Origin: an uncultured virus (IMG/VR IMGVR_UViG_3300021387_000281)
Taxonomy: Duplodnaviria > Heunggongvirae > Uroviricota > Caudoviricetes > Crassvirales
DNA length: 64,000 nucleotides
Virus record (IMG/VR): IMGVR_UViG_3300021387_000281
Direction: 5' to 3' (one strand)
Shown one piece after another: positions 1-64,000 of this stretch. The position numbers were made by a program, and so were the translations under genes. How positions within the stretch are numbered: position 1 is the stretch's first letter; every line of letters starts with the position of its first letter. The notes under the pieces were generated by a model. The model was not told the origin of the DNA and ran no database searches. It was given only the letters and a program-made list of their open reading frames with translations.

Positions 1-108
1 ATTACCATCTTCAACAAGGCTTCATTCTTGGTTGACGGAATACACCCGAACGCCAATGGCATGAAACTTCTTTCTGACAAAATTTATAAACATTTAATTT
101 TTGATTGA
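1..108 (+). CDS. C-terminal fragment of an SGNH/GDSL-type hydrolase (probably a tail-associated esterase), truncated by the window edge
   Basis: Frame 1 reads ITIFNKASFLVDGIHPNANGMKLLSDKIYKHLIFD-stop. DGIHPNxxG is the SGNH block V DxxH motif. Not in the ORF track. Confidence 0.7.
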   Translation: MTIFNKASFLVDGIHPNANGMKLLSDKIYKHLIFD

Positions 109-109
109 T

Positions 110-532
110 ATGGGCAAATACTTAGTTATTAACGGCGCAGATTTCAGCGCAAACGGCATTCCCGTAGTTGACAAGTTAGCGTTAATCAAAAGCGCGATGG
201 AGGCAGCGTATTATGAACACGTCAGATTTACGACTAGCACATCTACTGGCGTGCCAACGACTGCGTCGGTAAATAGAAATGCGTGGGGCATGATTGTGGC
301 TACTGGATTCCCGTCCTTTGTTGTTACGCCAAAACAAGGATTCCACCAAGTGCCTATTCAGACGGATGGAAATACGGGAAAATTCGCCTTTGAGTGGACT
401 GACTATGGAGTTACTTATGAAGGTTTCGATTCAAAGCAGTATGTCGGTGGAAACCTTGCGTATGGTGGAAACCAAAATCTGCCCGATGGGTTATCTTTGT
501 GGGACATGGTAGAAGTGACTCTTGCTGAATAA
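110..532 (+). CDS. hypothetical protein, possibly tail/receptor-binding associated
   Basis: ATG at 110 directly follows the previous stop. Starts MGKYLVINGADFSANG, beta-rich composition, followed by a terminator. Confidence 0.6.
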   Translation: MGKYLVINGADFSANGIPVVDKLALIKSAMEAAYYEHVRFTTSTSTGVPTTASVNRNAWGMIVATGFPSFVVTPKQGFHQVPIQTDGNTGKFAFEWTDYGVTYEGFDSKQYVGGNLAYGGNQNLPDGLSLWDMVEVTLAE

Positions 533-565
533 CTCTCAGAGTAACTAATAAAAGGCTACAGCACG

Positions 566-606
566 AAAAAAGGGGCTGCTTCCGTGATGGAGGCGGCCCC
601 TTTTTT
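566..606 (+). terminator. intrinsic terminator, possibly bidirectional
   Basis: AAAAAGGGGCTGCTTCC-GTGAT-GGAGGCGGCCCCTTTTTT hairpin with A and T tracts on the two sides. Confidence 0.85.
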
Positions 607-688
607 GTTTTTGTCACTTAATCATGTCGTAGCCACCTATCAGGTTTCTTTATTTTTACTATCTAAATCTAAGTAAATCATTAAGTAG

Positions 689-720
689 TTTGTGGAAGTT
701 AAAATAATACAATAACTTTG
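689..720 (+). promoter_or_regulatory. Bacteroidota primary-sigma promoter (-33 TTTG / -7 TAnnTTTG)
   Basis: TTTG at 689-692, 20-nt spacer, TAACTTTG at 713-720, upstream of the ATG at 748. Confidence 0.7.
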
Positions 721-747
721 CAGTATTAACTTAAAAAAGAAGAAGAT

Positions 748-963
748 ATGGAAGAAAGTTGGGAAGAGTATATTGAAGATTCTCTTGAGCAGATCAAAAA
801 AGAAACTCATGAGAACAATGTGATGCTTAGGCAGATTGTGAAAGTAATCAACACCTACATTATAAGGCATCATCAGGAGAATGAGGATGACTTTGGTAGA
901 AATGTTCTTGCAAATCTGATAAGTAGTACTATTGATATTAATAAACTATTTAAGAAAAGATGA
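748..963 (+). CDS. hypothetical protein
   Basis: 71-aa ORF after a promoter, AT-rich leader, TGA-TAA double stop. Confidence 0.6.
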   Translation: MEESWEEYIEDSLEQIKKETHENNVMLRQIVKVINTYIIRHHQENEDDFGRNVLANLISSTIDINKLFKKR

Positions 964-965
964 TA

Positions 966-1091
966 ATGGTAAAAAGAAAGACTAATAAGAAGGCCAGTGG
1001 TGGTGCTACAGGAAGAGCAAAGCCTGTAGCAGCTAAAGCAGGATTCACTAAAGCCAGAAGACGTTATGGCTGTGGAGGAAAGCTTAAGTAA
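966..1091 (+). CDS. small basic protein (41 aa) ending in YGCGGKLK
   Basis: MVKRKTNKKASGGATGRAKPVAAKAGFTKARRRYGCGGKLK. Fills the gap between the 748 and 1066 ORFs. Below the ORF-track size cutoff. Confidence 0.65.
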   Translation: MVKRKTNKKASGGATGRAKPVAAKAGFTKARRRYGCGGKLK

Positions 1092-1440
1092 AACACTATA
1101 TAAGATAGTATTGTATTCAGTAAAGGTGATACCTATGGTGGTTTCGGGTATTTATCTGATGAATACAGTACTATCTTATTTTGATATAGACTTGGAACTG
1201 TTTTCCTATGTGGTACAATTCTTGTTTATAGGACAGATGTATGCTACTTCTTTTGCTTTTAAGTTTTGTGCTTGGCACAGGATGTTCATACATTATATCA
1301 TGATTATTTTCATTCTGAACATCATTGATTATCATATAGGATTTCCTCTTACTGATAAGAGAATGCTCACCTTATATATTATTATAGCAACTATTTGTAT
1401 GTTTTTAGCGTTATACTTGAAGATAAAATGCAGACACTAA
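1066..1440 (+). CDS. membrane protein (about 4 hydrophobic segments)
   Basis: 124-aa, strongly hydrophobic ORF overlapping its neighbours. Confidence 0.65.
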   Translation: MAVEESLSKTLYKIVLYSVKVIPMVVSGIYLMNTVLSYFDIDLELFSYVVQFLFIGQMYATSFAFKFCAWHRMFIHYIMIIFILNIIDYHIGFPLTDKRMLTLYIIIATICMFLALYLKIKCRH

Positions 1441-1706
1441 AGAAGATTATAACAAAGCTATTAAGGGAAACTGCTGATAAGATAGATTCTGGAAACTGTG
1501 AATTATCAGAATCAGAAGCTATGGATATTATGAGTGTTCTCAGTCATCAGGCAATGAGTAAAGAGGATGCTTGTGTCTATATGAACATGAGTAGAAGTAA
1601 ATTTGATAGTTTGATTAGTGAAAGAAAGCTTCCTAAAGGCAGGAAGAGAAGAGGATTCAAAGAATTATGCTGGTATCGAGATGAGCTTGATGCTTATAAG
1701 AAGTAG
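1428..1706 (+). CDS. helix-turn-helix DNA-binding protein (excisionase/AlpA-like)
   Basis: MSKEDACVYMNMSRSKFDSLISERKLPKG...W pattern typical of MerR/Xis-like HTH. Probable start MQTLKK at 1428. Ends in TAG. Confidence 0.7.
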   Translation: MQTLKKIITKLLRETADKIDSGNCELSESEAMDIMSVLSHQAMSKEDACVYMNMSRSKFDSLISERKLPKGRKRRGFKELCWYRDELDAYKK

Positions 1707-1726
1707 TCACACGGTGACTACAAACA
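1703..1726 (+). repeat. 7-5-7 palindromic element (dispersed family)
   Basis: GTAGTCA-CACGG-TGACTAC-AAACA, overlapping the TAG stop of the HTH gene. Confidence 0.65.
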
Positions 1727-1743
1727 TAACTGGGAATATTTTT

Positions 1744-1778
1744 ACTCTCTAACTACTTGATAGTTAGGGAGTTTTTTC
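1744..1778 (+). terminator. intrinsic terminator
   Basis: ACTCTCTAACTA-CTTGA-TAGTTAGGGAGT hairpin followed by a T run. Confidence 0.75.
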
Positions 1779-1816
1779 ATTTTTAGGGATTGTTAGGAAC
1801 CCCATTTTAATCTCCG

Positions 1817-1824
1817 TATCTTTG
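1817..1824 (+). promoter_or_regulatory. -7 promoter element TATCTTTG
   Basis: Matches TAnnTTTG, followed by CA like the other promoters. No clear -33 TTTG at 19-21 nt. Confidence 0.5.
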
Positions 1825-1848
1825 CAGTGTTCTTGCAAGGATAACAAA

Positions 1849-1872
1849 GTTGCTATGCTATAGCAACAAACA
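1849..1872 (+). repeat. 7-5-7 palindromic element (dispersed family)
   Basis: GTTGCTA-TGCTA-TAGCAAC-AAACA, just downstream of the promoter at 1817. Confidence 0.75.
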
Positions 1873-1915
1873 TGACAAAATTTTAAATGTTTAACTGATT
1901 CAAAAAAATTTTATT

Positions 1916-2884
1916 ATGGGAGAAAATGGAGTTTTAGTATTCCCCGATGCAGCTAAAGGTGCTGCTTCAAGTATTGATCCTAACCTGCTGCTTGCCCTTC
2001 AGAATGGTGGCGGCTTTGGTGGTGGTAATGGCTGGTACTGGATTCTCTTCTTGTGGATGATGTGGAACCAGAATGGCCGTAATGGTAACTTCAATGACTA
2101 TATTGCTCAGATGAATAATCAGGGTCAGCAGTATCTTGCTGAGATTATGGCAGGTAGGTTTGATAATCTTGGTCAGCTTGCTCAGATTGTAAATACTGGT
2201 GTTGAGACTGTGAAGAATGGTATCTTTGCCCTTCAGAACAATATCAGCCAAGTTGGTGCTAATGTTGGTCTTACAGCTGCTCAGACTCAGAATGCTATTG
2301 CTATGGGTAATGCAGGTCTTGCTAAGCAACTTTGTGAGTGCTGCTGCAACATGCGTTATGACCTTGCTCAGCAGACTAATACTCTTCAAGCGCAGGCTGC
2401 TGGTAACTTTGCTGCTTCTCAGTTGCAGGCTGCTCAGAATCAGGCTGCTACACAGCTTCAGATGGCTCAGATTGAAAGTGCAGACCAGCTTGCTGTTTGC
2501 CAGCAGACTAATGCTTTGGCTACACAGTCTGACAGGAATACCAACAGTATTCTCAGTGCTATTCAGGGCCAGAACACTCTTATCACTAAGGAGTTCTGTG
2601 ACTTAAAGGAGAGAGAACTGCAGAACAAGATTAATACTCAGGGCGACATTATTACTCAGCTGAGGAACCAGATTTCTAATGACCATCAGACTCTGCAATT
2701 TAATGCTGCCTTCCACGCTCTTGATGACAAGATTGACAACATTGCAGCTAAGCAGCCTCAGACTGTTCCTGTTCAGTGGCCTAATCTTGTAGGTGTAAAT
2801 GCTACTCCTTACATTGGTCAAGGATTCTATCCTGGCGGTAATTATGGCTGGGGTAATGGTTTTGGTGGAAGTATTGTATTCTAA
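1916..2884 (+). CDS. Gln/Ala/Asn-rich coiled-coil protein with a CCC motif, function unknown
   Basis: 322 aa; Gly-rich N-terminus with hydrophobic WYWILFLWMMW, QLCECCC motif, long helical region, Gly-rich C-terminus. Confidence 0.75.
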   Translation: MGENGVLVFPDAAKGAASSIDPNLLLALQNGGGFGGGNGWYWILFLWMMWNQNGRNGNFNDYIAQMNNQGQQYLAEIMAGRFDNLGQLAQIVNTGVETVKNGIFALQNNISQVGANVGLTAAQTQNAIAMGNAGLAKQLCECCCNMRYDLAQQTNTLQAQAAGNFAASQLQAAQNQAATQLQMAQIESADQLAVCQQTNALATQSDRNTNSILSAIQGQNTLITKEFCDLKERELQNKINTQGDIITQLRNQISNDHQTLQFNAAFHALDDKIDNIAAKQPQTVPVQWPNLVGVNATPYIGQGFYPGGNYGWGNGFGGSIVF

Positions 2885-2909
2885 ATAAGGATAATAGGAG
2901 GTAAAAAGT

Positions 2910-3248
2910 ATGAATTGCTGCAATCCAATTATAGCAACTAATGCAGGCGGTGTTCCTTATATCGTCAGTACTAACACTACAGTAGGTACAGAGACTATTG
3001 ACATAGCTCTTGGTTTTAGGAGAATACAGCCAGTAGGGTATCTGACAGTAATCATCAGTGATGTGATTCCTGCAGATGCCACTACTACTCTCCCTGTTAC
3101 TCTTACCATGAATGGTACTACAAGAGCATTGACTCTTCCTAATGGTACTGCTGTTACTGCTGCAGAACTGTTGAATGTAGGTAATATTCTGGTATTCAAT
3201 GACAGGACAAGAGGGTTACTGACACTGATGTCGAGGACTACTGAGTAA
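2910..3248 (+). CDS. hypothetical beta-rich protein
   Basis: 112-aa ORF with GGAGG upstream, Thr/Val-rich. Confidence 0.7.
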   Translation: MNCCNPIIATNAGGVPYIVSTNTTVGTETIDIALGFRRIQPVGYLTVIISDVIPADATTTLPVTLTMNGTTRALTLPNGTAVTAAELLNVGNILVFNDRTRGLLTLMSRTTE

Positions 3249-3275
3249 GAATTCAATGTTTAAAAGTTTAAGGTT

Positions 3276-3785
3276 ATGTTTTCAAATTTAGGTAAAGGCA
3301 GTGTACTGCAAGGTGTGGATAAAAGTGGTGATAAGCTGAAGTGGTTTACTGGTACTGTGGAAAGGATAACTCCTTCATTGAGTAATCCCTACCCCCAATA
3401 CCCTAATGCCTTCGGGCAACTTCCTGCTGTGAGTCTTGATATTATTGCTAATATTGATGGTAAGCAAAGGGAGTTCAAGGGAGTACATAGTGATGACACT
3501 ATAGCAGATTTTGGTAAGAATACAGTTATTCTTGCAGATTCAGAGACTTCTTTGTTCAATCATATCAACTCACTCTTGAAGACCAGTGAGGAAGCTGTGA
3601 ACAAGGATAATATTTCTTGGCATGAAAGGATGATTCCTCAGTATAGAGGAGTGCTATCTGATATGAGACCTGGGACTACCAATAGTACAGAGGTGAAAGA
3701 GCTGAAGGAGCAAGTTGGTAGCTTGCAGGCACAGCTTGCAGAAGCACTGGCTTTACTTAAAGGAGAAGCTAAAGCTAAAGCTTAG
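3276..3785 (+). CDS. hypothetical protein with C-terminal coiled coil
   Basis: 169-aa ORF in the operon. Ends TAG followed by TGT TGA. Confidence 0.7.
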   Translation: MFSNLGKGSVLQGVDKSGDKLKWFTGTVERITPSLSNPYPQYPNAFGQLPAVSLDIIANIDGKQREFKGVHSDDTIADFGKNTVILADSETSLFNHINSLLKTSEEAVNKDNISWHERMIPQYRGVLSDMRPGTTNSTEVKELKEQVGSLQAQLAEALALLKGEAKAKA

Positions 3786-3837
3786 TGTTGATAGTTTAGA
3801 GTTTAGAGAAAATTAAAAAGTTTAAAATTTTTAGGAT

Positions 3838-4047
3838 ATGGTAGTAATAAGATTTAGAAGCAGTGCAGAGCATGAGGAGCTCATGAGGAAAGTGAAGAAG
3901 ATGAAGAAGTTCACTGATGAAATCCTTGATTGTCTGGAAGAGAAATCTGAAGGTGAGGATTATGAGTTCCGTGGTGGCTATCGCAAGGAAATGGAAGATG
4001 AACCAGAGTACAGAGGTGGCAGATATGGTTATCGTGGTGGACGGTAA
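3838..4047 (+). CDS. hypothetical protein with C-terminal RGG/YRGG repeats
   Basis: 69 aa; FRGGY...YRGGRYGYRGGR. Confidence 0.65.
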   Translation: MVVIRFRSSAEHEELMRKVKKMKKFTDEILDCLEEKSEGEDYEFRGGYRKEMEDEPEYRGGRYGYRGGR

Positions 4048-4092
4048 TACCGTTTAATGTTCAAAGTTCAAAGTTCAAAATACTGATTGCTT

Positions 4093-4509
4093 ATGTATCA
4101 CAGAGAGATGGGAAGCTATGATGAGATTCCTGATGGAATGAAGCGATACTTGAATAACTATGGCTGTCATTTCAATAAGAAGCTCTATCATGAAGCTGTA
4201 AGCAGGATGTATACCAAGGTGAATGGGAGGAAGGAGTACCTTTCTCCCTACACCAAGGAAGAGATTGATGCTCTACTTGAGAACTATGGTGTGAAGCCTG
4301 AGAAAGGTAAGATGTATGATGCTGCATACATAGCTTCTATGTGTAAGGCAGATTTCTATGGGAAGTCAGTACCTAATGAAGAATGTCTTGCCAAGTATGT
4401 AAAAGATATGCTTGATGATCCTGATGCTAAGGAAGGGTATGTCTTTAACAGGTTTTATGCAGATACTATGTTTATGAATGACCCTATAGATTGGGATGAG
4501 ATGGTTTAA
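4093..4509 (+). CDS. hypothetical protein
   Basis: ORF containing MKRYLNNYGCHFNKK. Probable ATG at 4093. Confidence 0.7.
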   Translation: MYHREMGSYDEIPDGMKRYLNNYGCHFNKKLYHEAVSRMYTKVNGRKEYLSPYTKEEIDALLENYGVKPEKGKMYDAAYIASMCKADFYGKSVPNEECLAKYVKDMLDDPDAKEGYVFNRFYADTMFMNDPIDWDEMV

Positions 4510-4543
4510 GTAATAACACAGTTATTGCAAACACTACACTACT

Positions 4544-4927
4544 ATGATTAGACAAGAGTTTCATGTAGAGGAGTATTGGAAGGTTGTGGTTTATTGGAAT
4601 ATAGACCACAGCCTTTTTAGCTTTATCAAGCAAGAGCTGCTGAGAGAAGGTTTTTCTTTTGAGGTGCTTGAAGAAGTAGAAGAGAACCTCAGAGGTAAGA
4701 ATGCGAAAGCAGCTACTATCAGTAATATTGGAAAGCATGTGAGCTATGTATTGTTTAACAGGCATAAAGAGAAAATTGATTACATCAACTCTGTTGTGCA
4801 TGAGTGTGTACATGTGAAACAGGCAATGCTTGAAGCATACGATATAGAAGATATGGGAGAAGCACCTGCCTATACTATGGGATATTTGGTAGGAAAGATG
4901 TATGGGGTATTGAAACAGTTGTTGTGA
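4544..4927 (+). CDS. HExxH metallopeptidase-like protein
   Basis: NSVVHECVH...GEAPAY zincin-like motif. Confidence 0.6.
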   Translation: MIRQEFHVEEYWKVVVYWNIDHSLFSFIKQELLREGFSFEVLEEVEENLRGKNAKAATISNIGKHVSYVLFNRHKEKIDYINSVVHECVHVKQAMLEAYDIEDMGEAPAYTMGYLVGKMYGVLKQLL

Positions 4928-4941
4928 TATAACAACATACT
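4918..4941 (+). repeat. 7-5-7 palindromic element (dispersed family)
   Basis: GTTGTTG-TGATA-TAACAAC-ATACT. Confidence 0.7.
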
Positions 4942-4982
4942 GAACCTTTTGGTGGAGATAGTATTAATAAAAAATTTAATAG

Positions 4983-5014
4983 TTTGGAAATGATGGCAGC
5001 AGATTGTAATTTTG
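4983..5014 (+). promoter_or_regulatory. Bacteroidota-type promoter for the lysis cassette
   Basis: TTTG 4983-4986, 20-nt spacer, TAATTTTG 5007-5014. Implies the holin starts at 5062, not 4984. Confidence 0.65.
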
Positions 5015-5061
5015 CAGATATAAATAGATATATAGACGTGGATTTTTCAGTATTTAAAAAT

Positions 5062-5604
5062 ATGAGCAGGCTACTGGTCTTGAGTATCATGGGAAGTGAG
5101 GCTCTTCAGGCTATTCAGGATTTACGATGGATGATAACATTGTGTATTGTGCTCATCATTGCAGACTATAGATTTGGTAGAGCAGAAAGTAGGAAGAAAC
5201 ATGCAGAGGCTATTGAGCAACATAATGATGTAATGGCTAAGATGTATGAGTTCAGATTTTCAAGAGCCATGAGGAGAACATGCAATAAATTCGTGGATTA
5301 CATGATGTTGCTTCTTGTATGCTGCTTAATAGGCTTGGCAGTCACAGAGCCTTATGGTATCTGCAGCCATGTGATAACAGCAGGAGTGGCTGTGATTGTA
5401 GCCTGTATGTGTGAATTATGGTCAATAGGAGGACACTTCTGTTATTTAAAAGGTATTAATGTAAGAAAGCCTGATTTGACATGGAAGAGTTTCTTTGTGT
5501 TTGCAGGCAGACTTGCTGCAGGATTTGCCAAGACTAAAGATGAAGACTTTGGTAATGCTCTGGATGATACCATCACTCAAACATTAAATGACGAAAAGAA
5601 ATGA
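5062..5604 (+). CDS. holin (phage holin family 4-like)
   Basis: Several transmembrane segments with ADYRFG...SRAMRRTCNKFVDY pattern, directly upstream of and overlapping the endolysin. Confidence 0.7.
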   Translation: MSRLLVLSIMGSEALQAIQDLRWMITLCIVLIIADYRFGRAESRKKHAEAIEQHNDVMAKMYEFRFSRAMRRTCNKFVDYMMLLLVCCLIGLAVTEPYGICSHVITAGVAVIVACMCELWSIGGHFCYLKGINVRKPDLTWKSFFVFAGRLAAGFAKTKDEDFGNALDDTITQTLNDEKK

Positions 5605-6131
5605 AAATCAATAAGCCACAACTTCTAAGAGCAGTTCCCAATCTGTATAAGGCAAGGGTAGACGACTTTGTAAAGACTTTTAATGAGTGGTCAGATACCT
5701 TTGGAATTAATACCCCTTTAAGAGCTGTACACTATCTGGCTCAGGTGTTCCATGAGAGTGCTGCCCTGCGTTATACTGAAGAAATAGCATCAGGCAAAGC
5801 CTATGAGGGTAGAGAAGACCTTGGTAATATTCAAAAAGGTGATGGAGTAAAATTCAAGGGAAGAGGCTTCATTCAGATTACAGGAAAGGCAAATTATCAG
5901 GCTTATGCCAATAGTGAATATTGTGTGGGAGATTTGATGAAGCATCCTGAATGGTTATCTAAATCACCCGGTAATCAGAAAGCAAGCATGTGGTTCTGGA
6001 AAACCAAGGGTCTTAATGAGCTTGCAGACAAAGATGACATTAGAGCTATTACCAAAAAGGTGAATGGTGGCTACAATGGACTTGCAGACAGAATGTTCTA
6101 TTATAGAAGATTTAAAAAGGAATTACTATGA
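5601..6131 (+). CDS. endolysin, glycoside hydrolase family 19
   Basis: LAQVFHES, FKGRGFIQITGKANY and ITKKVNGGYNGLADR are GH19 motifs. Confidence 0.9.
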   Translation: MKINKPQLLRAVPNLYKARVDDFVKTFNEWSDTFGINTPLRAVHYLAQVFHESAALRYTEEIASGKAYEGREDLGNIQKGDGVKFKGRGFIQITGKANYQAYANSEYCVGDLMKHPEWLSKSPGNQKASMWFWKTKGLNELADKDDIRAITKKVNGGYNGLADRMFYYRRFKKELL

Positions 6132-6532
6132 GGAAGTACCTTTACATTCTAATTGCCTCTGTGCTGCTTACAGGCTGTAAAACTAAATATGTAGCAGTGC
6201 CTGAGTATCACCAAGTGTTTGTGGAGAAACATGATACTCTTGTGCATAGGGACTCTATATTTGAGAAAGATTCTGTTTATATTGTACAGAATGGTGATAC
6301 AATCACCACATACAGAACTAAGATACTTTATAGGGATAGATGGAGAGAAAGAGTGGTTTATAGAGACTCTGTAAGGACAGATTCTATCAGGGTGCCTTAT
6401 CCTGTAGAAAAGAAATTGACATATTGGCAAGAGATGTGGATGAATGCAGGAAAAATACTGGCGTTTTTCATAAGTGTATGTTTTATAGGTTTTTTGGTTA
6501 GACGATGGCTTCTGGCGAGAAGCCGATGCTAA
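6128..6532 (+). CDS. spanin-like lipoprotein (candidate unimolecular spanin)
   Basis: N-terminal signal with lipobox LLTG-C, beta-rich xDSI/xDT repeats, C-terminal TM helix; follows the endolysin. Confidence 0.7.
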   Translation: MRKYLYILIASVLLTGCKTKYVAVPEYHQVFVEKHDTLVHRDSIFEKDSVYIVQNGDTITTYRTKILYRDRWRERVVYRDSVRTDSIRVPYPVEKKLTYWQEMWMNAGKILAFFISVCFIGFLVRRWLLARSRC

Positions 6533-6591
6533 AAGTTAATGATTTGTTTAAGTTAGTAATTTAGGTTTATAGTTATTAATGATTTTTGTAT

Positions 6592-6622
6592 GCCACCAGC
6601 CTGTGAAGGTTGGTGGTTTTTT
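6592..6622 (+). terminator. intrinsic terminator
   Basis: GCCACCAGCCT-GTGA-AGGTTGGTGGT hairpin plus T run. Confidence 0.85.
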
Positions 6623-6643
6623 ATTAGTAAAAAATTAAGCGGT

Positions 6644-6674
6644 TTTGTTGTTTTAAGAATAGCCCTTATTTTTG
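6644..6674 (+). promoter_or_regulatory. Bacteroidota-type promoter for terL
   Basis: TTTG 6644-6647, 19-nt spacer, TATTTTTG 6667-6674. Confidence 0.65.
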
Positions 6675-6690
6675 CAAAAATTTCTATGAG

Positions 6691-8976
6691 ATGGAAGAGA
6701 TTAGAGTAAACAAGTATCAAACACAGATTACAGAAGAACTTCTAAAACAATATCCGCAGGAGGTTCAGGATGACTTTAAGGAATTTATAATAACAGTTCC
6801 TTTTATCAAGAATTTGATTTCTCCTAACAGACAGTATGCTAAAGACAGACCCAGAGATGATAGGGGTAGAATTATTGTTGATTTGGCCAATCCACATATT
6901 CTGGAGAATATGGATTACTTCAGACCTGCGGCCCTTCACTATATAAAGCATGGCTGTTATACTTTTTTAAAGCCTAATAAGAATCCGAATTCACCTTACG
7001 GGAAATGGATCAGAGAAGAAATCAGAAGATGCTGGGAAGGCTATGTGAGACCTATTGATGGAGAATGGGTAACCGGGTATATGTATTTCTATTTGAACTA
7101 TGTGCCTATGATGGTCACTAAAGCCAGTAAGGATGCCCGCAAGAAAACAGCTTCCCGTGTAGAAGGATTTCCTGAGGTTTGGGAAGCAACCTACTGGCGT
7201 TTTCATTATATAGACCAAGCAAGAAATGGAGGCAAGTATAATAACTTTGAAGGAGGTAATCATGCCGTAGAACTTAGTAAGCGTGGTAGTGGTAAGAGCT
7301 TTGGTCTTGCTGCTATTATGGCCCACAATCTTATATTAGGTGAGAATGCCGAAGCTCATAAGAGAACTACTACTATCCTCACTGCTTACCTGAGGGAATA
7401 CTTGGCAGAGAAAGATGGTACATTCTCAAAGTTTCTGCCTATTAAATCTTTCTTGGCAGAGAAGATGCCTGCGTGGCCTAGGAGAATGCTAACAGACTCT
7501 CCTAATAAGATGTCATGGAGACAGGGATACAAAGACAAACTTACTGGTGCAGAGATGGGAGACCAGAATATTCTTCTGGGACTTTCTTCTAAAGATGATG
7601 TTTCAAAGATTCGTGGTAAACGAGGATATATATTGTTTGAAGAGTTTGGTTCTTTCCCTAACCTGATTGAGATTTACAACAATGTCAGAGATGGAATGAA
7701 GGAAGGTAAATACGTGTATGGCCTTGCGTATCTCGTAGGTACAGCAGGTGATAAAGACTCAGACTTTCATGGTGCTCAGGAGCTTGTGTACAACCCAAAG
7801 GGATATGATGTATATGCACTGCCTAATGTGTGGGATAAACCCAATCAGGGAAGGCCACTGTTTGCTTTCTTTACTCCTGCCTATGCTAATCTGAAAGGCT
7901 TCTATAATAAGAATGGTGTATCAGATGTAGTAGGCTCATTACTATTTCTTTTACAAAGTAGATTCACGGCCAAATATGAAACAGGAGACCCAAGGACTAT
8001 CATTAAGGTAGTGAGTAATATGCCCATCACTCCTTCAGAGGCTATCATACAAGGAAGTATCAGTCAGTTCCCAGTGACTGATATTGAAGCAAGAATGCTG
8101 GAGATTAAGAGTAATCCGAATTTTTATGATAATACCTATGTGGGCCAGTTTGCCATTACAGATAATAAAGTAGAATTTGTTCCCACATCAGATACACCTA
8201 TCAGATATTTCCAGCAGAAGGATAATAAGAATATGCCAGGAGCAGTGGAAATCTTTGAAATGCCTCAGACAGATTCAGAAGGTAAGGTATATGAAAACAG
8301 ATATATAGCAGGCGCCGACCCTTATGATAATGATGAATCAACCACCACATCACTGGGTTCAATACTGATGCTTGACTTGTGGACAGATAGGATAGTAGCA
8401 GAATATACAGGAAGACCAGCGATGGCAGATGATTATTTTGAAATCTGTAGGAGAATGTGTCTTTTCTATAATGCAAGGCTAAACTATGAGAACAACAAGA
8501 AAGGATTGTTTGCCCATTTCTCAAGAATGAATTCCACCTACCTTCTTACGGATGTATTGGAGATACTTGTAGACAAACAAATGATGAAACCTGGAGGAGT
8601 AGGTAATACTGCAAAGGGTACTAATGCCTCACAGAGTATTAATGGTTGGGCAAGACAACTTATCAATAAATGGTTATTGACTCCTCAAACTACTGTAATA
8701 ACAGAGAATGGAGAAGAGAAAGAAGTCACTATTCATAATCTGAATCTTATTAAGAACCTAGCACTACTTATAGAACTATCAGAATGGAATCCTTTGGGTA
8801 ACTTTGACCGTGTATCTGCTTTAGGCATGCTGATGCTTTTCAGGGAAGACAAACTTAGGTTGATGGGAGGCAGATACAACAATCACACAGAAGATGTCTA
8901 TGACCCTGATGACCCTGCAAATGATGATTTTTTCAGAGATAATTATCCTGATGAAGAAGACAAGATTTTGTTATAA
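6691..8976 (+). CDS. terL: terminase large subunit
   Basis: Walker A-like SKRGSGKS, Walker B ILFEE, motif III VGTAG, nuclease YIAGADPY and NFDRVSAL; 761 aa, upstream of portal. Confidence 0.93.
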   Translation: MEEIRVNKYQTQITEELLKQYPQEVQDDFKEFIITVPFIKNLISPNRQYAKDRPRDDRGRIIVDLANPHILENMDYFRPAALHYIKHGCYTFLKPNKNPNSPYGKWIREEIRRCWEGYVRPIDGEWVTGYMYFYLNYVPMMVTKASKDARKKTASRVEGFPEVWEATYWRFHYIDQARNGGKYNNFEGGNHAVELSKRGSGKSFGLAAIMAHNLILGENAEAHKRTTTILTAYLREYLAEKDGTFSKFLPIKSFLAEKMPAWPRRMLTDSPNKMSWRQGYKDKLTGAEMGDQNILLGLSSKDDVSKIRGKRGYILFEEFGSFPNLIEIYNNVRDGMKEGKYVYGLAYLVGTAGDKDSDFHGAQELVYNPKGYDVYALPNVWDKPNQGRPLFAFFTPAYANLKGFYNKNGVSDVVGSLLFLLQSRFTAKYETGDPRTIIKVVSNMPITPSEAIIQGSISQFPVTDIEARMLEIKSNPNFYDNTYVGQFAITDNKVEFVPTSDTPIRYFQQKDNKNMPGAVEIFEMPQTDSEGKVYENRYIAGADPYDNDESTTTSLGSILMLDLWTDRIVAEYTGRPAMADDYFEICRRMCLFYNARLNYENNKKGLFAHFSRMNSTYLLTDVLEILVDKQMMKPGGVGNTAKGTNASQSINGWARQLINKWLLTPQTTVITENGEEKEVTIHNLNLIKNLALLIELSEWNPLGNFDRVSALGMLMLFREDKLRLMGGRYNNHTEDVYDPDDPANDDFFRDNYPDEEDKILL

Positions 8977-8990
8977 CATAACAACATACT
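8967..8990 (+). repeat. 7-5-7 palindromic element (dispersed family)
   Basis: TTTGTTA-TAACA-TAACAAC-ATACT, overlapping the terL stop. Confidence 0.7.
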
Positions 8991-9020
8991 TAACATTGTA
9001 ACTAATAAAAAAATAACCTG

Positions 9021-9052
9021 TTTGTACATAAAGGAATAAGTCTTTACTTTTG
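9021..9052 (+). promoter_or_regulatory. Bacteroidota-type promoter for portal
   Basis: TTTG 9021-9024, 20-nt spacer, TACTTTTG 9045-9052. Confidence 0.7.
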
Positions 9053-9070
9053 CAGTAAAATACTTTAATT

Positions 9071-11488
9071 ATGAGTGTAGAAACATTTGTAGGGTTTCCG
9101 CAACAGCGTCTTTCTGATAAGCAGAAAGGTAAACAGTGGAGAAAGAAATGTGTTGATTTTGCAGATGCTAAAGGCAGCACTTTGAATTCGTCTCCTGTCA
9201 GGAAGTCCTTTCTTCATAAGAAGATAAACTACGATCTTTGGAACATGAAGATACATACTGATGATATCCAGTATGTATTGAATCCTAATAAGCTGAAGGC
9301 AAACTTCATTCCTGATAACCTGCAGCATTATCCTACTATTAATCCCAAGCTGAATGTGCTTAGGGGAGAAGCTCTTGCAAGAGTCTTTGATTGGCATGTG
9401 ACTATTACTAATCCCAATGCCATCAGTGAGATAGAAAATGCCAAGAGAGATGCAGTATATCAGAGTCTGCAGGCATTGGTACAGAATCAGTCAGTTTCAG
9501 AAGAAGACTATCAGAAGAAGCTTACTGAGCAGAATGACTACTTCCAATACCAGTATCAGGATATGAGGGAAGTAAGGGCCAACGAATTACTGAAACACTA
9601 CAGCAAGGAGTATGATTTCAAGGACTTGTTTGACAATCAGGGTATCATGGATGCCATGATAGTTAAGGAAGAAATCTATCTGAATGACATTATAGGTGGA
9701 GAACCTGTTGTAGAAAGAATAGACCCTATGAAACTCAGGGTATTCAGGTCGGGTAATTCAAATAGAATAGAAGATGCAGATATGCTTGTCTATGAGGATT
9801 ATAAGAACATTGGATGGGTGAGAGATACCTATTATGATGTTCTTACTCCAAAAGACCATGCCTACTTGGATAAGATAGAAACAGGAGGTGTTGATGGTGA
9901 TGATGTAGACATCTGGGATGACAGAAATGCTTACATGAATGACTATCAACTTGGAGATACAATGGTCAGCAATCCCCATTTCTTCTCTACCATGCTGAAC
10001 AATGTGGATTATACTACTACCATGCTTCCTTATGATGGTGAAGGCAATGTGAGGGTACTTAGAGTATTCTGGAAATCGGCAAGAAAGATTAAGAAGATTA
10101 AGTACTACGACTACGAGACAGGAGAAGAGGATTATAAGTTTATGCCTCAGACATATGTTGCAGATAAGACAAGAGGAGAAGAAGAAGAAATACTGTGGGT
10201 TAACGAGGCTTGGGAAGGTACTAAGATTGGTACAGAGATATATGTGAATATCAGACCCAGACCAGTGCAGTACTTCTCAATGAGTAATCCATCGAGATGC
10301 CATTTTGGAATTATCGGGCAGTTATATAATATAGGTAGTACTAACTCACCCTCATTAGTAGATACCTTAAAGCCATACTCTTATTTGTATGATGCTGTTT
10401 TTGATAAGCTTTACAAGTTGATAGAATCCAATTTAGGTAAACTTACTATTTTGGACCTCTCTTTTAAACCCGACTCTTGGACAACAGAGAAGTGGATGTA
10501 CTTTGCCAAGGTAAATCACATTGCAGTAAAGAACAGTTTCAATGAGGGTAAGAAGGGTGCCGCAACAGGTAAGCTTGCAGGAGCTATGAATAACAACTCC
10601 TCAGGTGTGATAGATGCTTCAGTCACCCAGGAGATACAGTACAACATTCAGCTTCTTGATTGGATAGAAACAGTAATGGGTAAAGCCTGCGGAATATCGC
10701 CTCAGAGAGAAGGACAGGTGTCTAATAGGGAGACTGTAGGAGGTGTGGAAAGAGCCACACTGCAAAGCTCACATATCACTGAATGGCTGTTTGCTCAGCA
10801 TGACAGCTTGAAGAAGAGAGAGCTTGAATGTTTCCTTGAAACTGCTAAGATAGCTTTGAAGGGAAAGAAAAAGAAGTTTGAATATATTACCTCAGAGGGC
10901 TCTCAGAAAATCATGGTGATAGATGGAGATGAGTTTGCTGAGTGCGACTATGGTCTTGTTGTGGATAACTCTCAGGGTACTCAGGCACTTTCTCAGAAGC
11001 TTGAAACTCTTGCACAGGCAGGTTTGCAGAATCAGATGATTAACTTCTCTACAATGATGAAACTCTATTCTACAGACTCTATGGCAGAGAAGATTAGAAT
11101 GATAGAAGCATCAGAGAGAAGAATGCAGGAACAGCAGGAAGCCCAGCAACAGCAACAGATGCAGATGCAACAACAGCAGTTGCAGGCAGCAGCAGAGCAG
11201 AAGCAGCTTGAAATGGAGCAGCGAGATATTCAGAATCAGAGAGACAATGACACCAGGATTCTTGTTGCTAAGATACAAGCACAAGCCAATATTGATTCTT
11301 CAGTGGCAAGAGCATCAGGATTTACGGAGACACCTATGCAACCTCTTACTGAGAAAGAAAGAGCTGAATTGCTTCAAAGAACAAGGGAGTTTGATGAAAA
11401 GAACAAGCTTGACCATGAGAAGCTTCAGCTTGAGAGAGAGAAGATTAAATCCCAGGAGAGGATTGCCAAACAGAAGAAACCGAGTTAA
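9071..11488 (+). CDS. portal protein
   Basis: 805 aa after terL. FPQQRL..K N-terminus, WVNEAWEGTKIG, GISPQREG...ETVGGVE, Gln-rich C-terminal coil, as in crAss-like portals. Confidence 0.88.
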   Translation: MSVETFVGFPQQRLSDKQKGKQWRKKCVDFADAKGSTLNSSPVRKSFLHKKINYDLWNMKIHTDDIQYVLNPNKLKANFIPDNLQHYPTINPKLNVLRGEALARVFDWHVTITNPNAISEIENAKRDAVYQSLQALVQNQSVSEEDYQKKLTEQNDYFQYQYQDMREVRANELLKHYSKEYDFKDLFDNQGIMDAMIVKEEIYLNDIIGGEPVVERIDPMKLRVFRSGNSNRIEDADMLVYEDYKNIGWVRDTYYDVLTPKDHAYLDKIETGGVDGDDVDIWDDRNAYMNDYQLGDTMVSNPHFFSTMLNNVDYTTTMLPYDGEGNVRVLRVFWKSARKIKKIKYYDYETGEEDYKFMPQTYVADKTRGEEEEILWVNEAWEGTKIGTEIYVNIRPRPVQYFSMSNPSRCHFGIIGQLYNIGSTNSPSLVDTLKPYSYLYDAVFDKLYKLIESNLGKLTILDLSFKPDSWTTEKWMYFAKVNHIAVKNSFNEGKKGAATGKLAGAMNNNSSGVIDASVTQEIQYNIQLLDWIETVMGKACGISPQREGQVSNRETVGGVERATLQSSHITEWLFAQHDSLKKRELECFLETAKIALKGKKKKFEYITSEGSQKIMVIDGDEFAECDYGLVVDNSQGTQALSQKLETLAQAGLQNQMINFSTMMKLYSTDSMAEKIRMIEASERRMQEQQEAQQQQQMQMQQQQLQAAAEQKQLEMEQRDIQNQRDNDTRILVAKIQAQANIDSSVARASGFTETPMQPLTEKERAELLQRTREFDEKNKLDHEKLQLEREKIKSQERIAKQKKPS

Positions 11489-11546
11489 ACAGCGTTAATG
11501 GGTTCTTTTATTTGATTTCTTTCCCGGCGTAATAAGATAAAATGAT

Positions 11547-11554
11547 TATCTTTG
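11547..11554 (+). promoter_or_regulatory. -7 promoter element upstream of the tRNA
   Basis: TATCTTTG ending 17 nt before the tRNA 5' end. Confidence 0.5.
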
Positions 11555-11571
11555 ACACAATAAAAAGAAAT

Positions 11572-11643
11572 TGCCCTATGGTGTAATTGACAGCACAAAG
11601 GCTTCTAGATCCTTTAGTCTGGGTTTGAATCCTAGTGGGGCTA
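11572..11643 (+). tRNA. amber suppressor tRNA (anticodon CUA), tRNA-Gln-like body
   Basis: Cloverleaf: acceptor TGCCCTA/TGGGGCT plus discriminator A, D arm GTG..CAC, anticodon arm AAGGC-TT-CTA-GA-TCCTT (CTA at 11605-11607), T arm CTGGG-TTTGAAT-CCTAG. The 5' end TGCCCTATGGTGTAATTG is typical of Bacteroidota tRNA-Gln. CCA is not encoded. Confidence 0.88.
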
Positions 11644-11721
11644 CTCATTTTGTTTATGCGATTTTTTCTTTATTATTAGTTTGTTTTAGTTTAAAGTAGA
11701 ATTCGGACATAGCGCAAGTGG

Positions 11722-11758
11722 AGGTTTAACTGTCTGTGAAGATGGTTAAACCTTTTTT
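11722..11758 (+). terminator. intrinsic terminator after the tRNA
   Basis: AGGTTTAACTGTCT-GTGA-AGATGGTTAAACCT hairpin plus T run. Confidence 0.85.
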
Positions 11759-11802
11759 ATTATTGTAACTGCTAATACCAGTATTAATGATTTATTTATC
11801 AG

Positions 11803-11834
11803 TTTGTGCAGAGGTAGGAATATCCATACTTTTG
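11803..11834 (+). promoter_or_regulatory. Bacteroidota-type promoter for the scaffold/capsid operon
   Basis: TTTG 11803-11806, 20-nt spacer, TACTTTTG 11827-11834. Confidence 0.7.
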
Positions 11835-11866
11835 CACTAGAAATTAAAACTAAATAGGAGAAAAAC

Positions 11867-13018
11867 ATGGAAGGTATTGGATTAGACAACATGCTGGGTG
11901 CTGAAGAGATACAGAAACTCTTTGGTGACGGTGAAGAAACACAGGAGGTTCTGGAAGAACAGAATACTACTGAAGAAACAAAAGACAATCAAGAACAAAC
12001 TGCTGAGGTTGATTTTTCAGACTTTATAGGTAATCAATCAGAGAGCGTAGGCAGTGAAGAGAACTCAGAGGGAAACAGGGAGACACCCGATTCAAAGAAT
12101 GACACTGGTGCTCCTAATAAAAATCTCTTCTCTTCCATTGCCAAGGCATTAAGAGATGAAGGTGTTTTCCCTGACCTTTCTGACGACACATGTGACAACA
12201 TCAAGGATGCAGAGGCATTCAGGAAACTATTTGATGAACAAGTATCCAACTCCCTCAGTGAGAGGCAGAAAAGAATTGATGCAGCTTTGAATGGGGGAGC
12301 AGACACAGAGGAAATCAGAAATTACAACAATGACCTCTATATCAATGAGTTCCTCAATGCCAAGGAAACTCAGGATAGACTTGAGAGTGAGAGTGAGGAT
12401 GGCGAGACACTGCGAAAGCAAGTAATGTATCAGGATTACATCAATAGGGGTTTCAGTGAAGAAAGAGCCAAGAAGCTTGTGCTGAAGAGTGTTGAAGATG
12501 GTACTGATATTGAAGATGCCAAGGAAGCCCTTAACTCCTGCAAGGATTACTACAGCAAGAGAGTAGAAAGTTATCAGCAGGAAATCCAAAGTAGGGAAAA
12601 GAGTAAGAAGGCAGAAGAAGAAAAACAGTATAACAATCTGAAGAAACAGATTATAGATACTGAGGATTTCTTCGGGGGTGTGAAAGTAGACAAGAGCACT
12701 CGTCAGAAAGCCTATGACTCTATTACCAAGCCTGTGTATAAGGATGAGAATGGTAACTTCCTCACTGCTTTGCAGAAGTATCAGAAGGAAAATCCTCTTG
12801 ACTTTATGAAGAATGTTGCACTGATGTACTCCTTGACAGATGGTTTCCAGAATGTAGACAAGCTCACTAAGAAACAAGTAAAGGCAGGTTTGAAGAAAGG
12901 CTTTGCAGAACTTGAAAGTGTTCTTAACAATACTCGCAGGAATTCAGATGGCACATTGAATTTTGCTAATGGGGATCCGACAGAAGAGAACAGAGAAAAC
13001 TGGACTTTGGCTATTTAA
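11867..13018 (+). CDS. probable capsid scaffolding/assembly protein
   Basis: Acidic, helical 383-aa protein between portal and major capsid gene. Confidence 0.6.
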   Translation: MEGIGLDNMLGAEEIQKLFGDGEETQEVLEEQNTTEETKDNQEQTAEVDFSDFIGNQSESVGSEENSEGNRETPDSKNDTGAPNKNLFSSIAKALRDEGVFPDLSDDTCDNIKDAEAFRKLFDEQVSNSLSERQKRIDAALNGGADTEEIRNYNNDLYINEFLNAKETQDRLESESEDGETLRKQVMYQDYINRGFSEERAKKLVLKSVEDGTDIEDAKEALNSCKDYYSKRVESYQQEIQSREKSKKAEEEKQYNNLKKQIIDTEDFFGGVKVDKSTRQKAYDSITKPVYKDENGNFLTALQKYQKENPLDFMKNVALMYSLTDGFQNVDKLTKKQVKAGLKKGFAELESVLNNTRRNSDGTLNFANGDPTEENRENWTLAI

Positions 13019-13099
13019 AGTTTAGAGTTTAGAGTTGATAGTTTAGAAATGATTATATAACAGGGAAAACAATTTTTTAATGCTTAAATTTGAATAAAA

Positions 13100-14635
13100 A
13101 TGGCAGGACAATTAGGTAAATTTACAATGCAGCACTTTAAGGCATGGGCCCCTCAGATTACTAAGAAGACCCATATTAGTTCCATCTTTGGCACTAAGAC
13201 TCAGAAGGTGCCAGGTATGATGGTACAGCTGATGGCCTTTAAGTATGGTAAGACACTTGACACTATGCTCAGCGCTCTTCCTGTAAAGGAATTTGAGAAT
13301 GGTGAGGAGTACATCTGGGATGTGATTGGTTCTACGGACAGAATCATTCCTCTGGTGGAAGCCCGTGATGAGAATGGTGAAGTAGTTACAGCCGAGAGTG
13401 GTAATGTAGGTGCTGGTACTCAGCCTTTCTATCTGGTGTTTGCAGAGCATTGGTTCTTTGATGGTGAGACCATTGAGGGTAATCTGGGTAACCGTTATCC
13501 CCTTCGCATTCTTGGTGATGCCCGTGAGGAAGGTTCCAATTATATCTATAAGGTAGAGACGATGGGTGGTATCACTGATGGTGTACCTGCAGAGCGTCTT
13601 CTTCCTGGTGAGAACTTCTCTTATGGTGCAGCCTTTGTTGAAGGAGGTCTCTCTCGTAAGGTTGGTGGTATTCGTCATGCAGTACCTGTGTCAATGAGAA
13701 ATGAATGGTCACACATTCGTATTCACCACAAGGTATCTGGTGACATGATGGATGACAAACTTGCTATTGCTGTTCCTATGAATGAGCCCACCAACAATGG
13801 TTATAAGGTTCGCATGGTGAACACTTGGATGCTGAATGTAGACTTTGAGGTTGAGAAGACCTTCCGTGACTACAAGAACTATGCTTATGCATGGGGTCGC
13901 AGCAACCGTAATAAGAATGGTGAGTATACTAACTTTGGTAAGAGTGGTGATGCCATCAGAACTGGTGCTGGTCTTTATGAGCAGATTGAGATGGGTAATA
14001 TTGTCTGGTACAATGACTTCTCTCTGAAGCTTATTGAAGATGCTCTTTATGACCTGTTTGCCGGCAAGGAAGACTTCAAGGACAGAAAGGTTACTATCCG
14101 CACTGGTGAGAAGGGTGGTATGCTGTTCCAGAAGGCAGCTCTGAAGGATGGTAGTGGTTGGAAGTCGATGTTTGACTTCAATGGTGATGCTCTTGGTTTG
14201 ATTTCCAAGACCACTAATGCTGCTGCTCCTCACGGTGGTGCTCTTAGAGTAGCTGTTCCTCAGATTACTGAGTTTGTTGCTCCTATGGGTGTTGCTATCA
14301 CTCTTGATATTGACCAGAGCTATGACAACATCAACCACAGTGGTTATAAGATTATGCATCCGATGGGAGGCCCTGCAAGCTCTTATATCTTTGATATTCT
14401 GGACCTTGGTTCTAGCATCAGCCCGAATATTCAGAAGTGTAAGATTAAGGGTCATCCTGAGGAGTCTCGTGGCTATGAGGCAGGATTCCGTAATCCGTTT
14501 ACTGGTGCATGGGATAATGACCACATGAGCAATGACGAGGATGCAGCTGTCATCCACAAGTTTGCAGATGCAGGTATTGTAGTTTGGGATCCTACCCGTA
14601 CTATGAGAATCATGCCTGACATTCTTGAGGGTTAA
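13100..14635 (+). CDS. major capsid protein
   Basis: 511 aa, strongly biased (highly expressed) codons, G(K)SG..IRTGAGL.EQ and TGEKG motifs of crAss-like capsids, position after the scaffold, followed by a terminator. Confidence 0.88.
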   Translation: MAGQLGKFTMQHFKAWAPQITKKTHISSIFGTKTQKVPGMMVQLMAFKYGKTLDTMLSALPVKEFENGEEYIWDVIGSTDRIIPLVEARDENGEVVTAESGNVGAGTQPFYLVFAEHWFFDGETIEGNLGNRYPLRILGDAREEGSNYIYKVETMGGITDGVPAERLLPGENFSYGAAFVEGGLSRKVGGIRHAVPVSMRNEWSHIRIHHKVSGDMMDDKLAIAVPMNEPTNNGYKVRMVNTWMLNVDFEVEKTFRDYKNYAYAWGRSNRNKNGEYTNFGKSGDAIRTGAGLYEQIEMGNIVWYNDFSLKLIEDALYDLFAGKEDFKDRKVTIRTGEKGGMLFQKAALKDGSGWKSMFDFNGDALGLISKTTNAAAPHGGALRVAVPQITEFVAPMGVAITLDIDQSYDNINHSGYKIMHPMGGPASSYIFDILDLGSSISPNIQKCKIKGHPEESRGYEAGFRNPFTGAWDNDHMSNDEDAAVIHKFADAGIVVWDPTRTMRIMPDILEG

Positions 14636-14643
14636 ATTATAAA

Positions 14644-14682
14644 GCAAGGGGAGGAGATTAAGTTCTCCTCCCTGCAGCTTTT
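14644..14682 (+). terminator. intrinsic terminator/attenuator after the major capsid gene
   Basis: GGGAGGAGA-TTAAG-TTCTCCTCCC hairpin followed by a short T run. Confidence 0.7.
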
Positions 14683-14726
14683 ACTAAAGTTAAAAGTTAA
14701 AGTTTAAAGATAAAAGGAGATTAAAA

Positions 14727-15785
14727 ATGGCGAAGAGAAAGAGTGTGGCAGATGTGCCTGAAATGGGTAACTTTGAAGTAGGAGAAGTAAACTTTGAAGA
14801 AATTCAAAAAGAGCCTCAGATGGTAGAAGTGCAGAACAATGCTCCTGTATATGAGGAGAGTCCTTATGAACGTGGTATGAGAGAACTCAGCTCAAAACCT
14901 ATTAAGAATTGTCTTAGGAATGAACGTGTGATAGTAAGGCGTCTTCCTAAGAGAACTGGTTTAGTTACAGACTCCAATCATATTATGGGAGATGGAATGC
15001 ACAACAATGCTTATAGAATGTTCAGTGTTCCTAAGATGCAGCGCAGTAACAATTTTGTGAATGTACTTACCAATGATGAAAAGGAATGCTTGGAAACAGC
15101 AATGGGTTTGGAGCCCAATGCCCTTTCTATTTATAAGCAGCCTGCTGAGAAGAACTTCTGGAGTAATGCCAATCCTGCAGGACTGAGTTTTGTAAAGCTC
15201 TCAAAGAGAGATAATGTGTTTGACCTCTCAAAGCCTACAGACTATATTGCAGTGAAGATACTTCTTGCCAATAAGGATAAAATTTGTTCTTCAATGCAGG
15301 AATATCAAGAGAGGCCCAAGGAGACTTATGAGTATGTTATCATCAAGGAAGGTGACGAGAACAAGAATGCTCAGAATAACACAGATGCTACTATCCAGGC
15401 ATTTATGAAGCTTGGTAAGATTAGTGATGACAAGGAAGTTCTGAAGCTTGTTGTTGAAACCATGATGGGCAAGAAATACTCAGACAAGACTACAGCAGAG
15501 TGGCTTCAGACTCAAGCATCAGACCTTATTAAGAGTAGTGCAAAGAATGCCAAGCTGTTCCTCAGTGTTGTCAATGATGAATTGCTGGATACAAAGGTCC
15601 TTATCAGAAAGTGCATCAGCAAAGGCATTGTAGCAGACAGAGGCGGTTATCTGTATATTAAGGACAGCAATACTCCCATGTGTAATGATGGTGAGAATCC
15701 TACAGCTGCAGTAGCTGCCAAGTGGCTTCTGAAGCCCAAGAACCAAGAGATACTGTTTAGCCTTCAGGCAAAAGTAAAGGAATAA
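14727..15785 (+). CDS. conserved crAss-like protein downstream of the capsid gene
   Basis: 352-aa ORF at the position conserved in crAss-like capsid modules. Confidence 0.65.
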   Translation: MAKRKSVADVPEMGNFEVGEVNFEEIQKEPQMVEVQNNAPVYEESPYERGMRELSSKPIKNCLRNERVIVRRLPKRTGLVTDSNHIMGDGMHNNAYRMFSVPKMQRSNNFVNVLTNDEKECLETAMGLEPNALSIYKQPAEKNFWSNANPAGLSFVKLSKRDNVFDLSKPTDYIAVKILLANKDKICSSMQEYQERPKETYEYVIIKEGDENKNAQNNTDATIQAFMKLGKISDDKEVLKLVVETMMGKKYSDKTTAEWLQTQASDLIKSSAKNAKLFLSVVNDELLDTKVLIRKCISKGIVADRGGYLYIKDSNTPMCNDGENPTAAVAAKWLLKPKNQEILFSLQAKVKE

Positions 15786-15804
15786 AAACTATAGATAAAA
15801 GAGT

Positions 15805-16860
15805 ATGACGCATACAGAATTTTCAGACCAATTCGATGTTCTTTACAACAACATCACTTCTAATCAGGCCCCAGGCTTGAATGAGTATGAGAAGAGCGTA
15901 TTTCTGACCAAAGCCCAGAATGAGCTTGTGAAGAACTACTTCTCAGCTAATAGTAAGGGTAACAATCTTGGTCAGGGATATGATGACTCTGCTAAGCGCA
16001 GGGCAGACTTTAGTTGTCTGATGAAGACAGCTACATGCAATCAGGTGTACAATCTGAACAGGAAATCTGTATACTCTTTTACCTATAATAACTTCAGTCC
16101 TATTGTCACATTGGATGGCTCAAATAGTATCTATGCTGTCAATAAAGCCAATGAGATAAAGATAGACCCCAGTTCAAACCCAGTGCCTACTGGAGGAAAA
16201 TATGTAGTATCCGGTGTAGACTATAATGAAAACAGGATTGCTGTAAATGCAATGGGTATTACTTTGTGGATTTATGGTATGCTGGATAAGATTAACTATA
16301 CTACTCAGGGGCTTCAGGACAATACTATCAGTATTTCTGTAAAGCAGGTAGATGCCAGTGAGGAGTCATTAAATAAGATAGACCCCAGAAGTACGGTATA
16401 TGAGTTTCCTGATGATGTATTCATCGTCATCAATGAATCTATTAATACAGCTCGTACTATAGGCAGGATTCTTCAAGTAGTTCCTCTGCATTATGATGAC
16501 TATCTCAGATTGATGTCAAAGCCTTTCAAGCGTCCTCTGAAAAATCAGGCATGGAGGCTTAACAGCTCAGGTATTGCCAGCACTACAGGAATATCTAAAT
16601 ATGTGGAAATCATTACTAATTCACGGGATAACATTTATTCTTACACAGTGAGGTACATCCGTAGACCCAAACCTATTATCCTTGGGTCTTTGGATGACCT
16701 TACAATAGAAGGCAAGAATGATGTTTGTGAGTGTGAGTTAGACCCTGTGCTTCATGAAGAAATCCTTCAGAGAGCTGTAGAGCTTGCAAAGGCATCTTGG
16801 ACAGCTACAGGTCAGGATAATGTACAAATTGCCATGACAACAGGTCAAAGGAGTGAGTAA
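15805..16860 (+). CDS. tail ring/adaptor protein, paralogue 1 (with central insertion)
   Basis: Shares EFSD.FD.L.N...EYEKS.FLTKAQ and YIRRP.PII...CEL...LH.EIL..AV with the next two genes. Confidence 0.72.
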   Translation: MTHTEFSDQFDVLYNNITSNQAPGLNEYEKSVFLTKAQNELVKNYFSANSKGNNLGQGYDDSAKRRADFSCLMKTATCNQVYNLNRKSVYSFTYNNFSPIVTLDGSNSIYAVNKANEIKIDPSSNPVPTGGKYVVSGVDYNENRIAVNAMGITLWIYGMLDKINYTTQGLQDNTISISVKQVDASEESLNKIDPRSTVYEFPDDVFIVINESINTARTIGRILQVVPLHYDDYLRLMSKPFKRPLKNQAWRLNSSGIASTTGISKYVEIITNSRDNIYSYTVRYIRRPKPIILGSLDDLTIEGKNDVCECELDPVLHEEILQRAVELAKASWTATGQDNVQIAMTTGQRSE

Positions 16861-16888
16861 GATAGTGTAGAGTTTAAAGTTTAGAGAA

Positions 16889-17653
16889 ATGACGATACAA
16901 GAGTTTTCAGACAGTTTTGACACTTTGCTTAACAGTTATGCCAGCAGGCCAGAGTTTGGTGAACAGGCTTCCAGAGCAGAGATAGTTTTAGATGAGTATG
17001 AAAAGAGTGTTATGCTCACTCAGGCTCAAGACATTGTTGTAAAGAGTTTCTTTGATGGTAAGGGGAATGCAAAAGGTGACGGTTTTGATGACTCTACTGA
17101 GAGGCAGGTTGATTTCAGCAGTCTAATTACTACTGCTACTTTGGAGAAGAGTGAAGACCAATCAAGCACCTTTGATGACAGAGGTATTATCTTTGATATG
17201 CCAGTCAGAGGCTGCGGTGCTACTGATGTTCTGTTCATTCTGAATGAAAGACTGATTACTACAATCGGCAATTTTAAGAAGAGCTATGTAGTGATTCCTA
17301 TTAACTACAAAGAGTATGACAGGGAGATGAGCAAACCTTACAGCCAGCCTTTGAAGAAGCAGGCTTGGAGACTATTCCAGAATCCTTCTACTTGCTTTGA
17401 TTTCAAGAGTGAGCTTATACCCAGATGGAATCTTGAGAATACGGAGACCATTTCTTCTTATAAGATAAGGTATATCAGAAGGCCGAGGCCCATAGTTCTT
17501 ACAGACCTTCCAGATGATTTGGAGATAGATGGATTTGCCCATGAACAGGATTGTGAACTAAATCCCATTCTCCATCCAGAGATACTTCAAAAAGCTGTGG
17601 AGCTTGCTTATGCTTCAAGGGGTGTAAGGCCCACTTCAAATGGTAATAATTAA
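16889..17653 (+). CDS. tail ring/adaptor protein, paralogue 2
   Basis: EFSDSFDTLLN...LDEYEKSVMLTQAQ...YIRRPRPIVL...CELNPILHPEILQKAV. Confidence 0.72.
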   Translation: MTIQEFSDSFDTLLNSYASRPEFGEQASRAEIVLDEYEKSVMLTQAQDIVVKSFFDGKGNAKGDGFDDSTERQVDFSSLITTATLEKSEDQSSTFDDRGIIFDMPVRGCGATDVLFILNERLITTIGNFKKSYVVIPINYKEYDREMSKPYSQPLKKQAWRLFQNPSTCFDFKSELIPRWNLENTETISSYKIRYIRRPRPIVLTDLPDDLEIDGFAHEQDCELNPILHPEILQKAVELAYASRGVRPTSNGNN

Positions 17654-17668
17654 AAAGGAGGATAACAG

Positions 17669-18406
17669 ATGAGGTTGGATGAATTCAGCAATGAGTTTGA
17701 TATTCTGGTGAACAGTTATCGAAGGATAAAATCCTTTGATGGCAGAGAAGCATTGGATAGCATTGAATTCAATGAGTACGAGAAATCTCTTTTTCTTACA
17801 AAAGCTCAAGAGGAAATTGTCATCAGTTATTACAATGGCAAGAATACCAATGATGAGTCTTTTGAGAGTACAGAAGAGATGAGAAGATACCTGTCAAAAC
17901 TCTTACTGGATGATAAACTTACTCCAATTACAACAGTATCAGGCTATCCTCTTGGAGTAGAAAGTAATTCAAAATTCTTTACTCTTCCAGAACATTTGTG
18001 GTTTATCACTTATGAAGCTGTGAAGGTAACAGATAATGATTGCGAGAATACTTCCACAATGGAAGTAATTCCTGTAACTCATGATGAGTATCACAGAATA
18101 AAGAGTAACCCTTTCAGGGGAGCTAATAAACACAGGGCCTTGAGATTGGATTTATCAGAAGGAGTAACTGAGATAGTATGTAAATACCCTGTAGAGTATT
18201 ACTATATCAGATATATCAGGAGACCCAATCCCATTATTCTTGTAGACCTTCCTGATGGTTTGACTATAGATAATATAGGAATACGTACACCTTGTGAGCT
18301 TCATGATGCTTTGCACAGAAGAATTCTGGAGCTTGCAGTGAGAGAAGCCCTTCAGAGTAAAGGGGTTGCAATAAGAGAAGAAAATAGAGATAATACAAAT
18401 AGATAA
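17669..18406 (+). CDS. tail ring/adaptor protein, paralogue 3
   Basis: EFSNEFDILVN...FNEYEKSLFLTKAQ...YIRRPNPIIL...CELHDALHRRILELAV. Confidence 0.72.
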   Translation: MRLDEFSNEFDILVNSYRRIKSFDGREALDSIEFNEYEKSLFLTKAQEEIVISYYNGKNTNDESFESTEEMRRYLSKLLLDDKLTPITTVSGYPLGVESNSKFFTLPEHLWFITYEAVKVTDNDCENTSTMEVIPVTHDEYHRIKSNPFRGANKHRALRLDLSEGVTEIVCKYPVEYYYIRYIRRPNPIILVDLPDGLTIDNIGIRTPCELHDALHRRILELAVREALQSKGVAIREENRDNTNR

Positions 18407-18462
18407 CCGCCCTTAGAAGGCATAGGCTGATGGGGCAATGTTGAATTTAAATTTTTAATATC

Positions 18463-19521
18463 ATGTTTACGGAAAATCAAGTAAGACAGTTTTATGTTGC
18501 TAACAGTGTAGCTGCTCCTGCTATTGATGCTGCAGGTACTGTAGTAGCTACCGATGCTGCTGGTAAGGCACAGCTTGTTACTAAGGGTGATGATGCTTAT
18601 TTCCTGTACAGCGGTTCTATCCAGGGTGACCTTCAGAGGAGTGACCTTTTCAAGAAGTGCAATGTGGTGGATGTTCGTATGACAGATGCTGCAGACCTCG
18701 TTCACAAGATGAAGAAGGTGGAGGTTACTCTTGCTTCTTTGAATGGTAGTAATGCTCCTATTGTGGGTCAGGACTATATTCTGAATGTAGCCATTCATGA
18801 TTATGTGTCTATGGATTACAACACCACGAAGGTTAAGTATGGTGTAGCCCGTGCTACAACCACTACTGCTTCTGACCTCTACAAGGCTATTGCAGTTAGT
18901 CTGGCCAAGAACTTCAAGCGTGAGCCTGTGAAGCTTATCAAGGTGTTTCTGAAAGGCATTAATGGTGAGGTTGATGGCTCTAAGAAGGCTTCTGAGATTA
19001 CTGGTACTGCTACTGCTATTGTTATTGAGGAAGCCGAGCAGCCTTGGCGTAGAGGTGCAGCTCCTCAGGAGTTTGTTAACTTTGAGGTTAATCCTTCTAC
19101 TGTTTATGTGCAGGCTTTGAATGATGACCTTGTTTGGGGCACTGTAACTGATGTTACTGCTTCCAATACTAATGTTCTTCCCAACTCTAAGAAGGTTGCA
19201 GATATGGAGTGGTTCTTCCACAAAGAGAGAGGTGACAAGTATGGTGAGATGTGCTGGCCTTGGAATGTGGATACCGTCTATATGGTTGATCCTGCCAATG
19301 CAAATGGTTATAGCTTTGTTGACATTCACTTCTACTTTGAGGGCAATAGCCACAATGTAGGCAAGAGTGAAAAGACTCTTACTATTGTTGGTACTAAGGC
19401 TAACCTGAAGACTCTTGTGGGCTCTGCTGCTACTACTGGTGAGAGTGCTACTGCAGCCACTGGTCTCTTTAAGTTCCTTGAAGGTTCCAATGCTAAGGTG
19501 GTACTGTCGAAGAGCTGGTAA
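18463..19521 (+). CDS. abundant virion protein, probably an auxiliary capsid protein
   Basis: 352 aa, starts MFTENQVRQFYV, Ala/Thr/Val-rich, codon bias like the capsid gene, own terminator. Confidence 0.6.
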   Translation: MFTENQVRQFYVANSVAAPAIDAAGTVVATDAAGKAQLVTKGDDAYFLYSGSIQGDLQRSDLFKKCNVVDVRMTDAADLVHKMKKVEVTLASLNGSNAPIVGQDYILNVAIHDYVSMDYNTTKVKYGVARATTTTASDLYKAIAVSLAKNFKREPVKLIKVFLKGINGEVDGSKKASEITGTATAIVIEEAEQPWRRGAAPQEFVNFEVNPSTVYVQALNDDLVWGTVTDVTASNTNVLPNSKKVADMEWFFHKERGDKYGEMCWPWNVDTVYMVDPANANGYSFVDIHFYFEGNSHNVGKSEKTLTIVGTKANLKTLVGSAATTGESATAATGLFKFLEGSNAKVVLSKSW

Positions 19522-19551
19522 TTGAAATAAGATTTTTTCATTGTTGTCATG

Positions 19552-19586
19552 GGGGATGAGGGTGATAATCCCTTATCCCCTTTTTT
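19552..19586 (+). terminator. intrinsic terminator
   Basis: GGGGATGAGGG-TGATAAT-CCCTTATCCCC hairpin plus T run. Confidence 0.85.
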
Positions 19587-19633
19587 CAAGTAGCTAAATA
19601 GCTACAAACACTACTACTTAAAGGAAATACGAG

Positions 19634-20272
19634 ATGGTTATATTTGATCAGTTAAGAATATCAGATGATGGTAGAAAGCTATACATTAATGTGCGTGTGA
19701 ATGGTGCAGATTACTTTGAACATGTGTATTTGGATACCATCACTGTGATGACCCATGATAAGGTTACAGAGGCCACCTATGCAGGTTCTCCTACAGATGA
19801 GTACATCTACAAAAAGACATTCGGCACCAATGTAAAGAGTGCAGACATAGTTATAGATAAAGGTGTCCTTGATGCTGCTTACAGCCATTTAAGTACTGAT
19901 GGTAGTACAGCAACCCTTGCTTACGATAAGAGCAGTTTCAGCAGTGATTTGCTTTTTGTATATGTGAAGGTAAAAGGAGAGCCTGATGAATGTACTCCTT
20001 GCTCATTGGATAAAGAGACTACTGTCGGTGTAACCTTTGATGACAAGTTACTGCACCAGAAAGTTCTTGATTACACCAGAGAACTTGCAGATGATTGCAC
20101 TGTTCCTACAGGTTTCACTGATTTCATTTTACTATGGAATGCCTTTAAGTCTTCTGTAGAGACAGAACACTTTGTGCCTGCCATCAAGTATTGGAAGCTA
20201 CTGTTTGATATGAAAGGTAGCAATACGATTGCTACATACAGAACAACTAAACCTTGTGGATGTCATGAATGA
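19634..20272 (+). CDS. probable tail structural protein (Cys-containing)
   Basis: 212-aa ORF in the tail cluster; CTPC and C-terminal CGC. Confidence 0.6.
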   Translation: MVIFDQLRISDDGRKLYINVRVNGADYFEHVYLDTITVMTHDKVTEATYAGSPTDEYIYKKTFGTNVKSADIVIDKGVLDAAYSHLSTDGSTATLAYDKSSFSSDLLFVYVKVKGEPDECTPCSLDKETTVGVTFDDKLLHQKVLDYTRELADDCTVPTGFTDFILLWNAFKSSVETEHFVPAIKYWKLLFDMKGSNTIATYRTTKPCGCHE

Positions 20273-20657
20273 AATGGTTTATGATTCCCTGTCACACTAT
20301 TATGCAGTGCTTCAAAAAACAGGCTACTATAAGTATGCTGACCTACAGAAGCTACTGGTGCTGATATTCTACAAAGATTATATTTTCAATGACTACCGAG
20401 GGTTACTCAGTATGGATGACTACAGACTTGTTGAGAGGGCCCTTGATTGTTTGTATGGTTCAACATGTTTAATACCTTATCCAGATTATTTGAAGATGGG
20501 CAAACTACATTTAGGAGAGATTACAGAAGTGGCACAGCGAGTTAAGACAATAGAAGACACTAATGTGCTGAAGTTGATTCATGACCTTGACAGTGCTGAA
20601 GGTACAATAGATTCAGATGTCATTGTAGTGGCTGAAGAAACAGGTAATACTAAGTAA
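20265..20657 (+). CDS. probable tail structural protein
   Basis: Probable start MNEMV at 20265, overlapping the previous stop; CLYGSTCLIPY. Confidence 0.6.
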   Translation: MNEMVYDSLSHYYAVLQKTGYYKYADLQKLLVLIFYKDYIFNDYRGLLSMDDYRLVERALDCLYGSTCLIPYPDYLKMGKLHLGEITEVAQRVKTIEDTNVLKLIHDLDSAEGTIDSDVIVVAEETGNTK

Positions 20658-20680
20658 TAACTTTTTAATATATAAAGCGT

Positions 20681-21004
20681 ATGAAGAATTTTCTTATGAG
20701 AGTATGGGGTGCTGTTGATGCATTGTGCTCTACTTTTTTGGTAATGTGTGATAACAAGTGGTTTGCAGGATTGATTGCTTTGATGGTTTCTTTTGCTGCC
20801 TTCTGTGGTGCAGACCCTATTGAAGGAGTTCCTGTAATCAATGCTTGCTGTCTTGCTTTCCTTGCAGGCTTCCTTATGTTGGCTTTGCTGCTTGCAGGTT
20901 CTTCTATTGTGCTTCGTCAGGCATATAACCTGAAGACTCTCGGATACAGTGTAGCAGGAGCAGTAATTGGTACTCTGCTGGCTTATCTCTTCACCCTGAT
21001 TTAA
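20681..21004 (+). CDS. small membrane protein
   Basis: 107 aa, 3-4 hydrophobic segments. Confidence 0.65.
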   Translation: MKNFLMRVWGAVDALCSTFLVMCDNKWFAGLIALMVSFAAFCGADPIEGVPVINACCLAFLAGFLMLALLLAGSSIVLRQAYNLKTLGYSVAGAVIGTLLAYLFTLI

Positions 21005-21015
21005 TCATATCACAC

Positions 21016-21318
21016 ATGAGAGACAAGCTTGACGAGTTGTTATTAGTATTGACAAGCTGGGGCTGCGACAGGTGGGTACACCTTGTAGCCTCACTTGTCA
21101 TTGCTTTATTGACAGCTATACTAATCATCATTGCCTCTGCTGCCACCCAGTGTTTTGTAGAACATTCTGTAGTTGGAATCATCAGTGTGTTAGTGACAGC
21201 TGCCATCGGTTTGCTGAAAGAACTCTACGATAAGAAAACTATAGGTCTATTTGATGTGGACGATCTTGCTGCAGACTTTATTGGTGCAGCTTTGTTTTTT
21301 GCAACATTCAGTCTTTAA
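21016..21318 (+). CDS. small membrane protein (VanZ-like pattern)
   Basis: DRWVHLVAS...GLLKELYD...DLAADFIG pattern with 3 TM segments. Confidence 0.6.
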   Translation: MRDKLDELLLVLTSWGCDRWVHLVASLVIALLTAILIIIASAATQCFVEHSVVGIISVLVTAAIGLLKELYDKKTIGLFDVDDLAADFIGAALFFATFSL

Positions 21319-21331
21319 ATTATAAAATAAG

Positions 21332-22027
21332 ATGAAGGTAAAGGAAATAATATATATGGTGCTTGATGAGCTGCATCAGTACAGTGATGACAGTAATATC
21401 ACTGAGGAACATATTATCTTTCTTGCTGGCAGGTACAGGAGTTTTCTACTGAAACAAAGATATTTGTCAGACTTAAAGAAGGAGATTCCAGAGAGTAACT
21501 ATCAGACATTGTGTCTGCAGCTTGAAAAGAAAGAAGCCATTGATGGTTTGCCTTGTGAGGGAGGCTATTATATCAGAACAACAGAGAAGATTCCAACAAC
21601 CCTTCCTATAGGTAATGTACGTCTTACTACTACAGGCAACTATTACAGCAGTGAGATTACCTATGTGAGCAGAGACAGGATGAAATATGTTGGCAATAAT
21701 TCCTGGATGAAAAACATCATCTATGCTTCACTTGACCCCAGTGGTAGAATATATATGACTTCTCAGAACCCCCAGTTCCTTTACCTCGATGGCGGAGAAC
21801 TTCAGGTGACAGGAATATTTGAGGATGCAGAAGAAGCTTCAGAATATGAGTGTGATAACAAAGAGGAAGGCAAATGTGACATCATGGAAAGAAAATTTCC
21901 TATTGAAGATGCCCTTGTAGCCCCCCTTATTGAATTGATAGTGAAAGAGCTCAGTCCCTCAGTGACAGCCCCAGAGGATGAGGTAAATGATGCAAGTGAT
22001 AACCTTACACAGAAAGCAAGAGGATGA
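21332..22027 (+). CDS. tail ring-type structural protein
   Basis: 231 aa; position upstream of the IHF-like, tail tube and muzzle genes typical of crAss-like phages. Confidence 0.55.
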   Translation: MKVKEIIYMVLDELHQYSDDSNITEEHIIFLAGRYRSFLLKQRYLSDLKKEIPESNYQTLCLQLEKKEAIDGLPCEGGYYIRTTEKIPTTLPIGNVRLTTTGNYYSSEITYVSRDRMKYVGNNSWMKNIIYASLDPSGRIYMTSQNPQFLYLDGGELQVTGIFEDAEEASEYECDNKEEGKCDIMERKFPIEDALVAPLIELIVKELSPSVTAPEDEVNDASDNLTQKARG

Positions 22028-22554
22028 GCTACCACGAGTTTCTGAATACATTGCAAAAGAGAGGAAGTAAACCCCACAAGCTAACACACTGTCTCGGAGT
22101 AAGAGATGCTTGGAAATGGGTGAGAAAGAACAAATGGAAAGCTCTGAAAGGAAACAAGTGTTCTTCTGCAGACTATGGGGCTGTAATCAATGAAGTGAAT
22201 AAGATACTTATTGACAGGCTTTTAGAAGGGCATTCAATAGTATTGCCTCATCAAATGGGGACATTGAAGCTTACAGCTGTCAATACCAAAATATCTTACA
22301 AAGATGGAAAGTTGCAGACTAACTACAGGACAGACTGGAAGAAAACTCTTGAATACTGGTATGAAGATAATGAGGCTTATAAGGAGAAAAAGAGAATAAA
22401 AAGAATACAGAAGCTGTTATATTCTATCAAATACATCAAGAACTCAGCCAGATATAAGAATCAGATGTTCTATCAGTTCAGAGTGAACAGAGGACTTGTA
22501 AGAACTCTCGGCAACAAGATAGAGAATGAGAAGTTGAATGCTTTAATTTATTGA
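22024..22554 (+). CDS. IHF/HU-like DNA-binding protein
   Basis: Basic 176 aa with LLEGHSIVLPHQMGTL (HU/IHF-like) and DWKKT, upstream of the tail tubular gene. Confidence 0.65.
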   Translation: MSYHEFLNTLQKRGSKPHKLTHCLGVRDAWKWVRKNKWKALKGNKCSSADYGAVINEVNKILIDRLLEGHSIVLPHQMGTLKLTAVNTKISYKDGKLQTNYRTDWKKTLEYWYEDNEAYKEKKRIKRIQKLLYSIKYIKNSARYKNQMFYQFRVNRGLVRTLGNKIENEKLNALIY

Positions 22555-22556
22555 GT

Positions 22557-23252
22557 ATGTTTAAAGAGATTAGATACATTAATATCAGAGAAGTACTTTC
22601 AAGAGTACTCAGGCATCCGCTGCTTCAAGAAGTAACTCTTGAGCAAGCCATTCAGTACACCATAGATTTTATAGGTACTTTTGGGCTTCCCAAGTTCTAT
22701 CAGGACAAAGAAGCAGACATTGAGATAGAAGACTACATGGGTCAGTTGCCCTGCGATTTAATATCCATCAACATGGTGAAGGATTGCAAGACCAATATAC
22801 CTTTAAGGTCTATGACATCAGAGTTTAATCCTGGAGGGAAGTATTACAGGGACATTAAGCATGAGCCCCAATTCAAAACCCAAGGAAGGACTATTATCAC
22901 TTCTTTCAAATGTGGAAACATACATATCAGCTACAAAGCAATTCCTGTAGATGATGAAGGTCTTCCCCTGCTGATAGATAATCCTAAGTATCTAAAAGCT
23001 CTTGAGCAGTATATCAAGTGTCAGGCATTCACTATTCTTTATGATATGGGTAAGATTACTGGTCAAGTGCTTAATCATACAGAACAAGAATATGCTTGGG
23101 CAGCAGGCCAGCTTACAGAAGAATTCAACACTCTTAGTATGGCTGAGATGGAGAGCGTAACCAATATGTTAAATCAGCTCATTGTAAGGAATGACGAGTT
23201 TATCAGGAGATTTGATAGGCTTGGTAACAAGGAGTTTAATAAAATTCATTAA
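22557..23252 (+). CDS. tail tubular (ring) protein
   Basis: LPCDL...SYKAIPVDDEGLPLL motif, directly upstream of the stabilisation protein. Confidence 0.7.
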   Translation: MFKEIRYINIREVLSRVLRHPLLQEVTLEQAIQYTIDFIGTFGLPKFYQDKEADIEIEDYMGQLPCDLISINMVKDCKTNIPLRSMTSEFNPGGKYYRDIKHEPQFKTQGRTIITSFKCGNIHISYKAIPVDDEGLPLLIDNPKYLKALEQYIKCQAFTILYDMGKITGQVLNHTEQEYAWAAGQLTEEFNTLSMAEMESVTNMLNQLIVRNDEFIRRFDRLGNKEFNKIH

Positions 23253-23254
23253 TT

Positions 23255-26200
23255 ATGTTACAGAGAAATGAGCATCATACCTTCACAGGTATGCAGAAAG
23301 ACTTAGCAATTTCAAAGCATCCTTCAAAATATCTTGTTGATGCCAGGAATATCAGACTAACTCAGAGAGAAGATGGTAGCACTTTATTGGCTATTACTAA
23401 TGAAAAAGGTACAAAGGATACTGAATTAGAGATTGAAGGCATGTATCTTGGGCATTGCATACTCAATGAATTTCTAGTAATCTTTAGTACAAATACTTAC
23501 GAAGGTGTAGACTATATTGATAGAATTAATTTAAGTACTCTTGAAAAAGTATCTCTCTATGCTGGTAGTCTTAACTTCTCAGTTGCTAACCCTATAGAAG
23601 CTATTGGCTCTTACGAAAATAAAGATGTTCAAAAAGTATATTGGACTGATGGACTCAATCAACCCAGAGTTATAAATATCATGGATACTAATGAGCCTCC
23701 TACAAATACCTACTTTGACTTTGTTAATACCTTAAAGCTTGAGGAGAAAGTTTCCATTCAAAAAATATTAGGAGCTAATGGAATGTTCCCTTCGGGAGTA
23801 ATTCAATATGCCTTTACCTATTATAATAAATATGGTCAAGAAAGTAGTATTTTTTATACTACTCCACTGCTATATGTATCTTTCATAGATAGAGGAGGAA
23901 ATCCAGAAGAAAAAATAAGTAATGCATTTAGCATTAAAGTTGAAAAACTTGATACTAATTTTGATTATCTCCGTATATACTCAATACAAAGAACCAGTAT
24001 TAATGGAACACCTATTGTAAAAAGAGTACAAGATGTTTCTATAGACAGTGCTTCTTATATAGACAATAATGATTACACAAAGGGCAAATATATAACATTT
24101 ATTGATACAGGTACTGAAGGAAATACTGTTGATCCTACAGAACTTATATATAAAGGAGGAGAATGCATTAAAGCAGAAACTATTGAACAAAAAGATGGTA
24201 CGCTGTTCCTAGGAAATATAAGCATTGCAAGAGATAGTCTTAAAGAAGAGGGCTTTGAAAACACTATAGTAAACAATATTAATATAATATCAGCAACAAG
24301 AAAATTTAAAGTAAATAACACTTCTTCGGGAGCATATACTTATGGAAGTCAGCTGTCTGCTCTTCAGGTTGTTACTGAATCAGGGAATGATACTATCACT
24401 AATAATAGTGTTCCATGTGGAGGATTTAAACACGGAAACTACTATAGATTAGGTATTCAATTTCAACATGAGTCTGGTAAATGGAGTGATCCTATTCCAT
24501 ACGATGATGTTCTTCAAGAGGAATTTCCAGGAATAGATAATGCTAATGGAATAGTAACTGTGCCTACTTTTGATGCCGAATTTAGTGAAGATAATAATCA
24601 TACTATACAATCACTAATTGATAAAGGGTATAAAAAAGTAAGAGGTGTAGTAGTTTTTCCAGAACCTAAGGATAGAGTGGTAGTATGTCAAGGAGTTACC
24701 AATCCAACACTGAGAACTCCAAATAATACACATCACCAATCTTCTTGGTTTTTTAGACCTCTGTTGGATAACTATGAGTCGCAAGATAATATAACTGCAT
24801 CACCTAAGGGAATTTTAAGTACTGAGTTGGATTATCTCAACAAAGGCGATGCTAACTATGATAAAGCTCTAACACGTAATGTAGAAATACAAGGTAGTTA
24901 TAGTACTGAAGACAAATTTGAAATTAAGTATAAAGTAATGACATTGCATACTCCTGATGCAGTGTTTAGTGAAGATTTTTTGAACTACGATTTTACAGGA
25001 ACAAAATGTAAAAAAGTAGGAAACATTTCATTTCAAGGAACACTTTCTGATATTGATATTCAAACAGAGACTCCTACTGCAAGTATTTCTGGTAATGGGT
25101 TTGTACATCCTATTTTAAGTACAGGCGGAAATAACGGCTCTTTTGGTATTATATCAGGAGTATTTTATGATGACTTTGTTATTGATGACCATAATAATGT
25201 TTATGAACCATATATTCGTGAAAGAAGTTCTGTAAAATGGTTAGTGTATGCTTGGAATAAATCAGGCTCTTTGAATAATGACTTTAATAGGGCAGAAGGT
25301 GATGGAACAAGGACTGCTGTTCTGAAGAAAAAAGTAATCTCTAATCTTAGATATGCAATTACTGAATGGGATAGTATTTCTGAGGAAACTGAAGTAATTT
25401 CAGATTTTACACCTGCATTATTTAGTAGTGATCAACTCAACTTGTTAAAGTTGGGAGCTTACTCCTATCTTGGTAATATTGATACATTACTCACACCAGA
25501 AAAAGCTGACGGAATGTACTTCGCCTTTAATGATGGTGGTGATACCAGCAATGTGAAAAAAAGAGATGTAGTAACAGAACTTACTGAAGATGTTCTGTGG
25601 AAAACATACTCAACTAACGATGATGCAAATGGAGATGCTGCTGATGAGGGACTTTGGAAATATGTAAATAACAGTTGGGAAAGAGTAAACACAGACATTG
25701 GAGATAAGATGGCTAATCTTGTTCAAAGTAAAGAGTCTGTAAGAATGAAATACAAGTCAACTCCCCATTTAATTATTGATGGAGAATCCATTCAATATGA
25801 AACAGGTTTACCTGTAGTAGAAGTTCAAATTCCTGGAGATAATAGTAGTAGTTTTTACAGAAACACTATGTTTGGAGGAAAAAGACCAGACGCATTTAAA
25901 GAAAATGTGTGGCTTCCTTGTGGTGAACCTGTAAGCTTGGCAGAGAGTAATAACACAGCAAAAAGCACAGTCTTATTTAGTTATTCTTATGGAGATACCT
26001 ATTATCAAAGGTGGGATTGCCTGAAGACCTATGCTTTCACTCCTGAGGATATTAATCAGGTGGTGGAGATTGGTTCCTTCATGCTTGAAACGTATGTGAA
26101 TATTGATGGTAGATATGATAGGAATAGGGGGCAGCTGAGTAACTTGAATATGAGTCCTCAGAACTTCAATCTTCTGAATCCAGTGTATAGTCAGTTGAAT

Positions 26201-27340
26201 AACTTCTTCACTTATAAGATACTGGATGAAGACTACTACAAGAATAACACATTCCCCAATCAGATTACATGGACTAAGGAGAAACATGCAGGAGCTGATG
26301 TAGACTTATGGACTAATATCACACTTGCTTCAACCTATGATATGGATGGAAGTAAAGGTAAGATTGTATCACTGAATGCATGGAAAGACCAACTCTTCTG
26401 TTTCCAGGATAAAGGAATTAGCAATATTCTGTTTAACTCAAGAGTGCAGATTCCAACATCTGATGGTGTGCCTATTGAGATTAGTAATAACTATAAGGTG
26501 GATGGCTATAGGTATTTGAGTGATGGTATTGGATGCTCTAATAAGTGGACTATTAAAGAGACTCCAGCATCAATCTACTTCATTGATTCTACAAGTCACC
26601 ACTTATATAGCATTGGAGAAGGGTTTACAAATCTTACTGTGAATAAGAACATGGGTTCTTGGTTTAACAGTAATGGTGTTCTAATTAACAAGACAGTATA
26701 TGATGATGTGCACCATGATGTCTATCTTGTGAAGGATGATGAAGCATTGTGCTACTCTGAGTTGCTTGGGGAGTTTACCTCTTTCATGGATTATGGTGGT
26801 ATGAATGTGCTGGAATCTTATCAGGGTAAGGTATTCTCAATGAGGGGTGGTCTGTCAGACAGGCGTCTCTATAAGATGTTTACAGGTAACTACAACTATT
26901 TCTTTGATGCTTACAAGCCTTGGTATCTTACATTCATCTCCAATGGTATTGATGAGAGTACTATGGACTTTGATAAGATATTCAGTAATATTGACTATAG
27001 ACTTGACTTCTTTGATGAAGGCATCTATGATCCCGATGAAACATTTGATTTTATGAGAGCCTGGAATGAATATCAGGATACTCAGAAAGTTGCTCTCAGC
27101 TCAAGAAATGACGGCAAAGGATATAAGACATCGAAGTTCTATAGAGGAGGTAATCCACAGAAAAAGTTTAGGATTTGGAGAATACAGATTCCTAGAGCTA
27201 AGAAGCTAAAGAATGGGTTGTATGTTCTTACCAATGATAGAATGAGGAATCCTTGGTGTAAGATTACATTGGGAAAGAATGCTGATGAGAGTAATATGAA
27301 AGCTGTACTACAAGACTTGAATGTGCAATATTATATTTGA
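23255..27340 (+). CDS. tail stabilisation / muzzle protein
   Basis: 1361 aa; N-terminal GMQKD...ARNIR...ITNEKG, YWTDGLNQPR, GDTYYQRWDCLKT, KKFRIWR...R.RNPW C-terminus. Confidence 0.8.
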   Translation: MLQRNEHHTFTGMQKDLAISKHPSKYLVDARNIRLTQREDGSTLLAITNEKGTKDTELEIEGMYLGHCILNEFLVIFSTNTYEGVDYIDRINLSTLEKVSLYAGSLNFSVANPIEAIGSYENKDVQKVYWTDGLNQPRVINIMDTNEPPTNTYFDFVNTLKLEEKVSIQKILGANGMFPSGVIQYAFTYYNKYGQESSIFYTTPLLYVSFIDRGGNPEEKISNAFSIKVEKLDTNFDYLRIYSIQRTSINGTPIVKRVQDVSIDSASYIDNNDYTKGKYITFIDTGTEGNTVDPTELIYKGGECIKAETIEQKDGTLFLGNISIARDSLKEEGFENTIVNNINIISATRKFKVNNTSSGAYTYGSQLSALQVVTESGNDTITNNSVPCGGFKHGNYYRLGIQFQHESGKWSDPIPYDDVLQEEFPGIDNANGIVTVPTFDAEFSEDNNHTIQSLIDKGYKKVRGVVVFPEPKDRVVVCQGVTNPTLRTPNNTHHQSSWFFRPLLDNYESQDNITASPKGILSTELDYLNKGDANYDKALTRNVEIQGSYSTEDKFEIKYKVMTLHTPDAVFSEDFLNYDFTGTKCKKVGNISFQGTLSDIDIQTETPTASISGNGFVHPILSTGGNNGSFGIISGVFYDDFVIDDHNNVYEPYIRERSSVKWLVYAWNKSGSLNNDFNRAEGDGTRTAVLKKKVISNLRYAITEWDSISEETEVISDFTPALFSSDQLNLLKLGAYSYLGNIDTLLTPEKADGMYFAFNDGGDTSNVKKRDVVTELTEDVLWKTYSTNDDANGDAADEGLWKYVNNSWERVNTDIGDKMANLVQSKESVRMKYKSTPHLIIDGESIQYETGLPVVEVQIPGDNSSSFYRNTMFGGKRPDAFKENVWLPCGEPVSLAESNNTAKSTVLFSYSYGDTYYQRWDCLKTYAFTPEDINQVVEIGSFMLETYVNIDGRYDRNRGQLSNLNMSPQNFNLLNPVYSQLNNFFTYKILDEDYYKNNTFPNQITWTKEKHAGADVDLWTNITLASTYDMDGSKGKIVSLNAWKDQLFCFQDKGISNILFNSRVQIPTSDGVPIEISNNYKVDGYRYLSDGIGCSNKWTIKETPASIYFIDSTSHHLYSIGEGFTNLTVNKNMGSWFNSNGVLINKTVYDDVHHDVYLVKDDEALCYSELLGEFTSFMDYGGMNVLESYQGKVFSMRGGLSDRRLYKMFTGNYNYFFDAYKPWYLTFISNGIDESTMDFDKIFSNIDYRLDFFDEGIYDPDETFDFMRAWNEYQDTQKVALSSRNDGKGYKTSKFYRGGNPQKKFRIWRIQIPRAKKLKNGLYVLTNDRMRNPWCKITLGKNADESNMKAVLQDLNVQYYI

Positions 27341-27364
27341 GTTGATATACTATAGCTACATACA
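27341..27364 (+). repeat. 7-5-7 palindromic element (dispersed family, degenerate)
   Basis: GTTGATA-TACTA-TAGCTAC-ATACA, immediately after the muzzle gene stop. Confidence 0.6.
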
Positions 27365-27372
27365 AAACAAAG

Positions 27373-27414
27373 TGGGGAAGTATAAGTAAAAAACTTGTGC
27401 TTCCCTATTATTTT
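27373..27414 (+). terminator. intrinsic terminator
   Basis: GGGAAGTATAAGT-AAAAA-ACTTGTGCTTCCC hairpin followed by an AT-rich tail. Confidence 0.65.
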
Positions 27415-27447
27415 ATAAACTGATTTTAGATAGTGGTTTTGAATGAG

Positions 27448-27455
27448 TACATTTG
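27448..27455 (+). promoter_or_regulatory. -7 promoter element for the cargo operon
   Basis: TACATTTG-CA ending 17 nt upstream of the ATG at 27473. Confidence 0.55.
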
Positions 27456-27472
27456 CAGAAAATTGATAGAGT

Positions 27473-30400
27473 ATGAAAAAGAACAGTCTATATACAGTTA
27501 CTCCTTGGAATCAGAATGTGTTTTGCAGAGGAGGTAACAAATATGCTTTCGGAGATTTCCAAAAACCTAAAATTAACGGAGTAAAAAACAAGGGCTACAT
27601 GGGGAACTGGCTTGGTACTAATAAGCTGTCTGCAGGAACTGGTGCTATGATAGGTGCCTTAGGCACTGCTGTTGGTGGATTAGGAAGCAGTCTTATTGGT
27701 GGTGGCTATGATGCTTACGGAGTTGGTAATAGTGTTTCTTCTATAGGTAACACTATTGGCAGCGCAGTGAGTCAAGTGAACCCTTTGGTGGGGGGTATTA
27801 TTTCTGCGGGTACTGGTATCATTGGTGGTGGTATCAACAGGCTTTGGGGAATGAAGACAAACCAAGAAGCCTTGAATAGAGCTAATAGCGATATTGCATC
27901 TATGAAGAACTTTACAAGTAATGCCAATAGCTTTGATAACATTGAAGGCCCTGCTGCTGTAGCATCTGTAGGAAATGTTTATAAAGGAGGAGTATTCAAG
28001 AAAGGTACTGCAAGGAGAAAGAATCAAGCTCTGCAGACTGACTTGAATAATGCTGTTGCCTTTGCTAACAATAGTGTAGCTAATAACATTGAGAATCTGC
28101 AGGCAGACCAATTCAATAATCTGCTTGCAAATTATGCTGCATTTGGTGGATACTTTGATATGCCTCAGGCTACAGGAGCTTTGGGCATCATGAGAGATGA
28201 TAAATATATTGGTGCTATTAACAATAGAAGCAATGCTATTGCTAAGGCTAATGCTTTTAGTCAGGCTCCTACATCCTTCTCTCCTTTAGGTAATGCTTTT
28301 GCTTTAGGAGGAGATGTAGATAATACTTGGACTTTACAAGATGAATCTAATTATAATGAATGGAGAAAAACACTTCCTTCAAATCTTAGTACTGAAACTA
28401 ATGATTATAATTTAAGGAGTGCTTATAAGGCTGGGCTACAGCCTTCTTTAGAAAAAGATGGTAAATATCATTTAGGTTCAAGAGACCCAAGGACGGGAAA
28501 AATACTAAAAAAACCATTCCATCCTACTTATCTTATGGCTCTTGTAAATGATGCTGCTATGGGATATTATCCTACAATAGATGCAAAAGGAAATACATAC
28601 ACTGAAACATGGGAAGGAAATAAACATGCTGATGGTGGTGGTATTCACATTAAGCCAAGCCATAAGGGATTATTTACTGAGAAGGCTAATAGAGCAGGCA
28701 TGGGAATACAAGCCTATGCTTCTCATGTGCTTGCCAATAAGGAAGATTATCCCAGCTCTACAGTGAAGCAAGCTAACTTTGCAAAGAATGCTGCTGGATG
28801 GAAACATGATGCTGGAGGTAGTCTTGAAGCTGCTTTCCTTGATAATTTCAGCAGTGATCCTTTAGGAGCTGTAATGCAGTACAACAGAAGTCTTGAGACA
28901 ATGGAAGCACAAAGAGAAGCTGAAGCTGCTGCTGTAGCACAACAGGCAGCTTATGATGATATGCAGAAGAGAATGATTGATGCTGAGACTGAGAGGCAAA
29001 GCTTGCAATCTATGCTTGATAGTCAGGGATTGACTATTCAGGCATTGATGGAACAGCAGAGGCAGAATAACTACGCTGATGGTTGGAAGGAAAGAATGGG
29101 AGATGCTGTAGATAATACAGTAACTTCTACAAGCAGTCTTGTAGGCAATGCTGCTGATAAAAATAAGAACTGGCAATATATCAAGAAGAAACTTAAAGCA
29201 AGTGGTAAATTTAATGATACTCAAATTGAAGGCATCAAGCTGAATCTACAAAGAGAGTCAGGGTTTAATTGGAAAGACAGGAGTGGAGACAGTGGTAAAG
29301 CTTGGGGACTTGCTCAATGGCATGAACCCAGAAGACCTAAGGATATGAGTTTTGATGGTCAGATAAACCATCTGATTGATACTCTCTATAACTATGATGG
29401 TAAAAACCACTGGATTGGCAAAGATAACTATAATGGATTTATGAATGCAAGAACGCCTGAAGAGGCTCACTACTTTATTGCAAAAGGATGGGAGAGACCT
29501 GCAAGTGAAATATTGACAGGACTTAAAGAGGCTTCAGACAGAAGCTTGAGGAAGCATGCTTTTGGTGGTGAGCTTGGTACTAATGGTACTGACTTCACTA
29601 CTGGACTGCTTGAGATAAATACTGGAAACAGCCATGAGGAGAATCCCCATGAAGGAGTACAGCTTGGATTTGATGAACAAGGTATTCCTAACCTTGTGGA
29701 GGAGGGAGAGACTGTATATAACGACTATGTGTTCTCAAACAGGCTGAAAGTTCCTGCTTTTATGAGAAGGCAGTTAGGCTTGGGAGGAAGCATGAAAGAC
29801 GATATTACCTTTGCTGCTGCAAGTAAGAAGATTGCAGAAGCAGGTAAGGAAAGACCTAATAATCCTATGGACATGGATTATATGGATGATGCTCTTGGTA
29901 AGCTTGCTCAAGTACAGGAGGCTGAGAGAATGAGAATGCATGCAGAAGAAACCAATGATGAGATGGAGAGAATCAATGCAATGCCTATGGAAGGAATGAT
30001 GCAAGGAGCTATGGGATTACAAGCTGCAAACGGAGGAAGATTGAATAAGTTTGACAAAGGAGGGAATACAATCAATCCATATGCCTATGATAGAAGTTGG
30101 GACGGATTTAAGTATTTTAATCCTGAGACAGGAAAGTATGATGCTGATTACCTGAATTTTGTCAATAATATTAATCAGGATTGGGTAAACAGGATTATGC
30201 GTGGACAGTATGGTTCTATGGATAGATATCTTGCAAGAAACTCTGGAGTAACTCCCACTATTGCTCAAGTGCAGTCATTAGCATCAGATAAGATGTATTC
30301 AGATATGCACAAAGCAATGGCAGCTGCCTATGAAGATTATCTTAAAGGCATAGACCCAGTAACAGGAGAGGCTACTTTGCCTGAAGTAGAAGTAGCTGCT

Positions 30401-31435
30401 TCTAACAGAAGCACTAACAACTATCCTCAGACCTATTGGGGCCCTGGAGTAGATAATACATCATTCTGGACAGCGGCACAACAGGCTGGTTATACTGGAC
30501 TGCCTGAAGTTGATTGGAGGGGAAATGCGGGAGCTAAAGTACCTGTGTATGTTCCAGAAGGTGCTACTGCTGAATCAATAGGAGTACAAGCACCTATGGA
30601 AGTACCATCTGTATTAGAGGAAAGAAGGAAAGACCCTAATGACCCGATGAATGCAGGAGTAAAAGGAAATAACGATGAAAGAAAACCTTATGCTACATGG
30701 ATGAGGTATGCTCCTGCAGTAGGTACAGGCATTATGACTCTTACTGACTTGCTTGGTTTGACTAACAGACCTGATTACACCTATGCAGATAAACTAGAAG
30801 CAGCAGCAAATAGAGCAGGTTATGCTCCAAGCATCAGATATACTCCTATTGGAGACTATATGACTTACAGACCTTTGGATAGACTCTTCTATGCTAACCA
30901 GCTTCAGGCTAATGCAAGAGCTACTGACAGAGCATTAGCAAATACATCAGGAGGCAATAGAGGTACTGCTCAGGCTGCAATGATTGCTAATGGTTATAAT
31001 ACCAATAATAACCTTGGTAATCTTTACAGACAGGCAGAAGAATATAACCTTGCACAGAGAGAAAAGGTTGCTGATTTCAATAGAAGAACCAATATGTTTA
31101 ATTCTCAAATGGGTCTTGAAGCAGATATGGCTAATGCAAGATATAGACAGCAGGCAGCAAATGCTCAGCTTAGTGGCTTAGCTCAGGCAGCAGCTATGAG
31201 AGATTCTATTGATCAGAGAGTAGGAGCAGCAAGGAGTGCTAACATTACTAACCTGCTTAATAATCTTGGTAATATTGGTAGAGAGAACTTTGCCATGAAT
31301 CAAATTAATTATGATAGGACAAGACCTTATAAGGGAAGATTGAATGGTACTTCCTATTATTATAATGAAAATGCCTTTGGAGGAGAGATTGAAAGAAATA
31401 AAAAGAATAAAAAGCAAGGAAGGAGGAGTAAATAA
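27473..31435 (+). CDS. modular virion cargo (ejection) protein with Gly-rich membrane-inserting segments and a phage tail lysozyme-like domain
   Basis: 1320 aa; Gly-rich hydrophobic aa ~55-125, GIKLNLQRESGFN...GLAQWH...WERP lysozyme-like domain, SHEENPHEGV...NLVEEGE...VFSNRL motif, repeated xxxGG motifs. Confidence 0.75.
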   Translation: MKKNSLYTVTPWNQNVFCRGGNKYAFGDFQKPKINGVKNKGYMGNWLGTNKLSAGTGAMIGALGTAVGGLGSSLIGGGYDAYGVGNSVSSIGNTIGSAVSQVNPLVGGIISAGTGIIGGGINRLWGMKTNQEALNRANSDIASMKNFTSNANSFDNIEGPAAVASVGNVYKGGVFKKGTARRKNQALQTDLNNAVAFANNSVANNIENLQADQFNNLLANYAAFGGYFDMPQATGALGIMRDDKYIGAINNRSNAIAKANAFSQAPTSFSPLGNAFALGGDVDNTWTLQDESNYNEWRKTLPSNLSTETNDYNLRSAYKAGLQPSLEKDGKYHLGSRDPRTGKILKKPFHPTYLMALVNDAAMGYYPTIDAKGNTYTETWEGNKHADGGGIHIKPSHKGLFTEKANRAGMGIQAYASHVLANKEDYPSSTVKQANFAKNAAGWKHDAGGSLEAAFLDNFSSDPLGAVMQYNRSLETMEAQREAEAAAVAQQAAYDDMQKRMIDAETERQSLQSMLDSQGLTIQALMEQQRQNNYADGWKERMGDAVDNTVTSTSSLVGNAADKNKNWQYIKKKLKASGKFNDTQIEGIKLNLQRESGFNWKDRSGDSGKAWGLAQWHEPRRPKDMSFDGQINHLIDTLYNYDGKNHWIGKDNYNGFMNARTPEEAHYFIAKGWERPASEILTGLKEASDRSLRKHAFGGELGTNGTDFTTGLLEINTGNSHEENPHEGVQLGFDEQGIPNLVEEGETVYNDYVFSNRLKVPAFMRRQLGLGGSMKDDITFAAASKKIAEAGKERPNNPMDMDYMDDALGKLAQVQEAERMRMHAEETNDEMERINAMPMEGMMQGAMGLQAANGGRLNKFDKGGNTINPYAYDRSWDGFKYFNPETGKYDADYLNFVNNINQDWVNRIMRGQYGSMDRYLARNSGVTPTIAQVQSLASDKMYSDMHKAMAAAYEDYLKGIDPVTGEATLPEVEVAASNRSTNNYPQTYWGPGVDNTSFWTAAQQAGYTGLPEVDWRGNAGAKVPVYVPEGATAESIGVQAPMEVPSVLEERRKDPNDPMNAGVKGNNDERKPYATWMRYAPAVGTGIMTLTDLLGLTNRPDYTYADKLEAAANRAGYAPSIRYTPIGDYMTYRPLDRLFYANQLQANARATDRALANTSGGNRGTAQAAMIANGYNTNNNLGNLYRQAEEYNLAQREKVADFNRRTNMFNSQMGLEADMANARYRQQAANAQLSGLAQAAAMRDSIDQRVGAARSANITNLLNNLGNIGRENFAMNQINYDRTRPYKGRLNGTSYYYNENAFGGEIERNKKNKKQGRRSK

Positions 31436-33246
31436 TGGCAAATTATAGTCTAGTAGCAAACTCTACATTCCAACCATTTATTTATCAGGAACTATCTGCA
31501 CCATTAGATAGACAAGCAGCTTATCATGAGAAGTTAATGGATGAGTATGATAAGCTTAGTTCACAAGCTGATGTCCTTGAGGCAATGGGAGCTAATGATA
31601 GAGATAAAGGTGTCTATCAGCAGTATAAAAACTATAGTGACAGGTTGAGGGCAGAGGCAGACAATCTGTATAGGAATGGACTGAATACAGAGAGCAGAAT
31701 GAGACTTTCAGAACTTAGGAGAATGTATAATACTGATATTGTTCCTATTCAGAATGCATGGCAGAAGAGAGAGAAGGAAGCAGAGCTGCAAATGAAAGCA
31801 CAGCTTGATGCCTCTTCAAAGGGTATTGACCTCTACTTCTCAAGGAATGCTGCTGATACTCCTCTACAGAGCTATCTTGATAATCCTAATCAGACATTTA
31901 GGACTATCAATGGTCAGGCATTGATGAATGAAGTAGCTGCACAATTCAAGGGATTGGCTAATCAATTGCAGGAAGGAAAGATTAAGAAAGAGCAACTTAG
32001 TCCTATTGAATATAGTATTATCACTCAGAAGGGTATGGACTATAATCAGTATATGGACTTCATCAATAATCCTAATGACCCAAGATTTGCTAATATCAGA
32101 GGTATCATCAATAGTACTCTTAATGCTCATGGTGCTGGCGACTTTGATGCTACTACACAGCAGAGATTGTTTGGTTTGGCTTCACAGGGTGTAGCTGCTG
32201 GAGTAGGAGAGAGGGGTATGCAATTCCATACAGATGAATGGGCTAAGATGCAGGAAACTTATAACCAACAATTAGACCTTGCCAGAAAGAAGGGAGAGAT
32301 TAAGGATGGAAATGAAGTAGGTGATGCTGTAGGTTTCGATACTTCAGAATACGATCTTCCTATGATGGGAGTAGACAGCAGTCATGCTAAAGAGCAGGAA
32401 GAAGCATTGGAAACATTAGGATATATTACCAAGAAAGATAGAATAACAGGAAAAAAAGTACTTTCTCCTACAGGAAAAGTGAAAATAAAATTCCGTCCAT
32501 ATAGCGCAAAAGATGAGTTGGTTGGAGGTACTTCATCTGAGCCTGAGATTAAAGAAGTTTCTATCTTTAATAAAGACGGCAAGATAATGACTAGAAGCCA
32601 GTTTGTTGCGCAAGCAGGTAAAAATGAAAGACTCAGAAAAACGTACAATGAGTATTTCAATAAAATGGTGAATGCAGGTAAGACACTCGGTATTTATGGC
32701 AGACAATATACTCAAAACGAATTAACAAATCAGTATAACAAATTGCGAGATAATTCAGCAGCTACCTTTGCAACAGTGCATGCTTTGAATTATAAGAAGG
32801 AAGCCTGGAATCCTACAATGAAAAGTATGATGGTTCAAGAGATTAAGGACTATAAGGGAGGCAAGCCTGTATTTGATTCTGAAAGAGTATCTTTGAATAG
32901 TTTATTAAACAAGAAAGATGGTGAAGGCACAATTTCAGTAGCTCCTTACTGGTCAACAGTAGAAGGGCACGAGGGTCTTATTCTTGCAACAACAGAAGAT
33001 GGTAAAGCACATAGATACTTTGTACCTGCAGACCAAATAGCAGAAAGTAATATACAAGGTAATAGGGGTGCAAGATACTGGTTCAGGGTAGCAAATCAAG
33101 CTAGAACTAATGGAGACACTGCACTAGAAAGACAGGCAAAGGCTAACGGCTTAAGTGCTCTGTACAGAGGTCTTACTCTTCAGAGTAACGGTCAGGAGAA
33201 TGATGTAAATAGACAAGCAACTAGAAAAGAAGCAGGATTACAATAA
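31435..33246 (+). CDS. virion cargo protein
   Basis: 603 aa, coupled by TAATG to the previous gene; starts FQPF.YQEL..PL. Confidence 0.65.
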   Translation: MANYSLVANSTFQPFIYQELSAPLDRQAAYHEKLMDEYDKLSSQADVLEAMGANDRDKGVYQQYKNYSDRLRAEADNLYRNGLNTESRMRLSELRRMYNTDIVPIQNAWQKREKEAELQMKAQLDASSKGIDLYFSRNAADTPLQSYLDNPNQTFRTINGQALMNEVAAQFKGLANQLQEGKIKKEQLSPIEYSIITQKGMDYNQYMDFINNPNDPRFANIRGIINSTLNAHGAGDFDATTQQRLFGLASQGVAAGVGERGMQFHTDEWAKMQETYNQQLDLARKKGEIKDGNEVGDAVGFDTSEYDLPMMGVDSSHAKEQEEALETLGYITKKDRITGKKVLSPTGKVKIKFRPYSAKDELVGGTSSEPEIKEVSIFNKDGKIMTRSQFVAQAGKNERLRKTYNEYFNKMVNAGKTLGIYGRQYTQNELTNQYNKLRDNSAATFATVHALNYKKEAWNPTMKSMMVQEIKDYKGGKPVFDSERVSLNSLLNKKDGEGTISVAPYWSTVEGHEGLILATTEDGKAHRYFVPADQIAESNIQGNRGARYWFRVANQARTNGDTALERQAKANGLSALYRGLTLQSNGQENDVNRQATRKEAGLQ

Positions 33247-33247
33247 T

Positions 33248-36200
33248 ATGCCAGCAGATATTACTAAACATGGAACAAATGGCCTTAAAGGTCTAGAAGG
33301 GCTTCCATCATTGGAAGAAGCCCAAGAGTGGGGTAGAAGAAGTCAGTCAGGAATTCTTGGACCTACGACAGGTTCAGACATGTCTTCTTTACATTCTTAT
33401 GGTTATGATAGTCCTATGGGACAATGGGGCAGCAGTAAGTATGACAATACTTTTGAAAACGCCCCACTTGTTAACAATCAGATGCAAGATACTCGTTATG
33501 AGAACCAGCCTTGGTATGATACTTTGGCCAATGGTGTGGGTAAGATGCTGGGTACTGCAGGCACTACCTTTGTAAGTTCATTGGTAGGACTACCTACTGG
33601 TATTGCTGCTGTTGGCAGAGGTCTTATAGAAGGAGAAGAGAATCCTTGGGCTAACATGTGGGATAACGATGTTACTAATGCTCTTGGAGATGTGGACAAG
33701 TGGTTAGAGGAGAATATGACTAACTACAAGAGTACTGAGCAGCAAAATGCTCCTTGGTATAGTCTGACTAACTTAGGCTCCATGAATTTCTGGGCTGATG
33801 ATGTCATTAAGAATGCTGGCTTTACTCTTGGTGCTGCTTCTTCAATGGCTGTTGGTAGTGGCTCTTTAGGCTTGTTGGCTAAGTCTCTTGGCTTTGTAAA
33901 TGATGTACACAAGGGTGTTGGAATGGGAAGTAAGGTAGCTTCTGCACTCTTCTCTGCTACTGGTGAAGGAATGATTGAAGCCAGGAATGGTGTTGAGGAA
34001 AGAAATAAGCTTAAATTTCAAGAACTTGAAGATGCTCTTGCTCCTGAGAAACAAGCCCTAGAAGAGCAATTTAATCTTGTGAATGAAGAATATCAAGCTA
34101 ACAAAGGATTGAGCTTGCAGAGAGGTTCTGATGGACAATTATATGATCTTGCCTATAAAGTTTATAAGCAGAAGATGTCGGTATTAGCTCAACAGAGAGA
34201 TGAGCTAAATAAAAAGATGGAATATGGTAGGCAGGAGATTATAGACAGTGGTAGAGAGATGGGTAACAAGATACTTGCAGGTAATCAAGTACTACTCACT
34301 GCTGACAATATCATTCAGTTTAGCAAATTGATGAATAAGAGCTTCAATAATGCCAGACATGCTGCAGAGGTTACTTCAAAGACCTCTAAACCCTTCCTTG
34401 CAGGAGCAGAAAGAGTGAGCAGTAACCTTGCTGACGGCTATAAGACTACAGGAAAGGGTATTGGAAGACTTCATGCAGCCACCAAAGGCATCTTTACTGA
34501 AGGCTCTGAGGAAATGAATCAGCAGTGGATTCAGAATACTGCTGGATATACAGAAGAGAGGAAAGATATTAATGACTACTGGAAAGCTAAGTATGACCCA
34601 GAGGCATATAAGGACACAAGCAGGGGACTCTACACATTAGGTCAAGCTATCAACCAGGGATTCAAGGACAGCTGGGGAGACATTGACCAATGGGAACAGT
34701 TTGTAATTGGTGGTCTTACAGGTATGGCAGGCAGCTATGCTCCTACAAAGCTGTTTAATCAAGACAAGACTAAATCAAGATGGGATCCTCGCAGATATGG
34801 AGAATGGAGTGGGGGAGCCATCAATGAGGTTAGAGACTTTAATAATGAGTTTAATCAGTATCAAGAGAATATTGATGACTTGAATAAGGCACTTGCTCAA
34901 GAAGACTTTGGGGAGAGAACAAGAAACCTCATTGCACATACCTACCTTGAGAGTAGTAAGGAGAAAGCCCTTCAGGAGAATGATAAAAAGGCATGGAAGG
35001 ATGAAGATGATAAGCAGGCTATCCATGATATTCAGGCATTCTTGAGGGCAGGTAAGCTTGATGACCTCAGAGCTATCTATGATGAGATGGGCAAGGATAT
35101 GAGTGATGATGAGATTGAGGATATTGTCAAGAGAAATACTAAGGAAATTACTGCTGAAGAGGATAAGAGAAATTATGATAGAGAGATTGATGCACAGATA
35201 GGACAGCACCAGCAGAGAATAGCAGAGATAAACAGCAGAATAGATGACTATACAGATGCTTTAGAAGTATTTAGTGATGGGGCAGAAAGAAGCTCCTATC
35301 TTACTACCATCACTCCAAGGATAGCAGAATTAAGAGAGGAAGTTAGGAAAGAGGAAGATGCAATACAGAATCTTAATCAGCAGAAAGATGCTTATACTGG
35401 ACAAAAAAGGTTTGAGGGTGCTTATCTCGATGATAAAGGAAACAGAATAAAGAGCAATGATGAAATAAGAGAAGAAATTAAACACAACACTGAGGAGCTT
35501 AACAGGAAGCTTGATGGATACTTGGACAGTATCAACTTTGTAAACCAAAGAACTAACGGGCAACTGACCAAAGACCAAGAAGACAATTTGGCCTATCTAC
35601 ATAATATGGGTAAGGAGAGTCTTAACAGGGCAGATAAGATTATGTCTAACGTAAGACAAAGCTTGCCTACAAAGTTCTTGCTGAAGACCAGCAAGACTCC
35701 AGAAGAACTTGCTAAAGAAAATGGTAGCTCAGACCTTACATTTGCCAAGGATGAAAATACAAAGGAGGGATATGTAGAAGTAGATACTTCACTGATGAAT
35801 GACCACTCATTTGCTGATTTCTTCTTGAGAAATGTACTCTGGGGAGGAAATATCAGACCTGAGTTTGGAGAGACTGCCGACGAAAGAGCTATACGAGAGG
35901 AGGAAGAAAAGGGGCTTAATGAGGAGGAAAAGAAGAAAAGAAGAACTGCCAAGTGGAAGAAAGCATTGGAAGATGCTCAGAATGATGCTAAGGAGCAGAA
36001 TAATACTAATGTAGACTTAATGGTACAGAACTTCCTTGATAACTATAGGAAGAACAATAGAAGTAATCAAGCAGAAGCCTTTGATGCCCTTAACAGCATG
36101 TTAGGAGATATTGCAGATGCTTCTTCTTTAATGCAGCAAGCTGGAGAGTATTATAGAACCCTTGATGACTATCTGAAGCATCCTGAGAAGATAGACCAAG

Positions 36201-39200
36201 ACAAAGAGAAAGAAGAGAAGAAAGCAGACAAGAAGAATGCTGAGGAAGATGCAAAGAGTAAGTTTGCAGGAAAGACGGCAAAGGAAATAAACCAAGATAT
36301 TTCAAATGGAAATATATCTGAAGAAGATGTAGACGATTTCTCAGTTGCTGACCTTAGCGATATTACTGATGAAGATTCCAAACAAGCATTGGAAGCTGCA
36401 AAGAGTGAAGCACAGAAAAGTAAAGAGATTAGACAGAAACAAGCAGAAGCCAAAGGAGCTATTCTACAGAAAGCAGATGAAGAAGGTTATAACAGTGCTT
36501 CTGTTGATGCAGCATTGAATGCTATAGACACTATGGCTGCAAATGCTGATGATGCAGCAGATATCAACTTGGATAATGTAGCAGCTGCCATTCCTCCTTC
36601 TGATTATGAAGGAGCAGATGTTGGTGTATCAGAAGCAGAGAAATTAGCACAACAGGTTACAGACCTTGTGGCTGAAGGGCTCAATGCATGGAAAGAGAAC
36701 CAAGATAAAAAAGATGATATTCCTGACCCATCAACTGCTGTAAACTTTAGAGAACCAGAGGATACTGGACATGACAGTACTACTAAAGTGCCCGCAGAAA
36801 CAGCTGCACCTAAAGTAGAAACTCCTCAGAATAGTGATGAGTGGGAGCAGCCCACTCCTACTAATACCCTAACATCGGAAGCAGTAGATACTATTGTAGA
36901 AGAGCTGAGAAAAGCAAGTGAAGAACCTGCAAAGGCTGGAACATGGAGAAGCACTACAAGGAGATATGGAAGAAGACAGAATGCTGCAGGAGGATGGTAT
37001 GCAACTAATGTTCCCTATCATGAGCTGATATCAGATAAGAACTCTTTGAGGTATAAGAGGAGCAAGGCTATATGGGAATATCTTGATGCTCAGGGAACTT
37101 GGGATAGAATAGAAAATGCAGGCAAAGACAGACTAAAAGCAGGAGACAAGATACACTTTATGGTAAAGAACTTTGCCAATGAAATATTTGGTAAAGACTT
37201 TGAAGACTGTACTGAAGAAGAGAAATCGCAGGCACTTGTTATCTTGATGCTTAATGATAATGGGGAAGTACTTGGAGATTTACCTCTTGCCCAGTTAGAG
37301 CCCTCTTATAACAATGGTGATGAGTCAAAGATGACTCAGCAAGTAAAGGAACTTGTATCTACCCAGAAAATGCTCTTTGATGCTTTTGAAGAGAAGAGAA
37401 AGCAGACAGGATGTAATGAAGCTATAGCAGACAAGACTCTTCAGAAAGACGGTGTAGAGAATCTTGGACTTACTTTTAATAACAGAACTAAGAGTCCATT
37501 TATGTCAGAGATTTCTCAGGTACTGAATGGTATGGTGCCATTTGGTAGTGAGGTGAATACTCTGAATGATGTGATGGGCAATGAGAACTTGCTGCTTGGT
37601 ATATCTGTTACAGGAGAGACTATTGCCACTTCAAGAGATAAGAAGGACAGAAGAGGCGGCGCTGCAAGAGGTACTAGGACTGGTAATATAGGACAGCCCT
37701 ACCTGCTTATGCCTTCAGCCTCTGGAGCTTTGATGGCTGTGCCTTTCTATACCAAAGCTTTTGATGCTCAAAGACATCAGGGAACAGAACTCTATAGACT
37801 GCTGACGGAATCAATTACAAGCTTGCTTCAAGATGCTATCAATAAAAAGGAAGATGCAAACTCCTATAAAGAAGCAATGGATATTATACAGGCATTGCTT
37901 CAAGTAAGACCACAGGAAGGAGCTAAGAGTACTGTAGAGATTAAGGACAATCAGGTTATCATGCATCTGCAGAGCTTGGTTGATGCAGACAGGAAGATAG
38001 ATATTACAATACCAAATACTGGAGATGTGACTGCTATGGCTACTGCTATAGCTAATCAGATGAGTGGTACTAATATCAATATCAGTCTACAGTTTATCAA
38101 TACTAAGATTGGTAGAAAGGGAGGTAGGACAGCGGATTACAATAAGGTAATAGGAGAGATTGCGGAAGTTAATCTTCCAAAGAACACTACTCACACAAGA
38201 AACAACTGGTTTACTATTAAGCTTTCTACTCAGGCAGGAAATAAGAGAAATGAAGTAAGATACCAGCAGTCAGGAAAGCAGACAGTGAATCTGAATGGTA
38301 GGACTATTCAGATAGATACTGATAACTTTACTGCAGTAAGAATAGACCCAACAACCAAGGAAGAGATTCCTATAGAAGGTGATGAAGAAGTGAATCTGCT
38401 TCTTGCTGAAGTGAAAGCTGCACAGCAGGCAGACAAGACAAAAAACTTTAAAATAACCTTGGATGGAGAAGTCAGAATTTGTAAAATTACAGATAATGGA
38501 AAGGTTGAATTTGTAAAAGCTTCTCAAGGTACAGGTGTCAATGCAGGGCAGGAATCTCTTAATAAGCAAAGAGATGAGAGAAGAGAAAGAAGGAATGAGA
38601 TTAGGACTTATATTAATGATAATATTAGAAGTCTTAATGTCGCAGGAAGTAATGCTATTATTGATGACATTCTTGAGATTGACCCATCATTAGACACTCA
38701 AAAGATTGCTGGATTAATAGAGAAAGCATTTAATAGGAGTCCTGCGGCTGCAAAGTGGCTTATTGAACATAGTGGATTTAGGAATAAGCTGATTACACTT
38801 ATTAGAAAGAGTAATACTACGCAAGAGAATCAAACTACTTCTAATGTTTCTCCTGCTACTACTACTTCAAATACAGAAGAAACTACTTCAACACAGCAAG
38901 TAGCCCAAGGTGCTATTTCCTTCTCTAATGATAGTGCTCAACAGCCTACAAAGCAACAATGGTCAGATACACCTGAGCATAGAGTGCAGAACAGTAAACT
39001 TTTGCACAAACAAGATATTCTTGACGTGTATGATGATACAGACGGTGGATTGCAAATAACTATAAAAGCAATAGATGGGTCAGGAAGAACTGCAATAATA
39101 GGCTTTAGTAATAGTAAGAAAAAATTTACTCTACAAGTAAATACTCTTCAAGGAGAAGATGCTGTTTATCCATCCGAAGAACAAATAAATAATATGGTAA

Positions 39201-40843
39201 ATTACTATTTACCTAAAGAACTTCAGGATTTCTTTACTTCAGGAGAGTATGAAAAAATTGATGGTGATGCACATGCTCTTCATAAGCAAATGAAAGCAGA
39301 AAATCCAAATGTTGATAGTAATGAAATCGCATGGGCAATAAATAGAATGCCAAATAAACTTAGAGATACTTTTGGTATTTTTACTATAAGAGAGAGATTT
39401 GATGGCACCAAGGAAACAAACGATTTGGAAGACCCTCAAAACTCAAATCTAGATTTGTTCAGACAGGGTGCAAAGCAGTCCCTAGATTCACTTAATCAAC
39501 AAATAGCAAGAAGTATTCAGCAGCAAAGAGATGATGAGTTAGACTTGATTCTTGCAGGTGTTTCTGAGGAAGACATGGATAAAGTAAGAGGAGGAAAGAC
39601 ACTTACTGAAATTGAAAAGGAGGTTGCTGATGCAGGCATTATTAATAGAAGGAACCAAGATGCCTGGAATGCTATTCCTGCAGCGCTGAAGTTAAAAATG
39701 GCAAATGCAGGCATTGGAATTGTTCTAGAGTACGGCAGAGAGAAAGTAACTCTTGATTATAGGAACCTTGATGACATGAAGGAGAAGCTCAAAGAAGCTA
39801 ATAAGTATGCCAAGAGCGGAAATCTAACTGTCAGTGAAGGTGCTAAATATAGAAGGGCAACCACTGAAGCACAAAGAAAGGCAAACATTCAGAAAGAAAG
39901 AAAGTGGCTACAAAAGAATCTTCCAATGTTTAATACTGAAGAAAGACTGCATCTGCTTCATGGGCTTTTGGAAATTCCTGGTGAAGAACACTGGGCATGG
40001 GGTAGATTTGAGAAAGGTATTATCACTTTGTCTGATATGGCTGCAAGAGGTACTATCTATCATGAGGCTTTCCATGCTGTTACTCAGACATTGCTCAGTG
40101 ATGAGGAACTTGATAATCTCTACGAGGCAGCTGTGAAGCACTATAAGGAGAAGGATACAGCACTTGTAGAGGAACTTCTTGCAGAAGACTTCAGAAAGTA
40201 TGTACAAAGAGGAGAGACTCCTATCATAGGCCCAATACTGAAAGTATTCAGAAAGCTAATCAATGCTATTAGGAACATCAGTGGCTATAGAGCTCCAATA
40301 CATCAGTTGTTCTACAGGATTAATAATGGTGAGTTTAGTGATAGCATACCAAGAAGCCTTAGAAGCGGCAATGCATTCTATAGTCTTGCCAAGAATTATT
40401 CTCTTGATAAAAATGACCCTATGGTACAGTATATTATCAATGATGGAATATCGAGGGGACTTAAAGGACTTAATAAAGAAGCTGTTATTGGAAAGTGGAA
40501 TAGATATGTAAATTATTGGCAAGCACAGGGATATAGACCAATAGGACACTGGAATGAAAAAACTCATAGTTATGATATTAAGGAAGTTATGTTAAACAGT
40601 GATTACATTAAATGGAAAGAGGCCGAAGAAGAAAAAAGGACATCAGATTATGCTCAGGCACTAAAAGAATATAAAGAAAAACAACAGGCTTTGCAGGCAA
40701 GAGTTGCAAGGAGAGAAATGACTCAGTGGGGCAGATTATCTTCAGAGCAGCAAATGAGCCTTATGAACGAGGGAATGACTGAAAATATTTGGAATAATCT
40801 CTCAGTAACAGAAAGAGAACAGTGGCTAGAATGTCACGGATAA
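33248..40843 (+). CDS. giant virion cargo / RNAP-associated protein with C-terminal zincin motif
   Basis: 2531 aa; Gly-rich TM-like segments, EG.IEA and TEGSEEMNQ motifs, long coiled coils, YHEAFHAV...EELLAEDF at ~40060-40190. Confidence 0.75.
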   Translation: MPADITKHGTNGLKGLEGLPSLEEAQEWGRRSQSGILGPTTGSDMSSLHSYGYDSPMGQWGSSKYDNTFENAPLVNNQMQDTRYENQPWYDTLANGVGKMLGTAGTTFVSSLVGLPTGIAAVGRGLIEGEENPWANMWDNDVTNALGDVDKWLEENMTNYKSTEQQNAPWYSLTNLGSMNFWADDVIKNAGFTLGAASSMAVGSGSLGLLAKSLGFVNDVHKGVGMGSKVASALFSATGEGMIEARNGVEERNKLKFQELEDALAPEKQALEEQFNLVNEEYQANKGLSLQRGSDGQLYDLAYKVYKQKMSVLAQQRDELNKKMEYGRQEIIDSGREMGNKILAGNQVLLTADNIIQFSKLMNKSFNNARHAAEVTSKTSKPFLAGAERVSSNLADGYKTTGKGIGRLHAATKGIFTEGSEEMNQQWIQNTAGYTEERKDINDYWKAKYDPEAYKDTSRGLYTLGQAINQGFKDSWGDIDQWEQFVIGGLTGMAGSYAPTKLFNQDKTKSRWDPRRYGEWSGGAINEVRDFNNEFNQYQENIDDLNKALAQEDFGERTRNLIAHTYLESSKEKALQENDKKAWKDEDDKQAIHDIQAFLRAGKLDDLRAIYDEMGKDMSDDEIEDIVKRNTKEITAEEDKRNYDREIDAQIGQHQQRIAEINSRIDDYTDALEVFSDGAERSSYLTTITPRIAELREEVRKEEDAIQNLNQQKDAYTGQKRFEGAYLDDKGNRIKSNDEIREEIKHNTEELNRKLDGYLDSINFVNQRTNGQLTKDQEDNLAYLHNMGKESLNRADKIMSNVRQSLPTKFLLKTSKTPEELAKENGSSDLTFAKDENTKEGYVEVDTSLMNDHSFADFFLRNVLWGGNIRPEFGETADERAIREEEEKGLNEEEKKKRRTAKWKKALEDAQNDAKEQNNTNVDLMVQNFLDNYRKNNRSNQAEAFDALNSMLGDIADASSLMQQAGEYYRTLDDYLKHPEKIDQDKEKEEKKADKKNAEEDAKSKFAGKTAKEINQDISNGNISEEDVDDFSVADLSDITDEDSKQALEAAKSEAQKSKEIRQKQAEAKGAILQKADEEGYNSASVDAALNAIDTMAANADDAADINLDNVAAAIPPSDYEGADVGVSEAEKLAQQVTDLVAEGLNAWKENQDKKDDIPDPSTAVNFREPEDTGHDSTTKVPAETAAPKVETPQNSDEWEQPTPTNTLTSEAVDTIVEELRKASEEPAKAGTWRSTTRRYGRRQNAAGGWYATNVPYHELISDKNSLRYKRSKAIWEYLDAQGTWDRIENAGKDRLKAGDKIHFMVKNFANEIFGKDFEDCTEEEKSQALVILMLNDNGEVLGDLPLAQLEPSYNNGDESKMTQQVKELVSTQKMLFDAFEEKRKQTGCNEAIADKTLQKDGVENLGLTFNNRTKSPFMSEISQVLNGMVPFGSEVNTLNDVMGNENLLLGISVTGETIATSRDKKDRRGGAARGTRTGNIGQPYLLMPSASGALMAVPFYTKAFDAQRHQGTELYRLLTESITSLLQDAINKKEDANSYKEAMDIIQALLQVRPQEGAKSTVEIKDNQVIMHLQSLVDADRKIDITIPNTGDVTAMATAIANQMSGTNINISLQFINTKIGRKGGRTADYNKVIGEIAEVNLPKNTTHTRNNWFTIKLSTQAGNKRNEVRYQQSGKQTVNLNGRTIQIDTDNFTAVRIDPTTKEEIPIEGDEEVNLLLAEVKAAQQADKTKNFKITLDGEVRICKITDNGKVEFVKASQGTGVNAGQESLNKQRDERRERRNEIRTYINDNIRSLNVAGSNAIIDDILEIDPSLDTQKIAGLIEKAFNRSPAAAKWLIEHSGFRNKLITLIRKSNTTQENQTTSNVSPATTTSNTEETTSTQQVAQGAISFSNDSAQQPTKQQWSDTPEHRVQNSKLLHKQDILDVYDDTDGGLQITIKAIDGSGRTAIIGFSNSKKKFTLQVNTLQGEDAVYPSEEQINNMVNYYLPKELQDFFTSGEYEKIDGDAHALHKQMKAENPNVDSNEIAWAINRMPNKLRDTFGIFTIRERFDGTKETNDLEDPQNSNLDLFRQGAKQSLDSLNQQIARSIQQQRDDELDLILAGVSEEDMDKVRGGKTLTEIEKEVADAGIINRRNQDAWNAIPAALKLKMANAGIGIVLEYGREKVTLDYRNLDDMKEKLKEANKYAKSGNLTVSEGAKYRRATTEAQRKANIQKERKWLQKNLPMFNTEERLHLLHGLLEIPGEEHWAWGRFEKGIITLSDMAARGTIYHEAFHAVTQTLLSDEELDNLYEAAVKHYKEKDTALVEELLAEDFRKYVQRGETPIIGPILKVFRKLINAIRNISGYRAPIHQLFYRINNGEFSDSIPRSLRSGNAFYSLAKNYSLDKNDPMVQYIINDGISRGLKGLNKEAVIGKWNRYVNYWQAQGYRPIGHWNEKTHSYDIKEVMLNSDYIKWKEAEEEKRTSDYAQALKEYKEKQQALQARVARREMTQWGRLSSEQQMSLMNEGMTENIWNNLSVTEREQWLECHG

Positions 40844-40860
40844 AGATGTAATATTTTCAG

Positions 40861-40908
40861 AAAATGATGGCAGGGATACAATAAAAATATATCTCTGCCG
40901 TTATTTTG
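40861..40908 (+). terminator. long hairpin, probable terminator
   Basis: AAAATGATGGCAGGGATA ... TATCTCTGCCGTTATTTT inverted repeat. Confidence 0.65.
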
Positions 40909-40910
40909 TT

Positions 40911-41234
40911 ATGAGCAACCTAGAGACTTCTTTAAACATATTAGAACTTTGCCTAAGACTTAGTAGCCCCCCAGAGGTAAGGAAAGCAAGATTCTTCTTT
41001 GATTACAAAGGAGCACTTGAGGACGATCCTACTATGGGATATGGTATCATTAAGTTGTATGTAGAAACCTATAATAGTAACTTTGTGCTAGAATGGAAGC
41101 ATTATTGGGTAGTTATTAATGAGGATGTAGACATTGCACATAATGATGCTGCGGAAGCTTTATTAGAAGATAAGGATTATTTAAAGGTTTGGGAAGCTAT
41201 AGATTTTGAAAGAGAGTGTTGGAAATGGGAATAA
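40911..41234 (+). CDS. hypothetical protein
   Basis: 107-aa ORF filling the gap between two hairpins. Confidence 0.55.
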   Translation: MSNLETSLNILELCLRLSSPPEVRKARFFFDYKGALEDDPTMGYGIIKLYVETYNSNFVLEWKHYWVVINEDVDIAHNDAAEALLEDKDYLKVWEAIDFERECWKWE

Positions 41235-41262
41235 AAAGGGGAGCAACTTGTACTCCCCTTAA
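41233..41262. terminator. terminator between the convergent transcription units
   Basis: AAAAAGGGGAG-CAACTTGTA-CTCCCCTT; the A tract gives the U run on the - strand. Confidence 0.75.
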
Positions 41263-41267
41263 TTGTT

Positions 41268-44200
41268 TTACTTATAGTCTCTTGAATAATATTTAGTACC
41301 TGTATCAAGGTCATCCAAGAATTTATCAATCTGTCTGAACTGAGTCATTGGTGGTAATGGCAATTCCATCCACCTTTTATAGATATGGCTGTGTCCTTCA
41401 TACCTACCACTCTTAATCAGTTCATCATCATCTGGGAACCAGTTACCTGGCCACATTGTAGTCATCATAGCTTGAGCAAGACTATTAGCAGCAGAGAGAA
41501 CTACCATAGGTGAAGTAACGGTCTTGTATCCCTCTGTCAACATCATAGGTCCAGGAGTAAGGAATCCTAATTCATGAACCTCTCTATTGAGCATGTATTC
41601 AGCAAACTTTGCTGCCCAGCTTCTGTCAGGGTCTTTGACTCCACTTCCAAGCATTGAAACAATAATCCATAAAGAATAAGTCTGAAGGATTTCAGTGAGG
41701 GCCCTTCTGCAGTTAGCCTTCTCTTCCTTACTAAGTCTATCCCACTCAGAAGCAATCTTAAATCCTGATTTCCAAATATCTTTAGCTAGTCTATATGCAG
41801 TTATATAGTAGCCTTCCTCTTCTTTACCAATATCCATAATAGTACGTTTGCTCTCAAAGCGGCGCATCATCTGAGGAATAATCCATTTACGCATCTGAAG
41901 GGCAAGTTTACCGATAACAGTTCTATTAGCTGCATTTTGGTCTTCATCATTATAGATACCTGCAATAGTATGATTGATGTGAGCTATCTCCCTTGCGAAA
42001 GCTGTAGCACTGAAGTTAGAACCATCAAGATTCTTTGCTCCAGGTTTAATTTGCATTATTTTGTAGCCATTTTCATCAGTAATGATTTCACGAGCATCCC
42101 ATACAGACATTTCTTTGCCATTCACTTTAATCTTTCTGCTTTTTGCCATTGCTAATGCAGTACGATTATAAATCCAATGGTCACCCATGCCCTGTTGCAC
42201 AAAGAGCCAATTCTGCCCAAAGAAACGCCTGAATATATTTTTCATTTGAACATTATGAAGTTTGTCTTTGGCATTCTGTCGAACATCAAATAACTCATCA
42301 AAAAGAGCGAGTTCACTTTGTTTGGTCCTACTTGTAAGCTCTGCCAAGAAAGCAGGCATTAACTTAGCATACTCAGCATCAGCAGCAGCAAGTTGCTTTG
42401 CTCCAAAGAATTCTCCTGCAGCGGCTTCAATATTTTGCATACCTACAGCAGTTGCTACGTTAGCAACACCTGCAAGATAGTTACATCCAAGATAAGCCAT
42501 AGAAGTAAGCTTTTGGAATACACCTATGCGCTTTTGCCAATTAGGGCCTATAACATCGTCTTCTTTAAGATATCTACCGTAAACCTGACATTCAAGGTAA
42601 TCACGAAGTTTCTTCTGGAAGTTGGTATTGCTGCCTATTTTAATGTTTCTTTTGGTAACTCTACCTAAAGCATTGATGGTTTCCTCTTTAGCCTTAGTAC
42701 CAATATTCTTAGTGAACTCCTTACTGGAAAGAACATCTACGCCAATCTCAAGAGGGTCATAAGTAGCTGCTACTTCCTCATAGTTATTGGCCATGTAAGC
42801 ATAGCACATCAAGTCACCAATGACATCAATGGAAAGCTCATCAGGATTCTTTAATCTGTTGGTATAGAGAACAGGGAGAGTTAGGTATTCCTTACCAGTA
42901 AAATCAGTAAGACCATTGGTGCGTTCTCCCCACAGTTGGTCATCATCCTCAGTTCTTCGCCAAGCACTCTTAATGCTTTCTTTAATTCCTTCAATAGCCT
43001 GGGAAGGATTGGAAACAGCATCTAAAGCACGCTGAGAACCTCCTCTTCTTCTCTGTATGGCTCTATTAGTATCCCGACGTTCTCTTGGTAGCTGAGCTTC
43101 TATTTTCGTCTTATAGGCAATAATTTCATCCAAAGTGTCTCTTTGAGCTTTGGATAGTTTGTCATAGTCATAATTCCTATAGTTTTCGTTTGGATATGCA
43201 TTACCAAACATGTCAAACTCGGCATTCTCCCGATACCACAATCTTCTTTCTTCCTGCATCTTACGGGCATCTTCTCCCATAGGATGCTTTCCATATTTAT
43301 CAAGAAGGCGTTTCTTCATATTCTCCTCGTCCTTCTTGAATTTACCTTGATTGTATTTGGAAATATAGTTACCTGTCTTATGACCATCACTATCTTTCTC
43401 AAACATCCATTCAAAGGAAGTGATTCCACGCTTTTCAGCATTATCACGAATTTTCCATATATCACGGATGCTCCTCATAGTTTTAAGTCTTGCTCTGTCT
43501 TTGGCATTCTTCACTGCCTTATCAAACATCTGAAGGATAATAGAAGAAGAATTACCCATAGAAGTGAGCCATCGGTCAAACTCTGAAATATCAAAGTCTT
43601 CTCCCATCAATACATCTTTAAGAGGAATAATGTTGCCTCTCTCATCTCTGAGAGGAGATTTCTCATAGATAGGAGCCAGATAATCAGAAAAAGCAGCAAG
43701 AGCCTGATTCTTGAAAGAAGTAATACATGACTCATATATGTCATTGATTTCTTTCCAAAGCTCACGAAGATTTACTTCTTCACCATCAATAGTAATGACG
43801 GCTTCATCACCAATTTCATCAAGAATCTCATGGAAATCACGGATAAATTCAGCGTAGGAATCAATAGTAGCCTTCAGATGACGGAGATATTTAAAGTCAC
43901 TTGTCTCAAGAGTTCCTGAGATATCCAGTTTCTCCATAGCATCCTGAAGATCAGTAAGAGCCCACTTGGCATAAGTATGAACACCCTCAAGCTTACGAGT
44001 ATCACTGATGAGAGCTTCTAACTTAATGATACGTTTTTTGATATCGTCAGTCATTTCCTTGGGAGCTATCTTGCTACGTTTCCTCTCTACTTCATCAGCA
44101 TTACGAAGAAGCTGAATTATCTTATCTGTGCCTTCTTTGAGCTGATTAAACTTAGCATTGCGCTGAGCCTTGATGACTTCTTCTCTCTTGATTTTTTTTG

Positions 44201-45263
44201 TGCCTTGGAGAACTTGTTTGGCAAGATCGTTCATAGAGCTGTCAACCTCATTCTTAGCCTTTGTAATAGCATCAGCATCTTTTCCTTTAAATATTCTCTT
44301 CAGCATATTTACAAGACGCTGTACAAGAGTTTTTAAAGATTTAGACTGAGGACTTTCATCTTCTGTTGAGGTGACGGTGGTGGAGGAGTTTTTTAGTTTT
44401 TCCTGAAGTACCTTTCCAAGTGCTTCCTCTGCTAAGGTTTCTTCAATAGATACCTCATTACCAAAAGTATCATAGTTAGGATTCTCTGTATAATGAGCCC
44501 TGTTTGTCTCATACTCATCACCAAGAATCTCCCTTACAAGGTTGTCATTATTAGTAAGAGTCCTAAGACTACGCTGTATAAGAGGTTCCTCTCTAAACAT
44601 ACCAATCAAAAGATGTGCAAACTCTTCAGAAAGAGCCAATTCACCTTCCATACCATTGGCAATGCTAATTAAACTTTTGAAACCATCAGCAATAGAAGAA
44701 GCCTTTGAGAAATCAACTCTACCATTTGTCTGCTCATTAGCTTCCAACAAATCTACAGTCACACCAGCATCACTCAGAAGCCCTTCAAGAGCTTGATTAA
44801 GCCGAGTAGCCCCATACTGATTACGGAATTCCTCTATGTTTGCAGGGTTCTTTTCTCGTATTTCCACTCTAATCTCCTGACTATTATCAGAAGGAGTAAC
44901 TACTGCCACCAGATTATCACGAAGGTCAGAAGAAGTATTATAAGCCTGTGCAGAAAGAATCAAACGATTAAAGTTCTCCCTTGTATTTGGAACAAAGGAA
45001 AACTTTTTCTGCTCAGCCTTTATGAGCTTACTATTACCAATCAAATTTTTTATATAAGGCACAGTAAGGACACTTTGATAAGTGGGCACCCCTTGGCTAT
45101 CAAACTCCAACTTGCTTTTATAGTCACGTTGGAAAGTAGGAGACAACACTTTGGTAAACACTTCGGCAGCTGTTTCATAACCAAGTTCCTTGCGATAGGT
45201 TTGGAAACCTTTTAATTCTTCACCATTCTTATTTCGGGGAATAAAACTACAACTTAATGCCAT
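41268..45263 (-). CDS. large virion cargo / RNAP-associated protein
   Basis: 1331 aa immediately downstream of the RNAP gene; degenerate zincin LSEEFAHL...AEEALGK; helical. Confidence 0.7.
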   Translation of the reverse strand: MALSCSFIPRNKNGEELKGFQTYRKELGYETAAEVFTKVLSPTFQRDYKSKLEFDSQGVPTYQSVLTVPYIKNLIGNSKLIKAEQKKFSFVPNTRENFNRLILSAQAYNTSSDLRDNLVAVVTPSDNSQEIRVEIREKNPANIEEFRNQYGATRLNQALEGLLSDAGVTVDLLEANEQTNGRVDFSKASSIADGFKSLISIANGMEGELALSEEFAHLLIGMFREEPLIQRSLRTLTNNDNLVREILGDEYETNRAHYTENPNYDTFGNEVSIEETLAEEALGKVLQEKLKNSSTTVTSTEDESPQSKSLKTLVQRLVNMLKRIFKGKDADAITKAKNEVDSSMNDLAKQVLQGTKKIKREEVIKAQRNAKFNQLKEGTDKIIQLLRNADEVERKRSKIAPKEMTDDIKKRIIKLEALISDTRKLEGVHTYAKWALTDLQDAMEKLDISGTLETSDFKYLRHLKATIDSYAEFIRDFHEILDEIGDEAVITIDGEEVNLRELWKEINDIYESCITSFKNQALAAFSDYLAPIYEKSPLRDERGNIIPLKDVLMGEDFDISEFDRWLTSMGNSSSIILQMFDKAVKNAKDRARLKTMRSIRDIWKIRDNAEKRGITSFEWMFEKDSDGHKTGNYISKYNQGKFKKDEENMKKRLLDKYGKHPMGEDARKMQEERRLWYRENAEFDMFGNAYPNENYRNYDYDKLSKAQRDTLDEIIAYKTKIEAQLPRERRDTNRAIQRRRGGSQRALDAVSNPSQAIEGIKESIKSAWRRTEDDDQLWGERTNGLTDFTGKEYLTLPVLYTNRLKNPDELSIDVIGDLMCYAYMANNYEEVAATYDPLEIGVDVLSSKEFTKNIGTKAKEETINALGRVTKRNIKIGSNTNFQKKLRDYLECQVYGRYLKEDDVIGPNWQKRIGVFQKLTSMAYLGCNYLAGVANVATAVGMQNIEAAAGEFFGAKQLAAADAEYAKLMPAFLAELTSRTKQSELALFDELFDVRQNAKDKLHNVQMKNIFRRFFGQNWLFVQQGMGDHWIYNRTALAMAKSRKIKVNGKEMSVWDAREIITDENGYKIMQIKPGAKNLDGSNFSATAFAREIAHINHTIAGIYNDEDQNAANRTVIGKLALQMRKWIIPQMMRRFESKRTIMDIGKEEEGYYITAYRLAKDIWKSGFKIASEWDRLSKEEKANCRRALTEILQTYSLWIIVSMLGSGVKDPDRSWAAKFAEYMLNREVHELGFLTPGPMMLTEGYKTVTSPMVVLSAANSLAQAMMTTMWPGNWFPDDDELIKSGRYEGHSHIYKRWMELPLPPMTQFRQIDKFLDDLDTGTKYYSRDYK

Positions 45264-45287
45264 ATATTTTGTTATTTATTTTTTCGT

Positions 45288-48200
45288 TTAACACATAGGG
45301 TCTTGAAGAGTGTCCTCATCATTATAAGGACTGGGAGCAGCAACATCATCAATACCACTGAAATCACCAAAATCAGGAGGTTCAGGACCATTATAGCTAT
45401 CACTATTATCAACAGCAGGATTGTCATTACTGTCATTATGAGCAATGTCTACACTATTCTCATTAACATTTTTCTCTTGTGGCTGCTGTTGCGGCTGTAC
45501 ATTGTTATATTCGTCAGCCATTTGAGCAACAGACTTATTCATATTGTAGATAGGTCTATAACTGCTGGTAGGATAATCATCAAGTTTGTGATACCTTGCC
45601 TGTGCAGGATTCATATCGTAAGCATCAGAATCCAGCACATAGATATCACCGTCAAATGAGATATAAGGATAGGGCTGTACACCAGTCATACGAGGATTGG
45701 GACTGAGAATAGTGTTGACAAACTTCCTATTCATCTTATAATCATTCATATCAATGACTATATCCTCGTCAATAATGTGTTCATCTCTCTTGATTATACC
45801 ATCCACACTATAAGCGGCATCTTTATTACTCAAAAGGAACTGATAGACGAAATTCTGTTCTTGTTCTTCGGTAAGAGGATTGTCAAGCTGCTGCAGAATA
45901 TCTTTGAAAGCAGGGAACTGAGACAAGAAGTAAGTAGATAACCTTGAAGAGAAAGAGTCGTGAGTAAAATTAAGTCCTGAATCATAGAAGGAATAAAGAA
46001 GCAAGTCTTTAGCCAACTTTTGACCTTCTTCTCCTAAAGAAATCAAAGCATCAAACCTTCTTGAAATAGCATCCTTCTGTCCTTTGGCTAAAGAACCTAC
46101 ATCTCTGAGAACTACTCTGTTACCGTCCCTTTGAAGAATACTACCTATTTGGTCTCTGATAGCATCATTCTCTTGCAGTATCTTAGCAAAGTCATCAGCA
46201 AAAGAATTCAAGTAATAATCCCTCTTTTCCTTCATAGTAGTAACAGTGCCATCAGCATTTGTCTCATCTCCAAAGAGAGGAGAAGAAGAGAGGACATAAG
46301 TAATGTACTGAAGATAGATTCTGTTCACCAAATCCTCAAGACTATCCTTAAAGTTACTATTCTGATTATAGAGAATAGGTTTTACAATAGCATCATCAAA
46401 ATGCTTAGACAGCATAAAGAAGTAAGGAGAGGCCAAATCATTCAGAGAATTGATTCCAAGTCCATACATTGCATGGAGGAATGCCATAGGCTGTGCTTTC
46501 AAGGCTTCTCTGACAGCATCCTCGCCCTTTGATACATCAACAGTCTTGTTGTTGATGACCTCATTAATACGGTAGAATGGGAATTCATTCTGTTCCATCT
46601 GAGCATTAAACAGCTCTACCATGTATTGCTGAACCCTTGCTTTGGCAAAAGAGTTCTGCATAGCACCATTAGGAGAGTCAGCACGGGAAATCATAGTCAG
46701 ACCCTCCATAGCTTTAGCCTGTGTAAGGATTCTGTAGCAAACAGCATCAATAGCTTGTTGCTCTGTAGCAGAAACACTGAAAGGATTCAAAATTGCTTTT
46801 ATAAGAGTTTTTGTATTAAGTTCTCCTACAGGAACCTTTTTAATTCCAGGATACTGTTTCTCCATTTTGCTGGCATCAAAATTACAATCCTTCATTGCAG
46901 GCTGGTTGATAAGAAGAACAGCTTCCTCATGAGTTAACCCTAAACGAAGCATATAACCAATGATAGGAGCAGTCTTAGAAGTAGAACCAGCATCAGAAAG
47001 GTTAGGGTCTTTACCATTATCGGCAGATGCACCAATCATTTCACCTACTCTCTTCAGACGCTTACCATCTTCAGAAGCATCAACATCATTAATAGTACGG
47101 CCATTTATCTTGAATTGCTGATTTGGTCTAAGTAGAATCTTTGCTCTCTGATACTTAGCAGCCATAGAGCCTTGAATAGCATAGATACCAATTTGGTTAT
47201 CACCTGCCATATTGCGAGCATGAGAATGAGCAAAGGTCTGAGGATAGATAGGAGACTCAGTAGCACTGTAGCGCTTAATAAAATCTTCTCTTTCTTTAAG
47301 AGATGAATTAAGAAGGAAGTCAACAACATCATCTTTCTCGGCTACAGTAGCTTCAATATAAGCATTGATGATTTGTTCATCAGACATGCTGGAAAGAGTC
47401 TTCCTTATTTCATCAAGACGGCTAGCATCAATCTCCTTATACTTCTCTAAGAACATCTGCTTAATTTGCTCAGCAGAAGGGGTTACTTCAGAAACTCCCT
47501 GAGCATAGTTTTTCAGCAGCTGTTCTTTTAGAACAGGATCATTGATAATCCTATTCAGTTTTGCAGCTGCCTTAAAGTTGTCGTATCCCTGGGGATTAAG
47601 AAGAGATTCATTACCAGCTTCAGAAGTAAGAATGCCATAAATCATCTGAATAAGCATATTGTTACGTGCTTTTCTTCCATTCTCTTTGGGAGATTTAGAG
47701 AAATCATACTCAACACGCTTAATAATAGGCTTATCAAGAAGGTATTCATCCTTATGCTCATTGAACCACTCTCTGAAATTTTGACTGGGCACCTCCTCAA
47801 TATCCAAATCATTAATGTTGGCCTTGCCTAAAGCATTGATTACCTCTTGGGCTGCTTGATGCTCTATTCTTGCATAGGCTTTAAGAGCCTTGTCCATGTC
47901 ATAGTTCTGAATATAGAACTCAGAAAGCATGATAAACATTTTATCAACATCGAAGTCAGAACCAGCAAGTGCTGTAATCTCTGCGGGAAGAATGATACAG
48001 GAACCATTCTGAAGAGGAGTAAAGCCCTCAATGATAAGAGGGAGCATAGAAGACTTATTCTCAGTAGGAATACGATAACCAATAGCCTTATCAAGACCAG
48101 CCTCTTTCAGCTTCTCTGGATTGAGAACCATTTTCTTCTGGCCATTAATGATTCGTTCTTCAAGGAAAGGCTTAAAGAACCTTTCCGAGGTAAGAGGCAT

Positions 48201-51200
48201 CAAACATTGTGCTCCAACAATATTACCTTCAGCATCTTTGACAAGTCTAAGATTTGTATCCAGACCAATACCTGCAGCCTGGATGAGAGCGGCGCCATTG
48301 ATTCTCTGCTTGGTAATACGATTCTTAAAGAGAGAAGTAACCAACTCCTGCATAAGAGTAAACATTGTAGGAGAGTTAGGAGAGAGAACAAAGTTGCCAT
48401 CGCTGTCAGTTCTGAGAGCATCAACAAAGTCCTTGCCATACTTAGGATTGCCTCTGACAATATCAGTGACTGCCTCACAGAAAGCCTCCTTAGAAGCAAA
48501 GACATCCTTCAGACCTTTCTTATTGCCCTTACCAAAGAAATCCTCAATCAGATTTTCATCGAGAAGTTCATAGTAGAAATCGACCACAGCATCTTTACCT
48601 TTCAGAGTAATAGTTTTACCTTTTACTTGAAGGGTAAGTTGGAAATCATCAGGCAGGTCAGCCACAGAAATATTACGAGCCTGAGAACCAAAAGTGGCTT
48701 CAGCATCAATATGGTGCTCTGGAGTAGGCTGTGCCTGATAATAGTTATCAAATGGGATTGTGTGTACTACTTCGGGATTGATAACTTGGGAACCATCCTC
48801 ATTGGTAATGAGAGCACTTTGCTCAAGCATACTGATAATCTCGTCCTTAGTAGGACGCAAGTAAGCAATAGTCTTATTATAATCCTCCTGAGAAATTTTT
48901 TGTGCATCCAGTAATTCATCAAGCTGCTCTTTAATTGCTCTATAGTTAGCTTCTGCATTACTAAGAGTATTAGGACTATTGGGAATAAATAGAACCTCTT
49001 CACCATTGATAGTCAAACCTTCATCAATGGCTCTGATAACCTTATTGGGATTGAAGTTAATATTGATGACACCCTGATTACCTACCTTACCAGCAGACTC
49101 AAACTGAGCCATGTGTATAAGATAGTTACCATCAGTATCCTTTCTATCCATAAACTCAGAGAGAGCTTCATAGACAGGAGAATGAAGGTCATTGGTAATC
49201 AGACTGTACATCATCAGCGCACAAATCTCAGAGTTCTTATGCTGCTGAGGAACAGGAATCACACCACCAAAGCCATCATTTCTGTCAATGACAGTGTAGA
49301 CAAAAGGCTTAATGGTCTGGTAGATAACATCAAAGTCCTCTCTGCTCCATGTACCATTCTTAAAATGCTCAAGAGCTTCTTCAGACCTTTCATCCCATCT
49401 GCCCATCATATCCATGACAGACCTAAAGGAGTGCATGGCTCTGATAGCTTGAGCATCAGCTACATTTACCTCTTTGAAAATATTGAGAATATGCTTCTTA
49501 TCTTCTGCAGACAGCTTTGTAGAGTCATTGATTATTTTAGCAATATCAGTATAAGAAGGAGATGTAATAATATCATCAGTAAGAATAATGACATTCTCAG
49601 TCTTTTGTCCATAGCGAGAATTGGTGTTTAGCTGAATACCTCCAGCATACACTTCTTTGAATCGCTTTTGGAAATCAACATCAGACTTATAGAAAGCAAG
49701 GTCAATGGTAGTGAATTGAATAATAGAAGCATTGGCATACTCCATATTCATATAGCTACGCAAGAAAGCTTCAGGATCAATCTCATCAGTGTATTCACCA
49801 CGGAATTCATCAAGATATTCCTGTGCTTTCTGTGTCATTACCTGCATGATGGCATTTCTCTTAATGTCATCTATCTCTTGAGCAGTATAATTCCTGTGAT
49901 TACCATTTTCATCTTTTCCTTCCTTCATTCTATTGAGAACATCAAGAAGAGTCTCGCCATTCTCAAAAGTGAAAGTATTTAATTCAGGAATAAAGCAGAA
50001 TTGTCTACCACGCTTACCATCAAAGTTTGCTATCTCTTTAACTTCTCCTCTTTCTATAGCCTGTGCTCTCTCATTAACATATTTAATTCTCCATAACTCC
50101 TGGTCAACGAGGTCAACAAGGGCATCAAGAACTTCAGAGGAACTCATTACAGGGCCTTTGACAGTCATTGACATTGGAGAATCAGAGAAGATGGGGGCCA
50201 AATAGTAAGCATAGGCAGCATCGTCTTTGTAACTTCTATTCTGCACTAGCCACACATCATCAGGAGTCCATTTAGAGTAATCCCTTACTTTGGTATTCTC
50301 ATCGTACTCAGTGATGTTGTTAATGTTTCTATAAGGAAGCTCGTTAGTTATATCCTGAGCATTATAGAGATGTTCAAGCCAACGGTTTCTCCATGTATTA
50401 GTCTTGTGGTTGTAGAACCACTCATACTTCATGAAATGTTCTTCAATGAACTTGCGACGTTCATCTCTGTCAGGATTATAGAGACCTCTGAAAATCTTCT
50501 GAAGATAGTTATCGGCAGAATAGCTATAACGGGTTTTCTTGGAAGCAGAATCATAGAAAGACTGCATATAGCTTTCATCAGTAATTACTCCACGCCCTTC
50601 AAAGAATTTATTCCACACTTTTTCACCTCCTACATACTGAAGGTCTACAAGATAGTTGAAGTTAGCAGCATTCTCGTCAGATATTTTGGAAACAGTGTCA
50701 GCTACATAGTAAAGGTCTTTCATCATATCAGTGAAAGCCTGTCCATTTTCAGTTTGAGCAAGTATAGCAATAACATTCTCCCTGTTAGAAGAAATACCAA
50801 AGGACTGCAGAATAAATACTGCTTGGTCTACAAATTTATTGAAGTCGTCAATATCTTCCTGCTCAAGAATAGTATCCTCTGAGGAACTATCTCTATACAA
50901 AGAGTAAGCATGGCTTACATTATCCCCATCAATTATTTCTTGAATAAAATCCTTCAGGTCCTCTGCATGCTCACGGTTGATAGTGGTGTCTGTATTATAG
51001 ATACCAGTATCAGTAAGAACAATACCGTTATTAAAGTTGGCTGCAAGCTTGTCTTTTTGACATCTTACTTCCATCTCTGTATTTAAAGGAGTGATACCAA
51101 ACTTACCCTCACCTACCTGAATTTTAGCATAAGGAATAAATACTTTTCTAAAATTAGTGTAGAACTGTGAAGCCATAGCTCCATAAGTAGAAGGATAAGC

Positions 51201-54200
51201 AATACAAGTGTTCCACTCCGCATCAAGATAGTCATCAGTAAGACGATTGATAATCTGCTCTACCCAAGGGTACTGACTCCTCATCTTCTCTAGTACAGGG
51301 AATGTGGGATAGCCATAGGGATAGAGTTCCTGAGTTACCTCATTGCCATAATGGTCATAAATGTCTTCATAATCATCGGGCTTTATTACCTGCATGAAGT
51401 CATCAGGATTCTGCATATTTTTAGCCAGATAAGAAAGCAGAGTAGCATATACCTGACCGCTGGAGTATTTACGAGTATGACCTAAATCATCAGCATCCTC
51501 ACGGCTTCTCTTAATGTTATAGAGCATTCTTCTTACTTTTTTAGAAAGAGAAGCAGCAGGGTCTTCAAATCTTGCTTGGAAGAGCCAACCATCATTACCA
51601 CTTACAATATGACCAGTTTCATCATTACCATCATTTTCTTCTTCATTGACTACATCGTCAGGAGATTTTTCAACCATTTGCAAGCCTATGATGCGAATGC
51701 CTTCCTGCTCTTCAATCTCAAGAGAAGCCTGATTATTGAACAATTCTTTAAAGAAATCAAGAGTATTCTGCCACAGTTGCTTTTTTACACCATCATAACT
51801 ATTGACTTTCCTTCTAATCTTATCTTTAATTTGGTCAAGGATGTTACCAATTTGAATCTTATTGGCAGCATACTGCCGACCATTGATAGGATCACGGAGG
51901 AGGTTTCTTATTTTCCGTGCTTCTTCTTTTTCTTCAGCAGTAGCATCGTCATCTTCAATAATATCATTTAGCCTGTCAAGCTCATCAAGGATATAATCAT
52001 CAATGATGTCAGAGAAATAATCAGCAATCATAGTGCCTCTGTCCTTGATTTGTTGAGGAGTGAAAGTCTGATAGAACTGAGTAATTCTGTTCTCTGTTAC
52101 TTTCAGTGCCGACTCAAAGGCATTAGACCGAGGTCTTTCTGCTTTTGGTTTAGGAGTATTCTTTTCCTCATACTTCCTTTGAGCTTCTGCCTGCTGTTCA
52201 GCTGTAGGAGCAGTACCAAATGTAGTAGCACTTGCAGCCAACGATGCAGCTTCAGAAGCTTGCGAAGAAGCTTGGGCATGTTGTTTAGGCACAGCAATAT
52301 AAGGCCAACCCTGAGAGGTATTAGCATCAGTATTTTTAACTACACTAATATATTTAGCCAATTCACGATAATCATCATCAGAGAGTTCTTCTCCTCCCAT
52401 AAAGTGATTATTCAATTTATCATCAAGCTTCTTAGGCACTCCAGGGAAATCATCGGTAATAAGCCTGCCACCTCCTTCATAATAACCTGCAAGAGTTTCT
52501 ATGCCTTGTTTAAAGCGATGGTCTATGGTAGATGTAGGTTGCTGCTGAGAAGCTTTCCTCAACTCATCTCTTACTTCCATAAGAAGTCTTGGGAATTCAG
52601 TACCCCATTTACCTTTATCTTGAGTATGAGTAAGAGTAGCAGTACCTGTAGCAAGAAGTCTTTGAAGGGCTTGAGGGTTTTGTTTAAAAGATTCTGTCAA
52701 CCCTTTCTTCATAATATAATTAGAATTATTCTCAGAATCCCATTTTTTACTATCAAATCCTTCTATATGAGATTTTCCCAATGCCCTTAGCCTACTACCA
52801 TCAGTAGTATTCATTATTTCTCTTAACAACTTCTCATTTTCAGGAGTTTCAGAGCCAAACATCACTTTCGATGCTTGAAAGAACTGCTCTACTGATTTAA
52901 ATTCTACGGGGCCTTCCCCTATCCAAGCAACAGTATCACTATTTTCAATTTTAAAAGGTCTGTATGCAAAATTACTTAAATCAGCATTTTCACCAGTACC
53001 AGCATAGATGTTAATTTTAGTTTCTGGGCCAGGAAGGTTTTGAGTGTTAGCAGCACTATTATCACCAGAAAGAAGATTTCTATTAGTCTGAATATTTCCA
53101 CCAGAATTAAGGAGAATATCCTCAAGGATTTCTCCACTACGCTTATAGGTCTCTGTTACGCCTTTAGGAAGAAGGCTCTTAATCCATTCTAACAGTTTGC
53201 TAATAATGGATTTTTTATCAGACCTCTTACCGAAAGTATTCTCATCATTCAGTTCTGAGATAAACTCACTATTAGTGAAGAACTCCGCAGCAAACTCATC
53301 AAGATTACTAAGACCATAAAGCCTGCCTCTTCTAAGATTCTCCGGCAACTCTTCAAAGGTATTGACATTATACTTTTTGAGAATTTTCTCTCTTGCTTCC
53401 TCAAAGATGCTATTCAGTTCCTCCCTATGCTTGGCTGTATTGAGAGAATTGGCTACAATAGCATGAATTATCTCATGAAGAATGCTATTATCAACTTTAC
53501 CATCCTTACCCTTGAAAGTAGCATTTCTGTTAATGTAAATGGTATTTTCAATAGTATCATAGAATCCTGCATATCCTTTAGACTGTGAGTTAGGAACAAG
53601 TTTGACTTTAATATTACCAATCTCACCAATATTATCTAAGAGAGTTTTTATGAAATCATTGAATGGAGAATCATTTTGCAGTAAGTTATTTAATATCTCA
53701 GAAACAGTTGCTTCTGTTTTACCGCCAAATTTTTTATTTAAATCGGGGTCCGAAGATTCTAAAGAGTCATAGGCTTCTCTTGATGCAACTTCATCAGCTA
53801 TTTCTCCCATTAGCTCTGCAGGGATTTCCTCATAGGCTTGAGGGCTAGCAAGGATACTGTTACTATCAATAGAGAATTCACCATTGTTATCAACAGCCGA
53901 TTTGATTTGGTTAGGAGACGTAACCCACACTTGTCTTTTAACTCCATCTTTAAATACAATAGGTTCTCCTTCCCACTCTTCTCTAGTAAGATAAATCATT
54001 CCATCATTAAAGCCAGAAGCAATAGCTTTTTTCATCACCTCATTAAACCTGGCAACATCTCCCTTTTGTTTAAAATATTCTGAAATTATTTCATGTACGT
54101 TATATAAATGAGGAGAAAGTCCAAGTTGTTCACTTAGTGCATTTTTTTCATCTAATTTCTCATAAATAGCATTGTATTCTTCCTCTGTTAGTATTGTCCC

Positions 54201-54923
54201 AAACTGTTCAAATAAAACGGCATTAGCTTCTGCTCTAGTTGTTGGTTCTGAGTTTTTGTATGGGTTTCTTATATTTAGAAATACTGCGTATGTTTTTGGA
54301 GTTTTTGTTCCTTCATTAAATGTGCCAGTAGTATAACTATCCGCCCACCATTTTACAGAAGAAAAGAATATTTCACCAGGACGAGTTCTATCTCCTGTAT
54401 TAGGTGATAGTGGGTTAAATACATTAAAATTTCCCCAAGGAGTTCCGTGATACATTATTTTTGGCTCGCCATTCTCATCTACTACTTTAGAAGCTTCACT
54501 AGGATTATTTTCCCAATTACCAAACCAATCTTTAAATGCTTTAGTTCTAACTTGTAACCACTGTCTTTCATTAAGATTGGTAGGCTTACCATTAGGAGCC
54601 CTCATGAAAGTACCATTGGCAATAGCTCTGGCTTTGATGTCTTGCATCTCTTGCTCAATAGCTCTTTGTCTTTCTTCTGCTTTCAAATCCCTAAGGAAAG
54701 ACATTCCTTCTTTATTACGCAGCTTCTCAATGAAATTCACCAAGGACTTCATTGTGGGAACATCATCAGGATTCTTTGAATTGGCATCATTGTATAGACC
54801 AATCCACTCAGCACACATTTGGTCAGAGAAGTTATTTCTCTGAGATGCTTCAGGATACTCTTGCTTGATTTTGTTTGCCAATTCCTGTATCTTAGGAGTT
54901 GGATAAAGACACATTTTGCTCAT
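45288..54923 (-). CDS. virion DNA-dependent RNA polymerase (crAss-type) with N-terminal ART-like, zincin and NADAR-like domains
   Basis: 3211 aa; IGYRIPTE...LPAEITALAGSDFDVDKMF catalytic DxDxD motif (~47945-47960), ASADNGKDP; accessory motifs YHGT, HEIIH, LSNF/SVEQFFQASK. Confidence 0.9.
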   Translation of the reverse strand: MSKMCLYPTPKIQELANKIKQEYPEASQRNNFSDQMCAEWIGLYNDANSKNPDDVPTMKSLVNFIEKLRNKEGMSFLRDLKAEERQRAIEQEMQDIKARAIANGTFMRAPNGKPTNLNERQWLQVRTKAFKDWFGNWENNPSEASKVVDENGEPKIMYHGTPWGNFNVFNPLSPNTGDRTRPGEIFFSSVKWWADSYTTGTFNEGTKTPKTYAVFLNIRNPYKNSEPTTRAEANAVLFEQFGTILTEEEYNAIYEKLDEKNALSEQLGLSPHLYNVHEIISEYFKQKGDVARFNEVMKKAIASGFNDGMIYLTREEWEGEPIVFKDGVKRQVWVTSPNQIKSAVDNNGEFSIDSNSILASPQAYEEIPAELMGEIADEVASREAYDSLESSDPDLNKKFGGKTEATVSEILNNLLQNDSPFNDFIKTLLDNIGEIGNIKVKLVPNSQSKGYAGFYDTIENTIYINRNATFKGKDGKVDNSILHEIIHAIVANSLNTAKHREELNSIFEEAREKILKKYNVNTFEELPENLRRGRLYGLSNLDEFAAEFFTNSEFISELNDENTFGKRSDKKSIISKLLEWIKSLLPKGVTETYKRSGEILEDILLNSGGNIQTNRNLLSGDNSAANTQNLPGPETKINIYAGTGENADLSNFAYRPFKIENSDTVAWIGEGPVEFKSVEQFFQASKVMFGSETPENEKLLREIMNTTDGSRLRALGKSHIEGFDSKKWDSENNSNYIMKKGLTESFKQNPQALQRLLATGTATLTHTQDKGKWGTEFPRLLMEVRDELRKASQQQPTSTIDHRFKQGIETLAGYYEGGGRLITDDFPGVPKKLDDKLNNHFMGGEELSDDDYRELAKYISVVKNTDANTSQGWPYIAVPKQHAQASSQASEAASLAASATTFGTAPTAEQQAEAQRKYEEKNTPKPKAERPRSNAFESALKVTENRITQFYQTFTPQQIKDRGTMIADYFSDIIDDYILDELDRLNDIIEDDDATAEEKEEARKIRNLLRDPINGRQYAANKIQIGNILDQIKDKIRRKVNSYDGVKKQLWQNTLDFFKELFNNQASLEIEEQEGIRIIGLQMVEKSPDDVVNEEENDGNDETGHIVSGNDGWLFQARFEDPAASLSKKVRRMLYNIKRSREDADDLGHTRKYSSGQVYATLLSYLAKNMQNPDDFMQVIKPDDYEDIYDHYGNEVTQELYPYGYPTFPVLEKMRSQYPWVEQIINRLTDDYLDAEWNTCIAYPSTYGAMASQFYTNFRKVFIPYAKIQVGEGKFGITPLNTEMEVRCQKDKLAANFNNGIVLTDTGIYNTDTTINREHAEDLKDFIQEIIDGDNVSHAYSLYRDSSSEDTILEQEDIDDFNKFVDQAVFILQSFGISSNRENVIAILAQTENGQAFTDMMKDLYYVADTVSKISDENAANFNYLVDLQYVGGEKVWNKFFEGRGVITDESYMQSFYDSASKKTRYSYSADNYLQKIFRGLYNPDRDERRKFIEEHFMKYEWFYNHKTNTWRNRWLEHLYNAQDITNELPYRNINNITEYDENTKVRDYSKWTPDDVWLVQNRSYKDDAAYAYYLAPIFSDSPMSMTVKGPVMSSSEVLDALVDLVDQELWRIKYVNERAQAIERGEVKEIANFDGKRGRQFCFIPELNTFTFENGETLLDVLNRMKEGKDENGNHRNYTAQEIDDIKRNAIMQVMTQKAQEYLDEFRGEYTDEIDPEAFLRSYMNMEYANASIIQFTTIDLAFYKSDVDFQKRFKEVYAGGIQLNTNSRYGQKTENVIILTDDIITSPSYTDIAKIINDSTKLSAEDKKHILNIFKEVNVADAQAIRAMHSFRSVMDMMGRWDERSEEALEHFKNGTWSREDFDVIYQTIKPFVYTVIDRNDGFGGVIPVPQQHKNSEICALMMYSLITNDLHSPVYEALSEFMDRKDTDGNYLIHMAQFESAGKVGNQGVININFNPNKVIRAIDEGLTINGEEVLFIPNSPNTLSNAEANYRAIKEQLDELLDAQKISQEDYNKTIAYLRPTKDEIISMLEQSALITNEDGSQVINPEVVHTIPFDNYYQAQPTPEHHIDAEATFGSQARNISVADLPDDFQLTLQVKGKTITLKGKDAVVDFYYELLDENLIEDFFGKGNKKGLKDVFASKEAFCEAVTDIVRGNPKYGKDFVDALRTDSDGNFVLSPNSPTMFTLMQELVTSLFKNRITKQRINGAALIQAAGIGLDTNLRLVKDAEGNIVGAQCLMPLTSERFFKPFLEERIINGQKKMVLNPEKLKEAGLDKAIGYRIPTENKSSMLPLIIEGFTPLQNGSCIILPAEITALAGSDFDVDKMFIMLSEFYIQNYDMDKALKAYARIEHQAAQEVINALGKANINDLDIEEVPSQNFREWFNEHKDEYLLDKPIIKRVEYDFSKSPKENGRKARNNMLIQMIYGILTSEAGNESLLNPQGYDNFKAAAKLNRIINDPVLKEQLLKNYAQGVSEVTPSAEQIKQMFLEKYKEIDASRLDEIRKTLSSMSDEQIINAYIEATVAEKDDVVDFLLNSSLKEREDFIKRYSATESPIYPQTFAHSHARNMAGDNQIGIYAIQGSMAAKYQRAKILLRPNQQFKINGRTINDVDASEDGKRLKRVGEMIGASADNGKDPNLSDAGSTSKTAPIIGYMLRLGLTHEEAVLLINQPAMKDCNFDASKMEKQYPGIKKVPVGELNTKTLIKAILNPFSVSATEQQAIDAVCYRILTQAKAMEGLTMISRADSPNGAMQNSFAKARVQQYMVELFNAQMEQNEFPFYRINEVINNKTVDVSKGEDAVREALKAQPMAFLHAMYGLGINSLNDLASPYFFMLSKHFDDAIVKPILYNQNSNFKDSLEDLVNRIYLQYITYVLSSSPLFGDETNADGTVTTMKEKRDYYLNSFADDFAKILQENDAIRDQIGSILQRDGNRVVLRDVGSLAKGQKDAISRRFDALISLGEEGQKLAKDLLLYSFYDSGLNFTHDSFSSRLSTYFLSQFPAFKDILQQLDNPLTEEQEQNFVYQFLLSNKDAAYSVDGIIKRDEHIIDEDIVIDMNDYKMNRKFVNTILSPNPRMTGVQPYPYISFDGDIYVLDSDAYDMNPAQARYHKLDDYPTSSYRPIYNMNKSVAQMADEYNNVQPQQQPQEKNVNENSVDIAHNDSNDNPAVDNSDSYNGPEPPDFGDFSGIDDVAAPSPYNDEDTLQDPMC

Positions 54924-54952
54924 ATCTTAATAAAATATTTATATTTTTGGTA

Positions 54953-54983
54953 CAAAGATACTGAGAATAAAAAGGGCTACAAA
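54953..54983 (-). promoter_or_regulatory. Bacteroidota-type promoter for the RNAP operon
   Basis: On the - strand: TTTG (54983-54980), 19-nt spacer, TATCTTTG (54960-54953). Confidence 0.65.
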
Positions 54984-55016
54984 ACAGGTAAATAAAAGAG
55001 CTAACTGGTTATTAGT

Positions 55017-55063
55017 AAAAAAAATCCCTCCTCCCATCAGGGTAAACCTGACAGAAGAAGGGA
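55017..55063 (-). terminator. intrinsic terminator ending the early/middle operon
   Basis: - strand TCCCTTCTTCTGTCAGG-TTTA-CCCTGATGGGAGGAGGGA followed by T8. Confidence 0.8.
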
Positions 55064-55103
55064 AATCAATTATGACACTATAAAAACAACAACAATAAAG
55101 GAC

Positions 55104-56192
55104 TTACTCTTTCTTCAGACGTGGATAGACATTGTAGTTAGCATCTTCATAGGTGAAAGAGAGATTTCTAAGACACATAATAGCACCAGGCTCATTGTTT
55201 CTGTAGTAATCTTTTACTAGCCTCTGAAAGATTTCATAGTCTTTTTCAGAGATGGTATCTTCTCCGAAATAGATGTGGGCTCTTGCTGTGCCATTAAGGA
55301 GTATTTTGAACATATACTTAGCAGCAGTGGTATTGGTGGCAGGATTATACTGCCAATTACCAGCTTCACATAAGATACGTTTTACACTCTGAGGACAGCT
55401 CATATAGTCCATAGCAGCCAGAGCCTTGATAGCAGAGCCTTTAGTGTCTTGGTCTGAGCTATTCAACATATCCCTAATAGAAACAAGATTTTCATAAGTG
55501 ATTTCGTTGTCTTTATCATTGAGTGACTTGATAACATCACTTTCTCTCACCAGTTTATCAGAAGGGATAGTGCCATTTAAGATATCTAACTCAGCTGTAG
55601 GGTCAGCACTTTCAAGTCTAATAAAAGAATAGTGTCCCAGAAATTCTGATTCTAATATTCCTAAGTTACCCTTTTCAAGAGCATAGATTTGATTGTACTG
55701 AACTTGAGTGATAAAGTCAAGGAAGGGAGCACCTTGCGCTTGAGAAGGAGCATCTACTTTATTATCATACAAGATATAGATGGCTTTTCTCTTCTCGTTG
55801 ATAAAGAATAGCCCCTGATAGAATGTTCCTTCTATAAACTGTGTTGGCAATACTATTGCATCTGCCATCCAAGGATTCAATACCTTCTTGTATTTCTTTG
55901 CTACATGACTTCTCGGAATCTTACATTCAGGATAGATATAGAGTTTCTTGGCTGTACTAAGAATACCTTCATTATATTGTACCATCTTGTTCCAATCAAC
56001 ATACTCATCACCCCAACCTGATTTTATTCTCGGAATATTATCCCCACAGATGAACAGCATCCAACTATAATAGAGGTACTGATGAAAATCATATCTACTT
56101 ATACTATTGTTTGGGTCTATTAGACTATTACGGAAAGTATAAATAGTATAGTCTTCGAAGCCATATAGTGCTTTTTTATTGCTTCTTACCAT
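55104..56192 (-). CDS. hypothetical protein associated with the AAA/VWA pair
   Basis: 362-aa ORF starting 6 nt after the AAA ATPase stop. Confidence 0.7.
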   Translation of the reverse strand: MVRSNKKALYGFEDYTIYTFRNSLIDPNNSISRYDFHQYLYYSWMLFICGDNIPRIKSGWGDEYVDWNKMVQYNEGILSTAKKLYIYPECKIPRSHVAKKYKKVLNPWMADAIVLPTQFIEGTFYQGLFFINEKRKAIYILYDNKVDAPSQAQGAPFLDFITQVQYNQIYALEKGNLGILESEFLGHYSFIRLESADPTAELDILNGTIPSDKLVRESDVIKSLNDKDNEITYENLVSIRDMLNSSDQDTKGSAIKALAAMDYMSCPQSVKRILCEAGNWQYNPATNTTAAKYMFKILLNGTARAHIYFGEDTISEKDYEIFQRLVKDYYRNNEPGAIMCLRNLSFTYEDANYNVYPRLKKE

Positions 56193-56198
56193 AGAATA

Positions 56199-57431
56199 TT
56201 ACAGTATTACTTTGTTACGGATTTTAGAATTAAGTAAAAGTTTGGTAGTTTTTGCAGGATACTTACCGATGACAGTCTTGATGATATGGAACAGCAAATC
56301 GTCAGAGAGAAGCTTTCTACCATTTTCAATGAACTCAAGAAGCCTATCTTGTACTACATCCTGTTTAGAACCTTTCTGAGAGAAATAGAACATGATATAA
56401 TTCAATAGTCTGATAGCAAGAATACTTGCAATCTCAGGCTTGAATCTATCACTATCCCACACGCAATTGAAGATTCTTGGTTCTACTGTTTCCCACTTCA
56501 TCTCCAGCATGTCTTTAGGCTGTATCAATTTATCCATCTTCTGAGCAATGAAGGTAGTAAAGAGATTACCTACTACATTGTCTTTATCATTGAGGAAACA
56601 GCCTTTAGAGATGCTCAGAATGAGGGCCAAAGAGTTTTCATCGTCCCAATTCTTAATACCTGAGATAGCCTTACAGAATGTGGTATAAGCTCTTGGATTG
56701 ATGGTCTGTACTCCATTGTGCTTCTTAAAGATTTCCTCACCATAGAGGAGAGCAAAATTGATTGCACGACCATCTATAGAGTTATTCTCAGCCCATGCAG
56801 CCCAATCATTGATGTTGAGCTTAAGATTAAAGTTAATAAAACGAGTCTTCTGAGCTGAGTCAAGAGACTGCACTGAGAATTGTCCATCATCGGGATTAGT
56901 GGTGAGAAGTATGGAAGTATTCTTAGGTAGAGACCATGAGATATACTTTCCTTCATTGATGAGTTCCATAGTAGCCTGCATAAAGAGGGCATTTGCTCTG
57001 GTATAGTCATCAAGACATAGGATAGTGCCATTAGGATTCTCTTCCCTGGGAAGCCATGAAGGAGTAGCATATCCCATGCGAGTTTTATTGGTAATGGTAA
57101 CACCTGCACGGATACTATCTTTCAGGTTTTCAGGCCACCATTTAGTCTTTATAGTACCATCCTTGGATTTCCATTGTACAAGAACTTCCTTTTGGGGGTA
57201 GCCACATAGATCACCTACCTCCTCCAGCTGAGACAGATTCAACTTACAAAGAGTCATGCCTCTTTTCTCTGCTACTTGCTGAATGAGGGAAGTCTTTCCA
57301 ATTCCAGCTTCTCCTTCTATGCCTATGGCTATAGGAGTTAGACCTTTATCTTGTAACTCTCGGTTATTATCAAGAAGATAATTTAGTACATCAGTAAACT
57401 CACTGATGGTCATTTCATTTAAGTTATTCAT
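56199..57431 (-). CDS. MoxR-like AAA+ ATPase
   Basis: Walker A GEAGIGKT, Walker B LCLDDYTRA, sensor TTNP, DSAQKTRF. Confidence 0.88.
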   Translation of the reverse strand: MNNLNEMTISEFTDVLNYLLDNNRELQDKGLTPIAIGIEGEAGIGKTSLIQQVAEKRGMTLCKLNLSQLEEVGDLCGYPQKEVLVQWKSKDGTIKTKWWPENLKDSIRAGVTITNKTRMGYATPSWLPREENPNGTILCLDDYTRANALFMQATMELINEGKYISWSLPKNTSILLTTNPDDGQFSVQSLDSAQKTRFINFNLKLNINDWAAWAENNSIDGRAINFALLYGEEIFKKHNGVQTINPRAYTTFCKAISGIKNWDDENSLALILSISKGCFLNDKDNVVGNLFTTFIAQKMDKLIQPKDMLEMKWETVEPRIFNCVWDSDRFKPEIASILAIRLLNYIMFYFSQKGSKQDVVQDRLLEFIENGRKLLSDDLLFHIIKTVIGKYPAKTTKLLLNSKIRNKVIL

Positions 57432-57500
57432 TGTTGTTTCGTTAATTAATAGTACGAATTAAATTGCCATAAAATAGCAACATGCAGTACAAAGAAGTTA

Positions 57501-58283
57501 TCATACATCGAGAAGAGGGTAATTAAAGCCAACTTTTTTATATACAGCATAAGGATTAAGTCTTAGTTGATACTCGTGCTGCCTTAACTCTTCTATCATG
57601 CACTTTTTACACTCCTCTTGTTCCTTTTTTAGAAGATCATTGGAAACAAAAGTTGTAAAATTCACATACCCTCTATTACAAGAATAAACACCAAGACTTA
57701 TTCCTTCCCTATGATAAGTGATAAGATTTCCATAGCCCTTTTTCTTAATACATGAATCATCTTTAGCTATATAATACTTTCCCTCTTCATCTTTGCTTAG
57801 ATAATAGCCATTATCCCATGTATCCATTGACATGTGGTGAACACGAAAAACCATTTTTACTAATTCTAAGAAATTTGGTCCCTTAATACCTTTAGGTTCC
57901 ACATATCTTTCTCTAAAACGGTTGAAGTAATGAGGGGTGAAATCAAAGCAATAGAATTCACCATCATCACTGCCTTGATATGAATAAATTCCTACTCCAT
58001 TATTTATAGATTCTTTAGCATGATTTATAAAATACTTCTGAAAAGCACTTACACATATAACTCCTTTGCGTAAGCTACTCTTTGCCTCTGCCTCACACAT
58101 AATAGTCCAAACTCCCATTCCTGGAATTTCTTCATCTTTTGTATAGAAGTAAGGAAAGCTTTTGGCTTTTGATAATATTTTGTGTATTCTAACCCTTTTA
58201 TTAAAAGACATATTGCGGATGTAGTTATCTATTGTCCTCATCTGAGAGTATTTCTCTTCTGGAGTCATTGTTTGTAGTATCAT
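57501..58283 (-). CDS. hypothetical protein (AT-rich) inserted between the VWA and AAA genes
   Basis: 260 aa; FTPHYFNRFRER motif; ATGA overlap with the VWA gene. Confidence 0.7.
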   Translation of the reverse strand: MILQTMTPEEKYSQMRTIDNYIRNMSFNKRVRIHKILSKAKSFPYFYTKDEEIPGMGVWTIMCEAEAKSSLRKGVICVSAFQKYFINHAKESINNGVGIYSYQGSDDGEFYCFDFTPHYFNRFRERYVEPKGIKGPNFLELVKMVFRVHHMSMDTWDNGYYLSKDEEGKYYIAKDDSCIKKKGYGNLITYHREGISLGVYSCNRGYVNFTTFVSNDLLKKEQEECKKCMIEELRQHEYQLRLNPYAVYKKVGFNYPLLDV

Positions 58284-59569
58284 AGCTTTTCTTTTGGAAT
58301 ATAGATTGTCTTACCAGGGAAATCCTGGTGCATGCCATTAGAGGTGATTACCCATACCATGCCAGAAGGACGCTTGAGAGGAAGAGAACATTCCCCATCA
58401 GTGAAATAGATGAGGGAAGCATACTCTTTACGATGCTTAATGTAATACTCTACAGGGGGATTGAAGTTTGTGCCTCCACGCCCTACAATCTCAGGAATCA
58501 TCTTACCGTCATATTCTACTATCTTGTTGATGCGAGCATCACACTCAAGAATAGTGACACGAGCTCCTGCCTTATAGATATACTCAATCTCAGAGAAGAA
58601 GTCTTGAAGTTCCTTAGAGGATACAGAGCCTGAAGTATCGACAGCTACAAGTATAGAAACTTTCTTCTTGTGCTGAATACCTGCTGCTCCTTCAAATCGC
58701 TTGCTTTGCTTGCGTCTGGTAGACTTAATATTTACATCATAGATACTTCCAAGCATCCGACGGAAATAAGCCTTCCAGTTAAAAATCTCAGGCTTTTTCT
58801 CACGTAGTTTCTCTACTATCTCACGAAGCTCCATAGGAATAGTACCACACTGCTTCTCAATCTGCTCAGCAGTAGCCTTTACAATAGAGTTGATATTGTT
58901 CTGTATGAGTTGCTGAGTAGCTTGTGGGATATCTTTAAAGTCTTTCCATGAGTCATGGGAGTCTATAGGCTTGAAACCTTTATTAAGGATTTCTTCTGGG
59001 TATTCTTGCTTCTGAGGTTCTTGCTGTTCTTGGGGAGTATTACCCTCTCCCTCCTCTTTCTTCTCTTCTTGAGAGTTCTGAGAAGATTGAGGATTCTGAG
59101 AATTTTGAGACTGTCCTCCCTGACCTCCATTACAAGGCAGTTGGGGAGATTGGGCTTGTTGTTGCTGTTGTTGTTGCATCAGAGCCTCATAGTAGAACTT
59201 AGTACCTTTGCCATTAGGGAGACCCAACTGAGATGCAAAGCATCCGTCTTTAGGAAGATTGTCTATGTAGGAGTTTACTTCCATATCCATAGCAACATTG
59301 ACCATCTTATGATTAGGGAGATGGTCCCAAGTACCAAAGATATGCTGAAGGGCTATATGACTAAGCTCATGGGTGAGAAGGGCTATCTGTTCATCATCAG
59401 TATGTTCTTTCCAAAAGTCAGGATTGATAATAAGTTCACAGCCAAGTCCTTGCTTTTTTACTCCTAACGTAGGAACTGCCTTGCTTTCCCTTTTGGACAG
59501 GCTTAATGCAAAGAGTCCATAGAAAGGATTCTTAATAAGCAGACGTTTAAATGCTTTTTCTAATTCCAT
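58280..59569 (-). CDS. metallopeptidase-like plus VWA domain protein (DUF2201-like)
   Basis: THELSHIALQH...NVAMDMEVN, Gln-rich linker, MIDAS DTSGS, GRGGT.F, YFTDG. Confidence 0.88.
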   Translation of the reverse strand: MELEKAFKRLLIKNPFYGLFALSLSKRESKAVPTLGVKKQGLGCELIINPDFWKEHTDDEQIALLTHELSHIALQHIFGTWDHLPNHKMVNVAMDMEVNSYIDNLPKDGCFASQLGLPNGKGTKFYYEALMQQQQQQQAQSPQLPCNGGQGGQSQNSQNPQSSQNSQEEKKEEGEGNTPQEQQEPQKQEYPEEILNKGFKPIDSHDSWKDFKDIPQATQQLIQNNINSIVKATAEQIEKQCGTIPMELREIVEKLREKKPEIFNWKAYFRRMLGSIYDVNIKSTRRKQSKRFEGAAGIQHKKKVSILVAVDTSGSVSSKELQDFFSEIEYIYKAGARVTILECDARINKIVEYDGKMIPEIVGRGGTNFNPPVEYYIKHRKEYASLIYFTDGECSLPLKRPSGMVWVITSNGMHQDFPGKTIYIPKEKL

Positions 59570-59584
59570 AATAATAGATATTTA

Positions 59585-59612
59585 GTCGTTATGCTATAAC
59601 GACATACTAGAC
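59585..59612 (+). repeat. 7-5-7 palindromic element (dispersed family)
   Basis: GTCGTTA-TGCTA-TAACGAC-ATACTAGAC. Confidence 0.75.
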
Positions 59613-59737
59613 TTAAACTTAGGGCAAGCAGGACAATATGACCATGTAGACTTTGGTCCAAATGTGCAGATAGGAGTTCCTAATATATCATAGAAGAAAT
59701 ACAGGCACTCTTTGCATAAATGGTCTTTAGATGGCAT
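59594..59737 (-). CDS. small Cys-rich protein (47 aa)
   Basis: MPSKDHLCKECLYFFYDILGTPICTFGPKSTWSYCPACPKFKSSMSL; GGAGG upstream; ends TAG. Not in the ORF track. Confidence 0.55.
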   Translation of the reverse strand: MPSKDHLCKECLYFFYDILGTPICTFGPKSTWSYCPACPKFKSSMSL

Positions 59738-59739
59738 AA

Positions 59740-59877
59740 CTACCACCTCCTTTCCCTTAGTAAGTCATACTCAGTGAATACTCTCCAGTTTTTGTCAACA
59801 TAGTACTTTACCTTGTTGACAGTGGCAGCATAGTACAATGTGCTGCCTTTACGATTATAAATGATTTCGTTTTTCAT
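59740..59877 (-). CDS. small hypothetical protein (45 aa)
   Basis: MKNEIIYNRKGSTLYYAATVNKVKYYVDKNWRVFTEYDLLRERRW; ends TAG 2 nt before the next ATG; alternative start at 59901. Confidence 0.55.
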   Translation of the reverse strand: MKNEIIYNRKGSTLYYAATVNKVKYYVDKNWRVFTEYDLLRERRW

Positions 59878-59922
59878 TACAGTAAGCTTTTTTTCAATCA
59901 TTCATTGTAGGTACAATTATAA

Positions 59923-60315
59923 TTAATCTTGTTTTCTAGGTTCTGGATAAGTAGCACACACCCAGTTATAGAAAGATTCTGCAATCTTCTCTATCTCTTC
60001 AATGGTAGTATCATCATGCCATGTGAGAAATAGTTCCATTCTTTCATCAATAGTTCTAGATACATCAACATGTACCTCAATTCCTACATGATTTCTCTCT
60101 TTCTCAGGAAGTCTATTCCATAGTTCCCTCTTTAGAGAATAGTCATAGATGGAAAGAAGCAGCTGGTAACCATTTCTATTTTCTTCCCATTTATTATCTT
60201 TCTTATGAAAGCCTTTGCCTATAACATAATCCTCTTCATGCCAATGCTGAATATATTTCTTATACCCTCTTTCATAGAGAGATTGTGCAAGAGGCTCAAA
60301 CTGGTCTTTGTTCAT
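59923..60315 (-). CDS. hypothetical protein
   Basis: 130-aa ORF in the packed - strand operon. Confidence 0.65.
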   Translation of the reverse strand: MNKDQFEPLAQSLYERGYKKYIQHWHEEDYVIGKGFHKKDNKWEENRNGYQLLLSIYDYSLKRELWNRLPEKERNHVGIEVHVDVSRTIDERMELFLTWHDDTTIEEIEKIAESFYNWVCATYPEPRKQD

Positions 60316-60466
60316 GTTTTCTTTCTTTTTTTAACTGTTCTCTTTTATACTCTGCAATATAGCGGGTAGCTTGTACTTTTTCTCTACCACCTCTGTTCCA
60401 ATACCAATCTTTCCAGTATTCTTTAGGATTAGTTTTCCACATGGGAGCTTTAGAAATACTATCCAT
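60296..60466 (-). CDS. small basic Trp-rich protein (56 aa)
   Basis: MDSISKAPMWKTNPKEYWKDWYWNRGGREKVQATRYIAEYKREQLKKERKHEQRPV; TAATG coupling to the upstream gene. Confidence 0.6.
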   Translation of the reverse strand: MDSISKAPMWKTNPKEYWKDWYWNRGGREKVQATRYIAEYKREQLKKERKHEQRPV

Positions 60467-60642
60467 TACTTCAAGACTTCTTTATGAAAGGTTATATTTC
60501 CCTGGGTAAACATCCATTGACAGTCATTGGCTCTATGTCCAAGAGAGTCTAAGAGTTCATCTATATCAGGCTCATTATCATATTTTACAGGATAGATATC
60601 TACTTCTCCTGTAGTAAAGTCAAGAATAATTAACTTTTCCAT
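60466..60642 (-). CDS. small acidic protein (58 aa)
   Basis: MEKLIILDFTTGEVDIYPVKYDNEPDIDELLDSLGHRANDCQWMFTQGNITFHKEVLK; TAATG overlaps at both ends. Confidence 0.65.
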   Translation of the reverse strand: MEKLIILDFTTGEVDIYPVKYDNEPDIDELLDSLGHRANDCQWMFTQGNITFHKEVLK

Positions 60643-60812
60643 TATATTACCTTTTTTAATGTTTCAATGAGAGCATCACGTATAATGCTCTTGTCTTTTA
60701 AATCACATCTATGAAGTGCTACATAGTTTCTTCGGTAATTACCATACTAGTCAGTATAGTCTTTTACTTTACAATATGTACCATCTTCATTAACAGTAAT
60801 AGTAATCTTCAT
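60642..60812 (-). CDS. 56-codon gene with one in-frame TAG (codon 22), intact if TAG is read as Gln
   Basis: MKITITVNEDGTYCKVKDYTD[TAG]YGNYRRNYVALHRCDLKDKSIIRDALIETLKKVI-TAA. Start overlaps the upstream stop (TGATG) and stop overlaps the downstream start (TAATG). Confidence 0.65.
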
Positions 60813-61258
60813 CAGTTCTCAACATATTCAGTTTCATCTTCTGTCCAACCTTCACACTCCTCAATAAGATGCTTGATTTCCCTCTTTTTCTGCTTTGTCC
60901 TAGCATCATTGGCTTCCTCTGCATCCTTTAATATATCCCATTGTTTCATAAGGTATTCCTTGAACTTATTTATAAGTTCTAATGGGGTATAATGGTCATT
61001 CTTATATTCTTTATCCCAATTAGTATCAGAAGTATCATCAGAGTCATGCCAGCCCACAGCAGTATAACCACCTTCATCATCAGACTCATAATCTACTCCA
61101 GATGCTCCAGGAATGTAGTTATCTGTGTAAACAATGACATTTTTACTGAGAGATTGAGAACAAGTTACTTCAAACTCTTTCTCTGGAATAACAGGTTCAT
61201 TCCAAGGTGCTGATGGATCAAACTCAGATCCTGCAGGATAATAGCCACTTTCAATCAT
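60812..61258 (-). CDS. acidic hypothetical protein
   Basis: 148 aa; N-terminal YYPAGSEFDPSAPWNE; ATGA overlap with the upstream gene. Confidence 0.7.
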   Translation of the reverse strand: MIESGYYPAGSEFDPSAPWNEPVIPEKEFEVTCSQSLSKNVIVYTDNYIPGASGVDYESDDEGGYTAVGWHDSDDTSDTNWDKEYKNDHYTPLELINKFKEYLMKQWDILKDAEEANDARTKQKKREIKHLIEECEGWTEDETEYVEN

Positions 61259-61860
61259 ATAAAATCAAACATTATAAAGTTGTCAGAACCTAAATGTTTT
61301 GCATAGTTATCTGCATTATGTATCTGCGCATATAACCAAGGCCAGAAGTCATCAAGTTTAGCATACCATTTATTCTTATTTGAGCCAAACATTGAAGTAG
61401 TAGAGCTATAGCAATGGGTGATGTTAGGAGTGATGAAGTGAGAATTGTACAACTGTTTCCAATCATATTTTCTCCTACCTTCAAGGAAATAAATCTTATT
61501 GAAGGTTCTATCAATCATCTCACAGAATTCAGTAAACTTCTCCTCCTGATACTCCTGTGACTTCACCTTATGATTCTGCTCTAACAACACTCTTACATAT
61601 ACAGGTTCCTGCTTACCTTTATCATTGAGGAATTGAAGGTCAGCAAGAAGTTTTTCCACAGAGATGTCAAAAGAGAGTATCCCATGCCTAATTAAGAGAC
61701 CATCCTTACTGAAGAATAGTCTCAGGTCAAACATACGTACTCCAGCATTCCACTGATTAATGATGGAATGCTTCTGACATCTTGCCATAAAGCGGAAGGG
61801 GTACATATACCAGTATTTAGGACGGGCATAAGACCAAGAGTTATGACTAGCTAATCTCAT
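61255..61860 (-). CDS. PI-PLC-like (TIM-barrel) phosphodiesterase
   Basis: ASHNS...CQ..SI..Q.NAGVRMFDLR...RHG are PI-PLC X-domain motifs. Confidence 0.75.
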   Translation of the reverse strand: MRLASHNSWSYARPKYWYMYPFRFMARCQKHSIINQWNAGVRMFDLRLFFSKDGLLIRHGILSFDISVEKLLADLQFLNDKGKQEPVYVRVLLEQNHKVKSQEYQEEKFTEFCEMIDRTFNKIYFLEGRRKYDWKQLYNSHFITPNITHCYSSTTSMFGSNKNKWYAKLDDFWPWLYAQIHNADNYAKHLGSDNFIMFDFI

Positions 61861-61866
61861 ATTCCT

Positions 61867-62241
61867 TTAGAAGTTAATCTCATGTTTCTTTACAAGTTCT
61901 ATATATTTAGTGAGATACCAATTAGCTTTCTTAATATCCTCTAAACCACCTTTTCTATTGCTGCGCCAATTATACTTAAAGGCATTCAATCTGCACCAGA
62001 TAGCCACTTCTGCATCTCCAAAAGCTGCTCTCATGGCATCTATGCACTCTATCTTCACAGAAGGGCTCTTCGACTGATAATGTTTGGGGTGATTTACCAT
62101 ATCATTGGTAGTGACGGGGTCACTACATACAGGACTCTCAGCATAGTCTTTATTGGTGATAGACATATTGGTATAGTCTGTATTAGACTTACCTTCTTGT
62201 AGCTGATTGAATACAATTTTCTTTACTTCTTCACTTGTCAT
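61867..62241 (-). CDS. DUF3310-like protein (T7 gp1.7-type nucleotide kinase family)
   Basis: DMVNHPKHY...IECIDAM...NAFKYNWR...KGGLEDIKKANWYL. Confidence 0.8.
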   Translation of the reverse strand: MTSEEVKKIVFNQLQEGKSNTDYTNMSITNKDYAESPVCSDPVTTNDMVNHPKHYQSKSPSVKIECIDAMRAAFGDAEVAIWCRLNAFKYNWRSNRKGGLEDIKKANWYLTKYIELVKKHEINF

Positions 62242-62690
62242 TATTCTTCTTCCTCCTTTTCTTCTGAATGAATGTTATAATACTCGTAGTCTACTTGCTT
62301 GATACCTTCGATGAGAAGGTCATAGCCTTCCTTAGCTAACTGTTGGGCATTATGGTTAGCCTCTGTAAGGTCATTAGCCCATAAGAGAACCTGATACCTG
62401 AGAGCTTTCTCATTACCATCATCATCAACAAAGATGTCTTTGAGAGTAGCAATGAAAGAATACTCACCTTTGAACTGATCGGCAATCTCCTTGATAGAAG
62501 ACATCTTCATAGAGGTAATATAGAAGTCAAAGATTGGACCTCCATAAGCTTCCAAATCAGCTTCAAGAAGGTGAGTAAGAGCATACTCAGCATTTGAGAA
62601 GAACTCAGTCTCTGTAAGGTAGGTTTCTACAGTTTTTCGATACTTGTTATCAACCTTACGGGTGATTTTGATTTTTGTTTCTATTAGCAT
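62241..62690 (-). CDS. DUF4494-like protein
   Basis: ETKIK...K.VETYL..TE.FS.AE and D.FVDDDGNEK....VLL.A duplicated-domain pattern. Confidence 0.6.
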   Translation of the reverse strand: MLIETKIKITRKVDNKYRKTVETYLTETEFFSNAEYALTHLLEADLEAYGGPIFDFYITSMKMSSIKEIADQFKGEYSFIATLKDIFVDDDGNEKALRYQVLLWANDLTEANHNAQQLAKEGYDLLIEGIKQVDYEYYNIHSEEKEEEE

Positions 62691-62708
62691 AATTGTTTTG
62701 ATTTTTTA

Positions 62709-62736
62709 GTTGCTATAACATAGCAACATACTGGAC
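62709..62736 (+). repeat. 7-5-7 palindromic element (dispersed family)
   Basis: GTTGCTA-TAACA-TAGCAAC-ATACTGGAC. Confidence 0.75.
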
Positions 62737-62990
62737 TAAGATATAGCTAACTGGCCTAAGCCACACTCTTTAAGGCGAGCATTAGCATAGTTGTGACGAA
62801 GCTCTGAGAGTTTCTCTACAATTTCCTTTGTTGCCCACTGCTTTTCAATAGGAACAAAAGGGACACCATTGTAAGCAATAAATAGACTATCATCAAAGTC
62901 ATCGAGAGTAATGAGTCTCTCAGCTTCTTCCATGATGTTTGCATAACGCTTGGTTTGAGATTTTTCTCTGATTGTACGAATGAATTCCAT
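62736..62990 (-). CDS. hypothetical protein
   Basis: 84-aa ORF in the operon; ends TAG. Confidence 0.65.
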   Translation of the reverse strand: MEFIRTIREKSQTKRYANIMEEAERLITLDDFDDSLFIAYNGVPFVPIEKQWATKEIVEKLSELRHNYANARLKECGLGQLAIS

Positions 62991-62993
62991 AAT

Positions 62994-63392
62994 TTAAAAC
63001 TTAAATTCAATATTTCTTTTTGAAGGGAATGATTTGATGTAGTCAATAAATCGCTGCATAAGAAGGCTATCTTTATCATCACATCTGTCAATGGCATACA
63101 TTAGCAAATCCTGAAGAGCACTGCAAGACTCCTCATAGGAAAGCTGTGTTTCCATATCAGTAGTGAGAAACAGCTTACGAAGTTCACGAGAGCATTTAAG
63201 CAACCCTTTCCAATTTTGTTTTTCTTTGAACTTTATTGGGGGAACTCCTGCTTTCTTTCTATACTCATCAATATCTACCATTAATGCCTCACAGATGTCT
63301 GGGAGGATATAAAGAATAGTCATGCGAATGTTTGCCTGATACATCAGTTCTTCCTGCTGTTCTTCTGAAATACTATTTAATGTTTCCAACAT
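62994..63392 (-). CDS. hypothetical protein
   Basis: 132-aa ORF overlapping the polymerase stop. Confidence 0.65.
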   Translation of the reverse strand: MLETLNSISEEQQEELMYQANIRMTILYILPDICEALMVDIDEYRKKAGVPPIKFKEKQNWKGLLKCSRELRKLFLTTDMETQLSYEESCSALQDLLMYAIDRCDDKDSLLMQRFIDYIKSFPSKRNIEFKF

Positions 63393-64000
63393 GTGTCAAT
63401 TTCTGGTTTTGCGGGGATTGGTAATTTTGTACATACTAATGCAGCAGCTTCTTCCATGCACTTAGATTGCATCAGAGGAACTTCAGAGAGGTCTTTCGGA
63501 TAGATAATATTACTCTCATCATGGACAAGAGAAGCTAGTTCTACTATTCCAAAATAATTACTATCAACAATCCAATTAAAGAAGTTAGTCATAGCTATCT
63601 TCAGAATCACTATACCTGAGCCTTGCGTCGGAGCATTAAGAGCCATACGGTCATACTTAGATGCAGCTTTGAAATGCATGGATACCATTTGAGCAATAGA
63701 ATCGCCAGTACCTTTATGCTTGGTTCTATACTCTTCCCAAAACTGTTGAGTAAATGATTTTTGGCGTTCTAACCAATCTTTATGGTCCCACCAATACATC
63801 TTATGCCCTGAGTATTTGCACATAAGAATATAGCCATGTTTTCTTACAAACTCTGAACCTCTTTTCTTGAAGTCTGCAATGCCCTTGAAACCGTTCCAAT
63901 AATCTTCTGCTATCTGCTCTGCTTCTTCAATAGAGCAAGCCAGTGCCCCTTGAATAGCAAATGGGGAGCCTCCAAACTGCATAGCAAACTCAGGGCCCTT
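63377..64000 (-). CDS. polA: DNA polymerase family A, C-terminal part (truncated by the window edge)
   Basis: Motif B end GPEFAMQFGG, ALNAPTQGSG, motif C LVHDE; the frame is open to the window end. Confidence 0.85.
   Translation of the reverse strand, partial: KGPEFAMQFGGSPFAIQGALACSIEEAEQIAEDYWNGFKGIADFKKRGSEFVRKHGYILMCKYSGHKMYWWDHKDWLERQKSFTQQFWEEYRTKHKGTGDSIAQMVSMHFKAASKYDRMALNAPTQGSGIVILKIAMTNFFNWIVDSNYFGIVELASLVHDESNIIYPKDLSEVPLMQSKCMEEAAALVCTKLPIPAKPEIDTCWKH

What the first reader, a model, noticed from the sequence alone, without database searches (positions are those of the whole stretch)
11572..11643. Amber-suppressor tRNA(CUA) in the late region of a phage whose large genes are not recoded
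Seen: a complete tRNA-Gln-like cloverleaf with CTA at the centre of the anticodon loop, with its own -7 promoter box and terminator, between portal and scaffold. All long genes (up to 3211 aa) are open in code 11 with no in-frame TAG. Known: some Crassvirales reassign TAG to Gln and encode such tRNAs, but then their late genes are full of TAG. Inference: this genome captures an intermediate state (suppressor gained before TAG codons spread, or kept after reversion). Alternatively the tRNA is a late-expressed effector that causes read-through of host TAG-terminated genes or switches on amber-containing phage genes (see 60642-60812).
Basis: partly seen in the sequence, partly recalled or inferred. 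Interest (0 to 1): 0.88.

Follow-up and report, generated by a model that had tools for sequence, protein, structure and literature searches.

The report
Amber-suppressor tRNA in standard-code crAss phage
A gut crAss-like phage that still uses the ordinary genetic code carries a real glutamine-type tRNA that reads the stop codon UAG, and it and its closest kin hold the first few UAG codons inside genes: an early stage of a code change that is already described in such phages.

Summary
ARAGORN and Rfam both call a tRNA with anticodon CUA at 11572-11643 (+), between the portal gene and an acidic scaffold-like gene.

- **Code:** the phage is crAss-like and uses the standard code. Code 11 covers 95% of 77.8 kb, and reading TAG as sense adds nothing.
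- **tRNA ancestry:** it descends from Bacteroidales-type tRNA-Gln. All 32 loci with a sense tRNA on the same 5' half hold tRNA-Gln. Its odd anticodon arm (C31·U39, G37, A38) recurs in G011, a complete relative with TAG-filled late genes.
- **Distribution:** it sits in the post-portal slot in 3 of 5 members of one shallow clade and in 0 of 9 outside it.
- **In-frame TAGs:** the window has one, where 8 of 9 cluster homologues have Trp. Sister record G008 has one aligned to a CAG Gln codon.

Best reading: a suppressor shared with a recoded lineage, probably captured from it, at the onset of TAG-to-Gln recoding. Suppressors without recoding are already in print (PMC7886860, PMC12386605), so this is a new member of a known kind. 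Charging and suppression are untested.

The parts
11547..11554 (+). TATCTTTG, a match to the Bacteroides-type -7 promoter box, 17 nt upstream of the tRNA
   Evidence: Sequence. L005 has TACCTTTG 12 nt upstream of its copy. The motif alone is barely enriched (77 found, 63 expected), and there is no -33 TTTG at 17-23 nt. Promoter function is inferred.
11572..11643 (+). tRNA(CUA), a Gln-derived amber suppressor. Anticodon CTA at 11605-11607; U1·U72 mismatch, A73, C31·U39 mismatch, G37, A38, A19/U56; no encoded CCA
   Evidence: ARAGORN; Rfam 45 bits; pair counts; feature table; alignments.
11720..11763 (+). intrinsic-terminator-like hairpin (16 pairs) followed by a T-run
   Evidence: -19.8 kcal/mol, z -4.66, 0 of 200 shuffles as good. 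L005 keeps a hairpin here with changes on both arms.
11803..11834 (+). full Bacteroides-type promoter match (TTTG N20 TACTTTTG) for the next late gene, which closes the tRNA unit
   Evidence: 9 matches in the window against 2.5 expected; others lie upstream of TerL and portal.
9071..11488 (+). portal gene, upstream neighbour (stop TAA)
   Evidence: PHROG 6547, E 8.5e-126.
11867..13018 (+). acidic 383-aa late protein, downstream neighbour (scaffold-like; function inferred)
   Evidence: No PHROG, Pfam or PDB sequence match. Translation. Orthologues in G007, G008, G009, L008 and L011.
60642..60812 (-). 56-codon accessory gene with one in-frame TAG at codon 22 (60747-60749). Its start overlaps the upstream gene's stop and its stop overlaps the next gene's start
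   Evidence: The homologue cluster P0001-P0009 has W at codon 22 in 8 of 9 and Q in 1. The same TAG allele sits in L100, which is 99.55% identical over 1775 nt. The gene is absent in L056 and L058.
1395..1706 (+). TAG-terminated ORF; read-through would add 17 codons
3276..3785 (+). TAG-terminated gene; read-through would add 1 codon before a TGA
62736..62990 (-). TAG-terminated gene; read-through would add 9 codons

Best explanation
This is a working, glutamine-type amber-suppressor tRNA of the kind that TAG-recoded crAss-like phages use. Its anticodon arm is shared with the suppressor of a recoded relative, so it was probably captured from such a lineage, though the direction of transfer is not shown. 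It sits as a small unit of its own (promoter-like box, tRNA, terminator) between the portal gene and the next late gene of a standard-code crAss-like phage.

It would be transcribed in the late region, given CCA by the host and charged by the host GlnRS. It would then read some UAG codons as Gln while the host RF1 still terminates at the others.

The phage has not rewritten its genes. The effect for now is to make UAG nonsense changes tolerable, so that the first in-frame TAGs appear: one in this genome and at least one in a sister genome. This is the onset of TAG-to-Gln recoding.

Shown: the tRNA, its Gln ancestry, its distribution, the standard code of the genome, and the in-frame TAGs. Inferred: expression, charging with Gln, suppression, and the direction of transfer.
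For: 1. **Real, constrained tRNA.** establish it. The three orthologous copies (window, L005, L006) differ through paired changes in the anticodon stem. The tertiary 19-56 pair also switches: A19/U56 in window and L005, G19/C56 in L006. This is my reading.

2. **Gln ancestry.** The 5' half (acceptor plus D arm) matched 47 loci in bacterial genomes. 32 hold tRNA-Gln (CUG or UUG) at the match, mostly in Bacteroidales; 12 hold CUA tRNAs; 3 hold none. No other sense identity appears. Of 21 phage records matching the tRNA, 13 are annotated tRNA-Gln, 3 tRNA-Arg and 5 carry no feature.

3. **Same arm as a working suppressor.** G011 is a complete 99-kb relative (TerL, portal and MCP 53-54% identical in amino acids). 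Its code-11 density of 0.726 rises to 0.923 with TAG as sense; TerL carries 17 TAGs and portal 20. Its tRNA(CUA) shares C31·U39, G37 and A38 with the window's, and 14 of 17 anticodon-arm positions are identical.

4. **Shallow distribution.** The tRNA is in 3 of 5 members of a clade supported at 100/99, in 0 of 6 of the sister clade and in 0 of 3 of the outgroup. L007 and L011 show no remnant. All relatives examined are standard-code.

5. **In-frame TAGs.**
   - Window codon 22 of the 56-aa gene (W in 8 of 9 homologues), also present in L100, a second, slightly different assembly.
   - G008 (tRNA-bearing): a Zn-ribbon gene with TAG between its two CxxC pairs, aligned to CAG in G009.
   - G008: two borderline TAGs.
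   - Robust in-frame stops in real genes were all TAG (4 of 4 over 559 kb). There were none in the two complete relatives without a CUA tRNA or in G009.

6. **No helper genes.** No release factor or aaRS gene was found in the 77.8 kb. Pfam covered 66 of 71 ORFs of at least 50 aa; PHROGs covered TerL, portal and MCP among its 46.
Against: - No data show expression, charging or suppression. No listed sequencing run is on record as RNA.
- The window itself has only one in-frame TAG, in an accessory gene that close relatives lack. It could simply be a dead allele.
- G007, which also carries the tRNA, has no in-frame TAG in 36 kb.
- G004 and G005 have one robust in-frame TAG each, but no tRNA was found in those fragments. 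The link between TAGs and the tRNA is therefore loose.
- The phage still ends 9 of 75 genes with TAG, and those genes show no closer back-up stops: median 14.5 codons, against 7 for TAA and 4.5 for TGA.
- PMC12386605 argues, for zeta crAss-like phages, that diverged lineages keep such tRNAs without gathering TAGs, which favours a host-directed role.
- About 22 kb of the genome was not seen.
Confidence: 0.55

Rival explanations
1. Host-directed effector. The tRNA is kept mainly to force read-through of host UAG-terminated genes late in infection, which would damage host proteins including defence proteins. The few phage TAGs are a by-product.
For: The idea is raised in PMC7886860 (discussion) and preferred in PMC12386605 for zeta crAss-like phages that keep Sup-CTA without suppression. 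The window's late block has 0 of 26 TAG stops against 10 of 47 elsewhere (Fisher p 0.011), as expected if late translation runs alongside a suppressor. The tRNA has its own unit in the late region.
Against: The TAG-stop pattern does not track the tRNA. G008 carries the tRNA and has 2 of 5 late orthologues ending in TAG. G009 lacks it and has 3 of 17. L011 and L008 lack it and have 0 of 5 and 0 of 4. Late genes commonly prefer TAA anyway. The tRNA is only in a shallow clade, so there is no long-term retention here. No host data are available. This reading is not exclusive of the best explanation.
Confidence: 0.2
2. Dedicated switch. The tRNA exists to turn on particular amber-containing phage genes, such as 60642-60812, at the right time.
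For: 60642-60812 is a real gene that needs UAG read-through to be made whole. G008's Zn-ribbon gene needs it too. Earlier notes of this scan report amber-gated small genes in other standard-code phages (unchecked leads).
Against: The TAGs are not conserved. 8 of 9 homologues of the 56-aa gene have Trp at that codon, and the gene is absent from L056 and L058. G009 has CAG where G008 has TAG. The TAG upstream of gene 1066-1440 turned out to lie in the 5' leader. Each TAG sits in a different gene in a different genome.
Confidence: 0.08
3. Relic of reversion. The lineage was once TAG-recoded, changed its TAGs back and has not yet lost the tRNA.
For: A recoded relative (G011) carries the same anticodon arm. 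The Borges preprint grants that routes back to the standard code are possible.
Against: The sister clade (6 records) and the outgroup (3 records) in the portal tree lack the tRNA at this slot, and the records examined are standard-code. Reverting hundreds of TAGs (G011 has 17 in TerL alone) is far less parsimonious than one gene capture. The tRNA sits at a different place than in G011: after the portal gene here, upstream of TerL there.
Confidence: 0.07
4. Inert passenger. The gene is a recently acquired tRNA that is not expressed, not charged or too weak to matter.
For: It has unusual features: U1·U72, C31·U39, G37 next to A36, and no encoded CCA. Its Rfam score is moderate (45 bits). The promoter evidence is weak.
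Against: Three diverged orthologues keep the cloverleaf through paired changes. The same odd arm serves a fully recoded phage. Among distinct CUA tRNAs of this family, 10 of 13 have a weakened 1-72 pair against 0 of 26 sense tRNA-Gln, so the mismatch looks like a feature and not decay.
Confidence: 0.05

Closest known systems
'Suppressor pre-emergence' and incipient recoding in crAss-like phages (Yutin et al. 2021, PMC7886860, section 10; passages read)
   Same: A suppressor tRNA sits in a crAss-like genome with no apparent reassignment. Their beta-group genome OFRY01000050 acquired a TAG suppressor and began to gather TAGs in conserved genes. The window's nearest named relatives are also beta-group (Steigviridae, Asinivirinae; TerL 57% amino-acid identity).
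   Different: This is a different phage; its close relatives occur in animal-gut runs, one labelled bovine. They suggest a bacterial source for OFRY's tRNA, whereas here the anticodon arm matches that of a recoded phage relative. Their supplementary figures and data were not seen, so overlap with their set cannot be excluded.
Zeta crAss-like phages with Sup-CTA but no suppression (PMC12386605, 2025; passages read)
   Same: Standard-code crAss-like genomes that carry a CUA tRNA. The same two explanations are debated there.
   Different: There, whole diverged clades keep the tRNA in large tRNA arrays without gathering TAGs. Here it is a lone gene in a shallow clade, and in-frame TAGs have begun to appear. 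In this window, back-up stops do not follow TAG closely.
Standard-code Agate phage with a TGA suppressor (Borges et al., bioRxiv 10.1101/2021.08.26.457843; passages read)
   Same: A standard-code close relative of recoded phages has acquired the matching suppressor. The authors propose this as a step before code change, and note that TAG is a rare stop in such relatives.
   Different: A different stop codon (TGA to Trp), phage group and host phylum.
Code-15 crAss-like phages: cr53_1 and cr60_1 (Suoliviridae) and IMG/VR record G011
   Same: They carry homologous Gln-derived tRNA(CUA): cr53_1 77% identical, G011 81%. cr53_1 and cr60_1 annotate theirs as tRNA-Gln. The TAG-to-Gln reading was confirmed by metaproteomics in two crAss-like phages (PMC9523058; search listing and start of abstract only).
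   Different: Their late genes are full of TAG. G011 goes from 0.726 to 0.923 coding density with TAG as sense; loci L001 and L002 gain 10-19 points. The window gains nothing.
E. coli supE (tRNA-Gln with anticodon CUA); recalled, not read here
   Same: A tRNA-Gln whose anticodon reads UAG, is still charged by GlnRS, and gives partial read-through in a standard-code cell.
   Different: supE is a point mutant of a chromosomal gene. This one is phage-borne, has a remodelled anticodon stem and a mismatched 1-72 pair, and its charging is untested.

Membership tests
tRNA (Rfam RF00005) | Cloverleaf scoring above the family's gathering score, full length | tested here: met
   45 bits against 29, model positions 1-71. 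ARAGORN agrees. On 11 homologues 95.7% of cells are paired.
Amber-suppressor tRNA of the Gln type (Sup-CUA) | Anticodon CUA in a 7-nt loop with U33 | tested here: met
   The loop reads UUCUAGA with the anticodon at 11605-11607. L005 and L006 also read CUA.
Amber-suppressor tRNA of the Gln type (Sup-CUA) | Descent from tRNA-Gln | tested here: met
   All 32 loci with a sense tRNA on the same 5' half hold tRNA-Gln; of the other 15 of 47 loci, 12 hold CUA tRNAs and 3 none. It is 78% identical to Bacteroidales tRNA-Gln(CUG).
Amber-suppressor tRNA of the Gln type (Sup-CUA) | Charged with Gln and inserts it at UAG | not testable with these tools
   Indirect only: TAG aligns to CAG Gln in G008 versus G009 and to Q in G005 versus G004, but to W in the window's own gene.
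Code 15 (TAG-to-Gln recoded) phage genome | Many in-frame TAGs in late genes, with coding density rising when TAG is read as sense | tested here: not met
   0.950 against 0.958 in the window; 0.953 against 0.956 over 77.8 kb. Late genes hold no TAG. The positive control G011 goes from 0.726 to 0.923.
Crassvirales | crAss-type TerL, portal and MCP plus the crAss001-type tail and cargo gene set | tested here: met
   PHROGs 6681, 6547 and 11589. Pfam CrAss_Ring_1, _2 and _3_4, crAss_AuxCP, crAss_THA, crAss_THB, crAss_MUZ, crAss_CARG1 and crAss_CARGO2. The best TerL hits are Steigviridae at 57%.
Suppressor without reassignment ('pre-emergence' or incipient recoding, PMC7886860) | Suppressor tRNA present, genome not reassigned, at most a few stop codons inside conserved genes | tested here: met
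tRNA-Pyl (ARAGORN's label) | Pyl-type tRNA architecture together with pyl genes | tested here: not met
   The label follows from the anticodon alone. The homologues are tRNA-Gln. Pfam found no Pyl gene family among the 66 proteins scanned. The Pyl-specific tRNA architecture was not scored.

The most novel reading that the evidence does not exclude
This shallow clade may be a live, still-polymorphic onset of TAG-to-Gln recoding, seeded by lateral capture of a suppressor from a fully recoded relative. The series would run from G007 (0 in-frame TAGs) through the window (1) and G008 (at least 1 robust plus 2 borderline) to G011 (hundreds). At one codon the population holds TGG, TAG and perhaps CAG alleles.

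A second part of the reading concerns the mismatched 1-72 pair. It is U·U or U·G in 10 of 13 distinct CUA tRNAs of this family and in 0 of 26 sense tRNA-Gln. It may be a recurrent adaptation that lets the host GlnRS accept a tRNA that has lost G36. My one search on this listed no paper on this point among its 15 rows; only one was opened.
Probability: 0.3. Interest if true: 0.6.

Novelty: new member of a known kind. Interest (0 to 1): 0.4.

Why it matters
[quoted passage not shown] This case offers a graded set of related genomes with the same type of suppressor:

- no TAG inside genes (G007);
- one (this window);
- a few (G008);
- hundreds (G011).

That makes the 'suppressor first, codons later' route testable at the bench and by population sequencing. 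It also warns annotators that a CUA tRNA does not mean code 15, and that a standard-code call can still hide single genes that need read-through. The phenomenon itself is already described for crAss-like phages, so the value lies in a clean example and not in a new principle.

Tried and rejected
1. **Amber-gated long form of the membrane protein at 1066-1440 (TAG at 1027-1029).** Rejected. Close orthologues L101 and L102 start at the ATG just before the conserved block. L102 has two tandem TAGs upstream and no start codon upstream of them, so the TAG lies in the 5' leader.

2. **'Weak suppressor' inferred from G37 and the C31·U39 mismatch.** Rejected. The fully recoded G011 uses the same arm.

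3. **TAG-stop avoidance in late genes as a footprint of the tRNA.** Inconclusive. The window shows 0 of 26 against 10 of 47, but the pattern does not follow the tRNA across relatives.

4. **Back-up stops after TAG.** They are not closer than after TAA or TGA.

5. **In-frame TGA aligned to W in G003 and G006.** The query is an ORF on the strand opposite to its neighbours with a low-complexity product, which I read as an antisense artefact. Other TAA and TGA rows lie at alignment edges, in alignments with several stops, or in ORFs on the opposite strand of known genes. I did not resolve every one, for example G003 8568/8727.

6. **Reads at the amber codon.** Contigs of four runs were laid on 59000-62500. 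The table of differences was cut (277 rows not shown) and position 60748 was not listed, so there is no verdict on TGG, TAG or CAG frequencies. One contig of X12 joins 60632 to 60819 and so lacks the ORF.

7. **RNA evidence.** No RNA holder was listed.

8. **DNA behind P0006 (the Q variant).** It could not be fetched. It may be a CAG allele or a TAG allele that the source translated as Q.

9. **Repeated motif GTTAAAGTTWAA.** Not enriched: 22 found, 19 expected.

10. **tRNA remnants in L007 and L011.** None found.

11. **Whole genome of the window.** Not held. IMG/VR record G001 matches the window exactly over the 6110 nt compared and adds 13.8 kb. About 22 kb remains unseen, going by CheckV's completeness estimate.

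12. **Earlier notes of this scan.** None for this genome or this tRNA sequence.

13. **Search with G008's two TAG-bearing ORFs as queries.** Not run. The Zn-ribbon alignment came from a stored ORF of G003 instead.

Full report
**1. Is it there?**

Yes. ARAGORN finds a single tRNA in the 64-kb window, at 11572-11644 (+), with anticodon cta. Its 'Pyl' label comes from the anticodon alone. Rfam's tRNA model matches 11572-11643 over its full length at 45 bits, against a gathering score of 29. The anticodon CTA lies at 11605-11607.

On an alignment with 10 homologues the cloverleaf is paired in 95.7% of cells. Twelve pairs change on both sides, and none of 500 shuffles reaches this.

The gene lies 83 nt after the portal stop. 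A strong hairpin and T-run follow it at 11720-11763 (-19.8 kcal/mol, z -4.66), and relative L005 keeps that hairpin with changes on both arms.

The upstream TATCTTTG at 11547-11554 fits the Bacteroides -7 box, and L005 has TACCTTTG at a similar distance. The 8-mer alone is barely enriched, however (77 found, 63 expected), and no -33 TTTG lies at the usual spacing. The promoter is therefore plausible but not shown.

**2. What genome is this?**

It is a crAss-like phage.
- TerL (6691-8976), portal (9071-11488) and MCP (13100-14635) hit the crAss PHROGs.
- Pfam finds the crAss001 ring, tail-hub, muzzle, cargo and auxiliary capsid families.
- The nearest named phages are Steigviridae, Asinivirinae (IAS virus, cr85_1), at 57% TerL identity.

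IMG/VR record G001 matches the window exactly over the 6110 nt compared and adds 13.8 kb of replication genes.

Over these 77.8 kb, code 11 gives 95.3% coding with stops TAA 46, TGA 20 and TAG 9 in 75 ORFs of at least 40 aa. Reading TAG as sense gives 95.6%. In the window alone the figures are 95.0% and 95.8%. The phage is not recoded.

No release factor or aminoacyl-tRNA synthetase was found. Pfam covered 66 of 71 ORFs of at least 50 aa; PHROGs covered TerL, portal and MCP among its 46. About 22 kb of the genome was not seen.

**3. What kind of tRNA?**

Its acceptor stem and D arm were used as a pattern against one genome per prokaryote species, and 47 loci matched.
- 32 hold tRNA-Gln (CUG or UUG) at the match, mostly in Bacteroidales MAGs plus a Gabonibacter isolate.
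- 12 hold CUA tRNAs. Several sit on contigs of about 100 kb that look like binned crAss-like phages.
- 3 hold no tRNA at the match.

No other sense identity appears. In the phage collection, 13 of 21 matching records are annotated tRNA-Gln, 3 tRNA-Arg and 5 carry no feature. Those checked with ARAGORN read CUA in recoded Suoliviridae (cr53_1, cr60_1, cr7_1) and in two unclassified gut contigs. They read UUG or CUG in bajarodcaudo virus 1 and mycobacteriophage Wildcat.

The tRNA is therefore Gln-derived. By recalled knowledge of GlnRS (not read here), a CUA anticodon with U35 is still accepted by that enzyme, and the enzyme opens the 1-72 pair.

Among distinct sequences of this family, 26 of 26 sense tRNA-Gln have U1-A72. 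Of 13 CUA tRNAs, 8 have U·U, 2 have U·G and 3 keep a Watson-Crick pair. The window has U·U (G011, found later, has U-A). This may be shared descent or an adaptation; I cannot tell which.

**4. Where does it come from?**

The window clade is unusual among the CUA tRNAs in keeping G37. It shows G37 in 3 of 3 copies, whereas the 10 other distinct CUA tRNAs have A37 and 23 of 26 sense tRNA-Gln have G37. It also has a 31·39 mismatch in all three copies.

A scan of IMG/VR for this loop type found only the two known relatives and one more record, G011.

G011 is a complete 99-kb genome with terminal repeats. Its TerL, portal and MCP are 53-54% identical to the window's. Its late genes are full of TAG: 17 in TerL, 20 in portal, 53 in a 2522-aa protein. 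Its coding density rises from 0.726 to 0.923 when TAG is read as sense, while its replication genes have none.

Its tRNA(CUA) has the same C31·U39, G37 and A38. 14 of 17 anticodon-arm positions are identical to the window's, the closest arm of all those compared. Only the tRNA itself matches; the flanks do not.

So this odd arm works in a phage that depends on it, and the window's copy belongs to the same lineage of suppressors.

**5. How is it distributed?**

A portal search gave 50 IMG/VR loci. Of the 36 scanned, only L005 (92% portal identity) and L006 (87%) have the CUA tRNA, both just after the portal gene.

In a portal tree these two and the window fall in a five-member clade (support 100/99) with L007 and L011. 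L007 and L011 lack the tRNA and show no remnant of it. Branching inside the clade is unresolved. The six-member sister clade and the three-member outgroup lack it at this slot.

All relatives examined at length (G004, G005, G007, G008, G009, G003, G006) are standard-code. One capture into a standard-code lineage is the simplest history.

**6. Are TAG codons beginning to appear inside genes?**

*In the window.* The 171-nt frame 60642-60812 (-) starts on the stop of the gene before it and ends on the start of the gene after it. It contains one TAG, at codon 22.
- A cluster of nine 56-aa proteins matches it at 96% or more. Eight have W at codon 22. One (P0006) has Q and is otherwise identical to the window's product.
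- Whether P0006 stands for a CAG allele or for a TAG that its source read as Q could not be checked.
- The TAG allele also sits in L100, a second assembly that differs from the window at 8 of 1775 positions.
- The gene is absent from L056 and L058 and from one contig of run X12.

*In relatives.* I ran an all-against-all tblastn of eight records totalling 559 kb.

Robust in-frame stops, in genes I judged real:

| Record | Position | Aligned residue | tRNA(CUA) status |
|---|---|---|---|
| G008 | 19860 (Zn-ribbon gene, between its two CxxC pairs) | CAG Gln in G009 | present |
| G005 | 12504 (mid-gene) | Q (CAA) in G004 | none found; record is a fragment |
| G004 | 43692 | K in the window | none found; record is a fragment |

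G008 also has two borderline TAGs: codon 27 of a 111-aa gene, and one five residues before the aligned end of TerL.

No robust in-frame TAA or TGA was found in a real gene. No robust TAG was found in G003 and G006 (complete, no CUA tRNA), in G009, or in G007, which carries the tRNA.

The counts are small and the genomes are related. Even so, all four robust cases (including the window's) are TAG, and two of them align to Gln.

**7. Tests that did not decide**

- The window's late block has 0 of 26 TAG stops against 10 of 47 elsewhere (p 0.011). The pattern does not follow the tRNA in relatives, though: G008 (with tRNA) has 2 of 5, G009 (without) 3 of 17, and L011 and L008 (without) 0 of 5 and 0 of 4.
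- TAG-terminated genes do not have nearer back-up stops.
- The TAG upstream of gene 1066-1440 lies in the leader, not in the coding region.
- Laying contigs of four runs did not report the amber position, because the table was cut.
- No RNA run was listed.

**8. Reading**

The best explanation (0.55) is a functional Gln-type suppressor, shared with a recoded lineage and probably captured from it, that gives partial UAG read-through late in infection. It has just begun to let TAG codons settle inside genes.

The main rival (0.2) is that it is kept chiefly to damage host translation.

A dedicated switch (0.08) fits poorly, because no TAG position is conserved. Reversion (0.07) is unparsimonious. 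An inert passenger (0.05) fits poorly with the paired changes and with the arm shared with G011.

**9. Novelty**

Suppressor tRNAs in crAss-like phages without reassignment are in print.
- Yutin et al. 2021 describe 'incipient code change' and 'suppressor pre-emergence', including a beta-group genome that acquired a TAG suppressor and began to gather TAGs (PMC7886860; passages).
- Borges et al. show a standard-code phage with a TGA suppressor (preprint; passages).
- A 2025 paper describes zeta crAss-like clades with Sup-CTA and no suppression, and argues for a host-directed role (PMC12386605; passages).
- Earlier notes of this scan also record such cases on other DNA.

This is therefore a new member of a known kind. 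Its added value is a graded series with a candidate donor-type relative, and the tRNA anatomy. My one search on the 1-72 mismatch listed no paper on it among its 15 rows; I opened only one.

The supplements of PMC7886860 were not seen and may list related genomes.

Noticed in passing
L174-L178 (G011, IMG/VR record of 98,996 nt); tRNA at L167 8964-9037 (-): A complete, fully TAG-recoded crAss-like genome related to the window (TerL, portal and MCP 53-54% identical). Late genes carry up to 53 TAGs and replication genes none. It has 6 Rfam tRNA matches, including a CUA tRNA with the same C31·U39, G37, A38 arm as the window's.
   Followed up: partly
tRNA family: loci L104-L150, L001-L003, L094-L097: The 1-72 pair is U-A in 26 of 26 distinct sense tRNA-Gln. 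It is U·U or U·G in 10 of 13 distinct CUA tRNAs of the same family. This may be an adaptation to GlnRS or shared descent.
   Followed up: partly
L097 1004-1076 (mycobacteriophage Wildcat tRNA-Gln CUG): It shares the window tRNA's unusual D loop (AATTGACA) and T loop (TTTGAAT, i.e. A19/U56 in place of G19/C56) and is 79-82% identical, although the hosts are in different phyla.
   Followed up: no
window 45288-54923 (-): A 3211-aa protein with an ADP-ribosyltransferase domain (ART-PolyVal) and a NADAR domain near its N-terminus. It looks like a polyvalent protein. A 1331-aa gene and a 2531-aa gene, neither with a family match, lie next to it.
   Followed up: no
window 6644-6674, 9021-9052, 11803-11834, 54915-54983: Full Bacteroides-type promoter matches (TTTG N17-23 TAnnTTTG), 9 in the window against 2.5 expected. 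They lie upstream of TerL, portal and the gene after the tRNA, and as a divergent pair between the two gene blocks.
   Followed up: partly
G005 12504 and G004 43692 (IMG/VR fragments; L092-L093 and L080-L083): Each has one in-frame TAG inside a conserved gene, aligned to Q and to K in relatives. No tRNA was found in the fragments held, so whether these phages carry a suppressor is open.
   Followed up: partly
L122 and L136 (contigs of 101,563 and 101,041 nt filed under Segatella copri MAGs); L105, L123 and L137 (about 100 kb, filed under Bacilli, Mollicutes and Sphaerochaeta MAGs): Contigs of crAss-like genome size that carry CUA tRNAs of this family. They are probably phage genomes binned into bacterial MAGs.
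   Followed up: no
window 61255-61860 (-) and L003 5326-5889: A small PI-PLC X-domain-like protein sits in the early block. Bajarodcaudo virus 1 annotates a 'PI-PLCc protein' next to its tRNA array.
   Followed up: no
window 60296-61258 (-): A chain of four small genes is joined by one-base start/stop overlaps at 60812, 60642 and 60466. The middle 56-codon gene is present or absent among close relatives.
   Followed up: partly
L079 about 18400-18470 (G001 39089-39160, -): The only other tRNA in the 77.8 kb seen is tRNA-Arg(CCU), about 12 kb beyond the window's end.
   Followed up: no

Follow-up and report, generated by a model that had tools for sequence, protein, structure and literature searches.

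In a crAss-like gut phage, one small accessory gene is interrupted by a single in-frame amber codon, and the evidence assembled below indicates that this codon is probably the product of a recent nonsense mutation at Trp22 of a dispensable gene, in a phage that uses the standard genetic code and whose resident glutamine-type suppressor tRNA may partly mask the lesion. The whole stretch of DNA analysed, hereafter the window, comprises 64,000 nucleotides from an uncultured virus, and PHROG matches established a crAss-like gene layout within it. The features on which the argument depends are the following.

6691..8976: terminase (PHROG match)
9071..11488: portal (PHROG match)
11572..11644, plus strand: tRNA with anticodon CUA (ARAGORN; Rfam 45 bits against a cut-off of 29)
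13100..14635: major head protein (PHROG match)
60466..60642, minus strand: 58-aa gene, downstream of the small ORF (ORF list)
60642..60812, minus strand: small accessory ORF of 56 codons with one in-frame TAG (sequence and ORF list)
60747..60749, minus strand: amber codon 22 of the small ORF, derived from TGG (Trp)
60812..61258, minus strand: 148-aa gene, upstream of the small ORF and kept in seven related loci
62736..62990, minus strand: conserved 84-aa gene with a genuine TAG stop, used as a comparator
63377..64000: DNA polymerase fragment (PHROG match)

The small ORF lies on the minus strand, in the replication-side block near the polymerase, and runs from an ATG at 60812 through 21 sense codons, the TAG at 60749-60747 and a further 34 sense codons to a TAA at 60644-60642, such that translation of TAG as glutamine yields a 56-residue product. 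It shares bases with both neighbours, its ATG with the TGA of the 148-aa gene (TGATG at 60812) and its TAA with the ATG of the 58-aa gene (TAATG at 60642), an arrangement, described in the original prediction, that was confirmed from the sequence, the ORF list and the translation. The accompanying claim that this was the only TAG-interrupted gene in the window also held when the search was widened to approximately 78 kb by inclusion of G001, a near-identical record (2 mismatches to the window in the 26,809 bases they share) that reaches 13.8 kb past it: a scan for ORFs of at least 40 aa, in which TAG was treated as sense and overlap with called genes was disallowed, returned 60642..60812 as the sole gap-filling ORF with an internal TAG, everything else in the output being a 3-codon tail, short spurious frames or the tRNA gene. 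Four other read-through candidates, 59503..59901 (three TAGs), 62706..62990, 1428..1760 and 3276..3791, were rejected by reference to their homologues, which either fail to extend past the TAG or terminate at the same position. Neither near nor distant searches of a phage GenBank collection gave DNA matches. Because intact 56-aa homologues of its product exist, the small ORF is a real gene rather than a chance open frame.

Two neighbouring proteins deserve separate mention. The 201-aa protein coded for by 61255-61860 on the minus strand matches the Pfam family PI-PLC-X (phosphatidylinositol-specific phospholipase C X domain) with 26 bits against a curated cut-off of 23.1, an unusual match for the replication-side block of a phage, and the 429-aa protein coded for by 58280-59569 on the same strand contains a long mid-protein low-complexity stretch rich in Gln, Ser and Glu, and matches along its full length phrog_1314, a family listed under the label HNH endonuclease.

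A word-indexed protein search with the small protein returned a single cluster of nine members. Eight of these were intact variants, distributed over 26 contigs (2+8+8+4+1+1+1+1), and every one carried tryptophan at residue 22; in the closest of them, P0003, that residue was the sole difference from the window product. The ninth member, an NCBI-source sequence from an 845-base contig, corresponds to the Gln form of the protein, in which residue 22 may reflect either this amber codon rendered as Q or a genuine CAG/CAA codon. The alleles were then compared at the nucleotide level using Logan contigs from four runs placed on 60300-61300, the calls at 60748 being made from assembled contigs rather than reads and the depths being no measure of allele frequency.

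Run X2 (from which the window may derive): plus-strand 60748 = T, codon TAG, depth 8.61 of 8.61
Run X4: plus-strand 60748 = C, codon TGG, depth 11.8 of 11.8 (two contigs)
Run X5: plus-strand 60748 = C, codon TGG, depth 5.56 of 5.56
Run X6: plus-strand 60748 = C, codon TGG, depth 10.8 of 10.8

A single sample gave both X2 and X4, and with them both alleles; X5 and X6 derive from two other studies. The Logan contigs further indicated that strains without the TAG differ from the window at just a few bases in this region. The TAG itself was present in four assemblies, namely the window, G001, the metagenome contig L011 and the X2 Logan contig (0 differences over 825 bases), all of which may come from one study and perhaps are not independent, and which consequently do not establish that it has arisen or survived anywhere else. 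Given that the intact variants all specify Trp and that the three other runs all read TGG, the TAG is a recent, derived change, from G to A in the middle base of the Trp22 codon; on the same sequence evidence it is so far limited to one strain and still polymorphic in the population. The same counts (Trp in 8/8 intact variants, TGG in three runs) overturn the original assumption that codon 22 was formerly a glutamine codon changed from CAG to TAG.

Five other differences were found inside the ORF among the Logan contigs, flanking codon 22 on both sides. By codon count, four of them (60768, 60762, 60750 and 60669) are synonymous third-position changes and the fifth (60661) results in T51I; synonymous differences on either side of the amber codon fit purifying selection over the whole 56-aa product in the TGG strains. 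Non-Gln homologues combined with decay beyond the stop had been named at the outset as the pattern that would speak against glutamine read-through: the homologues do indeed carry Trp, but decay downstream was not seen, the mutation being too recent.

The dispensability of the gene was apparent from related loci. Eight such loci (L003-L010) were recovered by way of the 148-aa gene, of which L003 (identical to G001) and L008 (where the contig ends at the match) were set aside, and the small ORF was absent from all six that could be assessed, the best tblastn match having E = 0.86. In L005, L007 and L010 the homologue of the 58-aa gene follows directly upon that of the 148-aa gene; the slot is occupied in L004 and L006 by another ORF, ~85 aa long, which has a hydrophobic start and contains two CxxC pairs, and in L009 by one that contains a WCGPC motif. 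Moreover, one contig from run X4 matches both flanks and omits 60643-60817. The comparison therefore identifies the small gene as an optional one. The variable content of the slot (60642-60818, between the 148-aa and 58-aa genes) suggests a hot spot for small accessory genes.

An exhaustive profile-free search yielded only one distant homologue of the small protein, P0011 (58 aa, 42% identity), with Asn at the position of Trp22. The long repeat proteins P0010 and P0012, which arose from a representative search, were treated as spurious, P0010 matching only a short DYTDWY-like motif. An AlphaFold2 model based on a shallow alignment of nine sequences (mean pLDDT 79.4) predicted strands at residues 2-7, 13-20, 26-28 and 33-35 followed by a C-terminal helix at 41-55, with residue 22 falling in a loop (21-25). 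This predicted loop, together with the Asn of P0011, suggests that residue 22 may be tolerant of change, and a folded W22Q product is accordingly plausible, while a stop at codon 22 would, on the model, leave just the first hairpin. Searches for a PHROG or Pfam family gave none, Foldseek gave no PDB match at E ≤ 0.001 (the top rows being too weak), and the Atlas gave no lead on function.

That the phage uses the standard code was indicated by several lines of evidence. The terminase, portal, capsid and every large gene are open in code 11, and the coding density returned by a simple gene caller was 0.967 in code 11 as against 0.963 with TAG as sense. TAG terminates 5 of the 56 called genes of the window, including the 84-aa gene at 62736..62990, where it stands exactly where five relatives (L004-L008) have TAA. 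The original contention that TAG is still a stop nearby consequently stands, with 62736 rather than 59740 as its best example. Features diagnostic of code 15 were in the main lacking, there being neither multiple in-frame TAGs in conserved genes, nor a rise in density, nor a Gln alignment, and the one such feature present was the phage-encoded tRNA with anticodon CUA. The features associated with incipient recoding, by comparison, were all found: a standard code accompanied by a suppressor tRNA gene, a suppressor older than the in-frame stop, and a depletion of the matching stop for which the evidence is modest and drawn from one lineage.

The tRNA, proposed originally as a late-region tRNA of anticodon CUA, proved genuine and of glutamine ancestry. 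It is the sole tRNA detected in the window by ARAGORN and is located between the portal gene and a late gene coding for a 383-aa protein. The predicted cloverleaf has U1 opposite U72, an A discriminator, a C31-U39 mismatch, the anticodon loop UUCUAGA and a 4-base variable loop. A tRNA-CUA occurs at the same place (L034 1134-1205) in G007, a relative represented by a 36-kb fragment (L036+L037) with ~81% identical DNA, in which the 383-aa protein is 80% and the capsid protein 94% identical. Two stem pairs differ between the copies by changes on both sides, A-U to G-C, and are thus compensatory. Both copies have positions 1-72 and 31-39 unpaired, the latter as C-U in the window and A-C in G007, and these unpaired positions could weaken suppression; in the passages of PMC13092985 on 4-bp anticodon stems, the pair at issue is the top one, 27-43, whereas the pair open here is 31-39. 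Its syntenic retention in a relative ~81% identical shows the tRNA to be a conserved element much older than the TAG allele.

Kinship was assessed on a sample drawn by 5' 14-mer scans (at least 234 loci) and hence selected by a 14-base motif. Among the matches listed, at least 94 tRNAs bear the motif, comprising at least 54 tRNA-Gln (52 UUG and 2 CUG), at least 34 CUA suppressors, at least two each for Trp and Arg, at least one for Glu and at least one of unclear identity. The closest non-suppressors among those listed were Gln(CUG) tRNAs, with 62 and 55 matching positions compared with 49 in the tRNA-Trp sequences, the nearest being a viral tRNA-Gln(CUG) whose first 26 bases are identical; the tRNA-Gln(CUG) of a Bacteroidales MAG has an identical anticodon loop save for position 36. 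Of the 34 CUA tRNAs in the matches listed, only the G007 copy (L268) shares the loop type. These relationships indicate that tRNA-CUA descends from a tRNA-Gln(CUG) by one anticodon change, G36A, and make glutamine the amino acid with which it is most likely charged, an assignment in agreement with passages of Borges et al. (10.1101/2021.08.26.457843) according to which TAG to Gln is the only reassignment reported for phages and hosts of unlike code. A scan of viral contigs with the 17-base anticodon arm gave five matches, none of them a tRNA, and a search of five related records for the tRNA-CUA sequence gave no match. ARAGORN detected no CUA tRNA in the complete relatives G002 and G005, where other tRNAs are present: Met, Arg-UCU and Arg-CCU in G002, and six, including Gln-UUG, in G005. 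A tRNA-Arg(CCU) of the same phage lies at 39088-39160 of G001, ~12 kb past the end of the window.

The stop codons of late genes (window 4000-41300, plus strand) were compared with those of their counterparts in G007 (L036+L037), G002 (L015-L021) and G005 (L022-L028).

Window, with tRNA-CUA: 0 of 27 late genes end in TAG
G007, with tRNA-CUA: 0 of 17 homologues, and 0 of 19 genes in all, end in TAG
G002, without the suppressor: 5 of 17 homologues end in TAG
G005, without the suppressor: 3 of 16 homologues end in TAG, including the portal gene

The difference between the window (0/27) and the suppressor-less relatives (8/33) gave a Fisher p of 0.006, with the proviso that genes within a genome are not independent and that one lineage was compared with two relatives using a crude gene caller. 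TAG stops do occur in 3 of the 18 genes of the window's minus-strand block. The lack of TAG from the late genes is the pattern expected from selection against read-through of late stops, and offers an indirect hint that the suppressor works at late times in infection and has eliminated such stops from those genes.

Taken together, these data favour a scheme in which a phage lineage that has long carried an amber suppressor, formed from tRNA-Gln(CUG) by G36A, recently acquired a single-base change from TGG to TAG at Trp22 of a small accessory gene. Without suppression, ribosomes would release a fragment of 21 residues, and termination at codon 22 would no longer overlap the start of the 58-aa gene. 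With the suppressor present, some ribosomes would read the TAG, most likely as Gln, to give a full-length W22Q protein, and would probably do so late in infection since the tRNA gene stands among late genes. Read-through to a meaningful extent is, on this evidence, about evenly balanced with its opposite, and suppression in vivo, function in the W22Q protein and a causal part for the suppressor in the tolerance of the allele are presumed elements of the scheme. With one site to judge from, sheltering of the allele looks the same as the neutral knock-out of an unneeded gene.

Such a knock-out, in which the change from TGG to TAG simply kills the gene and the suppressor plays no meaningful part, being weak, mistimed or of some other purpose, is a distinct if rather doubtful possibility. 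It would be consistent with the absence of the gene from 6/6 assessable relatives and its omission from one X4 contig, with the confinement of the TAG allele to one strain, with the unpaired 1-72 and 31-39 positions of the tRNA, and with the separation of the tRNA gene, in the late block, from the small ORF, in the replication-side block; the ORF would still look intact because the mutation is young. Less readily accommodated are the retention of the tRNA in synteny and with compensatory changes over ~19% nucleotide divergence, and the lack of TAG stops from the late genes of both tRNA carriers, which suggest that UAG is read in infected cells and that any translated TAG would in part be read through.

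The programmed switch originally proposed, whereby the TAG specifies Gln and the full protein, together with the coupled downstream genes, is made only after the late suppressor has built up, now appears highly improbable. The overlapping stop-start layout is real, a Gln-type tRNA does stand among the late genes, and those genes do avoid TAG stops; however, the homologues carry Trp rather than Gln, all other strains found, including that in another run of the same sample, have TGG instead of a TAG kept as a read-through stop, the whole gene is optional, and G007, ~81% identical and with the same tRNA, is free of in-frame TAG across 36 kb. It is the absence of the TAG from other strains and of the gene from six related phages that makes a conserved switch unlikely.

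That the TAG is a sequencing or assembly error for a true TGG, as might be suspected of a single-base difference from a codon found in every other strain, is very unlikely given its presence in four separate assemblies, one of which (G001) differs from the window at two of the overlapping bases and is therefore no copy of the same assembly. Equally slight is the probability that the suppressor inserts Trp, in which case the change from TGG to TAG would be synonymous: Trp is the ancestral residue and at least 2 of the at least 94 motif-sharing tRNAs among the matches listed are tRNA-Trp, but at least 54 are tRNA-Gln, the closest non-suppressors listed are Gln(CUG) (62 and 55 matches versus 49), the anticodon loop is that of Gln(CUG) save for position 36, and TAG to Gln is the only change reported in the passages cited above.

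A recent nonsense mutation in a dispensable gene, perhaps partly masked by a resident suppressor, thus remains the preferred reading, and it may tentatively be extended to a lineage at the threshold of a code change, in which a long-kept suppressor has purged late TAG stops and the first in-frame TAG to segregate, a Trp-to-amber change read as Gln, now survives under cover of that tRNA. In this restricted sense the original suggestion of a first tolerated step of recoding retains some standing, its starting point being Trp rather than CAG; with one segregating site, early recoding and gene decay are not separable. Were the extension correct, recoding could begin at arbitrary non-Gln codons of dispensable genes outside the late block, rather than at Gln codons of late genes. 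If the suppressor does shelter the allele, the tRNA and the TAG would constitute a natural test of the suppressor-first model, and a cheap one, with TAG and TGG alleles available from runs of one sample alongside a conserved tRNA-CUA. The model has already been published with other examples, and the weak evidence of a single polymorphic site, in a gene the phage can do without, leaves the current view unchanged; the more useful lead is a suppressor conserved in phages without recoded genes, whose late genes lack TAG stops.

In classical amber suppression of the supE type in E. coli, the anticodon of a tRNA-Gln changes from CUG to CUA, and nonsense mutations are rescued by insertion of Gln. The present case is similar in that the same anticodon change in a tRNA-Gln would allow a nonsense mutation to be overcome by insertion of Gln; it differs in that the suppressor is carried by the phage and not by its host, is conserved rather than a laboratory mutant, and has positions 1-72 and 31-39 unpaired.

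A second comparison is with the code-15 crAss-like phages, in which TAG is reassigned to Gln, described in passages of Yutin et al. 2021 (PMC7886860) and reported to be validated by metaproteomics (PMC9523058). Like these, the present phage has a Gln-type tRNA-CUA among its late genes; unlike them, as those passages portray them, it has no in-frame TAG in terminase, portal, capsid or other large genes, gains no density when TAG is taken as sense, and still ends conserved genes with TAG.

The closest likeness is to the gut phages with pre-emergent suppressors. Passages of Yutin et al. 2021 (PMC7886860) and Borges et al. (10.1101/2021.08.26.457843) describe suppressor tRNAs that precede recoding, with in-frame stops appearing later, and the former distinguish 'suppressor pre-emergence' and 'incipient code change' as intermediates. 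In common with the phages so described, the present one combines the standard code, a phage suppressor tRNA and depletion of the matching stop with in-frame stops that are absent or just appearing. It departs from them, as they are presented there, in having a suppressor that, by anticodon, recognises TAG and is retained in two phages ~81% identical, and in that its single in-frame TAG is polymorphic and has taken the place of a Trp codon, in a dispensable gene away from the late block, rather than of a Gln codon of a late gene. With these particulars of its own, the phage matches the evolutionary intermediates that those passages of Yutin et al. 2021 and Borges et al. had already described.
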